The translations under genes were made by a program, and so were the position numbers. The notes under the pieces were generated by a model that saw nothing but the letters and a program-made list of their open reading frames with translations, was not told where the DNA came from and ran no database searches. Of a stretch of 64,000 nucleotides of DNA, positions 1 to 64,000 are shown in pieces. Numbering within the stretch: position 1 is the first letter of the stretch; every line of letters begins with the position of its first letter. Source of the DNA: a virus; IMG/VR virus record IMGVR_UViG_3300021389_000010, positions 18,426 to 82,425 of that record; one strand, 5' to 3'.

Positions 1-65
1 TTCTCCTTTACCGGTTAGATACATAAACAAGACAGCAAGCATAAGTGTAAGTACAATTAGTGTTT

Positions 66-182
66 TCATTTCTCTTTGGTGTTAAAGGTTATATGTGTGT
101 ACGTATAATGTGAAGGTTTACCCTTATTTTGTATGTTTAAACGTACAATTTTACCCTTAATTTGTGACAATTTAAGGTTCAT
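66..182 (-). CDS. small hypothetical protein ending TFNTKEK
   Basis: Manual translation MNLKLSQIKGKIVRLNIQNKGKPSHYTYTHITFNTKEK*. The stop overlaps the next ATG (ATGA). An in-frame GTG at 212 is an alternative start. Confidence 0.5.
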   Translation of the reverse strand: MNLKLSQIKGKIVRLNIQNKGKPSHYTYTHITFNTKEK

Positions 183-208
183 CGTTGTGAGGATTTGCGA
201 TTCGCGAA

Positions 209-394
209 TCACATTCGTATTAACCTAAGTCTACGTTGGTACTTGCGTATCAACATCGCTGAGTTTGTTAGTTGATGTTGAATGTCAGTCGACCAACCAA
301 ACCTACTCGCATGTAGGGTAAGGTTGATCTGATCCAACTCAAGCATACGCAGGTATGCCTCAGTTCTTTTTATGTGTTTGCGTTTACGGAACAT
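209..394 (-). CDS. small basic phage protein (paralog of 59698-59883)
   Basis: 61 aa; 55/61 identical to the ORF at 59698-59883. Confidence 0.85.
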   Translation of the reverse strand: MFRKRKHIKRTEAYLRMLELDQINLTLHASRFGWSTDIQHQLTNSAMLIRKYQRRLRLIRM

Positions 395-395
395 G

Positions 396-539
396 TTAGT
401 ATCCGAATAAAGTGTTGAGCCCCTTGATAATCACGTAGAAGAACGTGAAGATTGGGCCGTAAATAAATACATAAGCAAGCAACTCCATTACTAATGAAGG
501 CTTCTTTCTCGGTTGAAATTCTTTGGGTGTCTTAGGCAT
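396..539 (-). CDS. small membrane protein (paralog of 59880-60017)
   Basis: Manual translation MPKTPKEFQPRKKPSLVMELLAYVFIYGPIFTFFYVIIKGLNTLFGY*; shares KPS and YGPIFTFFY with the paralog. Confidence 0.75.
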   Translation of the reverse strand: MPKTPKEFQPRKKPSLVMELLAYVFIYGPIFTFFYVIIKGLNTLFGY

Positions 540-1179
540 AAGTCAATTCATTTAATTTTAATATTTCTAAACATAAGTCATGCGGTATCTTACTCCGCTC
601 ATGGTTGTTGGCTCTCCCTTGAGTGCCTGTTTGTGACCCTCTTGGTGCAGGCTCATGACAAGGCGCACCATTCTTACACATAGGGCGTGGGTTCCAACGC
701 AAGTCGTTAGTCCATATGTCGGTTGGCTTCATACGTGTGTCTCCATACTGGCAGTACGTTACCGTGTGCCGTATCGGATGACGCTTCATGAAGTCCATCT
801 TGCGTAGCATACCACGAGGGTTCTCAATGTAGTACACAAGGTTAGGATTCAACAGTGTAAAGTAGTGTATCAACTCATGAACTTTGTCCATAATCTTGTC
901 ACTCTTTACAGCGAAATCTGACGTAGGTTCTTGTCCATTGCGGTGGTGTCTTACACCTGCAATACTATACGATGTACACGGGGGTGATGCCCAGATCACA
1001 TCGGGTACCCATAGATTCTTAGTGAATCCATGCACTTCTGCTACATCAAAGTCCAGGATGTCAACAACGTAGTCGATACCACCAAACTGTTTGATGTCAC
1101 TTGAGAATACATTCATCCCAAGTTCTTCTGCGGCTTTGCCCACTGAACGTGAGCCAGCAAATAATTCTAATACTTTCAT
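532..1179 (-). CDS. DNA (cytosine-5) methyltransferase, compact phage type
   Basis: Motif I VLELFAG, motif IV ASPPC and motif VI IENP. Confidence 0.85.
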   Translation of the reverse strand: MKVLELFAGSRSVGKAAEELGMNVFSSDIKQFGGIDYVVDILDFDVAEVHGFTKNLWVPDVIWASPPCTSYSIAGVRHHRNGQEPTSDFAVKSDKIMDKVHELIHYFTLLNPNLVYYIENPRGMLRKMDFMKRHPIRHTVTYCQYGDTRMKPTDIWTNDLRWNPRPMCKNGAPCHEPAPRGSQTGTQGRANNHERSKIPHDLCLEILKLNELTYA

Positions 1180-1197
1180 AAGGCAAGTTGTATTTAG

Positions 1198-1491
1198 TTA
1201 TCTGTACTCTATCTTCCACACCTTCACGGTGCCTTCGTTAATCATATCGAACACGCTATCCCAATCATTAGCATCCATTGCCCACTCAAGGTCATCCTTG
1301 TGGTGTGGTATTCCAAAGTTGCTGAATGCATAGCCACCCGTACGGATTACGAAATCTCCATCGTCGTTCTTACTCGCTATCCATCTGTACTTGTTGTCGC
1401 ACATCACGGACACCAAGTCAATCTTGATTTGACGTATCGAATCCGGTACTCTTAGTGTAGGTGGGTAGTCCACCAATTGTCTATAAGTCAT
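1198..1491 (-). CDS. hypothetical protein
   Basis: 97-aa ORF in the packed minus-strand operon. Confidence 0.7.
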   Translation of the reverse strand: MTYRQLVDYPPTLRVPDSIRQIKIDLVSVMCDNKYRWIASKNDDGDFVIRTGGYAFSNFGIPHHKDDLEWAMDANDWDSVFDMINEGTVKVWKIEYR

Positions 1492-1636
1492 ACTCTTGTT
1501 TATTAAATTCTACTTCTGCTTTGGCAAGCACCTCAAGTGCCTGATCTAATTGTATACGTATGTAGGTACTGTGTAGAAGCGCGGCGGTATCCCGCGCCTC
1601 TTCCACAATACGTACCGCTTTACGGAACTCATTCAT
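1481..1636 (-). CDS. small hypothetical protein (distant paralog of 60228-60440)
   Basis: Manual translation MNEFRKAVRIVEEARDTAALLHSTYIRIQLDQALEVLAKAEVEFNKQEYDL*; fills the gap between neighbouring ORFs. Confidence 0.65.
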   Translation of the reverse strand: MNEFRKAVRIVEEARDTAALLHSTYIRIQLDQALEVLAKAEVEFNKQEYDL

Positions 1637-2217
1637 TATCCACCACGTTTAGAAGTTAAACGCTCAATGAAACTAAGTTTGTCACGACTTAGCCCGGTGT
1701 TCTTTAAGCCACTAAGACTTTGGTTCACATCATCACTCACCTCATCTGCAAGAGATTGTAGTTCACTTAGTGGTACCTCCTCTATCTCAATTTGAGATTG
1801 TAGAGTAGACTCAAGGCCTCTGAATGCAACGAACTCATCGAGTTCAGTCACCTTACGGATAGCCATAGCCAACAGCGGGTCGGTGCTGTCATTGGATATG
1901 AACTCACGCAGTAATTGTTTCGCTTGATTTGCATCAAGTGCTTCAATCTCCACGCTATCCAGGATCGCAGGGGTGTTGGGTACTACCGCTCGCTTGAGTA
2001 CTCGTGAGTCCTCTGCGATAGGTGTAATAGTTGTGAGGGTAGGTAGGTTCCTTCCTCTACCACAAAATTCTACGAACGCTAAACGCGCATCCTCGTAGTC
2101 TTTTGCGAAGACTGTAAAGTAAGATAGCATTGTCTCACCCGCAGGTGCTACTCGGTCAATACTCTTACTGCCTTCACCCAAGTAAGGATTGGGTACGGTT
2201 ACTGCAAATACTTTCAT
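1636..2217 (-). CDS. hypothetical protein
   Basis: About 193 aa; start placed at the second ATG of the ATGCTTATG motif. Confidence 0.7.
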   Translation of the reverse strand: MKVFAVTVPNPYLGEGSKSIDRVAPAGETMLSYFTVFAKDYEDARLAFVEFCGRGRNLPTLTTITPIAEDSRVLKRAVVPNTPAILDSVEIEALDANQAKQLLREFISNDSTDPLLAMAIRKVTELDEFVAFRGLESTLQSQIEIEEVPLSELQSLADEVSDDVNQSLSGLKNTGLSRDKLSFIERLTSKRGG

Positions 2218-2235
2218 AAGCATAGTTGTGCGGTG

Positions 2236-2442
2236 TTATCCTCTTGCACTCTTGAGTTTGGTTGTTACTAAATCATCTATGTCGCTCATCGCTAATTCGA
2301 TTTCATGGGGTTGCGACCCACCATCTTCTATCTCCATCATACATAGGTCAAAGAAGTCATGCACCTCATCCGTAAGATCTGGGTGCTTGGCCACGATGTC
2401 CTTGCAGTATGTAATAAAGTTATCTATCATCCTGTCATCCAT
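2236..2442 (-). CDS. small acidic protein (paralog of 60433-60642)
   Basis: FFDLxMMEIExGGSQxHEIELA is shared with 60433-60642. Confidence 0.8.
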   Translation of the reverse strand: MDDRMIDNFITYCKDIVAKHPDLTDEVHDFFDLCMMEIEDGGSQPHEIELAMSDIDDLVTTKLKSARG

Positions 2443-2443
2443 T

Positions 2444-2683
2444 TTAAACTGTGTAAATAGTTTCCGTTACGCCTGTCTTGTAGTCATAAAACATGGCGGC
2501 ACCTCCATCATTCCCTTCATCATCGCACTGCAATATCAATTGCGTGTCGTCTTGGAATATCAATACGAGTGGGTTCTTGTACCACATTAAATCGTTCATC
2601 TCTGAATCTTCCAATCTTCTTACCGCTTTTACGGTCTTGTTCTCCAGCATTTCGCCGAATTTTTTTATGTGTTTCTTATCCAT
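2444..2683 (-). CDS. hypothetical phage protein
   Basis: 79 aa, DDEGNDGGA motif, operon packing. Confidence 0.7.
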   Translation of the reverse strand: MDKKHIKKFGEMLENKTVKAVRRLEDSEMNDLMWYKNPLVLIFQDDTQLILQCDDEGNDGGAAMFYDYKTGVTETIYTV

Positions 2684-2753
2684 ATCTCATGTGTATAAGG
2701 TTACTAATCCGTTAATCATTTCCAAATGTGTCTCGCAAATTGAGACTAAATAC

Positions 2754-2984
2754 TTACTCAACTCTATCGTTTATAATTTTATCAATACTATCTCGTAACT
2801 CTTTAGAGAGCAGTTCGGTAGGCAAGTACACAAGGTTACCCTCGTGGTCATACATACTCACCTCCAGATCTTCCACCTCATGTTCGGTGTAAGGTGGCGT
2901 GTCGTATGTACCTTCATCTCGGTACACAGCAACAGTGGCCACCACGTTCAACGTGTTGTCTTTGTATTCTAATTCAAATTCCAT
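2754..2984 (-). CDS. hypothetical acidic protein
   Basis: 76-aa ORF coupled to the upstream stop (TAATG). Confidence 0.65.
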   Translation of the reverse strand: MEFELEYKDNTLNVVATVAVYRDEGTYDTPPYTEHEVEDLEVSMYDHEGNLVYLPTELLSKELRDSIDKIINDRVE

Positions 2985-3865
2985 TACGCTATATCTTTAA
3001 GGTCATCACCCTCGTAGCCACACTCAAGGCTTGTCCATAATTCCATGACCTCATCGACTGCATCGAGTTGGTATGCACTACAATTCATACACTCTGCGTT
3101 GAAGTTTATCTTCGTGTTTTGTGTGCCACATCCTACGCAGTCATACGTTCCTTGCAGTGGTGCTTCAGTGTCGTATGCTATGTCATCTAACTCATCGGTA
3201 GTAGTTACACCAAAGGATGCGTTCCAAGAATCCACATCGGCCTTGTCATCATCCCAATCGTAGGTGTACTGGCTCGATCCTGTGACGGCTGTGCTTCCGT
3301 AGTATCGTACGGCACGTGAATGGCTGTCGTTACTGAACCAATTGTCACCAATCCATGAGCCTGCACCCTCATTGAATATGCGGTACAACCCCTCGTTGTC
3401 CATGAACACCACCTTACTTGAGCCACCCAAGTATGTGAAGATTGCATCCTCGATAAAGGGGTTGTCGAGCATCTCAATATCTACGTTGGGTATGGTGCCC
3501 ACAAGTTCTGCGAACTCGGCAGTGTCACTCTTGTCCTTAGTTCCGAACCCCGAAATAACACCGTTGTGTATGAGTCCAAGTGTAGGTGTCACAGCGAATG
3601 GGTGTAGGTACTCGTCACTCATACCGTGTGTAGCGATACGGAAGTGCAAGAGCATGGGCTTGTCACCCACATCGGAAGTCTTGAGTTCGCGGTAACGCTC
3701 AAGGAATTTGTCAAACGAGTTGCCCCCCTTGTTAGGGAACTTCTCGATACACAACAAGCCATCCATGATGTAGAGCATACCGGCCCCATCATCGTTGTTG
3801 TTCCAACAGTTCTTTAGTTTTTTCTTAGGTAACATCTTACCATCATTCATAATTGCAATACACAT
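2984..3865 (-). CDS. class II (Ntn) glutamine amidotransferase
   Basis: A start at 3865 gives MCIAI (N-terminal Cys). Motifs NDDGAG, HFRIATHG, HPF, HNG and SDT are present. Confidence 0.88.
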   Translation of the reverse strand: MCIAIMNDGKMLPKKKLKNCWNNNDDGAGMLYIMDGLLCIEKFPNKGGNSFDKFLERYRELKTSDVGDKPMLLHFRIATHGMSDEYLHPFAVTPTLGLIHNGVISGFGTKDKSDTAEFAELVGTIPNVDIEMLDNPFIEDAIFTYLGGSSKVVFMDNEGLYRIFNEGAGSWIGDNWFSNDSHSRAVRYYGSTAVTGSSQYTYDWDDDKADVDSWNASFGVTTTDELDDIAYDTEAPLQGTYDCVGCGTQNTKINFNAECMNCSAYQLDAVDEVMELWTSLECGYEGDDLKDIA

Positions 3866-3918
3866 AAGCATAGTTGTGCGGTTATATCCCATCGCACTCT
3901 TCGGTTTCGGTTATATAA

Positions 3919-5295
3919 TTATTTTTGTTCTTCAAGAAGTTTATCCATCGCCTCCAAAGTAGGTTGCGCATCAGTCACGTAGTTCATACCGAACTTGTCT
4001 CGCAGTCTATCCACCGCCTCACTTGAGTACGACACGATAGTACGTGGGTCTACCTTGCGGTTCTTCAATCTACGCACAGCACTCTTGTAGAATACACCTA
4101 CACCATCAGCACTAAAATTGAATGAACCGTACAAGTCATCGGCAAACTGAGCGTATAGGCTCACTACCTTCAGCACTTGGTCATTCGAGTACACCTTACG
4201 CAAGTGAATACCCAATGCACTCTTAGGATTGAGCATCATAGTAATCAATTGCAACGGCTTGATGTTCTCGTTAGCACACATAATACGCATCAGATCCCTA
4301 CGCCATAGCAGGTTGGTCACGTTCTTGAACGCAGGTGGTAAGCGGAACTCAATGTATCTACTTTGAATGTTGACCGCTGAATACTTGCCGGCACGCTTGT
4401 AGTTGTCCGGCTTACGTTGTATTTGCGAGTAGTGGTTAGTAATCCGGTGTCTCCATATAGTTAGAAACAACGGCACGAATGCTTGAATCGAATCGAAAAA
4501 TTCCTCACCCGATATACCGCGCTTACCTACATTGATGTGTCCACCACAATTACTGCCGTAGTCAGCGTTGATATGGTCACGAAGTATTCGGCCCTCCAAA
4601 GCACTGTCTAACAGCGGGTCATTCAAGTCATAGATTGGACTGACTAATTCAAAGCCGGTCTCATCGCATAGGCTACTATCCGACTCGCGGCACCACCCTG
4701 TCTCATCCACAGCATCCAAGTCCCACGTATCTAACGGGTCATCATCTTCCTTCTCGACCTCGAAGCCGATTGTGTACACAGTGTCACGTGAAGTGAAGTC
4801 CCTGCGAAACCCACTATGGTATTCATGCAGTTGGCGGTCATTCTCCTCTTGAAGTCGGTACTCCTCATTGCGCTCACTCCAAAAGATATTCGAACCACAA
4901 TCATCAATGTGGTACGTGCCCCCATCTTCCTCGCAGTACAGCGTGTCATCTGTCCAACACCACCCGCCTTCGTACATACTGTACGACCCATCTATGTAGG
5001 AAACACTGCACTCATTGTCGTAGTCTGGCCACCATATCTTGTCACCACACACAAGTGTTTTTACATCTGACACGTACTCGTCATTAAGTATGGTGACTCT
5101 ATTGAAACCCCCATCGTGGTGCAACATAGGTCTATCACACATCGCTTCTCGAGCAAACTCTCCCTCGTACTCGCTCGGTGCTGTAAGCATTAAGCAGTCA
5201 TCTAAATTCTCGACTTCGCCGTTAAAACAAACGACTTGTCCATCTTTCAATTCATCCATAGGCATATGTTTATGTGCATCATTAGCCCTGCACAT
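3919..5295 (-). CDS. putative amidoligase (COOH-NH2 ligase, glutamine synthetase-like fold)
   Basis: IGFEVE, SDSSL, GFELVSP, CGGHINVG, KYSAVN and IEFRLP motifs; adjacent to the amidotransferase. The true start may be 5259. Confidence 0.8.
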   Translation of the reverse strand: MCRANDAHKHMPMDELKDGQVVCFNGEVENLDDCLMLTAPSEYEGEFAREAMCDRPMLHHDGGFNRVTILNDEYVSDVKTLVCGDKIWWPDYDNECSVSYIDGSYSMYEGGWCWTDDTLYCEEDGGTYHIDDCGSNIFWSERNEEYRLQEENDRQLHEYHSGFRRDFTSRDTVYTIGFEVEKEDDDPLDTWDLDAVDETGWCRESDSSLCDETGFELVSPIYDLNDPLLDSALEGRILRDHINADYGSNCGGHINVGKRGISGEEFFDSIQAFVPLFLTIWRHRITNHYSQIQRKPDNYKRAGKYSAVNIQSRYIEFRLPPAFKNVTNLLWRRDLMRIMCANENIKPLQLITMMLNPKSALGIHLRKVYSNDQVLKVVSLYAQFADDLYGSFNFSADGVGVFYKSAVRRLKNRKVDPRTIVSYSSEAVDRLRDKFGMNYVTDAQPTLEAMDKLLEEQK

Positions 5296-5301
5296 TTAGG
5301 C

Positions 5302-5392
5302 TTAGGGGACTGCATGGGACTCGAACCCATAGTACACCCAAACACCACGTTATAAACCAAAACCAAAAGACTTGGTGCTTGTGTAGCAGTCC
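5302..5392 (-). ncRNA. tRNA-like structured element, copy 1
   Basis: GGACTGC/GCAGTCC 7-bp stem, T-arm ATGGG-TTCGAGT-CCCAT, long central hairpin with a TTTTGGTTTTGGTTT loop, 3' CCTAA. Confidence 0.75.
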
Positions 5393-5428
5393 GTTTATAG
5401 TGTGGTCTCCACTACCAAATCATCCCTA

Positions 5429-5474
5429 CAAACATAGGGTAACTATCTGACAATCAGCGTTAAAGAAATGTTAA
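5429..5474 (-). promoter_or_regulatory. early promoter TTAACA-N5-TTAACG-N21-TATGTTTG
   Basis: Same architecture and spacing at four to five sites. Confidence 0.75.
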
Positions 5475-5495
5475 AACTCATTCTCAACCTTCGGT

Positions 5496-5660
5496 TCAAC
5501 GTATGAGCGATCGGATAATACCTACGTCTACCGTACCGTACTTGTCATGTACCTTACATAGGTACGCCCAAGCCTCGCGTATTTCCTTCTCGCTCCCTCT
5601 CCTTCTGCCGGTGTGTATAGCAACAGCCCGGCTCAGTCTTTGTAACTCATTCATGCTCAT
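5496..5660 (-). CDS. small hypothetical protein
   Basis: Manual translation MSMNELQRLSRAVAIHTGRRRGSEKEIREAWAYLCKVHDKYGTVDVGIIRSLIR*. Confidence 0.55.
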   Translation of the reverse strand: MSMNELQRLSRAVAIHTGRRRGSEKEIREAWAYLCKVHDKYGTVDVGIIRSLIR

Positions 5661-5670
5661 TCACATTTGT

Positions 5671-5739
5671 TTAGGGGACTACGAGTGTCTCGCTCACTCA
5701 GTGCAACAGGGGCATAGGTATCCCCTTTGCAGGTAGTCC
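5671..5739 (-). ncRNA. tRNA-like structured element, copy 2
   Basis: GGACTAC/GTAGTCC stem, arm GAGTG-AGCGAGA-CACTC, central hairpin TGCAA-AGGGG-ATACCTATG-CCCCT-G-TTGCA, 3' CCTAA. Confidence 0.65.
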
Positions 5740-5777
5740 GTTGTAGGTGTGGTCACCACCATCCAAAAAGTACAGTT

Positions 5778-5999
5778 CTATTTCCGCTTTGCCCTACGGG
5801 TTTCACGTTGGGCTTGTGCCCTGTATACCTTGCGGTCAATCCGGTCAGCGTACATGTTTTCAAGTGCATCGGCTTTCATCTTACCCCGAACCTTGCGCTT
5901 ACTTGCACTTGCAGTCTTACCGCCCAGAGTCGGTGCGCTCACCACTCGGACTACGTACTCATAGCCCTTGTGGTTGCGTTGTGTTGCGAAATTCCCCAT
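5778..5999 (-). CDS. small basic hypothetical protein
   Basis: 73 aa, coupled by TAATG to the upstream ORF. Confidence 0.6.
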   Translation of the reverse strand: MGNFATQRNHKGYEYVVRVVSAPTLGGKTASASKRKVRGKMKADALENMYADRIDRKVYRAQAQRETRRAKRK

Positions 6000-6235
6000 T
6001 ACACATTTGTGTTTTGAGGGGCAACAAACATATCGAAGTTGCCTTGCACAAGTAAGCGGAACTGCGGGTCACGGACACTCTTGTAGGCACCAGCCAGTAG
6101 GTCTGTGTAGAAGCCGAACGATGCGAAGGCTTCGGTGTTGATGAAATCTTCGAACAGGTTTTCGATGAAGTCACGCCCCATTGTGCTTTCGAGGGCTTGC
6201 AATTGTGTGGTTGTGTTGGGTGTTGTGTTGTCCAT
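5999..6235 (-). CDS. hypothetical protein, first gene of the leftward early operon
   Basis: 78 aa, preceded by TTGCCTTATG and an A-rich leader. Confidence 0.65.
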   Translation of the reverse strand: MDNTTPNTTTQLQALESTMGRDFIENLFEDFINTEAFASFGFYTDLLAGAYKSVRDPQFRLLVQGNFDMFVAPQNTNV

Positions 6236-6276
6236 AAGGCAATCGTTTTTAGTTTTCGGTTATCGTTTCAACACCA

Positions 6277-6322
6277 CAAACAACCAACAAGATTTTTTAA
6301 TAATATCACAACAAAATGTTAA
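6277..6322 (-). promoter_or_regulatory. degenerate early promoter TTAACA-N5-TTGTGA-N21-GTTGTTTG
   Basis: Same spacing as the other early promoters; lies upstream of 5999-6235. Confidence 0.5.
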
Positions 6323-6329
6323 AATCCCT

Positions 6330-6960
6330 GCGCATTATGCCCACCAATTTTCCTGCGTACATACAGGATCAGGCGTCGCGCGATGCTGCTTCACGCGTAA
6401 GGGAAGGGTCGAGTCAGTCCATCCCGTGATGAGCAAGTCCATGACTTGCGAAGGCGTGTGTGTATGTATGTGTACGCGCGTCACTCGCGCGCATAGCACG
6501 AAGGAATGGTTCACATTTGAGATTTCGCATTCTAAGGGGGTGTGGTGCTTCTCGAATGGAGTCCGAGGTATGGGAGGTAGGGGATTGCCGAGATAGTATA
6601 GAGATATCCCCCTACCACTACGTAGTAGGGGGTATATCTATAGAAAATAATTGACAAATCCAAATGAAAAAACACGCTTTAACAAAACTTTAACAGCACG
6701 TTTTAACAAGGCTTTAACAGAAAATTTTTGTATTCATGTGTGTAGGCGTATGTGTGCGCAGGCAGGGGCGCAGGCGTGCCCGAGCGCAGGCGTGCAGGCG
6801 CGAGTGTGTATGTATGTACAGGTGCGCGTGTGTGTGCGTATGTGTGTGCGCGCGTGCATGGGTTGATTCTTCCCACCCTTTTATATATCAACCCCCTACC
6901 GAGCGTGTACATGTGAGCGCATACAGGATCTGGCGTGCGCATAATGCACACGTAAGATAG
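6330..6960. other. non-coding region with alternating purine-pyrimidine tracts, a palindrome and a TTAACA array
   Basis: No credible ORF; (GT/GC)n tracts; inverted repeat at 6597-6642; four TTAACA copies at 6679-6719. Confidence 0.7.
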
Positions 6961-6969
6961 AAACACACT

Positions 6970-7015
6970 TTAACAAGGCGTTAACACTTTACAGCGAAAT
7001 AACCCCCTATGTTTG
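6970..7015 (+). promoter_or_regulatory. early-type promoter TTAACA-N5-TTAACA-N21-TATGTTTG
   Basis: Directly upstream of ORF 7039. Confidence 0.75.
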
Positions 7016-7038
7016 CGGTGTAACCAAAACGAAATACG

Positions 7039-7464
7039 ATGAAAAATTACAACGACAGAACGATTGAACTACTACGTAGGGACATGGAAGCCTTCGACAA
7101 GCAAGTGCGTGACTGCGTAGTGTACATGTACGACTCGATTGTGAACCACGAAGTGAATGCAATTACTAAAGACTACCTACCGGTAGTTAAACTGATTGAA
7201 ATTGTCAATGAAGTTGCCGATGCGCTCGACCTTGTGCATGATGTGTGCAAGGTGACCCATGAGCACCTGTGTCACATGAGCCTAGTGTACTCGTACTGCG
7301 ACTTTGCACATGGCCATGATACACGAATGGAAGTTGTTTGTGAACTGATTGGAACAATACTCACTGATGAGGTAGAAATGTCCACTCGTTCGATTTACAG
7401 CCCTACATTCGAAGTTCTCGATGAAGGCTCACACTTGCAGGTGTACACAGAACACATGGACTGA
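7039..7464 (+). CDS. hypothetical protein (monocistronic)
   Basis: 141 aa with its own promoter and terminator. Confidence 0.75.
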   Translation: MKNYNDRTIELLRRDMEAFDKQVRDCVVYMYDSIVNHEVNAITKDYLPVVKLIEIVNEVADALDLVHDVCKVTHEHLCHMSLVYSYCDFAHGHDTRMEVVCELIGTILTDEVEMSTRSIYSPTFEVLDEGSHLQVYTEHMD

Positions 7465-7487
7465 GCCTACATGATGCACACACGAAG

Positions 7488-7514
7488 CCCCGCCATTGAG
7501 CGGGGTTTTTTTTT
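7488..7514 (+). terminator. intrinsic terminator
   Basis: CCCCGC-CATTGA-GCGGGG followed by T9. Confidence 0.85.
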
Positions 7515-8330
7515 GCCCCAATCGAAAAACAACCGTTGCGCGGGGGCATTATGCGCGAGGGGATCAGGCGCGCTCAGACCTGCGCGAGCGTGCATACATA
7601 TGGGCCTATGCGTTACACATATACGCGAGGCTATTTTAAGCCGTTCTAAGGGCTTTTCTCCTCTTGGGTGGTGTGTTGGTATTGTTGGCGGTAATGGATT
7701 CGCTAGGCGTTCTCTTGGGGTGGTCAGTGTGCCTCCAATGGTGGGGCGTGGGGTTGTGGTTTCCTTGTGGGGTTGTGTATGGGCGTGATTTGTTCCCCCC
7801 CTCATATGTACGGGGGGCGGGTGGGGGCTGTACGGGTCACCCATGGGGGCGTGTGTGTACTACGTGTGTGCACATAGGCGTGCCGGTGTACGTACGTGCT
7901 CGCGTAGGTGCGCTCGTGCTCGTGCACAAACGCCCAAACCTGTGCGCGTGTTCGCTTGTATGCATGCCCCCCCGTTCGTGCGGATGCGTTCGGGTGCGCG
8001 CGCGCTGGCGTCCATATAATATATTATCCCCACCAGAAACATTTCTCAGCAATTTTTACGGATCAGGAGTAATGGCCCGTGTTGTTTCAACTGATGTGCC
8101 GAATCGATACCCCCATAACAAAACACCCCCCGATAAACGGAGGGTATTTCTTGTCGCTGTAATACGCGAAGCATGCGAAAAATTTGAGCAAATTAGGGGC
8201 CCTTTGAAACTTTCTACTGTCTTGTTGTGTTCTGAGTTTCTTCTTTAGTCGTTTTGAATCCACTTACGCTGTTGCTGTGGATTAATAACTTTGTGACCCA
8301 TAAGTCGTAAGACGGTGGAAAGGTACAAGA
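7515..8330. other. second non-coding G/RY-rich block
   Basis: Low-complexity spurious ORFs only; shares GCATTATGC, GGATCAGGCG and TTCTAAGGG with 6330-6540. Confidence 0.6.
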
Positions 8331-8365
8331 AAAAAATGATAAAGTCAATAGTAGTAAATACCCAA

Positions 8366-8797
8366 TCAGTACATAATTTTAAATCCTACGTGTAAGTAGT
8401 TTAACTCTCTGTTGATTTGTAGTATGCTTGCTGATGCGTAAAGACGCTTATACAAACGAAGGTCTGCACCAACACGACCAATGATTAGACCCGGATCAAG
8501 ATTCAGTTTATAAGCAGGCCCACCATATATTATTAATTGATGGATAACATACTCATACTGTAAGAAAGAATAGGTTGCTCCGTGATGACCTTGGCCCATT
8601 GCTAGAACACCAATAAACATATTATCATATCCTAACTCCGCAACAACTCCCGTAGCGTGAAGACAAGCAACATAACCAAGTCCTACAGACTTAGGAGCAT
8701 TGTGTTTAATATGTTTAATCTTATGATAAGGACTGCACTCTTGACCCTTACCCAAGGTCGTCAGCAATATCAGTATCAATAGAATCTTTATCTTCAT
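8366..8797 (-). CDS. putative secreted or outer-membrane beta-strand protein
   Basis: Signal-like MKIKILLILILLTTLGKG; alternating hydrophobic strands; ends HVGFKIMY. Confidence 0.6.
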   Translation of the reverse strand: MKIKILLILILLTTLGKGQECSPYHKIKHIKHNAPKSVGLGYVACLHATGVVAELGYDNMFIGVLAMGQGHHGATYSFLQYEYVIHQLIIYGGPAYKLNLDPGLIIGRVGADLRLYKRLYASASILQINRELNYLHVGFKIMY

Positions 8798-9249
8798 TAA
8801 GCAAAGTCCTCGTATGTAATCCAAACATCTTTGCCGTCAAGCAGTTCGTTGGCTACCTTGGGATACATGTGTTGGTATGCATATGTGCTTTTGCCTATGA
8901 AGCCTTTCATGTCTGATGAGTTACCTACTAACAAGCAACCCGCTGTATGCTCATCTGTGTTTCCAATATGTATTAGGATGTATTCAAATCCTGGTACGTC
9001 GCGTACCCATAACATACCCTTATGCATATTAGGGAACTTGTCTGAGTATCTACTATGGTGACCACCTACGGTACGCAGGGTAATACGATATGTACCTGCT
9101 GGGATCCTGGTTTCACCCATAACCTTCTCGTCACGATGTTCGTCTTCTAATGTAAAGCAGAGGAACTCTCTACCTTCTTTGCTCTCTAGGTACAGTGCTC
9201 CAAGAGTGAAGTCGTCTTGGCTGTACATTCTTATTACACGTAGTTCCAT
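8797..9249 (-). CDS. DUF5675-family protein (putative cell-wall enzyme)
   Basis: TLED, ETRIPAGTY, VPGFEYILIHIGN and TAGCLLVG motifs. Confidence 0.8.
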   Translation of the reverse strand: MELRVIRMYSQDDFTLGALYLESKEGREFLCFTLEDEHRDEKVMGETRIPAGTYRITLRTVGGHHSRYSDKFPNMHKGMLWVRDVPGFEYILIHIGNTDEHTAGCLLVGNSSDMKGFIGKSTYAYQHMYPKVANELLDGKDVWITYEDFA

Positions 9250-9263
9250 AAGGGTAAAGATAG

Positions 9264-9271
9264 TATATTTG
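9264..9271 (+). promoter_or_regulatory. Bacteroidota sigma-A -7 element TATATTTG
   Basis: Matches TAnnTTTG. Others precede plus-strand units at 10052, 15194, 27608, 28909, 29922, 33382, 33471, 40031 and 48474. Confidence 0.75.
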
Positions 9272-9275
9272 TAAT

Positions 9276-9410
9276 ATGAAATATAGAACAGGAGACCCCA
9301 AGAAAAAGAAGAAGGCCAAGGTGCGTGGTGTCGATGTAGACAAACTACCAGAGGGACGCATCAAGGAGTACGATACACCTTTCCCCTTCCGTAAACGCAA
9401 GAAGAAATGA
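9276..9410 (+). CDS. small Lys-rich protein
   Basis: Manual translation MKYRTGDPKKKKKAKVRGVDVDKLPEGRIKEYDTPFPFRKRKKK*; ATGA-coupled to the next gene. Confidence 0.65.
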   Translation: MKYRTGDPKKKKKAKVRGVDVDKLPEGRIKEYDTPFPFRKRKKK

Positions 9411-9616
9411 AACTAAAGAAGACAAACAAGAGCGTTAAGGTAAAAGCACCAGAGGGATACCACTGGATGACAGAGGGTGGACGCCACTTTCTAATGAAGG
9501 GCGACTATAAGCCACACAAGGGAGCATCACCAGAGGCGCCATTCAGACTGGTAACCCACGATAAAGGGAAGAGCAGTCCTGCTATGGATGCTGCTCGGAA
9601 GGCGAAGAAAGGTTAA
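9407..9616 (+). CDS. small basic protein
   Basis: 69 aa, KAPEGYHWM motif. Confidence 0.75.
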   Translation: MKLKKTNKSVKVKAPEGYHWMTEGGRHFLMKGDYKPHKGASPEAPFRLVTHDKGKSSPAMDAARKAKKG

Positions 9617-10046
9617 ACGGTTCTTCACCCCTCATCTTTCTATATAGGCGGGCCACATTGAGCCTGCCTTTTTGTGTCAAGGCATACCGTACCCTGTAAT
9701 TCATCTTGGTTTCATCTCTAAAGAAATGGTCTTCCATATTTTGGCTCGGTGTGAGTTTATCGAAGTGCTTGTATATCCATCCCTTCTTCATTAATGGATA
9801 CACGTATCTATCCGCTAACTTCTTATGGCTTCTATTCATAGTCTCTGAAACATAGGATATCGTCCAAAACTCCAGGTCATAGATAAAGAAAAGTAAATCC
9901 ACCTCAGCCTTTCCCAGATCCATGTTATCCTTCGCATCCCTGTAAAGGAAATGTAGGTTCTTCATACCGTTCTCCTGGATATACTTCTTGTCTATCTTCG
10001 AGAACTCTCTAAACTTCTTCTTTCGGCTTACAGTACTTTTGGGCAT
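9582..10046 (-). CDS. putative winged-helix DNA-binding protein
   Basis: Start MPKSTVSRKK; ...PLMKKGWI...YALTQKGR resembles a MarR-type wing. The listed N-terminal extension overlaps a real plus-strand gene. Confidence 0.6.
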   Translation of the reverse strand: MPKSTVSRKKKFREFSKIDKKYIQENGMKNLHFLYRDAKDNMDLGKAEVDLLFFIYDLEFWTISYVSETMNRSHKKLADRYVYPLMKKGWIYKHFDKLTPSQNMEDHFFRDETKMNYRVRYALTQKGRLNVARLYRKMRGEEPFNLSSPSEQHP

Positions 10047-10077
10047 ATCAGTATCTTTGTTAGGTAAAAGTAATACT

Positions 10078-11046
10078 ATGGCATCACTTAGTGGAAATAA
10101 AATAAAGGATACGTTTGACAAGTTACTCAAACTTGAGTCAGCGCAACTCTCAGCATCAGAACAAGTAGTAGAAGACGGGGCTGGAAACAACAGTGCGCTC
10201 AAACTTTCTACCGACACACTCGAGACTACGGGTGAATTAAAGATATCTGGAACACCCTCTACCTCTACCAGCATTACCAAGGCGCTTATGCTTAGTACAT
10301 CTGGAGTAGTAGTTACCCGTGACCTCAACACAAACCCAATTGGAACCGCATCTATTACAGCGAATACTCCTCTGTCAGCAACAGGGAGCACGGTTGAACT
10401 ACAAGATGCAGGAAACTTAGGGCAGATTACATCTCCCGCTAATGCAGACAAATACTTAATCTGGGATGAAACTGCTAGTGCCTATAAATACATAGAGCAA
10501 GTAGACCTAGTGAACTCAGTCTCTACTCAAGTAGTTGGCCAGGGTCTTGAAACTTTATATGCAAGACCACAGAGTAGTAACGCTGTACCCACAGTCCTCA
10601 ACGCTGTGCAGTTCGCAGAAATATTTGGAGACTCTAGTGCTACAGGATCAGTAACAGCAGCAACATCATCTGTAATTTTTGGTTCAGCCAATACTTACAT
10701 GAGTATTCCAGAAACAGGTATTTCTGACCCTAGAGATAATATCTTAATCAACGAGAAGCAAGGATTCTTTCAGTTGACCGCATCTATAGAGGTTACCTCT
10801 ACAGCAAACACAGATGTTACTTTCGATATCTATGACTATAGCGCTAGTTTAAAACTCGCAGAAACCTTCAGAACTGTAAAGAACGGTGAGACTTATCACT
10901 TGGAGTTCAACGTATTATGGTACAGCGACGGACTAGCAGGATACAAGATTCAACTCAGAGGGTTTGCAGGAAGCAGCGGGGTGGTATACAGCGCTGACAA
11001 CTCACATCTTGAAGTAAGATTCCTGGGAACAAACACATCTTTCTAA
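10078..11046 (+). CDS. putative virion structural or fibre protein
   Basis: Start MASLSGNKIKDTF after TATCTTTG; Ser/Thr-rich with a beta-rich C-terminus. Confidence 0.7.
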   Translation: MASLSGNKIKDTFDKLLKLESAQLSASEQVVEDGAGNNSALKLSTDTLETTGELKISGTPSTSTSITKALMLSTSGVVVTRDLNTNPIGTASITANTPLSATGSTVELQDAGNLGQITSPANADKYLIWDETASAYKYIEQVDLVNSVSTQVVGQGLETLYARPQSSNAVPTVLNAVQFAEIFGDSSATGSVTAATSSVIFGSANTYMSIPETGISDPRDNILINEKQGFFQLTASIEVTSTANTDVTFDIYDYSASLKLAETFRTVKNGETYHLEFNVLWYSDGLAGYKIQLRGFAGSSGVVYSADNSHLEVRFLGTNTSF

Positions 11047-11348
11047 TGAACTATAAGCAGAGATACGAGGCATTCCAACTCATAAGGCTTAAACTAGGGG
11101 AGATAGAAGAGATAATGGAAGTATATGGAGGAAAGACGCAGTACCTGTCTATGTATTGCTTTGGAATCTTTGTACCAGAGTCAGATCAGGAAGAGGAGAA
11201 GTACGAGATGATGACAGGGATGCATATGGCTGCACCAGACGAATACGATTTAATGATAGAAACTGTAGACGAAGTTTTTGAAACACACATCAACGATGAA
11301 GAGGATGAGGGTGATTCAAGTAAAATAGACTACTGGCTAAATAAATAG
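11046..11348 (+). CDS. hypothetical acidic protein
   Basis: 100 aa, TAATG-coupled. Confidence 0.75.
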   Translation: MNYKQRYEAFQLIRLKLGEIEEIMEVYGGKTQYLSMYCFGIFVPESDQEEEKYEMMTGMHMAAPDEYDLMIETVDEVFETHINDEEDEGDSSKIDYWLNK

Positions 11349-11349
11349 A

Positions 11350-11589
11350 ATGGAACTTATTAGAAAAATCATCATCGGGACTAACCCGAAAGATGCTATG
11401 GCTTATTATGTGGGCCAAAGAGCAGGCGATTCAGTTATTGATTCAATCATACAGGACGAAAGATGTTTTGTTAAATACGGAATAAGGCGTTACCTTGTGT
11501 ACATCTACAACAAAGACGAGGGAACGATGCTTTGGAAGACCGTAGATAACATGCCTGTATTAATTGAACATGACTGCGAATTCTTATGA
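11350..11589 (+). CDS. small phage protein
   Basis: 79 aa, IRKIIIG..PKDAMAYYVGQ; operon packing. Confidence 0.8.
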   Translation: MELIRKIIIGTNPKDAMAYYVGQRAGDSVIDSIIQDERCFVKYGIRRYLVYIYNKDEGTMLWKTVDNMPVLIEHDCEFL

Positions 11590-12134
11590 TTGTAATTGAC
11601 AACTTTATCAAAGACCCTTCCTTTATCAAACAACTAGAGGATAACAAAGACTACCTCTTTGGAGATAACGGATCTTATCACTGGTGGAACGGATGGTGGA
11701 ACTCATCAGACGATACTATCAAAAAACAACTAATCTCGTATATCTGGAGAGACTATCCACTATACCCTTCAGTAAACCTAGACGGCTTTGAGTATTGGAC
11801 AGGCCAGTTCGGGGAAGGCATGCCTAATGCAAGTCTTGGTATGCACCTGGATAAAGATGAGGCACTCTGGAAAAGCACTGGGGAGATATCATCTCCGATT
11901 GTAGGTACTGTATTCTACCCTGTAGAGATGGATATCGACGGAGGATACCTTGAAGTGTTTTCTAATGGCCCAGAGAAACAGCCGGAGCGCATACGTGCAA
12001 AACACAATAGGCTAATCATATTTGATGCAGGAGGAACACACCACAGAGTTACAGAGGTAACACGAGGTACCAGATCTGCTATTGCAATCAACCTTTGGGA
12101 CAAGAAACCAACAGGAGAACTCAAGGAGGAATGA
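11586..12134 (+). CDS. 2OG-Fe(II) dioxygenase (prolyl-hydroxylase-like)
   Basis: IVIDNF, HLD, NRLIIFD, HRVTEV and GTRSAIAIN motifs. Confidence 0.85.
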   Translation: MIVIDNFIKDPSFIKQLEDNKDYLFGDNGSYHWWNGWWNSSDDTIKKQLISYIWRDYPLYPSVNLDGFEYWTGQFGEGMPNASLGMHLDKDEALWKSTGEISSPIVGTVFYPVEMDIDGGYLEVFSNGPEKQPERIRAKHNRLIIFDAGGTHHRVTEVTRGTRSAIAINLWDKKPTGELKEE

Positions 12135-12787
12135 GATCCCTCTATCACTTTTTAGTACGTGTACCTAAAGTAACCAAGGACACCATGGAGGTCAACGGTG
12201 AAGAAATGTATCTCGACACCAAGTTTGACGAGTTCAAACACAGAACCATGGAAGGCGAGGTGGTTGCTCTACCAGCCAAGTTTGATACCAATGTTAAGGT
12301 AGGAGACACTATGTATTTCCATCACCACGTTGTGCTTGGTGGTAACCACATGATGATGAACGAGGAAACAGTTCAGTTAGAAGAAACTAAGAAGCGTGGT
12401 CAATTCATAGACCCAGACGACGACGTATACGTTGTACACTATGGAGGTAACTTAGATCCTATATCCTGTCAAGCCTACGCGTATAAATGCCAGGACACAG
12501 GAGAGATAGAGTTGATTAGTGACTGGATATTCATTACTCCAGAACCAGAGGAAGAGCAAGAGGAAACGATAAAGAGTGACATCATCGAACTCATACCCAA
12601 GGCTAACCCGCCAAAAGAAAAGAAAGGTTACATCAGATGGTCTTCACCTAAGTTGAAGGAACTAGAATTAAACCCTGGAGACAAGGTGCTGATCAGGAAG
12701 AACTCGTCCTATGAGATGGAGGTGAATGGAGAGAAGTTATGGAGAACCTATTTACAATCAATTCATGGCAAGATCAAAGAAGTATAA
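12131..12787 (+). CDS. co-chaperonin GroES-like protein (tandem domains)
   Basis: GEVVALP...VKVGD and LNPGDKV...EMEVNGEK repeats; upstream of the terminase. Confidence 0.7.
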   Translation: MRSLYHFLVRVPKVTKDTMEVNGEEMYLDTKFDEFKHRTMEGEVVALPAKFDTNVKVGDTMYFHHHVVLGGNHMMMNEETVQLEETKKRGQFIDPDDDVYVVHYGGNLDPISCQAYAYKCQDTGEIELISDWIFITPEPEEEQEETIKSDIIELIPKANPPKEKKGYIRWSSPKLKELELNPGDKVLIRKNSSYEMEVNGEKLWRTYLQSIHGKIKEV

Positions 12788-13058
12788 CAACATAGATACC
12801 GCTGTAAACCTAATGCAGGCGATGCAGATTGCAATAGAGAATATGATACAGGAAATACAAAAGCCTGTAGACCAGGAACTTAGTGGCTCCCAAAGAAAAG
12901 CCGAGTTGCAATCTATAAAACAAACAGCGGTAGATGCTAAAGAACTTATTGTTGAAAGAGAAAGACTCGAACAACTTATCAGAGGTCTTAAGAAAGACGG
13001 AGAAATTAAAGAGGAAAGAGATTACTCGGGAGGATTCGCAGAGCAATACTCAAAGTAA
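12765..13058 (+). CDS. probable terminase small subunit
   Basis: Helical 97-aa protein immediately before terL, ending GGFAEQYSK. Confidence 0.6.
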   Translation: MARSKKYNNIDTAVNLMQAMQIAIENMIQEIQKPVDQELSGSQRKAELQSIKQTAVDAKELIVERERLEQLIRGLKKDGEIKEERDYSGGFAEQYSK

Positions 13059-13086
13059 TCAAGTCTTCATATACTGGGATTACTAA

Positions 13087-15186
13087 ATGGCAGGACTCGT
13101 AGAGATAGAAGGTGATACCGTAGTCAACATATGTCCTGACAAAACCCAGGGAAAAGTCAGGCTATGCTTTGACTTACCCATACAGTTACCAAAGCGGCCT
13201 CGCAAAAAGGACATACTATTTCACGACAAGCCAAAGGAAGAACAGCACTGGCAACGCACACCATTACCAGACGAACTCAAAAGAGTAAAGTCTATGGAAG
13301 AGTGGATGTCTATGCCGGAGTCGTTTAGAAACAAACACACCCCCTACATTAGTGAAGAATACAAGAGACGCAGAAATGGAGTATGGTTTTACAACAACGG
13401 GGTACCTACCTATATTACCGGAAACCACTACTTTTTCTTACAGTGGTGTAAGATTGATATCGGATACCCATCCTACCTTGATTTTCAAAGAGAACTATTC
13501 GTACACCTTGACGCTTGCGTAGCAGACCCGAGATGTGTTGGACAGGTATATGTAAAGTGTCGTAGATCTGGATACACAAACATGTCGGCATCAGTGCTTG
13601 TAAACGAAGGAACACAGGTTAAAGAGAAACTACTGGGCATCATGTCTAAGACAGGTACCGATGCACAGGAAAATATATTCATGAAGAAGGTGGTGCCTAT
13701 ATATAAGTCATTGCCTTTTTTCTTTAAACCTATTCAAGATGGTACTACCAATCCCAGAATGGAACTCGCCTTTCGTGAGCCATCAAAAAGAATTACCAAA
13801 AAGAACAAAACCTCATCAAGAGGTGAGGCTCTTAATACAATTATTAACTGGAAGAACACAACCAACAATGCCTATGATGGTGAGAAACTACACATCTTGT
13901 ATTTGGATGAGGCTGGTAAGTGGGAAAAAGGTAATGATATACGAGAAGCATGGCGAATACAAAGAACTTGTTTGCTTGTAGGTAGAAAGATTGTAGGTAA
14001 AGCATTGGTAGGAAGCACTGTTAATCCCCTAGACAGAGGAGGTCGGCAGTATAGAGAACTGTACTACGCAAGTAATGTAAATGACAGAAATGAAAACGGT
14101 AGAACAAAGAGTGGTTTGTATGGGTGTTTTATACCAGCATACGATGCCTTGGAAGGTTTCTTCGACAAACATGGCATGCCAGTCGTTGAGGATTTAGAAA
14201 AAAATATTATAGGACTAGAGGGTGAGTATATAAGCCTAGGTTCAAAGACTTACTTAAAGAATGAAAGAAAAGGTTTATCTGGAGACTCTTACGAACTAAA
14301 CGAGGTTATACGCCAGTTCCCTTTTACAGAAGCCGAAGCGTTTAGAGATAGTGCAAAGGCATCTCTGTTTAACGTACAAAAGATATACGAACAGGTAGAG
14401 TACAACGAGGATTTGTTCCCGAACCCTGTGGTTGTAGGAAACTTTGTTTGGGCGCTAGGGCAGAAGGATACAGAGGTAGTGTTTAGTCCTGATCCTAACG
14501 GAAGATGGAGGGTAGCATGGATGCCACCTGTAGAGTTAAGGAATAAAAAGAAACCAGAGAACGCCTGGTTAGGATGTGCTGGAGTAGATAGTTATGATAT
14601 AGATGCAACAGTGGATGGGAGAGGATCTAAAGGTGCTTGTCATTTCTTTAACAAATTCAACCTTGAGTACCCATCGAATATGTTTGTAGCAGAGTACGCT
14701 TCAAGACCACCATTAGCAAAGATTTTTTATGAAGACATATTAATGGCATCCAAGTTTTATGGGTACCCTGTTTTGATTGAGAATAACAAATACGGAATCG
14801 CAAGACACTTTGAATCAAGAGGTTATGACCACTTCTTGCTAGACAGACCGGCTCACCTTACATCGAATTACGGCAGCAAAACAAAAACTAAAGGTATACC
14901 ATCCAACTCACAAGACGTCATACAAGCGCACGCACAGGCTATAGAATCTTTTATACACGCGAACGTCGGTCTAAACGAGCAGACACTAGAGTACGGAAAG
15001 ATGTACTTCGAGAGAACCCTAGAGGACTGGGTAAACTTTAAGATAGACGATCGTACAAAATATGACCTTTCTATATCAAGCGGACTAGCCCTTCTTGCGG
15101 CTCAAGGTCATAGGCCCGAAAAGCCAAAATCAGATTTCAATAGTAAGCAGTTCTTCCGTAAAGGTCAGATAATTATACGAAAATAA
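13087..15186 (+). CDS. terL: terminase large subunit
   Basis: Walker-A-like KCRRSGYT, Walker B LYLDEAGK, nuclease AGVDSYD and terminal YDLSISSG. Confidence 0.9.
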   Translation: MAGLVEIEGDTVVNICPDKTQGKVRLCFDLPIQLPKRPRKKDILFHDKPKEEQHWQRTPLPDELKRVKSMEEWMSMPESFRNKHTPYISEEYKRRRNGVWFYNNGVPTYITGNHYFFLQWCKIDIGYPSYLDFQRELFVHLDACVADPRCVGQVYVKCRRSGYTNMSASVLVNEGTQVKEKLLGIMSKTGTDAQENIFMKKVVPIYKSLPFFFKPIQDGTTNPRMELAFREPSKRITKKNKTSSRGEALNTIINWKNTTNNAYDGEKLHILYLDEAGKWEKGNDIREAWRIQRTCLLVGRKIVGKALVGSTVNPLDRGGRQYRELYYASNVNDRNENGRTKSGLYGCFIPAYDALEGFFDKHGMPVVEDLEKNIIGLEGEYISLGSKTYLKNERKGLSGDSYELNEVIRQFPFTEAEAFRDSAKASLFNVQKIYEQVEYNEDLFPNPVVVGNFVWALGQKDTEVVFSPDPNGRWRVAWMPPVELRNKKKPENAWLGCAGVDSYDIDATVDGRGSKGACHFFNKFNLEYPSNMFVAEYASRPPLAKIFYEDILMASKFYGYPVLIENNKYGIARHFESRGYDHFLLDRPAHLTSNYGSKTKTKGIPSNSQDVIQAHAQAIESFIHANVGLNEQTLEYGKMYFERTLEDWVNFKIDDRTKYDLSISSGLALLAAQGHRPEKPKSDFNSKQFFRKGQIIIRK

Positions 15187-15221
15187 TAAGAGGTATATTT
15201 GCAACAGTAGCAATCTAAAGT

Positions 15222-17654
15222 ATGGACAACGAATACACAAATGGACAATCCTCATTTCCAGATCCTTTATCTGGTGTTGAGGAGAAGATGTCTAAGCAAT
15301 ATGGTCTGCAATATGCAAAGGCTATGTTTGCGCAATGGATTGGAAGTGACTATCAAAACTCATTGTATGGAAGACGCAACAGCGAAATGGAACGCTGTAG
15401 AGATTATGCGCAAGGAACACAAGACACATCTATCTATCGTCAGATATTAAACTCTCTCGACAACAACAATGGTGATGGAACATTGATGACGCTAGACTAT
15501 ACGCCAGTTCCTATTATACCTAAGTTTGTTAAGATTGTTGTAAACAAAATTCTTTCAAAAGAACCATACCCTCAGATTGAGGCCATTGACCCCCTTTCAA
15601 GAACAGAGAAGGATAAGAAGAAAAACGCTACCGTCTTGCGTATCGAGAATCGAGATATGATTGAGGAAGCGAAGTCACTAGGCCTGCGTGTTAAACAAGA
15701 CCCTGGACAACTACCAGACACACCAGAAGAAACTGAGATATTCTTAGACACAAACATTAAGACGGACGCAGAAATCTCTGCTCAGATTGCTACTGAGATG
15801 ACATTGAAGTGGAATGACTTTAATCAATCTATATACCGTCGCTGTGTTGAAGACCTAGCAACTCTTGGTATGGGTGTTGCTAAAAGAAGCAATGACCCCA
15901 ACTATGGAATCAACGAGGAGTATGTTGACCCAAAGAAATTTATACACAACTATACAGACGACCCAACATTCTCTGACCTAACCTATGCTGGTCATTTTAA
16001 GTACATAACAATCATGGACTTAAAGCGCATTGCTGGTAACCAGTTTACAGAGCAAGAGTATGAGGAGATTGCTAAGACTGTAATGAACAAGTATGGGAAC
16101 AACCCTACTCAGTTCTCTACAACAGGATCTGGTTACGACAGACCCGGTACAAGATATCGCCAAGGATATGATGAGTACAAGATAGAGGTAATGGACTTTG
16201 AGTTTATGTCTGTTGATGATATCATATACGAGAAGAAAGAGTCGGCATACGGAAACATAGGTTTCTATTTTAAAGGAAACGAATATAACGCACCTCAGCA
16301 ATCTGTATACAACAGAGAAGCAATATACATGAAGAACGCTACGGTATATGGCGGTACTTACATTGTGGGTACAGAGAAGTTGTATAACTACGGGCCAAAG
16401 AAAAATATACCTAAGAACGTACATGATATTTCACGTGCTCGTTTATCATATAGTATTGTAGCAACTAACATCCGTGGGATGATACCTAAGTCAATGGTAT
16501 CCTCTGTTATAGGGTTTGCTGACATGCTCCAGATTACACACTTGAAACTTCAGCAATCTATTGCTAAAGCAAAACCAGATGGACTCATCATTGATATTGA
16601 AGGGTTAGAGAACGTACAACTAGGACGCGGTGGTGAACTACAGCCATTAGAGATTCAAGACATCTACGAACAAACTGGTGTGTTCTATTACCGTAGCAAG
16701 AATCCAGAGGGAGGTTTTCAAAACCCACCCGTCAGAGAGATAGGTAATAATATTAGAAACATACAAGAACTTGTTTCTCTTTACAATCACTACCTACGAA
16801 TGATAAGAGATGCCACTGGTATCAATGAGGTTATGGATGGAACCACTCCGAAAGGAGAAGCCTTAGTAGGTGTAAACCAAATGGCAGTGCAGGCTGGAAA
16901 TAACGCTATATACGACATCACTAATGCCGCGATGGTTCTTTACCAAAAGGTGTGTGACGATATTGTTCGCTGTCTACAGGTAATACCACCAGATAGTATA
17001 TTGTATAAAGTATATACAAATGCCGTGGGAGAAACCAATATGGCTGTGCTTAGTTCTTTTGATAACCTATCTATGTACAACTTCGGCGTGGTGGTTGTTA
17101 CTGAGATGAACGAAATGGACAAGCAATACCTAGAACAAAACATACAGATTGCTCTTGGACAAAAAGAAATTGACCTTGAAGATGCGATTGCCATTCGTCA
17201 GATTAAAGACGTGGAACAAGCAGAGAGACTCTTGGTGGTTCGCAGAAAGAAAAGAATCAAACAACAACAAGAGATGATGGCGCAGCAGGCTCAGATTCAG
17301 TCTCAATCAAATCAGCAAGCCTCACAGGTAGCCGCTCAAATGGAGATGCAGAAAAAGCAACTCGAAGCCCAAATCGAAGCACAGCGGATTCAATTAGAGA
17401 CGGAAGCCAAAGCGCAACTCATACAACTAGAGTATCAGTTCAAAATTCAAATCGAACAACTTAAAGGAGAGTATGGCGTAGTTGAGCAACAAGTGGAAAG
17501 CGGAGTTCGTATGCAGGCTGATGCTGAATCAGAAAATCGTAAAGATCAGAGAATAGATAAACAAGCGTTGGCTCAAAGTAAACTGATTGCTCAACGCCAA
17601 GGCGAACGCCCACCTCTTAGTGAGGATATAGTAACCAACCTAACAATATCATAA
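15222..17654 (+). CDS. portal protein
   Basis: 810 aa after terL; PVPIIPKFV, RDATGINE and a Gln-rich coiled-coil C-terminus. Confidence 0.85.
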   Translation: MDNEYTNGQSSFPDPLSGVEEKMSKQYGLQYAKAMFAQWIGSDYQNSLYGRRNSEMERCRDYAQGTQDTSIYRQILNSLDNNNGDGTLMTLDYTPVPIIPKFVKIVVNKILSKEPYPQIEAIDPLSRTEKDKKKNATVLRIENRDMIEEAKSLGLRVKQDPGQLPDTPEETEIFLDTNIKTDAEISAQIATEMTLKWNDFNQSIYRRCVEDLATLGMGVAKRSNDPNYGINEEYVDPKKFIHNYTDDPTFSDLTYAGHFKYITIMDLKRIAGNQFTEQEYEEIAKTVMNKYGNNPTQFSTTGSGYDRPGTRYRQGYDEYKIEVMDFEFMSVDDIIYEKKESAYGNIGFYFKGNEYNAPQQSVYNREAIYMKNATVYGGTYIVGTEKLYNYGPKKNIPKNVHDISRARLSYSIVATNIRGMIPKSMVSSVIGFADMLQITHLKLQQSIAKAKPDGLIIDIEGLENVQLGRGGELQPLEIQDIYEQTGVFYYRSKNPEGGFQNPPVREIGNNIRNIQELVSLYNHYLRMIRDATGINEVMDGTTPKGEALVGVNQMAVQAGNNAIYDITNAAMVLYQKVCDDIVRCLQVIPPDSILYKVYTNAVGETNMAVLSSFDNLSMYNFGVVVVTEMNEMDKQYLEQNIQIALGQKEIDLEDAIAIRQIKDVEQAERLLVVRRKKRIKQQQEMMAQQAQIQSQSNQQASQVAAQMEMQKKQLEAQIEAQRIQLETEAKAQLIQLEYQFKIQIEQLKGEYGVVEQQVESGVRMQADAESENRKDQRIDKQALAQSKLIAQRQGERPPLSEDIVTNLTIS

Positions 17655-17655
17655 G

Positions 17656-18054
17656 ATGTCTTGCTCCTGCTCAACAAGCCAATGTTCCTGTGGAGACCCC
17701 ACAAACGTAAATTTGAATAACGCTGCACAAGTAAATATATGTGCCCGTCGCGGTGATACTTTTCAATTAGACGCCCAAGTAAAGGACTCTGATGGAACGG
17801 CATTAGACCTAACACTGTACACGTATAAAATGGAAGTCAGAGAGTATGATGACGGCCCATTAATTATACCTAGTACAGACATAACAATTAGCGGCACCAA
17901 TGTTGGTGCTTTAACTATTTCTATTTCCGCTACAGATATGCAGGTAGAGCCCGGTACTTATGTGTACGGCCTGCAGGCTACACTGATTTCAGACTCTAGT
18001 GTAGACACATGGTTCTATGGAACCTTTGATGTAGTGCAGGATATAGTGCAATAA
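17656..18054 (+). CDS. Ig-like/BppU-like fibre adaptor protein
   Basis: RRGDTF...DLT.Y...GTYVY pattern; directly before the fibre gene. Confidence 0.55.
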   Translation: MSCSCSTSQCSCGDPTNVNLNNAAQVNICARRGDTFQLDAQVKDSDGTALDLTLYTYKMEVREYDDGPLIIPSTDITISGTNVGALTISISATDMQVEPGTYVYGLQATLISDSSVDTWFYGTFDVVQDIVQ

Positions 18055-18067
18055 CAAAACAAAACCA

Positions 18068-23437
<5,370 letters not shown>

Positions 23438-23443
23438 ACAAGC

Positions 23444-24355
23444 ATGGCCCTAGGAACAACCAACATTTCTATTAGAGATATCTACACAGAGATGGGGAAG
23501 GCTGATAGCGCTAATCAGTCATTAGCCGAATTACGCTTTGGGGTAAACGATATTTACAATCAGTCTTTTGCTACTACCGATACTGCGACGAACATAAAAA
23601 TTGACCCGTTCAAGAGTTATGATAGTTTGGGTATGAAGTTTAGGTATCATCCTCCAAACGAGTATGAAACCTATAGAGATACTTCTACAACTCTTCTTGG
23701 GCCAGGACTATCTTTAAATAATAATGGAACAAGCACGGGTGACAATACAGGCGTGTTGTCTTTCGATGGGTCAAATGATTTCTCATACTTTGACGGCGTA
23801 GGTAGTGGAACAGCATATAAACAAAATCCAAGCGGGTACGCAACGATTTGCTTTTGGATAAAAGTAGAATCACTCCCTTCTAACAATACAAACTTTCTTA
23901 CAACAGATGCCACGGGTCAAGGGAACAACAGTCCCTACAAAGGATTCCACTTTAACTTAAGACCCGATGGACAGATTCGTCCGGTGCGCGGTGATGGTAC
24001 GGGTTCGGGTTCGGGAGATCGCCGTAGTTTTGGTACATCCTGGACATTGCAAACAGGAAGATGGCAGTTGTGTGCGTTTATATTATCTAACAGCGTCAAC
24101 TCAGCGAGCAGTTCAACAAACTGGGCTTATACTTTTTACAACGGAGGACAAGCAAGCGGAATGACTTTCTTAAGCGGATCAGGAGGAGCAATGTCATTCG
24201 ATAGCGGAAGCGGTTCTGTTGATGCGTTGTATTTGTCTATGGGTCAAAACTCAAGATATTTCAATGGACAGATTGGTCACATGTGGGTTTTTGATGAAGC
24301 CCTATCTGAGGAAGACATTACCACTCTTAATGAATCCACTTTATCATATTACTAA
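23444..24355 (+). CDS. LamG/concanavalin-A-like domain virion protein
   Basis: LSFDGSND, TICFWIK, W...FNGQIG...FDEALS motifs. Confidence 0.75.
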   Translation: MALGTTNISIRDIYTEMGKADSANQSLAELRFGVNDIYNQSFATTDTATNIKIDPFKSYDSLGMKFRYHPPNEYETYRDTSTTLLGPGLSLNNNGTSTGDNTGVLSFDGSNDFSYFDGVGSGTAYKQNPSGYATICFWIKVESLPSNNTNFLTTDATGQGNNSPYKGFHFNLRPDGQIRPVRGDGTGSGSGDRRSFGTSWTLQTGRWQLCAFILSNSVNSASSSTNWAYTFYNGGQASGMTFLSGSGGAMSFDSGSGSVDALYLSMGQNSRYFNGQIGHMWVFDEALSEEDITTLNESTLSYY

Positions 24356-24552
24356 TGACACGAGACGAGTTTATTTCTGGTACAGTATTCAAGTTCGAAG
24401 AGGGCGATACCGATTCCTATCACTACGACGGTCATGGGCTCGTGGGCGATGTTCCTTATGTATTGGTTTCAACTGGAGATGAGGCGATTACCATTCAAAT
24501 AAAGGAAGAGGAACAAAACATTTTATACTCTACATTAGACAAGGTGGGTTAG
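24355..24552 (+). CDS. hypothetical protein
   Basis: 65 aa, TAATG-coupled. Confidence 0.6.
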   Translation: MTRDEFISGTVFKFEEGDTDSYHYDGHGLVGDVPYVLVSTGDEAITIQIKEEEQNILYSTLDKVG

Positions 24553-24585
24553 ATGTTGTATCTTGAGTGATACAAATTTAATTCA

Positions 24586-25149
24586 ATGGACATTAAAACT
24601 TATGTCGTAGATGACTTCTATGATAATGTGGATGACGTTCGGAACTTTGCGCTTGAACAATCGTTTGACCAAAAGGGAAACTACCCTGGTGCCAGAACAA
24701 AGTCGTTCTCTACAGATAGCACAAAGGCTACAATCGAATGTATAGTCAGCCCTCTGCACGGCCCTATAACCTATTGGTCAGATCAGGGTTACAATGCAGC
24801 ATTCCAAATAACAACAGCGAAAGACAGGTCTTGGATTCACTATGATGGTGGAACCCAATGGGCTGGCGTGTTGTATCTAACACCAGATGCACCATTGTCT
24901 GGAGGCACTGGATTCTATAAACATAAAGCAACAGGGCTTCTAGAGCCGGCTACGCCTGGTGAAGATGCAGCGTGGGATAACCAGGCGCAGGATGTGACTA
25001 AATGGGAATTAGCAAGTAGCATTGGTAACGTATACAACAGATTAATACTCTACAAGGGTAGTTTGTTTCATACCTCCATGGATTACTTTGGTAATGACCT
25101 TTATACGGGTAGGTTGTTTCAAACATTCTTTTTTAATACACAACGATGA
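24586..25149 (+). CDS. 2OG-Fe(II) oxygenase-like protein (DUF6445-like)
   Basis: VVDDFY, YPGART, WIHYD, WAGVLYLTP, GGTGFY, YNRL...FH and RLFQTFFF motifs. Confidence 0.8.
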   Translation: MDIKTYVVDDFYDNVDDVRNFALEQSFDQKGNYPGARTKSFSTDSTKATIECIVSPLHGPITYWSDQGYNAAFQITTAKDRSWIHYDGGTQWAGVLYLTPDAPLSGGTGFYKHKATGLLEPATPGEDAAWDNQAQDVTKWELASSIGNVYNRLILYKGSLFHTSMDYFGNDLYTGRLFQTFFFNTQR

Positions 25150-27458
25150 AAATAGTAATACACGCAGGATACTACGCTGAACCATGGGACTCAAACACAG
25201 AGGGATTGGGAGGCACAGAACAATGTATAGCGAATCTAGCCAAGCAGTTTGCCGCTGTTGCGAATAACTCGGTATACGTTGTAGGTATGGTAAAAGAACG
25301 ACACGACAAATACCTTGGTGGTGGAGATGTATACTATACACCTCTAGAGAATGTAAGCGATGTTGGAACTCCAGATGTTTTAATAGGTGTGGCTTATCTA
25401 CATTACTTAAAATATTATGACGTAGGCCCAGAAACTAAAAAGATATTTTGGCTACACAACGAACTCCCTTACTACTGGTATCAAGGTGAGCGCATGACGG
25501 ATAACGACATACAGCGGGCTTACAATGAAACAGAGGTGATTGTCTGTGTAACGAACTGGCATAAAGAAGTTTTCTCTATTCAAGAGAAGGCTGTGATACA
25601 CCCAGATAAAATCAAGGTTATAGGCAATGGTATAAGTGTAAGCAATGTCGCGCCAGTTTCTAAGAAAGAGCCAGGATCTTATGTATACACCTCGCATCCA
25701 GAAAGAGGGTTAGACAGAGTTCTAGATGACTGGGAACTTAAGTATTCAACAGGCTCAAATAAACTTCACATATCTACACCTTCTTATGGATTGAAGTATT
25801 ATGAAAAGCATTTCGCAGAGCGTGTAGAGCAAATGCAAAACGTAATCTATCACGGTAACCTTTCTGTAACAAAACTGTACGCACTATTGTCGCAAATGGA
25901 AACCTGGTATTACCCAACAGAATACAATGAAACATTTTGTATTACTGCGTTAGAGATGTTAGCACACAAGGTTCTTCCGGTTGCAAACCCAATCGCTGGA
26001 CTAGAGGAAACGCTCAATGGATTTAACAAAGAGATACAAGACTGGACAGCGGTAGAGAAGTATATACAGACCAAAGACTGGGGTAAGGTAAAAGAGGAAT
26101 GGTATGGCCTTATAGAAAACATACCTTCACTTACTGCAAAGGACTCTATTGATTACTCTAATCTAGAGAACACACCTCCCCTTCCTTTTGTAGACATGAC
26201 GTACATCATTACCCTCCATCCCGAGAAGGAGCAAGAACTACGTAATCGATTTATGGAGTTTGGAATGATGAGTCCTGTAACGATATTCCATGGAACCAAT
26301 GGGCATACCGGGGAGAACATGCCTACTGACTACGAGGTTTGTAATCATTGGAAAATAGATGGTCATAAAAATAAATGGTGGGACAGAAATGTTTTGCCGG
26401 GAGAAGCAGGCACATCTCTTTCTCATTGGAGATTATGGAAGGATGCTTATGAAAAGGGTTATGAGAAGATACTAATCTTAGAAGATGACTTTGAGGTAAC
26501 AAGGAAGTTTAACAAAGAGGAATTGGAGACAGACTATGATTGGACTCTGTTCTACCTGTCTTGTAATTTTGTTGAGAAGCCAGAGGTTCTTTCTGAGAAT
26601 CATGTAAAGCCAAAACTAACTTACTGTACTCACTCTTATATACTTACCCGTGAGGGAATACGCTTGTTGCTAGAGCAAAACTTTAATCATTACATATTTC
26701 CTATTGACGAGTTTGTTAGTGCAACATTTACAGAACATCCTAGAGGTGATCTGGGATACATCACTAGAGATACACGCGCTATTGCATTAGCAAAAAACAA
26801 GCACATGTTTAAACAAAAAGACCAGGAATCTATGGGACACAATGTATTTGATTATACGAAGAGTTTTTTGAGAAACATACCTTACGATGAGTTCGTGGAA
26901 AAGTTCTTGACATACAGCGCAAAGTTGAAGAAGTTTGACTTGATAGTAGATGAGCCTATACCGGACGTCTTTACGTTTCCGTTATTCACAGAGGAGTTTT
27001 GTGACTTAGTAATCAAAGAGGCAAATGCTTCTGGAAAGTGGACGAAGGACAGACACGAATATTATCCCGCTACAGATATGCTGATTAGTGAACTAGGCTT
27101 GCACTGGTACTATGAAAGAATACTAAAAGAATATGTGTACCCGGCAGCAATACATTTATGGCAACTAAGTGGTAAGGGATGGAATGTAATGAATACTGAA
27201 ACCTTTATTATAAAATACGAAGAGTCTGTACAAGGACATCTTGACCTGCATCACGATGCTGCAGACATATCTTGTGTGCTTGCTCTTAACGACGGGTATG
27301 AAGGAGGAGGAACTTATTTTAGTAGACAGAGTGCCCTGCATAAAGGGAAGGTTGGACACATAGCGATTCACCCATCTCAAGTCACACACCTTCATGGAGC
27401 AAGACCTGTGGTTAAGGGAGAGCGATATGTACAGGTATCGTTTTGTAAAAGGCCATAG
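25146..27458 (+). CDS. three-domain fusion: GT-B glycosyltransferase + GT25 (COLGALT-like) + PLOD-like lysyl hydroxylase
   Basis: GLGGTE...YTSHPERGL...ETFCITALE (GT-B); GEAGTSLSH..LW...ILEDD...PIDEF (GT25); PDVFTFPLF...HHD...YEGGGT...HP..THLHG...GERY..VSF (PLOD C-terminal domain). Confidence 0.88.
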   Translation: MKIVIHAGYYAEPWDSNTEGLGGTEQCIANLAKQFAAVANNSVYVVGMVKERHDKYLGGGDVYYTPLENVSDVGTPDVLIGVAYLHYLKYYDVGPETKKIFWLHNELPYYWYQGERMTDNDIQRAYNETEVIVCVTNWHKEVFSIQEKAVIHPDKIKVIGNGISVSNVAPVSKKEPGSYVYTSHPERGLDRVLDDWELKYSTGSNKLHISTPSYGLKYYEKHFAERVEQMQNVIYHGNLSVTKLYALLSQMETWYYPTEYNETFCITALEMLAHKVLPVANPIAGLEETLNGFNKEIQDWTAVEKYIQTKDWGKVKEEWYGLIENIPSLTAKDSIDYSNLENTPPLPFVDMTYIITLHPEKEQELRNRFMEFGMMSPVTIFHGTNGHTGENMPTDYEVCNHWKIDGHKNKWWDRNVLPGEAGTSLSHWRLWKDAYEKGYEKILILEDDFEVTRKFNKEELETDYDWTLFYLSCNFVEKPEVLSENHVKPKLTYCTHSYILTREGIRLLLEQNFNHYIFPIDEFVSATFTEHPRGDLGYITRDTRAIALAKNKHMFKQKDQESMGHNVFDYTKSFLRNIPYDEFVEKFLTYSAKLKKFDLIVDEPIPDVFTFPLFTEEFCDLVIKEANASGKWTKDRHEYYPATDMLISELGLHWYYERILKEYVYPAAIHLWQLSGKGWNVMNTETFIIKYEESVQGHLDLHHDAADISCVLALNDGYEGGGTYFSRQSALHKGKVGHIAIHPSQVTHLHGARPVVKGERYVQVSFCKRP

Positions 27459-27619
27459 TATGAGACACTTTATAGACCTAACGACAGAGCAATTAAGGTT
27501 GCTTTATATACTAATACCATCGCACCACATGGAAAGCGAAAAGGTTATGGAGATAGTAAAGAAACTCGAGACCCACCTCGCTGTACCTGGGGTCAAACGA
27601 TAATGCTTATATTTGCTCT

Positions 27620-27913
27620 ATGGCAAAAAGTAAGTATGCAAATTTTCTAAAGCGTCACGGTTTAAAAGGATTTAACAAGCCTAAGCGCACACCAGATCAC
27701 TCTAAGAAATCTCATGTTGTTGCGGCCAAAGAAGGAGATAAGGTTAAACTTATACGCTTCGGAGAGCAAGGGGCATCAACAGCGGGCAAGCCAAAGTCTG
27801 GTGAGTCTGACAGAATGAAGAAGAAACGTGCATCATTTAAAGCGCGTCATGCTAAGAACATTAAGAAAGGAAAGATGTCTGCCGCTTACTGGGCTAATAA
27901 AGTAAAGTGGTGA
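27620..27913 (+). CDS. small Lys-rich protein
   Basis: 97 aa; KLIRFG and ARH...SAAYWA motifs; follows TATATTTG. Confidence 0.8.
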   Translation: MAKSKYANFLKRHGLKGFNKPKRTPDHSKKSHVVAAKEGDKVKLIRFGEQGASTAGKPKSGESDRMKKKRASFKARHAKNIKKGKMSAAYWANKVKW

Positions 27914-28110
27914 TGGTAAAGAAGTATAGAAAAGGAGGCAAGTCCAAAGTAAACGAGGCGGGTAATTACACTAAGCCTTCTATGCGTAAGCGTATATTCA
28001 ATAGGATAAAAGCAGGAACCAAAGGAGGTAATGCAGGGCAGTGGTCTGCACGTAAAGCACAAATGTTAGCCAAAGCATACAAGGCAGCAGGAGGTGGATA
28101 CAAAAACTAA
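27913..28110 (+). CDS. small basic protein (DUF5872-like, N-terminal part)
   Basis: NYTKP...GGNAGQWSARKAQ...YKAAGGGY. Confidence 0.7.
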   Translation: MVKKYRKGGKSKVNEAGNYTKPSMRKRIFNRIKAGTKGGNAGQWSARKAQMLAKAYKAAGGGYKN

Positions 28111-28349
28111 TGGCGCTTAAGAAATCACAAGAGTCCTTAAAGAAATGGACAAAGCAAAAGTGGAGAACCTCTGACGGAAGTAAGTCGGAAGGGAAGAAGC
28201 GCTATCTACCAGACGCTGCATGGAAGGCGTTGTCACCAGCAGAGAAAGCCGCAACCAATAAAGCGAAAGCAGAGGGTAATAAAAAGGGAAAGCAATTCGT
28301 TGCTCAACCAGATAAAATTAAGAAGAAGGTAAAGAAGTACCGATCATAA
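28110..28349 (+). CDS. small basic protein (DUF5872-like, C-terminal part)
   Basis: SLKKWTKQKW...RYLP...GKQFV. Confidence 0.7.
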   Translation: MALKKSQESLKKWTKQKWRTSDGSKSEGKKRYLPDAAWKALSPAEKAATNKAKAEGNKKGKQFVAQPDKIKKKVKKYRS

Positions 28350-28904
28350 CTCCTCTATAGGAACAGGGCTTCTAAACTTGTGACCCTCTTGATGTCTCTT
28401 TAGATTTTTCTCAAACGGATATTGTATTGACCGAAACCATAGTCCGAACGGCCCTGTTTTATAATGCTTTCTGTTTCCCTCTGGAGCACTACTGTTACTA
28501 AAGTAGTTTGTTATTTCATAAGACATTTCTTCTATATATGTTCCGTCCCACTTATCTATACCACCACAGTTCAGTACACAATTATCTATAGTTTCCTTTA
28601 ACTGTATGTCTATGTATATGCCGTGAGTAAAACCAATGGCGCATATTTTCCACATTAAATCGTAAGCCTCTTTACTAGGCGTCCCTATTAGTGCTATATC
28701 GATATCCCATGTAAGCCAACCCTCTAAAGCACCCCCTAGGACATACGCTTTATATTCTCCCAGGTCTAACTTTTTTATATCATTGACGGTAGAGACAAAC
28801 AACGGATCTTCAGTACCCTCTATGGAGTACCATCCTTTGCGCGTAAACGGGCCATATTCTATAGTAACATCTGCGTAACTCACTTTAGTAAACTTACAAA
28901 ACAT
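28344..28904 (-). CDS. putative minimal nucleotidyltransferase
   Basis: YVLGG...TWDIDI plus a downstream acidic residue (YIDI), resembling the Pol-beta superfamily motif. Start uncertain. Confidence 0.55.
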   Translation of the reverse strand: MFCKFTKVSYADVTIEYGPFTRKGWYSIEGTEDPLFVSTVNDIKKLDLGEYKAYVLGGALEGWLTWDIDIALIGTPSKEAYDLMWKICAIGFTHGIYIDIQLKETIDNCVLNCGGIDKWDGTYIEEMSYEITNYFSNSSAPEGNRKHYKTGPFGLWFRSIQYPFEKNLKRHQEGHKFRSPVPIEEL

Positions 28905-28936
28905 TACTTAAATTTGCCTTACAAACACATAGTATT

Positions 28937-29524
28937 ATGAATGACAGAATGAAAGAGATGTACAAAAGCGGTGGCTTACTAAAGGCGCTTTTAAAGGATC
29001 CGTCTCAAAGAAAGATGGCTGCCGATATGCTTGCATCTAACAGCGACTCTGTTGTAGATGGTAATGCCGGTAGAGGCGGCACTAAAAAATATGTTGCCGG
29101 AGGCTCAGTAGAAGAGCGCATCAAAACAATGCTTGGCGCACCAGCAGGGTTTAATCCTGGGGCTAAAGACCAATACGCTATGGGAGGCGTAATGAAGTAC
29201 CGCATGGGTGGTAATATGCCTGGTGAAGACGAAGATGTCATTACTGAAATGGATCTCGACAGAATACAAGATTCTACAAGTGGAAACTTTGAGTATGCCG
29301 GACAAGACTTTTTAGAGCAGCGTGAAGAAGATATTGAAGACGCTGGAAAACTCTTAAAGTTCTTTGCTGTCAAAGAAGCGGCACGCCTGTTAGACGCAGA
29401 AGGTATCAGCCCACGTGGTATGCGACCAGAGGAACTTTTAAATGCGGCTCGTAAAAAAGGATTGAACCCCATGACAGCGGCAAAAGATTTGTTTGACAGA
29501 GAAATTGACAGACGCAGAATGTAA
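28937..29524 (+). CDS. putative virion protein with YxxGG repeats
   Basis: YKSGG, YVAGG, YAMGG and YRMGG. Confidence 0.75.
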   Translation: MNDRMKEMYKSGGLLKALLKDPSQRKMAADMLASNSDSVVDGNAGRGGTKKYVAGGSVEERIKTMLGAPAGFNPGAKDQYAMGGVMKYRMGGNMPGEDEDVITEMDLDRIQDSTSGNFEYAGQDFLEQREEDIEDAGKLLKFFAVKEAARLLDAEGISPRGMRPEELLNAARKKGLNPMTAAKDLFDREIDRRRM

Positions 29525-29545
29525 TATCTGTGTTACAATGATGAA

Positions 29546-29580
29546 TAAAAAAAGGGGGCCGTTAAGCCCCCTTCTTCGTT
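29546..29580. terminator. probably bidirectional intrinsic terminator
   Basis: A-tract, GGGGGC-CGTTAA-GCCCCC, T-rich tail, between convergent genes. Confidence 0.8.
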
Positions 29581-29874
29581 TTATATTCTAGAGATAGTAG
29601 TTGTCTCTCTTCGTCCGTACCAAACGTGGTAGGAGATTCTCCACTTTTTGTGATAGAAGATTCTACTGTGTCCATTCAAATCTTCTACAATCCTGTGCGG
29701 TTGTGCTAACTGCATCTCTGTAGGTAGGTCAACATAGTCGATGTGAACAATGGTGTCTCCAGGAAATGGGATTGACAATTCGTACTCGTATCCTGCTGCT
29801 AAATCGAGGATACTTTCTTGTGCATTTGCTGCTACTCCAGTAAGGAGTAATAGGCTCATAATTAAATGTTTCAT
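29581..29874 (-). CDS. putative secreted protein
   Basis: Signal peptide MKHLIMSLLLLTGVAANA-Q (Bacteroidota-type Gln after cleavage). Confidence 0.7.
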   Translation of the reverse strand: MKHLIMSLLLLTGVAANAQESILDLAAGYEYELSIPFPGDTIVHIDYVDLPTEMQLAQPHRIVEDLNGHSRIFYHKKWRISYHVWYGRRETTTISRI

Positions 29875-29954
29875 AATAAATCGGTTAAAATTTCACTGCA
29901 GTAAACATAGTAATTCCTTTTTAACTTTGCAACAATCAGTTAAATTTTTTTGAA

Positions 29955-31112
29955 ATGAACAGTGTAGAATCAAACATGGAGCAGCAAATCAAAGACGCTG
30001 GCTTTAGTATCTCGGATACGATGCCAGGTGGAGATAACTCTGCACCACAAGAAGCGCAGCCACAGGAGGCGCAACCAGAACAACCGCAGGCCGAACAGCC
30101 ACCGGTTGAGAAACAAACAGCGCCCGAGCCGAGCGCACCAGTAGCAAATGCAGAACCTGCACCCGCTGCTCAAGAGGTTCAACAAGAAACCGCTCCCGTA
30201 CAGGAGTCCACACCAGACCCTGTACAGCAAGAGCAAAGTTCTTTTAATGAGGATTTATCAGCACTCGAAACTTTCTTTGGTGCTCTGAGCGAAACGCAAA
30301 CAGAGACTCCACAGCAGGTAGACAGTACTGAATCAATAACTGCAACAGAAATCGACCCACGAATTCAAGTTATTGCTGACTTCGTTGAGAAGACTGGACG
30401 TTCACCAGAAGATTGGTTCCGCTACCAGGCATTAGATCCATCCGAAATGGATGATCGCACTGCGATGCGTGTACAAATGGCAAGTGAATATCCATCATTG
30501 GCAAACGACGAGATTGATTTACTAATCAACTCTAAGTATAAGACCGATGACTCAATGTATAACGACGAAGAAGTAAGACTTGCAAACCTGCAGTTGAAGA
30601 TTGATGCAGAGAAGGCGCGCAACAGTATTGGTGAACTCCGTAATGATTACACCACACCTGCTGTGCAGGCTTCTACACCAGCCGAAGAGGAACCAAATCC
30701 CTTCGATGATTCTTGGCTCAATGCGAATCAAAGATCACTTAGTGAATTAAGCGAAATTGCTTTTGATTTACCAGGTGGTAAAGGATTCAACTTTGGGGTA
30801 CCGCAAGATTATCGAAACGAACTTGGTAAATCTAACAGCGACATGACTTCGTATTTCGATAAGTATGTTGGAAGTGAAGGTCAATGGGATCACGACTTGT
30901 GGAACATGCATAGAACAGTGACAGACAATCTGCCACAAATTCTAAACAGCATTTACTCACAAGGTCTTAGTGATGGTCAGCGTACCATCGTTGAGAAGGC
31001 TGCTAACATAGACCCGCAACAACCGCAGGCTAATCCTAATATGAGTCAACAGGACTCGCTAACACAACAAGTACTTGATGCGTTAGGACGTCCGCAAATG
31101 TTTTTAAAATAA
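29955..31112 (+). CDS. probable capsid scaffolding protein
   Basis: Acidic, Pro/Gln-rich N-terminus; immediately upstream of the major capsid gene. Confidence 0.65.
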   Translation: MNSVESNMEQQIKDAGFSISDTMPGGDNSAPQEAQPQEAQPEQPQAEQPPVEKQTAPEPSAPVANAEPAPAAQEVQQETAPVQESTPDPVQQEQSSFNEDLSALETFFGALSETQTETPQQVDSTESITATEIDPRIQVIADFVEKTGRSPEDWFRYQALDPSEMDDRTAMRVQMASEYPSLANDEIDLLINSKYKTDDSMYNDEEVRLANLQLKIDAEKARNSIGELRNDYTTPAVQASTPAEEEPNPFDDSWLNANQRSLSELSEIAFDLPGGKGFNFGVPQDYRNELGKSNSDMTSYFDKYVGSEGQWDHDLWNMHRTVTDNLPQILNSIYSQGLSDGQRTIVEKAANIDPQQPQANPNMSQQDSLTQQVLDALGRPQMFLK

Positions 31113-31133
31113 CTGCTATAAAAAAATATTATC

Positions 31134-32519
31134 ATGGCAAATTCGTACCCTCCGGTATTTAACGACAACAAAGCAGCGGTATTCCGTCGCCTTGACCCAG
31201 CGAAGTACACTTCGTTGGCTGATTTCATTGACGAAATCAACGCACCAGATAACCGTGACCAATTGGTTAAGACCTATGGTTACCAGCAAATCTCTGGTGG
31301 ACTTACAGGTTTCTTAAGTCTTACAGGTGCAGTACGCGCAAGCGGAACTGCTGACGCTGTACAGTACTGGGAAGAAACTCGTCTACACTCTTACGCTTCA
31401 GTTAACTTGGCAGCAACAGCGGCATCAGCGGCTACTACCTTGACTTTAACTAAAGCAACAAGTGATGCTAACGTATTGCGTTTGAACGACGTTGTATTAT
31501 GGAACGGCAAAGAGCGTGGTATCGTAACTGCTATCTCTCCAACAGGTGAGATTGGTCACGCTGCTACTGCTTCTTACACTGTTGAGATTCTAAGTGGCAA
31601 CATCGGTGCAACTGCAGCGACTGGTGCTTACAACCTTCCAGTAATCGGTAACTTGTTCGCTCAAGGATCTGATCAGAACGCTGGTTACCTAGAGTCAAAC
31701 GTAATCAAGCGTACAAACTCTTACAACATTATCAAGGAAGTATTCAAGGTTACAGGTTCTCAAGCAACTAACATTGGTTGGGTTAACGTAGGTAACGGCG
31801 ACTACCGCTGGTACGTAAAAGGAGAAATGGACACTCGTGCTCGTTTCCTCGACAAGCGTGAAATGATGTTGTTGCTAGGTGAGACAATCACCAATACATT
31901 GACAACTACAAACATCGGTGGCAACCCAACAGCGGGTGAAGGTTACTTCGCTGCTATCGAAGACCGTGGTATTGTACAAGATGGTGAAATCACTACGTTC
32001 ACTCAAATGGACACGTTGATTGAAACACTAGACCAGCAAGGTGCTGCTCCAGAGTACGCTATGTACGTAAACTCTTCTCAAGCATTAGAGATTGACGACA
32101 TGGTTGCTTCATTAAATGGTGCTGCAGGTTTCACTAACGTAACCACTGGTATCGGTGCATTCGGTGGACGTGGATCAGAACTTGGTTTCGACTCATTCAA
32201 GCGTGGTGGATACACATTCCACAAGCACTCTTGGAAATTGTTGAACGAACCAACACTATTAGGTTCTGCGAACGCACACTACTTGGGAGCAATGATTCCG
32301 TTAACAACTGTTGTTGATCCTAAGACAGGCGATCGTGCTGCTGCTTTGGAGTTAAACTACAAAGACACTAACGGTTACTCTCGCGAAATGGAGCACTGGA
32401 TGACAGGTTCTATCTTAGGTGTAAACAACACCAACGAAGATAGCCTTCAGTTCAACTACCGTTCTGAGTGTGCATTGGTTACTCGTGCAGCAAACCAACA
32501 CATCCTTATCACTGCATAA
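31134..32519 (+). CDS. major capsid protein
   Basis: 461 aa, strong codon bias, follows the scaffold gene and is followed by a terminator. Confidence 0.8.
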   Translation: MANSYPPVFNDNKAAVFRRLDPAKYTSLADFIDEINAPDNRDQLVKTYGYQQISGGLTGFLSLTGAVRASGTADAVQYWEETRLHSYASVNLAATAASAATTLTLTKATSDANVLRLNDVVLWNGKERGIVTAISPTGEIGHAATASYTVEILSGNIGATAATGAYNLPVIGNLFAQGSDQNAGYLESNVIKRTNSYNIIKEVFKVTGSQATNIGWVNVGNGDYRWYVKGEMDTRARFLDKREMMLLLGETITNTLTTTNIGGNPTAGEGYFAAIEDRGIVQDGEITTFTQMDTLIETLDQQGAAPEYAMYVNSSQALEIDDMVASLNGAAGFTNVTTGIGAFGGRGSELGFDSFKRGGYTFHKHSWKLLNEPTLLGSANAHYLGAMIPLTTVVDPKTGDRAAALELNYKDTNGYSREMEHWMTGSILGVNNTNEDSLQFNYRSECALVTRAANQHILITA

Positions 32520-32534
32520 GGAGAACAAACATCG

Positions 32535-32563
32535 GAGGGGGGCGTTGCCCCTCTCCTTTTTTT
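32535..32563 (+). terminator. intrinsic terminator after the major capsid gene
   Basis: GGAGGGGGGC-GTT-GCCCCTCTCC followed by a T-run. Confidence 0.8.
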
Positions 32564-32583
32564 AATTATTTAATTCTATTAAA

Positions 32584-33384
32584 ATGGCAACACAAGCAAA
32601 GGCTGCACCTGCGGCAAATAAAAAGACTGCGCCCAAGAAGGGTTACAGCGCTATCAAAAAAACCCCTACCGCTCCATCACAGAAGGTGTACGAGATTATC
32701 AAAGGTGGAGGTATCATATTCAAACTAAGAACAGAGGCAACAGTATTCGACGCAGAGTCAAACACTGTGCGTGCTATTAGATACTGCCCAGGGGAGTCTA
32801 GTATTTATAAGGAAGAACAAAGCCCAAGTGCTAGACGTTCTCATATTGCTTTCAATAACGGATTACTTGCGGTGAACGTGTCACAACCAAACCTCATGGA
32901 GTTCTTAGACAAGCACCCAAGCAATGTGGCTAATGGTGGTAACAAATTCAAACTTGTCGACAACAGCACAGACTCTGAAGAACAAGTAGAGCAAGAATTT
33001 TTAACACACGATGCTATTGCGTTGGTTCGCAATAAAGACTCTGATGAGATTTTATCGGTAGCGATTGCCCTTGGCATCAACATCGAGCAGAAGATGATTG
33101 AGATTCGTCGTGAGTTACTGAGAGAGGCTAAAACAAACCCCGCTCAGTTTATATCAATGTTCGATGACCCACGTGTAAAAGTACGTTCCGCTGTTATTCA
33201 AGGATCAGACTTCCAGATTTTGGCAGCAAAGCCAGACGGAGTATATTGGTTTGACAGCGGCAGATTAATTCTATCAGTTCCTGCAGGGCAGGATCCTGTA
33301 GATATTATGGTTCGTTTCTGTCTCACTGAGAAAGGCGTTCCGGTTTACGAAGAACTCCTTTCTAGATTAGAAAAACTTTCGTAA
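32584..33384 (+). CDS. conserved phage protein (head module)
   Basis: 266 aa; IRYCPGE.SI and FL..HP.N..NGG motifs. Confidence 0.8.
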   Translation: MATQAKAAPAANKKTAPKKGYSAIKKTPTAPSQKVYEIIKGGGIIFKLRTEATVFDAESNTVRAIRYCPGESSIYKEEQSPSARRSHIAFNNGLLAVNVSQPNLMEFLDKHPSNVANGGNKFKLVDNSTDSEEQVEQEFLTHDAIALVRNKDSDEILSVAIALGINIEQKMIEIRRELLREAKTNPAQFISMFDDPRVKVRSAVIQGSDFQILAAKPDGVYWFDSGRLILSVPAGQDPVDIMVRFCLTEKGVPVYEELLSRLEKLS

Positions 33385-33393
33385 GTTTGTCTT

Positions 33394-33466
33394 ATCTCAG
33401 TACATAGGCATAGTAATGAGAATCGGTTAATGCAAGAAAGGGGGCCCCGTAAGGCCCCCTTTTTTA
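33394..33466 (+). ncRNA. candidate small RNA
   Basis: Own TAAGTTTG element (33382-33389), 5' hairpin TCTCA-G-TAC-ATAGGCATA-GTA-A-TGAGA, terminator GGGGGCC-CCGTAA-GGCCCCC-T6, no ORF. Confidence 0.6.
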
Positions 33467-33497
33467 TTCGTATATTTGCTACAAAGCCTCAAGGCAT

Positions 33498-34250
33498 ATG
33501 GCAAGTGTAGAAAGAGTATATAAAGCAGTAAAAGATATAGCGAACAAAGACCAGAGAGGGTTTATAACTCCCTCTATATTTAATCAGTTCGCAGGTGTGG
33601 CACAGATGAATCTGTTCAACAGATTGTTTGATGATATATCAATGGCAAACAGAATGCGCCGCATGGCTATTGATGGCCCGCGTCAGTTTGCCTTCTCAAA
33701 AAAAGTAGAGGAAGACCTATCGACCTTCGCTAAGAAGGTTGAATTAACCCTTTCGAGCGGAACGGTTGCTAAACCAAGTGACTTTGCACGTGTCATATCT
33801 ATATCAACTATAGGGAAAAAGATTCTCGGTGTACAGAAGCAGTCACTAGTATCTCTTGTATACAATGAAGACCACATTGACAGAATACTTAACAGCGATT
33901 TATCAGCACCCTCTGATGACGCTCCTGTCGCTCTAATAGCAAACGACATAGAGGTATTTCCAAATGTGAATACGAGCATCGCTAAGATTAACTTAAGATA
34001 TTACAAAGTACCACAAGGCATTCTTCCAGACACTGGTGCAAAGACATCACAGTCCCCTAAGTTTGGTTATACTTCATCTGTTGCTGGTGTAGAGATTTAT
34101 TCTTCAGCCAATAGTGTGGACTTTGAATTACCAGAGCAGTACTTCACTGAACTCGTCAACGAGATACTTACACTTGCTGGTGTAAATTTACGTGACAGCG
34201 ATGTGTACAACTACGGCTCTTCAGAAACCACTAAAGACGAAAGTAGATAA
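33498..34250 (+). CDS. tail adaptor/ring protein
   Basis: Position after the head module; NKDQRGFITP..FN and DFELP motifs. Confidence 0.65.
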   Translation: MASVERVYKAVKDIANKDQRGFITPSIFNQFAGVAQMNLFNRLFDDISMANRMRRMAIDGPRQFAFSKKVEEDLSTFAKKVELTLSSGTVAKPSDFARVISISTIGKKILGVQKQSLVSLVYNEDHIDRILNSDLSAPSDDAPVALIANDIEVFPNVNTSIAKINLRYYKVPQGILPDTGAKTSQSPKFGYTSSVAGVEIYSSANSVDFELPEQYFTELVNEILTLAGVNLRDSDVYNYGSSETTKDESR

Positions 34251-34993
34251 TGAGCCAGGCATACGTTACAGTAGATAAAGTAATCAACGATTACATCATG
34301 AGTGTGGATATGGATGACTACGGGTCAGCCGCATCTGATTATATGTTACGTCAATACGCGTTGCGAGGCATACGTGAATTTGGATTTGACATGTCTCATA
34401 ATATTAAGACAACTCTGTTGGACGTAAACCAATCGCTAGGCACAGTTGATTTACCCTCTGACTTCGTGGAGATGGTTAAGATTGGTCAACTTGGAAACGA
34501 TGGGTTGGTGTATGTGTTTGCAGAAAACCCCAACATGAACATACTACCAGATCAACCCGCTGATGCTATTCCAGATTATCTACTTGGTTTTGACTCCTAT
34601 GTTTTTAGAAACTTTTTATATGAGAATACAATGGGTCGCCTCTACGGTCTTGGCGGTGGTCAAGGTGCTGGTGAGTACAGAATTAACTGGGAAGAATGTC
34701 GGATAGAGATATCACTTGTATCTAATACAACACAAGTTGTTCTTGAGTATATATCAGATGCAGCCAAATGCGACAATCCTTGCGTCCCTGTTTTTGCGGA
34801 GCAAGCATTACGCGCATATGTTTACTACCACACAATACAACGCAAGGCCAGCGTACCGGCTAACGAGAAACAGCGGGCACGTGCAGAATACTATAATGAA
34901 AGACGCCTGGCTAACGCAAGGCTCAAGTCCTTTAATAAGTTTGATGCATTGAGCGTTACCCGCAGAAACTTCAAACTAAGCCCTAAAGCGTAA
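34250..34993 (+). CDS. tail tubular/ring protein
   Basis: LPSDFVE.VKI and VVLEYISD motifs; position. Confidence 0.65.
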   Translation: MSQAYVTVDKVINDYIMSVDMDDYGSAASDYMLRQYALRGIREFGFDMSHNIKTTLLDVNQSLGTVDLPSDFVEMVKIGQLGNDGLVYVFAENPNMNILPDQPADAIPDYLLGFDSYVFRNFLYENTMGRLYGLGGGQGAGEYRINWEECRIEISLVSNTTQVVLEYISDAAKCDNPCVPVFAEQALRAYVYYHTIQRKASVPANEKQRARAEYYNERRLANARLKSFNKFDALSVTRRNFKLSPKA

Positions 34994-34996
34994 TAG

Positions 34997-37900
34997 ATGG
35001 CTTCTATAGATAAACTACTTCCTCGCTCTCTAAACAAAGATGATGATGAGCGTCTAGTTACCCGAGTGGAAATGACGGATGCGCAAAACATTCGTGTGTC
35101 TATCGACGCCGACGGTGAGGCGCTTGTGTTAAAAAACTCATGGGGTAACACACATCGTTCAGCAAGTATTGAAAACGGCTCAATGCCCTCGGGTACAAAT
35201 CTCACTATCGGTAGTGTCGGTGATGATTCCGCAGCACAGGTGTATTATTTTGTTTGGAACAGCAACCAGAATCATACGATACTTCGCTATGACCAGAACG
35301 CCAAGAAGACATACCTAGTTTATGAAGACTCCGTTCTTAATTTTACTGAGGATGGTTTCGTGTATGCGTCTATAGTTGAGATGTCAAACAGAGATATCTT
35401 GCTTTACTTTAATGATGGACAGACGGCGCCTAAGAAAATAAACGCTACCCTAGCAGAACAAAGTATATCTGGAGCAGGAGGGTATCCTGGCACTTTCTCT
35501 AACGGGACAACTCAACAACGCAGAAACTACATCACTGTAGCAAAGCAGCCTCCATTACTTCCTCCAACAACAGTATTCAACAATAATCCAGATTATCCTC
35601 AGAACGACATATTCGAAAAGAACTTTCAGTTTGCGTATCAATACGAGTACTATGACGGAGAGGAAACAGCGTTAAGCCCATACTCTGAACTGGCTATATC
35701 TAAGTCCCAATTGAAAGACGGATTCATAGATGCTGGTGCAAGAAATTATTGGAACGAAATAAAAATTACGGTAACAAACTCAGAACTTGATGTAAAGAAC
35801 ATTAACATTTACGCAAGACAGGGTGATAAGGACAGCGCGTTTTTCTTGATAGAAAGCATACCTAATGTGCACGGATCAGGAACACAGGTTCGCACATTCC
35901 GTAACGACTCTAACTATAAAGGCTTGTCCGCTATAGTCCAGGATAATACATACTCAAATGTACCTCAGCGTGCAGATAGCCAAGCGATGTCGCAGGGCCG
36001 TTTGTTCTACGGGGGATACACAGATGGTTATCCAAACACAGGTACAGGTGGAATGACAGCGGTGCCTAATTACTATAATAAACCAAACACTTTTAACATA
36101 CCTATAGAGAAGTATGATGCTTTCCAAAATCAATTCTCTGTAGACTTTGCAAACATACCGTCAGTCATATCTGAGGATAGTTCTCTTTTGCTTTCCTTCT
36201 CCTGGCAGGACGGGCCTGTTGTTATTAGGAACAACGAAGGCAACAACAAGGATTACAATTTTACAAGTTTTGCTCCAGGAATACGGGTTTACGACAATGA
36301 AACCGGAGGTACCTCGCAAAATCTTTCTAAAGCAACTGAACTTAAGGCGTTAGCAGGAATACGTTACTTAAACGATGGCAATATAAACCAAGCAGCAGTA
36401 GACCTAGATGGTGGATTTTTGAACAGCCCGCCTGTTGTAACCTTTATTGCTCAAAAAGGAACGTCAGACAGTACTGAAAAAACCATAGCCATACGTAAAA
36501 TTGTAGGGGGTATAAAGGTTGTGAGTAGCGGCGTGCAGGTAAGGGAAATTATCAAAGTAAAAAAAGGTACAACCCAGGCTCAAGTAAAGGCGCTAGTTAG
36601 GGAAACTATTGAGGGGTTATATCCAATACAGTTTACTCCACAAAACGGAGAGGCTGGATTTAGTAATTTATTTACAGGTGGACAGACCACATTTACGGAC
36701 GAATCAGCAGCGTTTAAAGGAACAGGAAACGCTTGGATAAGAAGAGTAGATACAGGTTTCCCTGTGCCCACTAAAGACTACTATGGCGTAACCATGAATC
36801 ATGTTACCTTCAAGGTAGACAAGTTGGTTTTTGGAACACGTGAGTCTCAAATTATAAACGGCGATCAGGTAGTCTCTCAGTTTGATGTGTTAGAAAGAAA
36901 CATAGATGGATTTACTAACGACATTGATTTTACCGGAAGAGTGCAAAACTTAGCCGGAGAATGGGTGCAAATTACCAACCCTCAGACTCAAAGAAAATTT
37001 TTCACTGTAGACAGGGTTGGCTCCTCGGTCAATCCAGGCGGCTGCTTCCTTATTGATGAGGACGAAATGGACGGCTATCGCTGCTTTAAATCTGGTTCTA
37101 GCCATGAGTTTGGGCTTTTGTTTTTTGACGACAAAGGAAGACCAGCCGGTGTTCAGCCCTTAGACAATGAGGTTTTTATAGAGCACACAAACAATCGCTC
37201 AGACGAGAACTCCCTTGATGGAAGAGCAGATATAGTTGTTCGGTTTGATGACACCTTTACTTGTCCCGACTGGGCTGAACGATACAGTATAGTTTATGCA
37301 GGACAGGGGTCTATAGTAAACAAAGTACAGTACTCAATAGGAGGTGCCTATATTGCGTTAAATGACGCAGACGCTGGTTCGTTTGGCTCCTCGCAAAACA
37401 TATACCTTTCTCTAGGTACATTACAGAGTAGAGCGAATTCATACGACAATCAAACTGGAGCGTTAATTAACTACGGATTCGCAGAGGGTGACCGAATCAG
37501 AATAGTTAGGTATGGTGACGACTTAAAAGAAACGTCAACCTGGAAGGTCGCTAAGACCGTCACGCTTATTGCAGATCCTGCAACAAACCCTCTTCTAGAC
37601 AGAAGTTCTAAGGCCGCTATACAAAACACAACAGGAGACTTCCTTGTTATAGAGGACAACAATACACAAGAGTGGAACACAACGAGCATACTAAAAGGGG
37701 TTTCAAAATGGAACAACAAGTGTGTGATAGAAATATACAGAGAGTCTGGTGCGTTTGAGGAAACATTCTATTACGAAATAGGAGAGAACCTTGCTGTAGA
37801 CAACCGTAGATTACCCCAGACTCAACGTACAGGCACATTGTTAAGCGTCAAGGTCGAGTCAGTATCCGCTGGTACACCAAACACTGTTGTTGCTGAAGTA

Positions 37901-40021
37901 GATAAAAGAGTTTTTAAGGGGGATTTTATAGAAATCCCTGGCGGGGCTGTAATCAAGGTAGGCAATGTTATTTTCAATGACGATACAACTTATCCTTTTA
38001 AACTTTACGGAGAAGTACAGTCTGGGACATTTAATCCTACCACTGTCTACAGCATGGCCGTAACCAACCCAGGGTCTGTTGTTCAGTTTAGCCAGGGCGA
38101 CTCGTACTTTAGATTGCGCACACTGTTTTACGGAAGCGCACCACGAAAGGGTGATGTATGGAGAAACATGGCGCAAGCCTATTCTCAGAATGCGATTGTT
38201 GACTTTGTAGAAGACCCACGGGTGAGTGACTTTTATAAATCAAACTACACATCGTTAGGTAAACCTTTCCCATATCTCCCAACAGCGACCACCTTAAAAA
38301 GGTTTGGCTCTATTACTTATTCAGAGCCGTTTGCATTTGAGAACACACGACTTGGCTTATCTTCTTTTAATCTTACCGAGTTAAACTACAAAGACCTGTC
38401 ATACGATTACGGTTCCATAAAATCTTTAGTACCATACGATGAGTTCTTGTACGTAATACATGAGCGAAGAGCAGGTATAGTACCCGTAAGAAGAAACATA
38501 TTAACAGCGAACGATGGAGAATCTTTGACTGCTACTAATATGATACTCGGCCCGGTGAAATACTATGTCGGAGAATACGGGTGTAACAATAACCCGGAGT
38601 CCGTGTCGTGGTACAGAGGGTATGTGTTCTTTGTTGACGCTAAGGCGGGCAAGGTTGCTCGTATAAACTTCCAGAGTGGACTAGATCTAATCAGTGAGCA
38701 ACTGGTAGACAACTTCTTTAAAAACAAAATGTTCTCGGCTAACCCATCTGCTAAAAACAGAAAGTATATAGCAGGAGTAGACCGCGAAAACTATGAGTAC
38801 ATCATTAGTTCACCCGCTTTGTTCTCGAGCACCATTTCAATAGATGATTCGTGTAGTGGCACAACCGCAACTGGACTTGGTAAAACAAACGAGGACGGCA
38901 ATCTAATCAACGTGAGCGCTGTGTATGATGACTCACTAACCTTTGATTGGAATACATACGCTGTAAACTGGGAATGTGCTGAACAGGAATGGCAGGACGC
39001 AGGTAAAGGATTGTTGCTTATCGACACCTTGACTAACAACCCTATCGTAGGACTGTCTGAGGATCAATCTCCGAGCATTACTGGCGTGACTACAAGCATA
39101 CCTATATTAATTACCTCATCGGCTTACCAGGCGTATCATACAGGGAGATACGATCAGGTTACTGGTGTGGTAACTCCCGATAGTGCAGGTCAATCTTCTT
39201 TAACTATAAGCAATACATCAGAGACTCTTGCAGAGTTCACTATAGCCTATGATGTAAAGTCTGATTACTGGAGCACAAGATATTCTTATCAAGCAGAAAA
39301 TATAATAGGTCTTTCCGACAGGTTATACACCTTTAAAAACGGCGGTATATATGAGCATAATCCAGATGCTACCCGTAATACATTCTATGGTGTTGCAGGA
39401 GATAGTATTGTAGAGTGTATTTCTAACTTCAATCCATCTATGGTCAAGGTCTACGAAGCGGTAAGCCTTGAGGGTGACAATAAAGATTGGAGTGTAACAC
39501 TAACTAATGTTGACCAAACAAGCACGATTGCTACTTCTATATGGGAGGAGAAAGAAGGGTTTTACTACGCACCCTTACACCAGGACTCAACTAACAATGT
39601 GTCTTATACAGCAACAGCAAATATTAGTTCCATTAGCGGAACGTCTGAGGTCTTTGGCTTAGGGTCTGCGGCATCTATTGCTACAGATAAGATAACATTT
39701 AAGAACGCAATTAACAGTATAGGATTTCCGCTGGGTGTAACAACAGCATTATTTAAAGTTAGCGGGGCCAATCTGGTACCACTAAATCTATATGCCACAG
39801 CCCTTGATGGAGAGAAAGTATTACAGTGTAACGGAACCGTAAGTGGTGTTACTGCTAATGATGAGATTGTATTGATTGCTAATTCTGCTATTGAAGGTGA
39901 CTCTTTGCGAGACTATTACTTGAAGGGCAGGTTTGTAAACTCCACAACCTCAAAGCATGAGTTGTATGCTATAAACTTTATATACACTAAGTCCAATTTA
40001 CACAACCAGCAAGGGCAATAG
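34997..40021 (+). CDS. tail stabilisation/nozzle protein (crAss muzzle- or P22 gp10-like)
   Basis: 1674 aa, beta-rich; LNKDDDERLV..AQNIRV, FAYQY.Y.DGE..ALSPYS and YG..NPES motifs. Confidence 0.75.
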   Translation: MASIDKLLPRSLNKDDDERLVTRVEMTDAQNIRVSIDADGEALVLKNSWGNTHRSASIENGSMPSGTNLTIGSVGDDSAAQVYYFVWNSNQNHTILRYDQNAKKTYLVYEDSVLNFTEDGFVYASIVEMSNRDILLYFNDGQTAPKKINATLAEQSISGAGGYPGTFSNGTTQQRRNYITVAKQPPLLPPTTVFNNNPDYPQNDIFEKNFQFAYQYEYYDGEETALSPYSELAISKSQLKDGFIDAGARNYWNEIKITVTNSELDVKNINIYARQGDKDSAFFLIESIPNVHGSGTQVRTFRNDSNYKGLSAIVQDNTYSNVPQRADSQAMSQGRLFYGGYTDGYPNTGTGGMTAVPNYYNKPNTFNIPIEKYDAFQNQFSVDFANIPSVISEDSSLLLSFSWQDGPVVIRNNEGNNKDYNFTSFAPGIRVYDNETGGTSQNLSKATELKALAGIRYLNDGNINQAAVDLDGGFLNSPPVVTFIAQKGTSDSTEKTIAIRKIVGGIKVVSSGVQVREIIKVKKGTTQAQVKALVRETIEGLYPIQFTPQNGEAGFSNLFTGGQTTFTDESAAFKGTGNAWIRRVDTGFPVPTKDYYGVTMNHVTFKVDKLVFGTRESQIINGDQVVSQFDVLERNIDGFTNDIDFTGRVQNLAGEWVQITNPQTQRKFFTVDRVGSSVNPGGCFLIDEDEMDGYRCFKSGSSHEFGLLFFDDKGRPAGVQPLDNEVFIEHTNNRSDENSLDGRADIVVRFDDTFTCPDWAERYSIVYAGQGSIVNKVQYSIGGAYIALNDADAGSFGSSQNIYLSLGTLQSRANSYDNQTGALINYGFAEGDRIRIVRYGDDLKETSTWKVAKTVTLIADPATNPLLDRSSKAAIQNTTGDFLVIEDNNTQEWNTTSILKGVSKWNNKCVIEIYRESGAFEETFYYEIGENLAVDNRRLPQTQRTGTLLSVKVESVSAGTPNTVVAEVDKRVFKGDFIEIPGGAVIKVGNVIFNDDTTYPFKLYGEVQSGTFNPTTVYSMAVTNPGSVVQFSQGDSYFRLRTLFYGSAPRKGDVWRNMAQAYSQNAIVDFVEDPRVSDFYKSNYTSLGKPFPYLPTATTLKRFGSITYSEPFAFENTRLGLSSFNLTELNYKDLSYDYGSIKSLVPYDEFLYVIHERRAGIVPVRRNILTANDGESLTATNMILGPVKYYVGEYGCNNNPESVSWYRGYVFFVDAKAGKVARINFQSGLDLISEQLVDNFFKNKMFSANPSAKNRKYIAGVDRENYEYIISSPALFSSTISIDDSCSGTTATGLGKTNEDGNLINVSAVYDDSLTFDWNTYAVNWECAEQEWQDAGKGLLLIDTLTNNPIVGLSEDQSPSITGVTTSIPILITSSAYQAYHTGRYDQVTGVVTPDSAGQSSLTISNTSETLAEFTIAYDVKSDYWSTRYSYQAENIIGLSDRLYTFKNGGIYEHNPDATRNTFYGVAGDSIVECISNFNPSMVKVYEAVSLEGDNKDWSVTLTNVDQTSTIATSIWEEKEGFYYAPLHQDSTNNVSYTATANISSISGTSEVFGLGSAASIATDKITFKNAINSIGFPLGVTTALFKVSGANLVPLNLYATALDGEKVLQCNGTVSGVTANDEIVLIANSAIEGDSLRDYYLKGRFVNSTTSKHELYAINFIYTKSNLHNQQGQ

Positions 40022-40042
40022 TATTATCAGTATTTTTGTATT

Positions 40043-40996
40043 ATGAAAAAGATGAAAAATTATTTTGTAGGAGGCCTAATAAATGTAGCGGCAGGGCTCG
40101 GTACAGCAGCATACGGTGCGTATCAAGAGCGTCAAGCCAAAAAGAAAATGGCACAGGCAGACGAAGCAGCCACTGGCCCAATCAGATCACAAGCGGCACG
40201 CCAAAGAATTGCACGTCAAACAAGTGATGCTCAAGCGGGTGTGGATTCAGCATTACGCGCACAGGCTACAGCGGCAGACCGTTTAGCATCACAGGGTGGC
40301 GCTCGTGCTCTTCAGTCAGCAACACCTGGCTTAATGAGAGCAACAGAATTAGCCTCGAATCGTGCTATTAACAGCGTCCCTACGCTTGACGAAACATCTT
40401 TAACCGCAGGTCAAAACCAGCAGGCCCGTCTTAACTTAAACAGGCTTAGTCGTGCAGCAGATGCAGCAAGACAAACAACTATAGGTGGTGTATCAACTGC
40501 AATCCAAGGTGGGGCAGAAATTCTTGGCTCGGTTGCAAAAACTGGATTTAAAAAGAAGAAGCCAGAAGCATTGGAACTACCTGCTACTAATCCTGTTGCC
40601 CCGAAGACAGATGCTTTAACCGCTATGTCTAACGCTGCTCTGCAGGGAACACAGCAAGGGCTTATAGATTTTACTAAACAGACCAAGGCAGATAAAGCAG
40701 CATCTTTCAATATACTGGAGGATGAATCAAATGTTATCACCGATGAAATGGTTGATGAACTAGATGCTATCAGACCAATGGAAGAAGGTGGTATTCAGAA
40801 AACACCAGGAGAGTTCTCGCATGATGACAATCCTATAGATATCGTTCAAGAGGGAGCAAAAATCGGGGAGATGACTGGAGGAGAATACATATTTAACCCA
40901 GAGCAGGCTGAAGAAATGCGTAAACTTTCTAAGGCAGGAGATACCGAACTACACGAATTCGTTCGTAACTTACTAAACAAAGAACAATTTAAATAA
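40043..40996 (+). CDS. probable ejection/internal virion protein
   Basis: Ala/Gly-rich helical protein; KTPGEFSH..NPI and GEMTGGEYIFNP. Confidence 0.6.
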   Translation: MKKMKNYFVGGLINVAAGLGTAAYGAYQERQAKKKMAQADEAATGPIRSQAARQRIARQTSDAQAGVDSALRAQATAADRLASQGGARALQSATPGLMRATELASNRAINSVPTLDETSLTAGQNQQARLNLNRLSRAADAARQTTIGGVSTAIQGGAEILGSVAKTGFKKKKPEALELPATNPVAPKTDALTAMSNAALQGTQQGLIDFTKQTKADKAASFNILEDESNVITDEMVDELDAIRPMEEGGIQKTPGEFSHDDNPIDIVQEGAKIGEMTGGEYIFNPEQAEEMRKLSKAGDTELHEFVRNLLNKEQFK

Positions 40997-42693
40997 TGGC
41001 TGATACATCCACATTCATGGCGGTGGGCCAGGTACCACAAGTAGATTATGGTGCGGTGTACAGAAACGCCAAGGCCCGTCGCGAGTTAGAAGAAGAGAAG
41101 AAACTACAATACCTTAACCAGTTCCAACAGGAACGTGGTGCTTTCACTACGGGTATGCAGGATGAACTGCAAGCAGAGTGGGATGCTATTGAATCCGACC
41201 TGGATCAGGGAGATATGTCTCTTGAGGCAAAGGCCCGAAGACAGCGGCTGTATAATAACTACAAGCAACACGCTGCCGATGCTCTTGAATACGCAAACAC
41301 TGTTAATGATTTAGAGGCATCTATACTAGCAGACCCAAATGCATACAATGACCCTGCTGATTTAATGTCTCAATTAGAAGATGCACGTAATGTACAGGTG
41401 AGTGCTCAAAACATAGGTTTAGTAGCGGGTGAATTACCATCACTAAATGAGTTCCGAAGATTTTCTTTGCCAGAGATTGCTCCTAACGCAGCAGCAGGCA
41501 TGATACTGGAGAACTTGAAAACCTCTGGTGGTATCAATAACTTCTACGACATGAGTGGATCTGGAGAGATTGACCCAGATTCAGTAGCCTCCAGTGTTAC
41601 CGCATGGTTCAATAGTAATTCTCTGTCACAACAAGAAGAAGACCAGGCCATTGCATACGTACTCCACCAACTCGGTGGTTTAAACGGTTCTATGGATGAC
41701 CTTTCTAAAATTAGAAACCTATCAGATGAAGAGCGTGAAGGATACATAGGTCAGTACGCGCAGTATGTTACTGGTTCTTTGCAAAATATGTTGGCTGAAG
41801 ATATAACAACAGAGCGGGAGAAGCGTCAAGCGGAACTCTCTGACTACAGAACCAAATCAAGAATACAAGCAGAAGAATCGAGGGCAGCGTCGAACGCTTC
41901 TGGGTACAGTGGATTTGTTGTAGAGGCTGGTGATTTACAATACATGCCACCTATTACTCCAGACGCCAATGGAAATGTTTTAAAAACTAGTGACCCAGAA
42001 TTGGCTAACGCTAACATGGCAATTCACGCGAGTATAGAGGGCACACAACCTATGTACAGAGACGTGAATGGTAATCAAAATTATATCGAGAGCATTGGTA
42101 TAGACCAAGACGGGAAGATGATTGCTATTATTAGAACTAATCAGTCAGTAAAGAACAGGAGTAATAAAACTGAAACTCACGTTGCTAGAACAGTGGTAGA
42201 CGCATCTGAAATACCGTTGAATGGATTGAGTAACGCCAAGCAAGCAGATAAGATTCGTCAGACATACAACAATATGCTACCTATGTGGTCGGCAAACTTT
42301 GCGGGTCGTGAGCCACAGCAAAACTTCCAGGGAGATATAAATGTCCTTGGTGAAATGGAAGTCGAGACAAGCGAAACAGGCGTAATGCAAGGCCCTGCTG
42401 CTCCCAAGGGTGTCGGGACATCCGACCAAGGTACAATGGCAGGTCAGTTTGTACGTCCACAAGGTTCTACTGCAGAGCCTACAATTGAAATCACAGTAGA
42501 CGAGTGGAGTGACATGAGCAAGCCAGCACAGCGGAACTTCATCATGGATGAAGCAGTAAATCGTAACAGCGAGACAGTTGAACTCAATGGTCGTCAACGC
42601 AGAAAATGGGACACGATGACACCTACTGAGCGTAAAAACGAATTGGCTAAAGTTCGCAATGAATTAAGACTACAATTGAAAATTGATATTTAA
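40996..42693 (+). CDS. probable ejection/internal virion protein
   Basis: 565 aa helical; position in the late operon. Confidence 0.6.
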   Translation: MADTSTFMAVGQVPQVDYGAVYRNAKARRELEEEKKLQYLNQFQQERGAFTTGMQDELQAEWDAIESDLDQGDMSLEAKARRQRLYNNYKQHAADALEYANTVNDLEASILADPNAYNDPADLMSQLEDARNVQVSAQNIGLVAGELPSLNEFRRFSLPEIAPNAAAGMILENLKTSGGINNFYDMSGSGEIDPDSVASSVTAWFNSNSLSQQEEDQAIAYVLHQLGGLNGSMDDLSKIRNLSDEEREGYIGQYAQYVTGSLQNMLAEDITTEREKRQAELSDYRTKSRIQAEESRAASNASGYSGFVVEAGDLQYMPPITPDANGNVLKTSDPELANANMAIHASIEGTQPMYRDVNGNQNYIESIGIDQDGKMIAIIRTNQSVKNRSNKTETHVARTVVDASEIPLNGLSNAKQADKIRQTYNNMLPMWSANFAGREPQQNFQGDINVLGEMEVETSETGVMQGPAAPKGVGTSDQGTMAGQFVRPQGSTAEPTIEITVDEWSDMSKPAQRNFIMDEAVNRNSETVELNGRQRRKWDTMTPTERKNELAKVRNELRLQLKIDI

Positions 42694-45600
42694 TGGAAGA
42701 CGAGCAGTTATTAGAAGCACTTGAGTCCGCGTACAATAGAGGGGTAACCCTTGAGCAGATGCAGGGTAAACTTAGCGATGACGCAATGGTTGTCGCACAA
42801 GATTTCTTTTCAAAAAAAAAAGATGGTACCGAAGATTCTCAGATCGCCAGTCCTTCGGTATCAGCATCAGAGCCTTCGGTAAACGGTACGGTATCTCTAT
42901 CTACTCGACTCGACTCTGATTCAAAGGCGGTTTCTTCTGGTTTGTTAGATGCTGTAAAGTCAGCACAGGAACGCGGTGTTACCCTTGAGCAAATGCAGGG
43001 TAAGTTGTCTGATGACGCGTACAATTTAGCCAGTCAATACTACAAAACCATAGAGTCTCAACGTCCTGTTAATCGCAAGATGAAAGACCACTGGTTAATC
43101 ATTGACGATAACCCAAGTGAGTTAGGTAGATTGTGGAATCGCGCTGTATCTGGTGGTATTCTTGCTAACGAAATACAAGAGGCAGAAATCACAGGGGTGA
43201 TGGACTACGAAAAGATAGCCTACCTCAACAACATAGTTCAAAGAGACGCACCAAAAGAAGAAGACTACCTATACGACACCGATAATCCTGTAGGTAGTTT
43301 TGTGCTTGATGTAATACGCACTATACCAGAGTCATTAATCTCTATGGCTACTGCGTATGAGACTGGTGTCAGAGGTGCAGCGGCAGGTGCTGGTGTAGGT
43401 GCAGGAGTAGGCTCTGTTATTCCCGGTGCAGGTACAGCGGCAGGTGCAACTACTGGTGCTATAGCAGGATACTTTGGTGGAACATCATTGGCTCTTGAGT
43501 ATGGTCATTCTATTATGGATGTACTTCGTGAGGAGGGCGTAGACGTCACTTCTCCAGATCAACTAAGGGAAGCATCACGTGACCAAAGAATAATGTCTAA
43601 GGCACGAGAGAAAGGCCTCAAGCGTGGTATCCCTATCGCGGTATTCGATGCTATATCGGGGGGTACTGCGGGTAAAGTAGGTAACGTACTCGTAAAATCT
43701 GTAGGTAAATCAGCGACAAACAGAGCCATGAAGGTGGCTGCGGCAGAAACCTTGGTTCAAGCAGGGCTTGGGGGTACTGGTGAGTTTGCGGGACAGGTAA
43801 TATCGGGTGAGGAAATCAGACCAAGAGACATAGCACTCGAGGCATTCGCTGAGTTAGGCCCAGCAGCACCCGTAATGGCCTACAATCTTGCAGGTCGCAT
43901 CGGTAAAACACCTGGTGAATTATCATACATAGACTGGGCAAAAGAACAGGATCAGAAGAAACTCTCTGTAGCCAATGAGATATCTTTTGTGGCTAACAAT
44001 GGGGAGATTGCATCTATAGATAATGAGATTCAAAAACTTAGAGAGTCTAAGAAGAAAGACCCAACCACAAAGAAAGCCGTAGACGCTAAACTACAGCGAC
44101 TAAAACAAGAAAAGTACAGCCTACTTAGAGAAACCTCTGAGAGAGTTATGAAACTAGAGGGGGTACAAGAAGAAATAGCAGACCAGTTAACGCGTGACCT
44201 TAATGCAGCAGCGGCAGTATTAAAGGAAGGTAATATTACTGCGGAAGAAAAGGCTGCTATCGAAGAAGAGATGGAGCAGTCAGCCAAAGAGTTAGACCAG
44301 TTGCTGTCGGGCCAAACAGAAGAGCAAACACAAGCGCAACCAGATGATAAAAAAGTTAAGCCCGAAGAAGTACCAGGTGCAGAGCAAGTCGGGGAAGAAC
44401 TTGGGGACGTACCCAAGTCGGAAACAAGCAGAGCGAAGGCTCAAATTAGTGGAATACTTCAAGCACGCCAAGAAGAAGTAGGTAGAAAATCAAGAAGTAA
44501 AAGTGTAGCCGACGCGCTGACTGATTTTAAATACAACAGAGACAGGAAGAAAGGAGTTTTCTTTAACCTGTTTGATAAGAACGACGCGGGTGCATTGCGA
44601 ACAATGCTGGAGGAAGGAAAATATAGCGACGGTAAAAGGATACCTATAAAAGAACAGCGGATACTAAGCAAACTTGTGTTAGCAAGTGAGGCCTACAGAC
44701 TTTTGAATCCAGACTCTAAAGATTTCAATGTAGGGTTTGGAAGAAAGGGTTTCTACGCAGCGGGTAAAGCGGCTGGCTTTAAAAAAGCAGATTTAAAAAA
44801 TGCTGCTGGTATAACCTCTGGTAGAGTAGGCACTAAAGACGCTCCTATTATAGTGTCTATACCATCCGCAGATGAATCCCTATCTCAGAGAGGTAAGGTA
44901 GATAGATATACAGCAGAAGGCACTGCGTATCATGAGGTTTACCACAAGATATTCTCAAAGTTTTTTAACGACAGACCTATTGACTTCAATCAGTTTAGGA
45001 AACTTGTGATTCGTAGGTTAAGCGAGAGCAATGTCAAGGAGTTAAATGCTTTTGCGGAGCGATACATGGAGCGTGAGGATGGAGAATCTGCTGGTGCTTA
45101 CAAGTCAGAGGAATTTATGGTTCAACTTGGTGGCTTACTCGGTAGTGAAAGAATTGTTTTTGAAGCATCTTTTCTCGAGGAACTCAAAGCGTTTTTAAAT
45201 GGTGTCGTAAGTAAGATAACAGGCAATCGTGTACAGATATTTGAAGAGGCTGGTCTGGCTAAAGATATTTCTGAGTACATGAAAGGAATGAGTAAGGCTG
45301 TACGTGCTGGTGCAGACATCAGTCAAGTACCTATGGCCGAATCCTTGCAGACAGAACGCTTTCAAAGAGAGCGACCAACGACTACGGAAAAAACAGAGAA
45401 GGACGAGTACGGGTTTGAAAAGCCTACGGGCGAGATGGATGTAGAGCCAAGTAAAAACGTGGCAGGTATACCAGATCCAGAGAACTACGACAAGACCTTT
45501 GATCCTCTAGAAAAACTAACCGGAATTCTAGGCCCTAAACTAAACGCATTAGCAAAGAAACTCGAGAAGGTTCTTGGTATAGACAGGCTTAGAGGAACAC

Positions 45601-48467
45601 GTAGAGATGTGCTTCAAGCATTGGAGATTTCGGAGTCTATAAACGTACAGCACATTAATAGATTTTACCTTGCGTTGCGTCAGATAAATAAGATAACAAA
45701 TAAGTTACCAGACGAGCAGAGACAAGAGGTGGCTGACCTGTCTAATGACTATCTGTTTGGTGCAAAGGAAGAGACAAGACGAGAAGCCTTCGATAAACTG
45801 CAAGAAATAAACCCCGAGTTGATGAAACAACTTGGAAGATTAACAGCGATACGTGCTTCTATGCAGGAGTCTATACAGAACAGCGCTGTCTTTGATAACC
45901 TAAGCAGTGAATTGCAGGAGACTATTATAGATAACACAGCGTCATACGGCACAAGAACATATCGTGCGTTTACTGATCCCAACTTTAAGTTCGACCCACA
46001 ACTAAGAGCAGCCGCTGAGAAATCTATGGTAGATGCCATGATATACGACATCGCTTTTGACATATATGAAAACGACAACTTCACTGATGAAATGTTTGAG
46101 GAGATGGAGGCAAGGAATCTTGATATGAATGAGTTAGATGACATTGTTCAGTTCGTAGAGACAACTCAGATAGAAGAGGTTAAGAACAGGGTCAAGGATA
46201 GTCTAAGAAACATAGAGGCAGCATCACGAGAATCTCAAGGTAGATATGGCGAAGGCTTGGCAGGCACTAAAGACTTGGGTAAACTAAGAATACCTACTAA
46301 GAAATTAAAACAGCGTCAAGACTTACCTATTGAGTTGATGGACTACATGGGCGTAGAGAAAGACCCATACATTAAGTTCAGTCAAACCGTTGCTACTCTT
46401 ACCAACATGGTGCAACAGTTCACACTGGTGGATAGAGTAAATGAGATTGCACAGCGTAGTGACCTTGGGGATTTAATTGTTACTACTCCGATTGTACGTG
46501 CCATCATGTCTAAAGACCCAGAGAAAAGACTTGGTGTAAGGGTTCCTCAAATTGCACGTGACATGGGCCTTATGGGTAAGGAAGAGTCCTTTGATGATTT
46601 CTATACAAGAACAGGTGGTCAACTAATAGATGGTCAAACCCCTGCGTTTCCTTCAGATCGTATTGACTACATCGAAGACAAACTAAAGGATTACTTTCTA
46701 GAGAACTATACGGTTATTGAGGAGAAGAAATCTCCAATGAGCGGCAAGGCTGTGAAGAATGACTTCGTTAGCATGCTGAAGCAAACACCGATGTATCAGT
46801 CTGACAACAAGGTTCTTCAAGGATACTATAAACTTCTGTTACAGATGCGTCGTGTGCGTGTACTATACAACCTACCTACCTGGAGAAAGAACATCATGGG
46901 TGGTTGGTATTTCTTAGGAGCAAACTTTGTGCTTCCATTTAATAAGCACAGAGGAGGGCTTACTGCAATGGAAGACTTGAGGAACAGGTTCAAGAAAATG
47001 AAGGACGGTGAGTTAGATCCAGAGTATGAAAAAATTCTTGACCGCATGGGAGAACTTGGATTGCTTGGCTCATCTCCAAACATGGGTATGTTTAGTGACA
47101 TCAATGATTCATTCATCCAGCAATTGGAAGGTGTGTCGCCAGAGTTAGCGTGGAAGTGGTTACCAGCAGGGGTGAAAAAAGCACAGCAGGAACTAGGTAT
47201 AAAGGCAGCACGTACCGCCTATCAGTATGGATTCATTGATGACTATACCAAGATGATTGCTTACCTCACTAAGCGTGAGAACTTCGCTAAGAGACTTGAG
47301 TCTAATCCCGAGGGTAAGTCATACGATGAACTTTCTTTTGCTCAGAAGCAGCAGGTGGACGAGATGACAGCCGAGCGTATCAAGCAGAACATGCCTACCA
47401 TGTCTCGTATACATCCGTCATTACGCAATCTATTTAAGTTACCTGTTGGTGACTTCCTTTCGTTCCGTGTGGAAGCCTTCCGTAGTTTCTTTAGCATCTA
47501 TCGTAATGCAGTTGCAGATCTGGGACAGGCTATGACTAACGAGAACCTAACCAAATCACAACGTGGTGCGTACATGACAGATGGTGCAGGTACACTAAGC
47601 ATGGGGCTCGCACTTGCCGGCTTATCTAAGGTAGGGTATCAAGCCATAGCAGGTTTGTTATTGAAGGACGACGAGGAAGATGAACTTGGACAACAAGCAA
47701 GGTCTACTAATTATGTATTACCTCCATGGATGCAGGGCTCAAACATTGTCGCTGTAGGGATGGACAAAGACGGTAAGATTCGATTTGCTAACATGAGTTC
47801 GGAAGACCCATACGATGAATTGCAAGGGCTTATATATGGACGTAACGGTATATCCAGAAGCAATATGCTACAAAGTATAGCCGCTGATTTCAAAGACCCT
47901 AACCTTGCAGCGCGATTACTCTTTAATCTTGTTGATGGAAAGGACTCTTATGGACGGCCAATCCTTAGTAACGATGACGTAGGTTGGTTCCACAGGTACA
48001 TCATTGGGCCTAACCTAACGGAGTGGTCAGATGCTTATGGTTCTTATATCTTTAAGGAGACTTTTATACCGCCTAACTTTAACTACATCGCTCGTGCATA
48101 TCGCAAGCGCATGAAGGAAGCGAAGGAAAACCCAGACATAGAGTTGCAACCCCTTGAAACAGCGGCTGAGTTATCTACTGCCGTAATCTTTAGAGACTAT
48201 CCTGTTGATATAGCAAGACAGTTCTACTACAATATGAGCGAGCAGAATTTCCGCAAGCCTTACACCTCATTGAGTGATGCAGAAAAGGTCAACAGACAGG
48301 TGCGGTTGGATGAGATAAAGAGAGCGTATCAATTCGCTGCTAATTATTCTGCTAAGTTTGGCAACTACAGTATCATCTCTAGTGTAGAGAGCACTATTGA
48401 CAGGACGTTTGCTAAGAGCCCAGAGGAGGCTATGTATGTGAAGTACGACCTCGAACTTCCCAAATAG
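42693..48467 (+). CDS. large ejection/internal virion protein
   Basis: 1924 aa; Gly/Ala membrane-like segment, HEVYH zincin-like motif, duplicated N-terminal motif. Confidence 0.7.
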   Translation: MEDEQLLEALESAYNRGVTLEQMQGKLSDDAMVVAQDFFSKKKDGTEDSQIASPSVSASEPSVNGTVSLSTRLDSDSKAVSSGLLDAVKSAQERGVTLEQMQGKLSDDAYNLASQYYKTIESQRPVNRKMKDHWLIIDDNPSELGRLWNRAVSGGILANEIQEAEITGVMDYEKIAYLNNIVQRDAPKEEDYLYDTDNPVGSFVLDVIRTIPESLISMATAYETGVRGAAAGAGVGAGVGSVIPGAGTAAGATTGAIAGYFGGTSLALEYGHSIMDVLREEGVDVTSPDQLREASRDQRIMSKAREKGLKRGIPIAVFDAISGGTAGKVGNVLVKSVGKSATNRAMKVAAAETLVQAGLGGTGEFAGQVISGEEIRPRDIALEAFAELGPAAPVMAYNLAGRIGKTPGELSYIDWAKEQDQKKLSVANEISFVANNGEIASIDNEIQKLRESKKKDPTTKKAVDAKLQRLKQEKYSLLRETSERVMKLEGVQEEIADQLTRDLNAAAAVLKEGNITAEEKAAIEEEMEQSAKELDQLLSGQTEEQTQAQPDDKKVKPEEVPGAEQVGEELGDVPKSETSRAKAQISGILQARQEEVGRKSRSKSVADALTDFKYNRDRKKGVFFNLFDKNDAGALRTMLEEGKYSDGKRIPIKEQRILSKLVLASEAYRLLNPDSKDFNVGFGRKGFYAAGKAAGFKKADLKNAAGITSGRVGTKDAPIIVSIPSADESLSQRGKVDRYTAEGTAYHEVYHKIFSKFFNDRPIDFNQFRKLVIRRLSESNVKELNAFAERYMEREDGESAGAYKSEEFMVQLGGLLGSERIVFEASFLEELKAFLNGVVSKITGNRVQIFEEAGLAKDISEYMKGMSKAVRAGADISQVPMAESLQTERFQRERPTTTEKTEKDEYGFEKPTGEMDVEPSKNVAGIPDPENYDKTFDPLEKLTGILGPKLNALAKKLEKVLGIDRLRGTRRDVLQALEISESINVQHINRFYLALRQINKITNKLPDEQRQEVADLSNDYLFGAKEETRREAFDKLQEINPELMKQLGRLTAIRASMQESIQNSAVFDNLSSELQETIIDNTASYGTRTYRAFTDPNFKFDPQLRAAAEKSMVDAMIYDIAFDIYENDNFTDEMFEEMEARNLDMNELDDIVQFVETTQIEEVKNRVKDSLRNIEAASRESQGRYGEGLAGTKDLGKLRIPTKKLKQRQDLPIELMDYMGVEKDPYIKFSQTVATLTNMVQQFTLVDRVNEIAQRSDLGDLIVTTPIVRAIMSKDPEKRLGVRVPQIARDMGLMGKEESFDDFYTRTGGQLIDGQTPAFPSDRIDYIEDKLKDYFLENYTVIEEKKSPMSGKAVKNDFVSMLKQTPMYQSDNKVLQGYYKLLLQMRRVRVLYNLPTWRKNIMGGWYFLGANFVLPFNKHRGGLTAMEDLRNRFKKMKDGELDPEYEKILDRMGELGLLGSSPNMGMFSDINDSFIQQLEGVSPELAWKWLPAGVKKAQQELGIKAARTAYQYGFIDDYTKMIAYLTKRENFAKRLESNPEGKSYDELSFAQKQQVDEMTAERIKQNMPTMSRIHPSLRNLFKLPVGDFLSFRVEAFRSFFSIYRNAVADLGQAMTNENLTKSQRGAYMTDGAGTLSMGLALAGLSKVGYQAIAGLLLKDDEEDELGQQARSTNYVLPPWMQGSNIVAVGMDKDGKIRFANMSSEDPYDELQGLIYGRNGISRSNMLQSIAADFKDPNLAARLLFNLVDGKDSYGRPILSNDDVGWFHRYIIGPNLTEWSDAYGSYIFKETFIPPNFNYIARAYRKRMKEAKENPDIELQPLETAAELSTAVIFRDYPVDIARQFYYNMSEQNFRKPYTSLSDAEKVNRQVRLDEIKRAYQFAANYSAKFGNYSIISSVESTIDRTFAKSPEEAMYVKYDLELPK

Positions 48468-48485
48468 GATACTTATATTTGTAGA

Positions 48486-48686
48486 ATGGAAAGATTAAAG
48501 AAATTATATTGTTGGCTAGCCGTAAAGGTTTTTAAAAGAAAAAGTAAATACTGCGAAGGCAAGAGCGACAATGGCTCGGGGGCTAGTTCCCCGTCTGGTT
48601 CGTCTGGTTCATCGGGTTCCTCTGGCTCATCTGGCTCATCGGGTTCCTCTGGATCGTCTGGTTCTTCGGGATCATCGGGCAAGTAA
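48486..48686 (+). CDS. small protein with a (Gly-Ser-Ser)n tail
   Basis: 66 aa after TATATTTG; about nine GSS repeats with varied codons. Confidence 0.6.
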   Translation: MERLKKLYCWLAVKVFKRKSKYCEGKSDNGSGASSPSGSSGSSGSSGSSGSSGSSGSSGSSGSSGK

Positions 48687-48919
48687 TGAGTTGGAAAGAA
48701 ATATTTAAAGACAGCAATGACTGGAACGAGAAGAGTATTCTCGGTGCGCTTTCATTTGCTGTAATGGTTTGTGTCATGACGCTTGATCTGGTAACAGGTG
48801 CGTTAGGAAAGGATTTAGTAATCAATGAAGGTGTCTACAACTCTTTCGTGTACGTCACGATAGGATGTTTTGGAATTGCTGGATTAGAAAAATTTGCTAA
48901 GTCCGGTGGAGATAAATAA
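48686..48919 (+). CDS. holin-like membrane protein
   Basis: 77 aa with two hydrophobic segments. Confidence 0.6.
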   Translation: MSWKEIFKDSNDWNEKSILGALSFAVMVCVMTLDLVTGALGKDLVINEGVYNSFVYVTIGCFGIAGLEKFAKSGGDK

Positions 48920-49187
48920 AGAAATATCAGAGGACACAGTAGTAGGGCTATCACTAAAGACCGTTGGTATGATTATCGGCGGCGCAGTGATAGTTAGCCT
49001 TGGATACTTTGACCTAAAGGCTGAGGTGCAAGAGGCAAAAGAATTACCTGCACCAGTGATAGGAAGAACAGAGTACGACTTAAAAGATGAGTTGATACGC
49101 ACCACAATCATGAACACCAAGTCGGATGTTGATGACATCAAGAAGCAACTAGACAAAATAGAGGGGCGTCTCTTCGAGATGAAATGA
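48894..49187 (+). CDS. membrane protein with coiled coil
   Basis: One TM segment then a heptad pattern; start uncertain. Confidence 0.6.
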   Translation: MLSPVEINKEISEDTVVGLSLKTVGMIIGGAVIVSLGYFDLKAEVQEAKELPAPVIGRTEYDLKDELIRTTIMNTKSDVDDIKKQLDKIEGRLFEMK

Positions 49188-49516
49188 AAAAGGCTGCCCT
49201 CGCCATAGCATTCACCCTGCTGTGTGCCTTCAAGGTACCGATCAGGGGATTGGTGGTGGTTCATTATAACGCTGAGTTTAATTCTAGCAACAGCGTACCA
49301 TTAAAAAAAATTAGTGACGCCCGGGTTATCGACGCATGGATTGATGATGCTGAGGTTAAAGAATACGCAGACATAAAGTCTGTTCCTACAATAATACTTT
49401 ACGAAAACGGTAAAGAGATACAGCGGTGGGAGCCAGGTCTTTCGTTAAGCCTTTCTGTTACACACCAGGATATACAGGATGTCATTGATAAAATAACTGG
49501 AGCAAGTAAATTCTGA
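49184..49516 (+). CDS. secreted thioredoxin-fold-like protein lacking CxxC
   Basis: Signal peptide; IKSVPTIILYENGKEI resembles the thioredoxin cis-Pro region. Confidence 0.6.
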   Translation: MKKAALAIAFTLLCAFKVPIRGLVVVHYNAEFNSSNSVPLKKISDARVIDAWIDDAEVKEYADIKSVPTIILYENGKEIQRWEPGLSLSLSVTHQDIQDVIDKITGASKF

Positions 49517-50595
49517 TGAGAAACATACTAATTACTTTCTTTGTACTGTCCTCCATATTCTCCCAGGCACAGGTGGTGGGGGGTATATTTAAGTACGCTA
49601 CATTTTACACGAGTGCTTTTGCTTCTTCACCAATGCCTGCTCAAAAAGAATACTATGTAACTCAAGGCGGGGATCTTCAAAACATAACTATAGAGAATCC
49701 GTTTGATTATAAGGCAACCATAGGAGTACGTAGGGTTGCTCGGTATGACTATGAGAACAGACAGAACAGGTTCTATGACGGACAAACAGAGTCTACAACA
49801 GCGTTGTCTGCTACAGTTGGTTCTGTGAAGGGACTTGAATACCTTGCTCAGTACGACGTGGGTCGTCAGCAAGGGTCAGCATACGTAAACCAAAGATACT
49901 TCCTTAGATACCTTGCTAAATACTTTATGGTAAAGGGCGAGTACTATAGTCAAGGGCTTGTTGATTTGAATTATACGCAAGTAGAATCAAGACTAAGATT
50001 ACATATAGGTGAGTTAGATTTTTCAGCAGGTGTTGCCGGGCGTTTACACAGGTCATATGGATATAATCCAATAGCAGACTTCTTAGCACACAACCCTTGG
50101 TGGGACTTAGTACGCAACATGGGTTATGAAGACGTCTACTATGGCATTGATTACGACAATGATGATGAGATAGATAACGGCGACTGGTTCTGGTTAGACC
50201 CAGAAGGGGAGAAGGTTGCTGATACCGATGAAGACTTCCGCAGATATATCTACCCTGGTATCGTAAATGAATTCAACAAACTTAGCATAGATAGTGTTGG
50301 TCTTATTCAGTCTGTGTCTGCGATAATTGGGGTAGACTATTATCACTATGAGGATGACTTTTGGATACACTCTTGGTTAAACATTCTTCCTTACCACATG
50401 CACGTAGGTGACAAAGAAGAGTTTTCTTATAGCAACTACGTAGATGGGAATCAATGGGTTGACTACAGTACAGGTATTGTTTTCGGTTGGAAGTTAGGTA
50501 AGCGATGGGGTATATTTACTGAAGGTGAGTATATGAAGTACTGGGATAGAAATATCTTTAACCTAAGAGCAGGTATTAACTATCAATTTAGATAA
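49516..50595 (+). CDS. putative outer-membrane beta-barrel protein
   Basis: Signal peptide ending AQ, Tyr/Trp-rich strands, C-terminal LRAGINYQF. Confidence 0.6.
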   Translation: MRNILITFFVLSSIFSQAQVVGGIFKYATFYTSAFASSPMPAQKEYYVTQGGDLQNITIENPFDYKATIGVRRVARYDYENRQNRFYDGQTESTTALSATVGSVKGLEYLAQYDVGRQQGSAYVNQRYFLRYLAKYFMVKGEYYSQGLVDLNYTQVESRLRLHIGELDFSAGVAGRLHRSYGYNPIADFLAHNPWWDLVRNMGYEDVYYGIDYDNDDEIDNGDWFWLDPEGEKVADTDEDFRRYIYPGIVNEFNKLSIDSVGLIQSVSAIIGVDYYHYEDDFWIHSWLNILPYHMHVGDKEEFSYSNYVDGNQWVDYSTGIVFGWKLGKRWGIFTEGEYMKYWDRNIFNLRAGINYQFR

Positions 50596-51012
50596 ATGAA
50601 ATGGCTAACCGGATTAATCATAGCGCTATTGTTAAGCAGTTGCAGCGCTCAATGGCACCTAAAAAAGGCAGTCAAGAAAAACCCCAGTCTATTAAGCAAA
50701 GACACGGTTGTTGTTACGGATACGATTGTAACTGCTCCGGTCTCGGTGCGTGATACTATAACACTTCAACAGCGGGACACTATTACTATTACTAAGGATA
50801 GGCTTAAAGTAAACATTGTACGTTCGTTCGATACTATCATGGTAGATGCAATATGTGAAAGCGATACTATTGTACAGGTAATAGAAGTACCTGTGCCATC
50901 CCTCGTTATGAAGGACAGCAACAGGTGGTACAACAAGGTATACAAGATTTCTTTTTACCTTTTGTTACTTCTACTTCTTCTTCGTTTCTTCCGGAAGAAT
51001 CATATAATTTAG
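50596..51012 (+). CDS. lipoprotein, unimolecular spanin-like
   Basis: Lipobox LLLSSC, DT-rich beta region, C-terminal TM ISFYLLLLLLLL. Confidence 0.65.
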   Translation: MKWLTGLIIALLLSSCSAQWHLKKAVKKNPSLLSKDTVVVTDTIVTAPVSVRDTITLQQRDTITITKDRLKVNIVRSFDTIMVDAICESDTIVQVIEVPVPSLVMKDSNRWYNKVYKISFYLLLLLLLLRFFRKNHII

Positions 51013-51014
51013 GA

Positions 51015-51113
51015 TCAACTTCCGCAGGCTTCACAGTCTGAAGGGTTCTCAAAATTACACGTTGGTTGTTCAGCGGACTCAAGTTCCGATACGAATGATT
51101 CGAAGTCTTCCAT
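51015..51113 (-). CDS. 32-aa acidic CxxC peptide resembling the RNR alpha C-terminal tail
   Basis: Manual translation MEDFESFVSELESAEQPTCNFENPSDCEACGS*; upstream TATCTTCG element and leader hairpin. Confidence 0.7.
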   Translation of the reverse strand: MEDFESFVSELESAEQPTCNFENPSDCEACGS

Positions 51114-51178
51114 AATGGCTTTAAAAAGGTTTAACCCCCACGAAATTGCGGGAACTTCGAAGATACAAAATACCTTGA

Positions 51179-51688
51179 TTAGGGTTTCAATTCGTAATAA
51201 GGTGAGTATGCGTATCTTAGGTTCCAGCCTCTTACTTCTGCTGGTGTAAAATCGCCTACAAGGTAATCTTCGGGTGAGGTAAACAGTATAAATACTACTA
51301 TATCAGAGACCTCTTTATCGATTGCATATTTGTTTGCCTTGAATGTATTCTCACAAGTCTTGATACTGATCTTCTGAGTCTCTCCATTCTTTACTACATG
51401 AATGTCCGGATCATCTGTTACATCCTTTGTTTGTTTCAACAGCGTAGACACTGTGTATCTTGAGTACTCTGGTGTGATCTCATAGTAGTACCTTACTAAC
51501 AACTCTCCAAGTATACCTAAGTATTCAGTATAATATTCACGAGGTACCTCACCCAGTAGTAAGGATTTTTTAGTCCCGGTTCTCTGCTTGTTTGTCCCCT
51601 CATATCTTTTCTTATTCGCTTCTATTCTTCTGAGAGTTAAGTCGTCAGAATATTCCTTTAGATAAGACGGGATAGGTAGCCGGTTCAT
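51179..51688 (-). CDS. hypothetical protein, possibly PD-(D/E)xK fold
   Basis: GILGE...PDI...ISIKT pattern. Confidence 0.6.
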   Translation of the reverse strand: MNRLPIPSYLKEYSDDLTLRRIEANKKRYEGTNKQRTGTKKSLLLGEVPREYYTEYLGILGELLVRYYYEITPEYSRYTVSTLLKQTKDVTDDPDIHVVKNGETQKISIKTCENTFKANKYAIDKEVSDIVVFILFTSPEDYLVGDFTPAEVRGWNLRYAYSPYYELKP

Positions 51689-52659
51689 GACAATCCTTTT
51701 AAGCGTTCTTTATTAAGAGTTGATAGATCATAGTGTTCCTTGACGTACTCATATAGATTGTTAGCCAGCCTCCATGCTTTAGTCATATTCATATCCTTGA
51801 TCTCTCTGCGCCAGTCAGACTGAGACTTACAAAGTATGCCGGTTTCGTTATGTATGATTACCTCTTTATAAGGAGTGACACTGCTTGCTATAATTGCAGT
51901 CTTAGTGTATCCGGCTTCAACTACTTTCAATTCTGATTTACATCTATTGAATACACTCTTCTTTAGTGGAGATAGTGATACATCAAAGAACTTGTACAGT
52001 TGTGCGTATTGAGTTATGTCTACGGGGTTCATACGATACTTAGCCTTTAGTCTGTCGGCATAGTCCATGAGATTCATGCTGTATAATTCGTAGTCTTCAA
52101 AGGTCATACCCATCTCATCAAGATCTTTCTGGTGACCATTAGCACCAAGGTATCCAAACCTTACTTTGAAATCCGGACTTGCATCTTTCTGTTGATCTGC
52201 CCACTGCTGTTCTTTTTCATATACCGTATTAGGAATAAGCCTATAAACAGCGCCAGGATTAATCTTCTTCATCATTGTAATAAGATACGACGATGGTGAC
52301 CAGATCTCATCTGCTATTTTAATTGTATTGGTAATATTAGGACCTTCCTTTTTTTTGTAATGTTCATACGCTGGATTATCTTTAGGTAGATTCCAGTAGT
52401 CATCGTTATCAAGAATAAGTTTGATGTCATTATTCTTTAAGAACTTTTTAAATTCTTTGTGATCAGATACACTGCACCTTCTTGATACCACAAGGTTTTT
52501 TATTTGAGACAAGTCCCACTCCTTCATCTCATTGAAGTCCTCAAAGAAATGGATCTGTAATCCTTCTTCTTCTTTAAGTCTTAGGAACGGAGTCATTAAC
52601 CTATGATAGTTAATACCGTTTAGTCCATCAAGATAAATCAGTGTCATCATAATACTCAA
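51685..52659 (-). CDS. glycosyltransferase (GT-B fold)
   Basis: YHRL..P, DNDDYW, HQKDL, SPL...FNRCKSELKVVEAG and IIASSV.PY motifs. Confidence 0.8.
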   Translation of the reverse strand: MSIMMTLIYLDGLNGINYHRLMTPFLRLKEEEGLQIHFFEDFNEMKEWDLSQIKNLVVSRRCSVSDHKEFKKFLKNNDIKLILDNDDYWNLPKDNPAYEHYKKKEGPNITNTIKIADEIWSPSSYLITMMKKINPGAVYRLIPNTVYEKEQQWADQQKDASPDFKVRFGYLGANGHQKDLDEMGMTFEDYELYSMNLMDYADRLKAKYRMNPVDITQYAQLYKFFDVSLSPLKKSVFNRCKSELKVVEAGYTKTAIIASSVTPYKEVIIHNETGILCKSQSDWRREIKDMNMTKAWRLANNLYEYVKEHYDLSTLNKERLKGLS

Positions 52660-52852
52660 GTAATACAGAGCGAATCATATCGAACTCTGCATCAATGTCT
52701 CTTTTAAACTTTCTGATTGTGTTGTGTAATCGCTCTGCGTCAGAACGAGGATCTCCTGAGGAGTCGTGTAGACTCTCATACAACTCAGTAGCCGCATCAT
52801 GCATTCTACTGGTTGCCAGGAAATAAATCTTACTCAATGATTTTGTATCCAT
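52628..52852 (-). CDS. hypothetical protein
   Basis: Helical ORF in the operon, start MDTKSL. Confidence 0.6.
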   Translation of the reverse strand: MDTKSLSKIYFLATSRMHDAATELYESLHDSSGDPRSDAERLHNTIRKFKRDIDAEFDMIRSVLLEYYDDTDLS

Positions 52853-53210
52853 AACCCTTAATTGTTGCAACAAACTTATCCTTCTCTACCTCAGGATCAT
52901 ACTGAGTTGACTGCTTAGTGAAGAACTTAGGGCTATCATCATGGATGTAACCGTGATTACGTAAGTAATCTGCTAAAAATTTACAACAACATATAGCGTT
53001 ATCAACATCAAACCGACAATTGTAACGCACATGTATCTCCATTGAATCAACCCAGAACTTATCGTGATCTTTGATTGCTTCGGCTATGGACTCCCAATAT
53101 TCTTTCTTGTATTTCACGCGCACTGCATAGTGGCGCCCACTATAGAATTTATTCAGTGATGGAGGCTTGGGTAATTGTATTACGATTTCTTCGTAAGCAT
53201 TCATACCCAT
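52830..53210 (-). CDS. RusA-like Holliday junction resolvase
   Basis: LPKPPSLN, DVDN...K..AD.L and DDSP motifs. Confidence 0.75.
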   Translation of the reverse strand: MGMNAYEEIVIQLPKPPSLNKFYSGRHYAVRVKYKKEYWESIAEAIKDHDKFWVDSMEIHVRYNCRFDVDNAICCCKFLADYLRNHGYIHDDSPKFFTKQSTQYDPEVEKDKFVATIKGYGYKIIE

Positions 53211-53220
53211 GAATATAATA

Positions 53221-54996
53221 CTATAACTTCAGTAATGCAACATTATATGCTGCGGGTTTAAAACTTTTATTACCGGTGGCCAGACCACTGAATCCGGTTT
53301 TAGTTGAATTGATTTCTAAAATGATTGGCTCGTCCCATGCGGTAGGTTCTCCTCCGGTCTCCTGGTTACGTTGTTTACGTACATGTATCTCCGTCCGTTG
53401 TCGAAGATCGTAGTCAGGTGAAGACACTTTTCTATGGAACGTAAGAAAAGAATCGGCCCTATTCACGAACTTACCGCCGCCTTCAGTCATTGCGGCACGA
53501 GGTGCTACCGGCAGGCCATCAGGCCCAACAGTCCTTTGTGCTTCAGTAATAGAGTGTGTGTTAAGCCATACCGCCATGTTGTTCTTAACGCTGAACGTAA
53601 GCATCTCTGAAGCGGCTTCATAATGATACTCATGAGAAGACACTTGATTGTTTTTTGACACCGTCATCTTTAATGAGTTGTATGGATCAATAAACAAACC
53701 ATGATAATCTTCTTGGCGTATAAGTTTCTCTGCAAATACAAGTAGATCGGTGTAAGAATATACCTGCTCATTACTAATCACTGTAAAGTATTTGTTTACC
53801 CATTTGTATGCGGCAACTCTTTCTTCATAGTGCATGTCTGTAATCTTCATGTCTACTACAAACTCCATCAGTCTCATCTTAACTGCCGCAGTTCTATTTT
53901 CTGAGGAGTAAATTATCCATCTCCATTTGTGTTTAATCGAAGAGCATACCATGAGATACAGCGCCATAGTAGTTTTACCCACGTTGCTGTGCCCGTTTAT
54001 AATTGTAAACTCCTTTTTAAATAAGTAGTGCTTATCAAGTTCAGGAAATCCCGTAGTCAAACCCTTCTCAATCTCTCCGTTAGCAAACTTATTAATCCAT
54101 TCATAGTCACTGTCATCAGAAGAAATGAAAGACATGTCCCCGTCATTGATACGCATCTCCCTACGTATCTTATTCTCATCGTCGATGATCTCACGAATAG
54201 GCATCATCTTGCCCTGGCTTAACCCATCGACAATAGTCTTCTTGGCTAAATCTAAATCCTCAACGGAGTCACGTAGTTGTAACTCACGTAGCATTACACG
54301 CACTGCTTCATCCTCTTCCATTCTTCCAGCAGATATGTATCCACCACATAGAATTGATGCTCTTAAAAGAGTGATGTGCTTCTCGCCATCAGGTGCCTTA
54401 CGAATCATACGAGCAACGATATCTATTTTATCGTAGTCGGTATATGATTTTCTTTCAGTGATATCCTCATGCTGAGTGTTCTCAGAGAGCATAGCCCCAA
54501 AGACTTTGTTATTGTCGTTGCTAATTAAGTCCGGGTCATAACTTTCAAAGCAAGCCCGTGATACATTAATACCTGAAGGGTCAACCTCTAAGCCATATGT
54601 TCTATCAAAGTATGCTTGCAGTGCACGGAAGTGGTCACGATGTCTTTCACTATTGGATATCTTCACCAATGCTTTAAGGCCATCACCACTTGGAGATCTC
54701 CAACATGCACGTATGTGTTCATCGGTTCCTAATAAAGCCTTATAGTCATCTACATCAATGTGATCAAAGTCTAATATAACATACCCACTATGTCCCTGGA
54801 TGTCGTCATCTCTTCTGCCTTTAAACACACCGGAGAACAAAGCAACGGGCAAAGTCTTTTTAACAGCGCTTTGACCACCTCTGACTTCATCAACCTTTGC
54901 TTGTGACTTACCTTCTCGTATCCTATCTAATGCGCTTTCTAATGATATATAATGAGGGTCATCAATGTTAGTTATCGATGAGAATATTGTAATCAT
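53221..54996 (-). CDS. primase-helicase (VirE-N/BT4734-like domain + DnaB-like helicase)
   Basis: HSG..ILDFD, SPSGDGLK, D.SG...SRACF; Walker A GHSNVGKT; FIDPYN. Confidence 0.82.
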   Translation of the reverse strand: MITIFSSITNIDDPHYISLESALDRIREGKSQAKVDEVRGGQSAVKKTLPVALFSGVFKGRRDDDIQGHSGYVILDFDHIDVDDYKALLGTDEHIRACWRSPSGDGLKALVKISNSERHRDHFRALQAYFDRTYGLEVDPSGINVSRACFESYDPDLISNDNNKVFGAMLSENTQHEDITERKSYTDYDKIDIVARMIRKAPDGEKHITLLRASILCGGYISAGRMEEDEAVRVMLRELQLRDSVEDLDLAKKTIVDGLSQGKMMPIREIIDDENKIRREMRINDGDMSFISSDDSDYEWINKFANGEIEKGLTTGFPELDKHYLFKKEFTIINGHSNVGKTTMALYLMVCSSIKHKWRWIIYSSENRTAAVKMRLMEFVVDMKITDMHYEERVAAYKWVNKYFTVISNEQVYSYTDLLVFAEKLIRQEDYHGLFIDPYNSLKMTVSKNNQVSSHEYHYEAASEMLTFSVKNNMAVWLNTHSITEAQRTVGPDGLPVAPRAAMTEGGGKFVNRADSFLTFHRKVSSPDYDLRQRTEIHVRKQRNQETGGEPTAWDEPIILEINSTKTGFSGLATGNKSFKPAAYNVALLKL

Positions 54997-54997
54997 T

Positions 54998-55282
54998 TCA
55001 TTTGAAATCGCTGACATAGGAATCTTCTTTATGGTATTCAGAGAACCCAATCTTCTTTTGGACAAGAATTTTGGAGACCCTGAAGTTATGTTTTTTAACT
55101 TTAGTACTCATGCATTTTTCTAAAAAAAATAATGCTTTTGAATCCCTATTTAGATCATGCAGATTTTTGGCTCTGCTTACACACTCCAACTCATAACCCT
55201 TAAAGAGATGCATCTTCTTACCAATCTTTCTTTGGTATATGATATTGACTTTGTAATAAAAGATGTCCTGGCCTTTACTCAT
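54998..55282 (-). CDS. hypothetical basic protein
   Basis: Likely start MSKGQDIF; operon packing. Confidence 0.55.
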   Translation of the reverse strand: MSKGQDIFYYKVNIIYQRKIGKKMHLFKGYELECVSRAKNLHDLNRDSKALFFLEKCMSTKVKKHNFRVSKILVQKKIGFSEYHKEDSYVSDFK

Positions 55283-55469
55283 CCTTTTTATTCTTGCAAT
55301 CACACTCTTCTTCCAGGTCTTCTCTAATATGAAATACGTGATCGCAATAAGATTGTAAACTACTCTGACACCAAACACAAAATGCTACCGGCATGATCCC
55401 AAAGTTTCCATACACAAACTGCTCATCTTCCTCCGAACCACATATGGTGCATTCCTTTAATTCCATCAT
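55275..55469 (-). CDS. small zinc-finger protein
   Basis: CTIC...FCVWC motif. Confidence 0.65.
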   Translation of the reverse strand: MMELKECTICGSEEDEQFVYGNFGIMPVAFCVWCQSSLQSYCDHVFHIREDLEEECDCKNKKDE

Positions 55470-55930
55470 ACCGGCAGTGTTACTATTTCTGATGCACTTA
55501 ATATTGCAAACTCATTCCAATTCTGAGGAGCGTCCGCATATATTATTACCTTGTACTTTAGTTTAGTATCGCTTACTTCGGACTCATCAACTAAATCTCT
55601 TATGAGTTCAATGCCTTCAAAATACTTTCTTTGATAATCAGGATCTACAGTTTTACCATTTGCATATACCCCCATACATTTAGCATGAGTTTTTTCAGCG
55701 TGTATGACTGTTGAGTGATCCCGATTGAATATTTTACCAAGAGATTGGTAACTCATAGCGGTATTAAATCTCAAGTAAGACCAAATTAATGTCCGGGTTT
55801 GTACTAAATCACGATTGCGATTGCTTAGGTATAGATGCGGTGCGTGAACCTCATTCAGGTTCGAATACACAGTAATCACAGCATCGATTATCGCCTTGTT
55901 CTTTCTATTAATAAATGTGTGGTAGTCCAT
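55466..55930 (-). CDS. DnaA C-terminal (domain IV)-like HTH protein
   Basis: SYQSLGKIFNRDHSTVIHA matches the DnaA domain IV signature. Confidence 0.8.
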   Translation of the reverse strand: MDYHTFINRKNKAIIDAVITVYSNLNEVHAPHLYLSNRNRDLVQTRTLIWSYLRFNTAMSYQSLGKIFNRDHSTVIHAEKTHAKCMGVYANGKTVDPDYQRKYFEGIELIRDLVDESEVSDTKLKYKVIIYADAPQNWNEFAILSASEIVTLPV

Positions 55931-56154
55931 TACTTCTCGGATATAACTTTAAAATATTCTGGCGCAACCTTTTCGATTTGCATTAAGAGTATAACTTCTT
56001 TCTCTCGTAGAGATTCACTTGATCCTGGATCATGTTTGCTTTTAGTTCCGTTAGATGCATGAAGTAAACTCAACTCCTCTAATTTACCATCAACGTACTC
56101 ACGTACTTCTTTACACATAGCACGCCGGCTAACAGCGGTACATTTATTTTTCAT
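55930..56154 (-). CDS. hypothetical protein
   Basis: 74 aa, TAATG-coupled. Confidence 0.65.
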   Translation of the reverse strand: MKNKCTAVSRRAMCKEVREYVDGKLEELSLLHASNGTKSKHDPGSSESLREKEVILLMQIEKVAPEYFKVISEK

Positions 56155-56244
56155 ATCTCTTTAGGATTTTTTTTATCTCCTTAATACGTATGTGATTTTT
56201 ACGAATTAAAGTAAATGACATTATAGATACCAATACCAATACAA

Positions 56245-56388
56245 TCATCTCTCTTTGGTGTTAAAGGTGTCGTCGTAGTAGTCTTGAAATTTTATACGCT
56301 TACCATACAAAGCACCATCCGCATAAACTTTTTCAAGAATCAGTTTTGTTATGACTGAACTATCTACTACTTCTTTCGGCTCACCCAT
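56245..56388 (-). CDS. small protein ending TFNTKER
   Basis: Manual translation MGEPKEVV...QDYYDDTFNTKER*. Confidence 0.5.
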   Translation of the reverse strand: MGEPKEVVDSSVITKLILEKVYADGALYGKRIKFQDYYDDTFNTKER

Positions 56389-56495
56389 GTTGCATACATT
56401 TTTGCGGCCCAAGCCTTTCTCTGTTGCTTGTTAGGGTATACCTTTCTTAACCTCGCATTAGCGATTCTCAGAAACTGTTTCATTAGATCACTCAT
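56367..56495 (-). CDS. small basic protein
   Basis: Manual translation MSDLMKQFLRIANARLRKVYPNKQQRKAWAAKMYATWVSRKK*; ATGA-coupled. Confidence 0.6.
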   Translation of the reverse strand: MSDLMKQFLRIANARLRKVYPNKQQRKAWAAKMYATWVSRKK

Positions 56496-57157
56496 AAGTA
56501 AACAACTTTATCAATTGCATATACGTCGTCGGCTTCTTCAAACACCAAGTATCCATTACTCTCAAGCAACTCAATTACTTTATTTGAATCATAGTGTTTT
56601 GTTTCTGCCTTAATCAAAGACGGGCGTAAGGCTCTATTATTAAAGTCAATAGATGATAATATAGTATAGTCGTGACCCTCAGTATCTAACTTTAGAAAGT
56701 CTACACGAGGAATCCCACCCATAAATACAGCGTCTTCATACGTTATTGTACTAACGGTGTATTGATCTACGAACTTTTTGTTCCTTTCTTTAGTGTACTC
56801 AGTGAAGGTAGACATCCCCGCATAATCGTTATCCTTTTCAACTTTGTCTTCCTTGTATACATCCATAACTCTACTACCACGTTTGTCGTCTATCGCAGAA
56901 TTAATGTACGTTATGCCGTTATAACGATCCAGCATGTTAAGGTATTTAACCACCGGCTCAACAACAACGCCGTGCCACCCAGCATCACCAAGTGTTTCGT
57001 TTAGTGTGTCAAAGTAACAAGTACCTATTTCAACAAAGTATTTCCTACCCGTTAAAAGATTAGACAATTCTTTTTTATCACCTCCTGGTGCCAAAATTCC
57101 ACGTCCACCTTTTGAATCGCGCTGAATACTACTGAGTTCCTTTTTTTTAGTTGCCAT
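56492..57157 (-). CDS. FkbM-family SAM methyltransferase
   Basis: FVEIG, W.GVVVEP and VDFLKLDTEGHD motifs. Confidence 0.82.
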   Translation of the reverse strand: MATKKKELSSIQRDSKGGRGILAPGGDKKELSNLLTGRKYFVEIGTCYFDTLNETLGDAGWHGVVVEPVVKYLNMLDRYNGITYINSAIDDKRGSRVMDVYKEDKVEKDNDYAGMSTFTEYTKERNKKFVDQYTVSTITYEDAVFMGGIPRVDFLKLDTEGHDYTILSSIDFNNRALRPSLIKAETKHYDSNKVIELLESNGYLVFEEADDVYAIDKVVYL

Positions 57158-57317
57158 CTTTTTCTTCTTCTATTATAAGTTATACTATAAGTGTTAGGAA
57201 TTCTAACCTCATCTTTTGATACGTTTCCGAAATTACTCATGATAATAAGATTAAAGAAGGGGCGCCCCTTTTCAAAAGAGTTTTGCGTTATCTTAATTTA
57301 GAACGCCCCTACTTAAT

Positions 57318-57605
57318 TTAGAACGGCAAGTCACCGGCGGGCTGTGCCGCGACCGTGTCGTTCTGATTGTTCTTGGTGTACTGCTGGTTCTTCGGCGCTC
57401 TTGGATTGAACGTCGACATGAACGCAACTCCATCGTTCTTGATCACGAAGTCGATGTTTACATTACCTGATGAGGTAAGGTACTTCTTCAACTCATCAAG
57501 TTGATGCTCTTTAAAAGAGATATCATACTTCACGACACCGCTGTCGTACTCCTTCTTCTCGCCTACATATCCAATGTAGACGTCCTTTTTTTCTTGTTCT
57601 GACAT
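57318..57605 (-). CDS. putative single-stranded DNA-binding protein
   Basis: Beta-rich with a DLPF C-terminal tail; next to the recombination genes. Confidence 0.65.
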   Translation of the reverse strand: MSEQEKKDVYIGYVGEKKEYDSGVVKYDISFKEHQLDELKKYLTSSGNVNIDFVIKNDGVAFMSTFNPRAPKNQQYTKNNQNDTVAAQPAGDLPF

Positions 57606-57619
57606 AGGTCAATAAAGAA

Positions 57620-58399
57620 TTAAATTTCCCCTTGAATAAAAAAATGACTGGCTGTGCCACCTTCTTCATAATGCGACTTGATTATGTTGAGGGCTTTAGC
57701 AACCTTCTTTTTACCGAAGTCAAGGGTTTCTTCGGATGCTTTAAATACTGCTGGTAAATATGGGTATGCTTTCTCTTGCACTACCCAATAGAAATCTTTC
57801 ACCCCAAATGCTTGGGTGTATATGTATGCTTGTATGTCGTAGCCATAGGCGATTACATCTCTTGAGAATCCTTTAACGCTTCGTGAGGATTTAGAATCCG
57901 ATATGAATCCATCTCCAAGTGCGTCCAGGAATCCACGTACCGGAACTGTTATGCCGTCAAAATCAATCTCTTGTAGAAACTCTACCTGAAAATCTCCTTC
58001 AAGATATATCTGCCGTACACCACTATCATCAAGACGAGTGATCATGTCCACACATTGAGTATAGTCTTCTTCACTGATGAGTTCTTTGCCGGTAGCCTTC
58101 TCCTGCTCCATTGCTTTCCACTCTTTGTACTTCTTTGTCATGGCTGGACTTTTACCTCCAATCTCCTTGAGTATATGAGCGTCGTCTAACACATAGAACT
58201 GATCGTTAAAGACTTCGGGCGTAAACAAAAGACAATCGTAAGCACTTCCAAAAGTTAATGCCTTAGACGTCTTCTTAAGTTTACCTTGCATGTATAACTC
58301 AAACAGCGCAATGTCTTGTAGTGCAAGTTTAATAGATGAGTAAGAGAGATACTTCTTACCGGTCTTATCTACTAAAGATTCAAACCATCCATTAGTCAT
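57620..58399 (-). CDS. PD-(D/E)xK exonuclease (RecE/exonuclease VIII-like)
   Basis: LSYSSIK, FGSAYD, RGFLD, SDSKS and YGYDIQAYIY motifs. Confidence 0.8.
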   Translation of the reverse strand: MTNGWFESLVDKTGKKYLSYSSIKLALQDIALFELYMQGKLKKTSKALTFGSAYDCLLFTPEVFNDQFYVLDDAHILKEIGGKSPAMTKKYKEWKAMEQEKATGKELISEEDYTQCVDMITRLDDSGVRQIYLEGDFQVEFLQEIDFDGITVPVRGFLDALGDGFISDSKSSRSVKGFSRDVIAYGYDIQAYIYTQAFGVKDFYWVVQEKAYPYLPAVFKASEETLDFGKKKVAKALNIIKSHYEEGGTASHFFIQGEI

Positions 58400-58932
58400 A
58401 TCAATTTATTTAACTTCTCTATTTGAGACTTAGATAATGTTGTGCCGTACTTGGTCTTGATCTGCCCTAATCGTTGAGCACGTTCAGGTTTATTCGAGCC
58501 TCCCTTGATGTAATCAACAGCGCTTTTATACACTTCGTTCAACGACTGCTTTGTTTCGGGTGCACCATTACTTTGTTTAGCAATAGCCATGTCTACCTCG
58601 TCTGCCGTAGCAATAGATGTTTCTATACCGATGCCCAGGAATCCAAGTGCTCTACCCACCGCTGAAGTTTCGCAGTTCTCTACGTACGATGTTTGATTGA
58701 TACGAGATGAACTCTTGTCCTCTTGAGCCATTCCTTGAGCAACGATGTTGCCTTCTGCATTGGTTATAGTTGCCTGGATTACACATGAGTCAGCATCTAA
58801 CTGCACGACGTCGGTTTGTAATGAAAAGTTTTTGTACTCACTTAAAGTACGGAAGGCGATTACCCGTTGATTAACTTCAACGTACTGTTTGCCCTTGATG
58901 TTTGTAGTTTTAAACTGATAAGTATTGCTCAT
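58396..58932 (-). CDS. putative single-strand annealing protein
   Basis: IKGKQYV.V..R and ENCETSAVGRALG motifs; adjacent to the exonuclease and SSB. Confidence 0.65.
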   Translation of the reverse strand: MSNTYQFKTTNIKGKQYVEVNQRVIAFRTLSEYKNFSLQTDVVQLDADSCVIQATITNAEGNIVAQGMAQEDKSSSRINQTSYVENCETSAVGRALGFLGIGIETSIATADEVDMAIAKQSNGAPETKQSLNEVYKSAVDYIKGGSNKPERAQRLGQIKTKYGTTLSKSQIEKLNKLI

Positions 58933-58976
58933 AGCATAAATTTATTTGTACAATAATACACACTCTAATGTTAATA

Positions 58977-59480
58977 TCAAAGAAGTTTGTTCATTATTTT
59001 CTTCCCCGGCTCTCCTAATTCTTCTGCAAGTAATCGTATTGCATTGTACTGCTGACGCCCCCTTTCATAGGCAATGAAGTCATCCGAACGTGCATATGTC
59101 TTGTCGTGTGCTTCAATGTTATTCACAAGACGCACTCCTTTCCAAGCATTGCCTTTGTTAATAAAGTAGGGCGTGTCGGGATCTTCATCGTGCATCTCTT
59201 CGCTCACAGAATCCCATGTAGATTCACAAGGCTCGTAACCAGCACCGGTTTTCTCAATTGTGTAGTAGGTATCACCATCTTCAAAGGGATAGTTCGGCGT
59301 GAGTTCTTCCTTATGGATTAGTTCTGCGGTTTCGTATTTGTCCCTATCAACGTGACGTATACCTGTAATGCTTACTCCAGCATCCCGTGACAGAATTCTT
59401 CTTGCATCTTCCTCAGTGTATGCTTCTACTTCATAGGTCAATGTGCAAGGCACTTCAAACGTGTAGTTTGTTTTTCTCAT
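58977..59480 (-). CDS. hypothetical protein
   Basis: 167 aa containing YPFEDGDTYYTIE. Confidence 0.7.
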   Translation of the reverse strand: MRKTNYTFEVPCTLTYEVEAYTEEDARRILSRDAGVSITGIRHVDRDKYETAELIHKEELTPNYPFEDGDTYYTIEKTGAGYEPCESTWDSVSEEMHDEDPDTPYFINKGNAWKGVRLVNNIEAHDKTYARSDDFIAYERGRQQYNAIRLLAEELGEPGKKIMNKLL

Positions 59481-59701
59481 AGTTTATCTATTTCAATTAA
59501 TTTATACTCGATATTATATCTATTAATCATACGGAATACAGTCCTGGCGGTCACACCTAAATGCTTAGATGCTTCCTTGACATTCTTGTATTTACGTAGT
59601 GCATGGGTAACCATGACCACATGGTAGCGTTCAATGTTTAAGTCTTCTTGTGGGTACTTCATCCCTTCGACTTCCTTATATAACATAAACTCTCCCATCA
59701 C
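59477..59701 (-). CDS. Fis-type HTH protein
   Basis: AL.KY.NVKEASKHLGVTARTVFR. Confidence 0.75.
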   Translation of the reverse strand: MMGEFMLYKEVEGMKYPQEDLNIERYHVVMVTHALRKYKNVKEASKHLGVTARTVFRMINRYNIEYKLIEIDKL

Positions 59702-59883
59702 ATACGTATTAATCTTAGCCTACGTTGATACTTACGAATCAACAGCGCAGAATTAGTTAGTTGATGTTGAATATCTTTTGACCAACCCATCCTACTTGCA
59801 TATAGCGTGAGGTTAATCTGATCTAACTCAAGCATACGTAGGTACGCTTCCGTTCTTCTTATGTGTTTACGTTTACGTATCAT
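59698..59883 (-). CDS. small basic protein (paralog of 209-394)
   Basis: 55/61 aa identical. Confidence 0.85.
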   Translation of the reverse strand: MIRKRKHIRRTEAYLRMLELDQINLTLYASRMGWSKDIQHQLTNSALLIRKYQRRLRLIRM

Positions 59884-60017
59884 ACTCCAGCAAGGTATTT
59901 AATTACTTGAACAATACAATAAAAGAAAGTAAAGATTGGCCCATAAAGAAAGAACCAAGCCAACGCTTCCACCAGCATAGATGGTTTGCGCTTAGGTTTA
60001 AAATCATTTTCAGTCAT
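59880..60017 (-). CDS. small membrane protein (paralog of 396-539)
   Basis: Manual translation MTENDFKPKRKPSMLVEALAWFFLYGPIFTFFYCIVQVIKYLAGV*. Confidence 0.75.
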   Translation of the reverse strand: MTENDFKPKRKPSMLVEALAWFFLYGPIFTFFYCIVQVIKYLAGV

Positions 60018-60250
60018 AAAAAAAGTACATTATGTCGCCATGTTTTTTGGTCAACGTTACATTCAAGTTTATAATATCCCAAGACGTCTGCAAATAAATC
60101 GTCACTTACATCATACCAAGCGGTTATGATTGCTATGTCCGCCTTCGTTATGTTACCATGAGCGTTATTCCTTTTCCAATTGTTTGCAACTTTTACAAAG
60201 TCCTTAAAGCATAGTATATCCATAGCATTAATCGTTTTCAATTCCAGCAT
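60014..60250 (-). CDS. hypothetical protein
   Basis: Operon packing; the start may be 60223. Confidence 0.6.
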   Translation of the reverse strand: MLELKTINAMDILCFKDFVKVANNWKRNNAHGNITKADIAIITAWYDVSDDLFADVLGYYKLECNVDQKTWRHNVLFL

Positions 60251-60440
60251 GAGATAAATCCCTCATGCATAATTCAACAATAGATAATTCACGGCGCACT
60301 TCTACTTCAAGCATCGCAAGTTTCTCAACAGCGTTACGTAACTTGAGTGCTTCAAAACTATGGTGTAATATTTCCGCAGTTTCCAGGGCATGATACACAT
60401 CTCGTGTAATTTGCTCAATAAGTTTTACTTGATTACTCAT
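60228..60440 (-). CDS. hypothetical protein (paralog of 1481-1636)
   Basis: ETAEILH...LAMLEVE aligns to DTAALLH...LAKAEVE. Confidence 0.65.
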   Translation of the reverse strand: MSNQVKLIEQITRDVYHALETAEILHHSFEALKLRNAVEKLAMLEVEVRRELSIVELCMRDLSHAGIEND

Positions 60441-60642
60441 TTAACAATTCTTCTATGTCGTTAATAGCCAACTCAATTTCGTGGTCTTGTGAACCACCTT
60501 CTTCAATCTCCATCATCGCTAAGTCAAAGAAGCCCATGACTTCTGCTTTTAGGTGTGGGTTCTCCTCAATAGTTTTCTTACAAAAGAAAATAAACTGATC
60601 CATCATATCGTCATCCATTTTATTTAACTGATTCATATTCAT
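60433..60642 (-). CDS. small acidic protein (paralog of 2236-2442)
   Basis: FFDLAMMEIEEGGSQDHEIELA. Confidence 0.8.
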   Translation of the reverse strand: MNMNQLNKMDDDMMDQFIFFCKKTIEENPHLKAEVMGFFDLAMMEIEEGGSQDHEIELAINDIEELLNE

Positions 60643-60892
60643 TAATCAAACCTTCTAAGGCTTCTTCAATATCGTAACTATGCAAGTCCGCATCGGGGAA
60701 TTGCTTTCGTAACACCTCGTATACAACGCGGTTAGGCATTACCCCAGCACCATCTATGTAGGTACCTCCCCCCGCTCCATCATTCCAAATCTCGAATCCA
60801 AGATTGGTTTTACATTGGTATCCTAAACCTCTACGTGTTTCAAAATACCTTACGCTTTTAACGTACACCTTTGTGTCCTCCATGCTATCCAT
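60620..60892 (-). CDS. hypothetical protein
   Basis: VRYFETRRGLGY...IWNDG.GG motif. Confidence 0.7.
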   Translation of the reverse strand: MDSMEDTKVYVKSVRYFETRRGLGYQCKTNLGFEIWNDGAGGGTYIDGAGVMPNRVVYEVLRKQFPDADLHSYDIEEALEGLINEYESVK

Positions 60893-61379
60893 ATATAAAT
60901 TCAGGTAGACGGCTCATCTCACGACATACCTTTACGCATTGGTTAATGATTACAAGAGCATCATATACCTCTTGCATAGCATCATTCCATATCGTAGATA
61001 ATTTGGCTTCGAAAAACTCCCTATCTTCTGCATCTCCATTACGTTCCCAATCGTACACCGCTTCATTAGAATAATGCAATGCATCCAAGTAGCATTCTAT
61101 TGCGCCATCACGCTGGATTAAAAGTGCATCATGGTATGTTTCATTGCTATCGCCGTTGACCGTGTCAAAAATGCCCCATTCATTATAAGCCTTGCATATT
61201 GCACGAATGTGGTTTTCTGCAACGCTTTGAGCACACCCAAATCTATTCGATGTGTGATGTTCTTTTGGTTGTACAATGAACTTTATTCCTATGTCCCGAT
61301 ATTGGTCGTATAGCATTTCACGAGCAATAAACTGTTTTGTCAATTGGCGTAGTGCATAAGTCTTCTGATTTTCTATCAT
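60885..61379 (-). CDS. hypothetical protein
   Basis: 164 aa directly downstream of an early promoter. Confidence 0.7.
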   Translation of the reverse strand: MIENQKTYALRQLTKQFIAREMLYDQYRDIGIKFIVQPKEHHTSNRFGCAQSVAENHIRAICKAYNEWGIFDTVNGDSNETYHDALLIQRDGAIECYLDALHYSNEAVYDWERNGDAEDREFFEAKLSTIWNDAMQEVYDALVIINQCVKVCREMSRLPEFIYG

Positions 61380-61402
61380 ACGAAAGTTTTTAAGTGATGG
61401 GG

Positions 61403-61448
61403 CAAACGTACGGCCCCTAAATTTAGATTTGCGTTAATGAAATGTTAA
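61403..61448 (-). promoter_or_regulatory. early promoter TTAACA-N5-TTAACG-N21-TACGTTTG
   Basis: Conserved architecture. Confidence 0.75.
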
Positions 61449-61453
61449 AACCT

Positions 61454-61735
61454 CTAAGCAATGTTCCAGCCATCGTAATTATTCAACTCATCTAACAGCG
61501 CACCATATAACTCATGGTCACGGTCAATGCCTATGTTTTCCATTTCTATTTTCATGCCTCGTATAAGGCCTTCAACTGCATAATTTTCAATACTACTGAT
61601 ACTTATTTGTTGCATCAGTTCTTCAATGCGTTCCTCACGCTCCTCTTTAGAGGTTAGGTGTAATCCAATTCCGTCCATACGCTTACTTTTTCCTTTTAAA
61701 TATTTGATTAATAATTTGCTTTTGTAGATGTGCAT
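61454..61735 (-). CDS. hypothetical protein
   Basis: Operon packing; the start is probably internal (MDGIG). Confidence 0.55.
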   Translation of the reverse strand: MHIYKSKLLIKYLKGKSKRMDGIGLHLTSKEEREERIEELMQQISISSIENYAVEGLIRGMKIEMENIGIDRDHELYGALLDELNNYDGWNIA

Positions 61736-62006
61736 CTAATACATTCCATTGCACAGCCATATCGTTCACTCCTAAATCTTCCCACGCTTCTTCGTGATTC
61801 CCGTAGACTATAACATCTCCGTCCTTCCATGTCAGTAGTTCATGCTTCCCTTGGTAGTCTACAATGACGTACCAATCGCATGAGTATTTAGGGTGCATGT
61901 GTATGCCTCCCGTTTCATCGGCGCATTCATGATCCATTATTTGCCCTTCATCATCTACGATGTCGTAGGCACAATTCTCACAGTGTTTGTAGTACATAAA
62001 ATTCAA
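61683..62006 (-). CDS. hypothetical protein
   Basis: 107 aa. Confidence 0.65.
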   Translation of the reverse strand: MNFMYYKHCENCAYDIVDDEGQIMDHECADETGGIHMHPKYSCDWYVIVDYQGKHELLTWKDGDVIVYGNHEEAWEDLGVNDMAVQWNVLDAHLQKQIINQIFKRKK

Positions 62007-62007
62007 T

Positions 62008-62310
62008 TTAGTATTCTGCTTGTACCAAGATGTCCTTCGATTCTCGCGGTACCTCCGTTATCAAGTACTCAATGCGGTTTACAAATCGATATCCACTATC
62101 AATGAATAATTCTTCCCCATCGCCATCAACCAGCGTCCATATGTTTAACGCATCGTTGTCTTGATTTTCTTTAAGGAACTGTATGTCGTCCTCATCGTGA
62201 GTGCAAAAGAAAATACCCGTACTTTTTGTGTTTTCTATGGGCTTGTATTTACGCTCCCAATTCTCGAATGATAGTAACTCGTAGTTACTTTTCTTTTCAA
62301 TGTATTCCAT
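62008..62310 (-). CDS. hypothetical protein
   Basis: IWTLVDGD...SGYRFVNRI.Y motif; start at ATGCTTATG. Confidence 0.7.
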   Translation of the reverse strand: MEYIEKKSNYELLSFENWERKYKPIENTKSTGIFFCTHDEDDIQFLKENQDNDALNIWTLVDGDGEELFIDSGYRFVNRIEYLITEVPRESKDILVQAEY

Positions 62311-62324
62311 AAGCATCAATTAAA

Positions 62325-62404
62325 TTAGGGGGCATCGTAGGTCACGAACCTACCGAGTCAACAACATGAACCAAAACCAAACCAATTGTCTTGACATGAT
62401 GCCC
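62325..62404 (-). ncRNA. tRNA-like structured element, copy 3
   Basis: GGGCATC/GATGCCC stem, T-arm GTAGG-TTCGTGA-CCTAC, central hairpin with a TTGGTTTGGTTTTGGTT loop, 3' CCTAA. Confidence 0.75.
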
Positions 62405-62418
62405 CAAGGACGTAGTCC

Positions 62419-62676
62419 CTACATATATACAGCCATTGCGCCATTCGCTCGGCTTCGCTTCTCGATTACGAATATTGAGCATCGTTCGTAGGATTCATCA
62501 GTCTCGCAGTAAAACGACCTTTCGCTCTCCTCGTATACTTCCGTAGCGTATTCCTTCATGTGGGTTACCACACCTTCGAATACCTTCTGCGCTTCTTCCA
62601 TTGATTCCAAAGCGTACAAGTAATTGTCTTCTTGCAAATTTGATGTGTGTGCAACACAATAAGTTTTCGTAGCCAT
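62419..62676 (-). CDS. hypothetical protein
   Basis: 85 aa. Confidence 0.65.
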   Translation of the reverse strand: MATKTYCVAHTSNLQEDNYLYALESMEEAQKVFEGVVTHMKEYATEVYEESERSFYCETDESYERCSIFVIEKRSRANGAMAVYM

Positions 62677-62836
62677 AATTAGTATTTTACTTCTTCAGTT
62701 ATTATTGCGCCTCTTTCCTTAGCGTACGCTTCCAACGTAGGAAGCAAAGACATGTACAATTCTTCTCCATAAATCACCCCCAAAACATTGGATTGGGTAC
62801 CTTTTTCCATATAAACTACTATCTCTTCCATAAGCA

Positions 62837-63052
62837 TTAAAAATTTGATTCTATTTCGGCATATATCCCGTAATCGTATCCATAAACAGCGACTTCACCG
62901 CTATCAAACAACTGCCTCATGTACTTGTATACCTTCGTTGCCTTAGGGCGTTTGCAATGCTTGATGGCCCATATTTTTTTTGGGCCGTGTTCACTGCTTT
63001 GAGTGTAAAATACGTGTCTATACATGGTCTTCAGCGTCATAGGGTTTCTCAA
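62837..63052 (-). CDS. hypothetical protein
   Basis: 71 aa. Confidence 0.6.
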   Translation of the reverse strand: MRNPMTLKTMYRHVFYTQSSEHGPKKIWAIKHCKRPKATKVYKYMRQLFDSGEVAVYGYDYGIYAEIESNF

Positions 63053-63236
63053 ATCCGTAGGGGCCGTAGTATATGCTTTCAGTACAACAACTGCATATTA
63101 AATCCAAGCAGTCTTGAGCGTCTGCTTCGCGCTTCTCACGTTTGAACTGCTGGTCTTGGTCGTCCTCGTACCCATAGTCCGTGAAACGCTCATTGTAGTC
63201 GGCCATATAGCCCCATAATCGGTCTTCCGTTAGCAT
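63018..63236 (-). CDS. hypothetical protein
   Basis: 72 aa downstream of an early promoter. Confidence 0.6.
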   Translation of the reverse strand: MLTEDRLWGYMADYNERFTDYGYEDDQDQQFKREKREADAQDCLDLICSCCTESIYYGPYGFEKPYDAEDHV

Positions 63237-63260
63237 AAAATTGTTTTTGATTCAACGGTG

Positions 63261-63306
63261 CAATGATACACCGCCGAAAATTAGAATTGAGTTAATGAAA
63301 TGTTAA
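63261..63306 (-). promoter_or_regulatory. early promoter TTAACA-N5-TTAACT-N21-TATCATTG
   Basis: Conserved architecture; one mismatch in the -7 element. Confidence 0.7.
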
Positions 63307-63474
63307 AGCGTACAAATTAATTTCTCCCTTCGGGCCATCGTCCTTCGCAGAACGTGTTCGTACATTCGTCGTCATGACCAACGTACTCCATACAATAACC
63401 GCACTTGTCGGCATAGAATTCATTTTGTTCCGCCATAAATGACGGGTCGTTTGAATTTAGCATAAATTATAAAT

Positions 63475-64000
63475 TTAGTGTTGCAGAATCTTCACGTCCT
63501 TCGTGCCCTTACCTAACAGCCCACTGCATAGCCCACATTTAGCGCAATTGCTCTTGTAGTCCATCTCTTTAGATGCTGGGCAACTCACGGCCTTCTCAGT
63601 ACCTATGGTCGTAGCAATGAATGAGCGGTAGCCAATAGAACGTGCTTTGCTTTGCTCCTTCTCGTCATGTGTTGATGCCATGAACCACTTACCAAAATCA
63701 TTGGCCCACTTTTTCTCCCATTGATGTGTATACCCGGTCCAGCCGTCGGCAACCCATGTAATAGATTCAACCAATGCTTTAGGCAACAGCGAAGGTTCAC
63801 CATACGTCCCGAACCTAACATAGGTGTTGTAGGACATCTTCAAGATTTCATCTTGTTTCGATCGATTCAAAGGCGTAAGGTCTTGATAGGATATGCTTCT
63901 AAGCATAGATAGGAAACCAACGTACTGAGTAAACTTGTGAGTATAACACCCCCCGTTCCCATTTCCTACGGAAAACGGGCAGTCCAAACAATTTGAGCCG
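63475..64000 (-). CDS. Cys-rich conserved phage protein, 5'-truncated by the window edge
   Basis: CPF...CY, VRFGTYGEP, WTGYTHQW, CPAS and CAKCGLC motifs. Confidence 0.65.
   Translation of the reverse strand, partial: GSNCLDCPFSVGNGNGGCYTHKFTQYVGFLSMLRSISYQDLTPLNRSKQDEILKMSYNTYVRFGTYGEPSLLPKALVESITWVADGWTGYTHQWEKKWANDFGKWFMASTHDEKEQSKARSIGYRSFIATTIGTEKAVSCPASKEMDYKSNCAKCGLCSGLLGKGTKDVKILQH

Follow-up and report, generated by a model that had tools for sequence, protein, structure and literature searches.

The DNA analysed here, referred to as the window, is a 64,000-nt stretch of an uncultured marine phage (IMGVR_UViG_3300021389_000010, positions 18,426-82,425), for which megablast found no near-identical phage among 50,697 phage records. 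On its plus strand, a capsid-like gene (31134-32519; phrog_13704; 28-33% identity to capsid proteins of Flavobacteriia phages) precedes the late-module gene 32584-33384, whose 266-aa product of unknown function matched phrog_34748 (E 2.9e-57), a family without a named function, and no Pfam family. The stop codon of this gene, TAA at 33382-33384, forms the first three bases of a promoter-like box, TAAGTTTG (33382-33389, plus strand), and the box is followed in order by a hairpin, a linker predicted to be unpaired and a strong intrinsic terminator. A further promoter-like box, TATATTTG (33471-33478, plus strand), belongs to the next gene, 33498-34250, and marks the right edge of the unit. No ORF of at least 30 aa was present on either strand of 33385-33497. 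Together with the fold and the box conservation described below, this bears out the proposal, made earlier from the sequence alone (the original prediction), that 33382-33466 is an ORF-less unit with its own box and a terminator, the latter being that of the upstream gene.

Folding of the element gave a minimum free energy of -28.6 kcal/mol (z -4.2), and none of 200 shuffled sequences was equally stable. Hairpin 1 (33395-33421, plus strand) consists of an outer stem (33395-33399/33417-33421), an inner stem (33401-33403/33413-33415) and the open loop AUAGGCAUA (33404-33412), in which the bases AGGCA have predicted unpaired probabilities of 0.9-1.0. The original prediction placed two antisense seeds here, CATAGGCATAGT at 33403-33414 (seed 1) in the hairpin loop and AATCGGTTAA at 33421-33430 (seed 2) in the segment that follows. 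Both sequences are indeed found at these positions, but in the predicted fold of the hairpin only the nine bases of AUAGGCAUA are open, while C33403 and G33413-U33414 belong to the 3-bp inner stem. Seed 2, GAATCGGTTAA, is held in the unpaired linker (33420-33433, plus strand; P(unpaired) 0.76-0.99). The terminator (33434-33465, plus strand) was delimited from folds and a terminator scan and has a G+C core at 33440-33446/33453-33459 and a T-run at 33460-33465; a first scan omitted this terminator (33436-33463), which folding and a second scan both show. Among the strong terminators of the window it is the only one with an orphan box upstream. Assembled contigs of four RNA runs matched 32400-34400 with 14 pieces, none of them over 33377-33726, and are uninformative either way.

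Conservation was assessed at IMG/VR loci of related phages, with the intergenic region read at 47 of 80 loci (L094-L140) and the 33 most distant (L141-L173) left out. The body of the element was identical at 34 of 40 positions (85%) to L096, and likewise to L100, whereas third codon positions of the flanking genes were 43-58% identical and the leader of the next gene matched at 13/19 to 13/20 positions. Across eight A-type sequences, as we term those carrying the same kind of element, a C-G pair in the outer 5-bp stem of hairpin 1 was exchanged for U-A, a fully compensatory change, and a second pair occurred as G-U, A-U and G-C; the G-U pairs of this stem are valid on the plus strand only. The loop and linker were the most conserved parts: the loop core and linker varied among the eight only at one G/A position and by one 1-nt insertion, TCGGTTA was invariant in 8/8, and TCGGTTAA was present in 7/8. 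In the terminator, three stem pairs were changed on both sides among relatives. The excess of identity in the body over flanking third positions, together with the stem covariation, indicates a functional module under constraint. By these comparisons, 33382-33466 is a conserved, structured, ORF-less RNA unit under purifying selection, and the conservation in relatives that the original prediction called for was found.

Searches against known RNA families returned no assignment. Rfam gave 0 matches over the window at the gathering cut-off, and a local Rfam search returned 46 weak, terminator-driven matches, the best at 21.2 bits against a cut-off of 80. Two small RNA families of Bacteroidota scored below cut-off at the element (FopS, 18.7 versus 56; GibS, 15.2 versus 115). 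An 18-mer core of the element occurred in 10 stretches of IMG/VR, nine of them relatives. The tenth lies in an unrelated 38.6-kb phage (G005), where 23 nt are identical to the L003-type element; this match was set aside as probable chance; it falls in a coding region of the opposite strand (a 134-aa ORF, where it reads DSHYYAY), and no similarity extends beyond it.

The place between stop codon and terminator is occupied by at least six unrelated cassette sequences (types A to F) in phages that share 62-78% identity in the flanking genes, and a hairpin-linker-terminator build is common to all six types. The E-type stem contains three compensatory pairs around an invariant loop. In relatives that have no cassette the terminator is still present, and the stop codon leads straight to it. 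This arrangement favors a reading in which the element acts in cis only, as part of a 3'-UTR: hairpin 1 would be a signal for stability, processing or termination efficiency, the box would not be a working promoter, and any complementarity to other genes would be a coincidence aided by two CAT triplets. The C- and D-type cassettes, which have no exact box and keep the hairpin, fit the same reading. A stabilizing hairpin needs its stem only, however, and it is the loop and linker that vary least.

The promoter-like box also bears on this question. The sigma-A consensus of Bacteroidota includes a -33 TTTG element, and transcription usually starts at a purine. At the element, cassette types A, B, E and F, which are four unrelated sequences, keep the pattern TA-nn-TTTG with nn as AG, GA, AT or AA. 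In its longer form, TA-nn-TTTG-N4-A, it was found at 18 of the 26 IMG/VR loci that carry a cassette (A 10/10, E 7/7, F 1/1, D 0/7, C 0/1) and at 0/21 loci without a cassette, and it was kept in B-type metagenome loci. Of 697 genes called in 10 genomes, 15 had a box overlapping the stop codon, nine of the 15 being the element locus, against a background of 6/688 other genes. As an exact word, TAAGTTTG occurred at 10 sites in the window (4.0 expected), most of them intragenic, and it is the degenerate TAnnTTTG that matters; the word also differs from the phage's strong box, TATATTTGC. The base five positions past the G of the box is A in every box-bearing cassette variant, as it is in the neighboring late promoter of relatives at 62% identity or more, and TTTG and this A are retained amid variable intervening and surrounding sequence, a pattern that a purely structural 3'-UTR element would not require. 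A -33 TTTG is absent, ~33358-33363 reading CTTTCT within coding sequence, and the neighboring strong late box is likewise without one. The predicted transcription start is the plus-strand A at 33394, from the box spacing and the conserved A, and the TA-nn-TTTG-N4-A pattern fits a Bacteroidota sigma-A -7 promoter starting there. The spacing agrees with mapped promoters of Flavobacterium psychrophilum, in which the box spans -12 to -5 (PMC9723704).

The downstream box addresses a further possibility, that the element is an antitermination or attenuation leader on whose hairpin a phage factor decides between a stop at 33465 and read-through into the 15-kb block of virion genes. The order of box, hairpin with a sequence-conserved loop, terminator and long late operon would suit such a leader, and the cassette types could be its specificity variants. 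In phage lambda, the PR'-tR' 6S RNA is a short terminated transcript ahead of the late genes, and at nut/boxB the sequence of a hairpin loop matters. Here, unlike in lambda, a separate conserved promoter-like box follows the terminator. TATATTTG was conserved at 44 of the 47 IMG/VR loci, the remaining three (L129-L131) having TATCTTTG; it was also kept at 37/37 loci with a readable stop, conservation reaching down to ~40% protein identity, and a box of this type lies between terminator and next gene also in relatives without a cassette. Read-through would therefore not be needed to express the genes downstream, and we consider a leader of this kind highly unlikely.

The loop of hairpin 1 is the mirror of a word that is unusually frequent in the window. 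ATGCYTATG occurred 10 times where 1.08 ± 0.99 copies were expected; the largest count in a shuffled sequence was 4, and 0/100 shuffles reached 10. Five of the copies sit at starts of minus-strand genes, one is the antisense of the element itself, and four lie inside plus-strand genes at no special position. At the gene starts the tags cover the start codon exactly as two in-frame ATGs, and two of the five lie 21 and 30 nt inside the calls of the simple ORF picker, not a gene finder, from which gene starts were taken. Tag ATGCTTATG at 2215-2223 (minus strand) starts a 195-aa gene (1636-2223) and is preceded by a conserved leader of ~48 nt; the same tag at 3863-3871 (minus strand) starts a 295-aa gene (2984-3892) with a leader of the same family. 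Relatives of the 295-aa gene have stop codons upstream, so the ATG of the tag is its first ATG. The original prediction had labeled this gene an amidotransferase, which found no backing, as its product matched 0 Pfam and 0 PHROG families. Tag ATGCCTATG (5257-5265, minus strand) starts a 448-aa gene, whose ortholog in G019 carries the same tag with an in-frame stop just upstream. Word counting placed the last two copies of ATGCTTATG, both on the minus strand, at the starts of a 102-aa gene (62308-62316) and a 52-aa gene (62829-62837), where the original prediction had noted them.

All three antisense matches proposed for seed 1 were present. Seed 1 pairs with ACTATGCTTATG at the start of 1636-2223 over 12 bp with one G-U; the seed 1 region pairs with the ACTATGCTTATG motif in 2984-3892 over 15 bp with three G-U; and TATGCCTATG at 5257-5266 gives 10 bp with no G-U, a perfect loop match that includes T5266. 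Four of the five tags require a central G-U within the 9-bp helix. None of 10 genomes had a cassette that mirrors an exact shared 8-mer start tag, since pairing with the common tag depends on this G-U.

The same word could be read as a DNA-level site, with CATARGCAT/ATGCYTATG a 9-bp duplex motif bound by a phage DNA-binding protein. The five tags and the element do share one absolute orientation on the duplex, in six places. Such a site would not account for tags lying exactly on start codons as paired in-frame ATGs, nor for the place of the motif in the element, where it is the loop of a hairpin at the RNA level and the stem covaries with plus-strand G-U pairs; the four copies inside plus-strand genes, without a special place, likewise speak against it. 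Binding at the DNA level thus appears very improbable.

For seed 2 the proposed site is TTAACCGATTT (29878-29888, minus strand), at -14 to -4 of the 97-aa gene 29581-29874, whose product has a signal-peptide-like N-terminus. The claimed antisense match to this leader held, with 11 bp and one G-U. A syntenic site ~3.5 kb upstream of the element was found in the window, G004, G001 and G006, that is in 4/5 A-type genomes; G002 keeps seed 2, and no syntenic site was found there. Three small proteins with signal-peptide-like N-termini (p97, p105 and p108) showed no detectable homology beyond the N-terminal segment. A second leader match claimed near 6257 did not stand up: TCGGTTA at 6256-6262 is on the plus strand, inside a plus-strand ORF. 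TAACC-like words were also considered as leader marks and set aside as too weak (6 versus 3.6 expected).

How far the complementarity exceeds chance depended on the measure. Counted as ungapped helices with a score of at least 20 across the start codon, 8 of 87 translation initiation regions (TIRs) were matched, compared with 1.5 ± 1.3 for dinucleotide shuffles (0/400 reaching 8), 1.6 ± 1.5 for random genomic 47-mers (0.5% reaching 8) and 2.2 ± 1.6 for 47-mers with at least two CAT (1/250 reaching 8). A scan of 882 windows drawn from 24 intergenic regions found one further place (57158, plus strand) that also reached 8, and by a rough count of ~120 independent intergenic 47-mers a value this high would be expected somewhere ~4 times in 10. 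RNAduplex minimum energies were no better than those of 300 shuffles (-21.0 versus a mean of -23.1; 81% equal or better), with identical numbers whether run with T or U letters. The five tagged starts gave a duplex energy of -18.6 against -10.5 kcal/mol, a circular comparison since the tags were chosen by complementarity. The prediction that start regions would be matched better than by shuffled sequence thus stood nominally for the helix count and not for duplex energy. That neither the energy-based nor the family-wise test is significant is in favor of the cis-only 3'-UTR element, which would nevertheless leave the tenfold tag excess and its mirror in the loop unexplained; on balance we regard it as rather unlikely, though as an alternative to be taken seriously.

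Comparison among relatives gave a similarly divided picture for antisense pairing. In three A-type genomes the loop base follows the tags: the window (G000), with tags of 4 U and 1 C, and G019, with tags of 2 C and 1 U, both have loop G, and G006, with tags of 3 U, has loop A, so that G occurs where tags carry C and U, and A where they carry U only. In the first 20 kb of G006, ATGCYTATG-type tags numbered 4 versus 0.32 expected, three of them on starts. These genomes bear on the seed/target co-variation that had been asked for; the G006 orthologs of two matched genes showed no compensatory target change. The two best-matching target genes are accessory, being absent from 5/5 related records searched. 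Partial A-type relatives, where early regions are largely missing, showed no enrichment, with observed versus expected matches of 2 versus 0.6 (G004), 0 versus 1.0 (G002) and 1 versus 0.4 (G001). A test of cognate against non-cognate cassette-genome pairs gave ranks of 1, 1, 1, 3, 6, 1 and 7 (per-genome fractions 0.14, 0.05, 0.08, 0.58, 0.86, 0.18 and 0.89) and was not significant overall.

The tag excess and the loop mirror support antisense action on start regions in A-type genomes, and so does the finding of early-strand start tags in 0/6 C-, E- and F-type genomes (G003, G011-G014, G018). Against it stand the duplex energies and the other cassette types. Start-tag enrichment was not seen for these types, E included. 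The D-type genomes G016 and G017 have 3 and 2 tags, but with a partial mirror, UAAGCA, of only 6-8 bp. Complements of the E-type loop in E genomes were, besides the element, only sites with two mismatches (6 versus 3 for a reversed-pattern control). An alternative is a trans-acting small RNA with another partner, such as a host message, a protein of the host or the phage, or a defence system of the host, the slot then being a swap-in site for fast-evolving accessory RNAs. Turnover of six or more unrelated cassettes in one slot is typical of accessory or counter-defence loci, and E-type loops are invariant even without start-tag enrichment. No partner was identified, however, no Rfam family matched, and the tag-mirror relation in A-type genomes would have to be chance; we hold this alternative to be unlikely.

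Our preferred reading, which we put forward tentatively and with somewhat less than even confidence, is that an RNA of ~72 nt made from its own box acts as an antisense regulator of the tagged early-strand starts. A structured module of that length (33394-33465), placed after the stop codon of a late structural-module gene and ahead of the terminator belonging to it, would be part of the 3' end of each late message that stops at 33465, and a separate short RNA would probably be made from the host-type sigma-A -7 box TAAGTTTG, starting at A33394. The loop AUAGGCAUA would then pair with AUGCYUAUG on the start codons of five opposite-strand, presumably early genes, and the unpaired linker UCGGUUAA with the short leader of a sixth. 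Pairing over start regions would block ribosome entry, and the genes would be turned down once late transcription is high. From this arrangement we infer the transcription start, the existence of a separate short RNA, its pairing with targets inside the cell, their repression and its timing, including the name late and the early-to-late shut-off. Read in this way, the element is plausibly a 3'-UTR-embedded phage small RNA, as judged from its sequence features, and the original prediction is partly confirmed in what it observed and partly supported in how it interpreted it.

Several known systems share features with the candidate. DapZ of Salmonella is reportedly a 3'-UTR-embedded small RNA with its own promoter and a terminator shared with the mRNA; the element resembles it in having a promoter-like box at the end of a coding region, no ORF, short accessible seeds and a terminator shared with the upstream gene, and differs in lying in the late operon of a lytic-type phage and in having a -7 box of the Bacteroidota kind. 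The two are not related in sequence (Rfam DapZ, 16.2 bits versus a cut-off of 56). Phages P1 and P7 make C4, an antisense RNA of ~75 nt that targets the phage's own message in trans, with two short complementary segments over a translation start; C4-bearing related phages differ in their seeds. The element is likewise a candidate phage RNA of about this size with two short complementary segments. C4 is processed from a longer transcript and governs a single immunity operon in a temperate phage, whereas here several scattered genes share a start-codon tag; Rfam C4 was not matched among the gathering hits (0) or the 46 weak local hits. The start-associated sequences of Cluster K mycobacteriophages are said to lie upstream of the start, and we know of no mirror RNA for them; the tag in this phage includes two ATGs and is mirrored in a hairpin loop. 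They are a short conserved word linked to start codons in some of the phage genes (PMC3203893), and here too one short word is over-represented and tied to the starts of five genes.

To our knowledge, the Bacteroidota, the host phylum, have neither Hfq nor Shine-Dalgarno-led initiation. A working antisense RNA would provide a compact shut-off of early genes by one loop and one 9-base tag in hosts without either. Phage genomes encode small non-coding RNAs that regulate phage or host genes post-transcriptionally, with examples from phages of Proteobacteria and Firmicutes and 0 occurrences of words beginning with Bacteroid or Flavobacter in the text of the review (PMC12197685). Our literature search found no small RNA described for a Bacteroidota phage, and post-transcriptional regulation in these phages is almost unexplored. 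If the element is only a 3'-UTR structure, it would show that a conserved stop-codon box and a start-tag mirror can come about with no function behind them, and that 5'-end data are needed to judge candidates of this kind.

A wider generalization, which we consider doubtful, is that marine Bacteroidota podophages share a swappable small-RNA slot, in which each cassette combines a host-type promoter, a hairpin and a borrowed terminator and serves as an antisense key to the phage's own early-gene start tags or leaders, forming a phage-specific code for translational shut-off. Alternative cassettes at a fixed slot would then be natural specificity variants for studying co-change of RNA and target. 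A hint of such a slot is that A- and E-type cassettes, which share no sequence relationship, each have a match in the start region of one and the same orthologous gene (~450-535 aa).

The element occupies the 113-nt gap between two plus-strand genes, 32584-33384 (266 aa, phrog_34748, unknown function) and 33498-34250 (virion structural, phrog_14543), in a virus record of 82,425 bp with a G+C content of 42.5%, the window being its bases 18426-82425. A Bacteroidota (Flavobacteriia) host is inferred: the capsid-like protein (31134-32519) is 28-33% identical to proteins from phages of Maribacter, Cellulophaga and Flavobacterium (85 records, each <60%), and no near-identical phage was found in the phage collection; TAnnTTTG boxes, which precede about eleven genes at distances of 12-44 nt, back this assignment. 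Bases 1-18425 of the full record (G000), before the window, repeat the gene order of window ~42700-59000 at only ~70-75% identity. Because this first 18 kb repeats a later gene order yet is better matched by a different relative, G004 (90-93% identical), the 82-kb record looks as if two strains had been joined or as if a ~57-62 kb genome had been assembled with wrap-around.

Reckoned from A33394, the RNA is predicted to fold on the plus strand into three parts: a hairpin (33395-33421) with an outer stem (33395-33399/33417-33421), an inner 3 bp and the open loop AUAGGCAUA; an unpaired 12-nt linker containing UCGGUUAA; and a terminator of 13 bp with a U run. At -28.6 kcal/mol (z -4.2), the fold was matched in stability by none of 200 shuffled sequences. 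Upstream lies the box TAAGTTTG (33382-33389, plus strand), which begins with the TAA stop codon of 32584-33384, and the next gene's box, TATATTTG (33471-33478, plus strand), stands 20 nt before the following ATG. Among nine strong terminator-like hairpins on both strands of the window, this one alone is preceded within 160 nt by a TAnnTTTG box with no intervening gene start.

Relatives were collected by means of the flanking protein: IMG/VR gave 15 loci and later 80, and metagenomes gave 39, many on contigs that duplicate IMG/VR ones. Where protein identity is at least 62%, the stretch between stop and terminator is occupied by one of six or more unrelated sequences (cassette types A to F, the window being A-type). 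In the 47 IMG/VR loci read, type A was found 10 times, C once, D and E seven times each and F once, with type B at six metagenome loci. Most of the 21 more distant loci read pass nearly directly from stop to terminator, five lack the terminator and have the next promoter box right after the stop, and a few carry longer spacers. The predicted hairpin-linker-terminator fold is common to every cassette type, and the 10-bp E-type stem has three compensatory pairs around an invariant loop. From these sequences, the slot looks like an insertion site that borrows the resident terminator.

Of the RNA body, 34 of 40 bases agree with L096 and with L100, loci of relatives at 77-78% protein identity; flanking third codon positions are 43-58% identical (100 codons each side) and the leader of the next gene 13/19-13/20. 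Across eight distinct A-type sequences, one outer-stem pair has both of its bases replaced (C-G to U-A in the relative G006), another pair appears as G-U, A-U and G-C, and the terminator stem also shows compensatory change; the stem G-U pairs are legal on the plus strand only. Body conservation, compensatory changes and strand-specific G-U pairs together argue for an RNA element under selection and read from the plus strand, and we regard it as very probably a real, conserved, structured RNA module. The structured, ORF-less unit with a terminator in the original prediction held, given its fold, its covarying stem and a search of the region that found no ORF of at least 30 aa; coordinates and complementarities were also correct on re-check, except for a few corrections listed separately.

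The stop-overlapping TA-nn-TTTG is kept in types A (AG, GA, AT), B (AG), E (AA, GA) and F (GA), and its position reads TAGATTTA in D-type and TAACTTAA in C-type cassettes. Past the box G come four freely variable bases and then, in all box-bearing variants, an A as the fifth; for Flavobacterium psychrophilum the sigma-A box is placed at -12 to -5 (PMC9723704), which puts the start at G+5. Such stop-overlapping boxes occur at 15 of 697 called genes in 10 genomes, nine of them at this locus. A -33 TTTG element is absent upstream of TAAGTTTG. We take this box for a probable but unproven promoter with A33394 as its predicted start, and lean slightly toward the RNA being made from its own promoter; even without one, the element would be carried at the 3' end of late messages. 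Before the virion gene, TATATTTG(C)-N4-A (33471-33483) is kept in 44 of the 47 loci, down to ~40% protein identity, the other three having TATCTTTG there, and we take the TATATTTG box as the likely strong late promoter of the phage, with boxes of similar form before 15222, 27620 and 28937. The E-type relatives G011, G012 and G013 have a stop-overlapping TAAATTTG-CAAT-ATG after an 811-aa gene with the predicted start at the A of the next ATG, a layout from which a leaderless message would follow.

The original prediction proposed a trans-acting RNA with two seeds that shuts off early genes at the early-to-late switch. Pairing with tagged phage starts is the best single reading, held tentatively and short of an even chance, with repression and timing as a proposal. 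The window contains 10 copies of the tag ATGCYTATG vs 1.08 ± 0.99 in shuffles (largest 4). Five copies lie on minus-strand gene starts (2223, 3871, 5265, 62316, 62837), each giving two in-frame ATGs; one other is the antisense of the element itself and four are inside plus-strand genes. The loop of the conserved hairpin is the mirror of this tag, and the chance of an exact degenerate 9-mer mirror in intergenic DNA is ~0.04 (2,835 nt, both strands, equal base frequencies assumed). The single variable loop base fits the tag variants in three genomes: loop G with four U-tags and one C-tag in G000, loop G with two C-tags and one U-tag in G019 (an in-frame stop lies shortly before the start for at least two of these tags), and loop A with three U-tags in G006. 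None of six C-, E- and F-type genomes had tags on early-strand starts. For seed 1, over-representation of the tag and its mirror in the loop stand, but D-type genomes (with three and two tags) lack the full mirror, their cassettes offering only UAAGCA plus wobble pairs. The pairings cover a short 9-12 bp, and most of them require a central G-U.

The seed-2 site, TTAACCGA, falls within a predicted 25-nt leader and is found at the syntenic position in the window, G004, G001 and G006, but G002 keeps the seed without the site. Small genes with signal-peptide-like N-termini lie on the strand opposite to late genes in the window (29581-29874, minus strand, 97 aa, inside the late block), G011 and G013; each short leader is complementary to part of the cassette of the same phage (the A linker or the E loop ACCAACCA), and their proteins showed no homology beyond the N-terminal segment.

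Helices over start codons numbered 8/87 vs 1.5-2.5 in three controls, and a second intergenic window ties this count. The family-wise chance is large because the site was originally chosen for its matches, and by RNAduplex energy the complementarity was no better than in shuffles. Start-helix enrichment was not seen in partial A-type records, which miss most early genes. A matrix of cassettes against genomes ranked the cognate genome 1, 1, 1, 3, 6, 1 and 7 of 7; random own-genome 45-mers came first 16% of the time, and the per-genome fractions were 0.14-0.89. The two longest-match genes are absent from five of five related records; they have a common 48-nt leader that occurs in eight IMG/VR contigs, and the RNA matches just 12 nt of it. 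This leader (2215-2262 and 3863-3911, minus strand) contains a small hairpin, GTGCG...CGCAC, before two unrelated tagged genes, is sometimes swapped between genes among the eight contigs, and may act between cistrons in regulation or processing.

The C-tagged 448-aa gene (3919-5265, minus strand) is orthologous (38% identity, E 5e-80) to a conserved 531-535-aa gene in E-type phages. The leader of that E-type gene matches, over 13 bp with one G-U, the unpaired tail at the 5' end of the E-type RNA in G011, G012 and G013, a post hoc match not found in G014. Pfam and PHROG searches of the 448-aa protein and that of 2984-3871 (minus strand) gave no match at the thresholds used, and so lent no support to the earlier amidotransferase label of the latter.

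No Rfam family match to the element was found. Nearest in layout are 3'-UTR-embedded sRNAs that have promoters of their own, and nearest in logic is the two-seed C4 RNA of P1 and P7. Our search found no literature on sRNAs of Bacteroidota phages, and Bacteroidota go unmentioned in the text of a 2025 phage sRNA review (PMC12197685). An unrelated 38.6-kb phage, G005 (L069 1205-1609), has 23 bases identical to the L003-type element; they fall in a 134-aa ORF of the opposite strand (peptide DSHYYAY) and could be chance or a trace of cassette origin.
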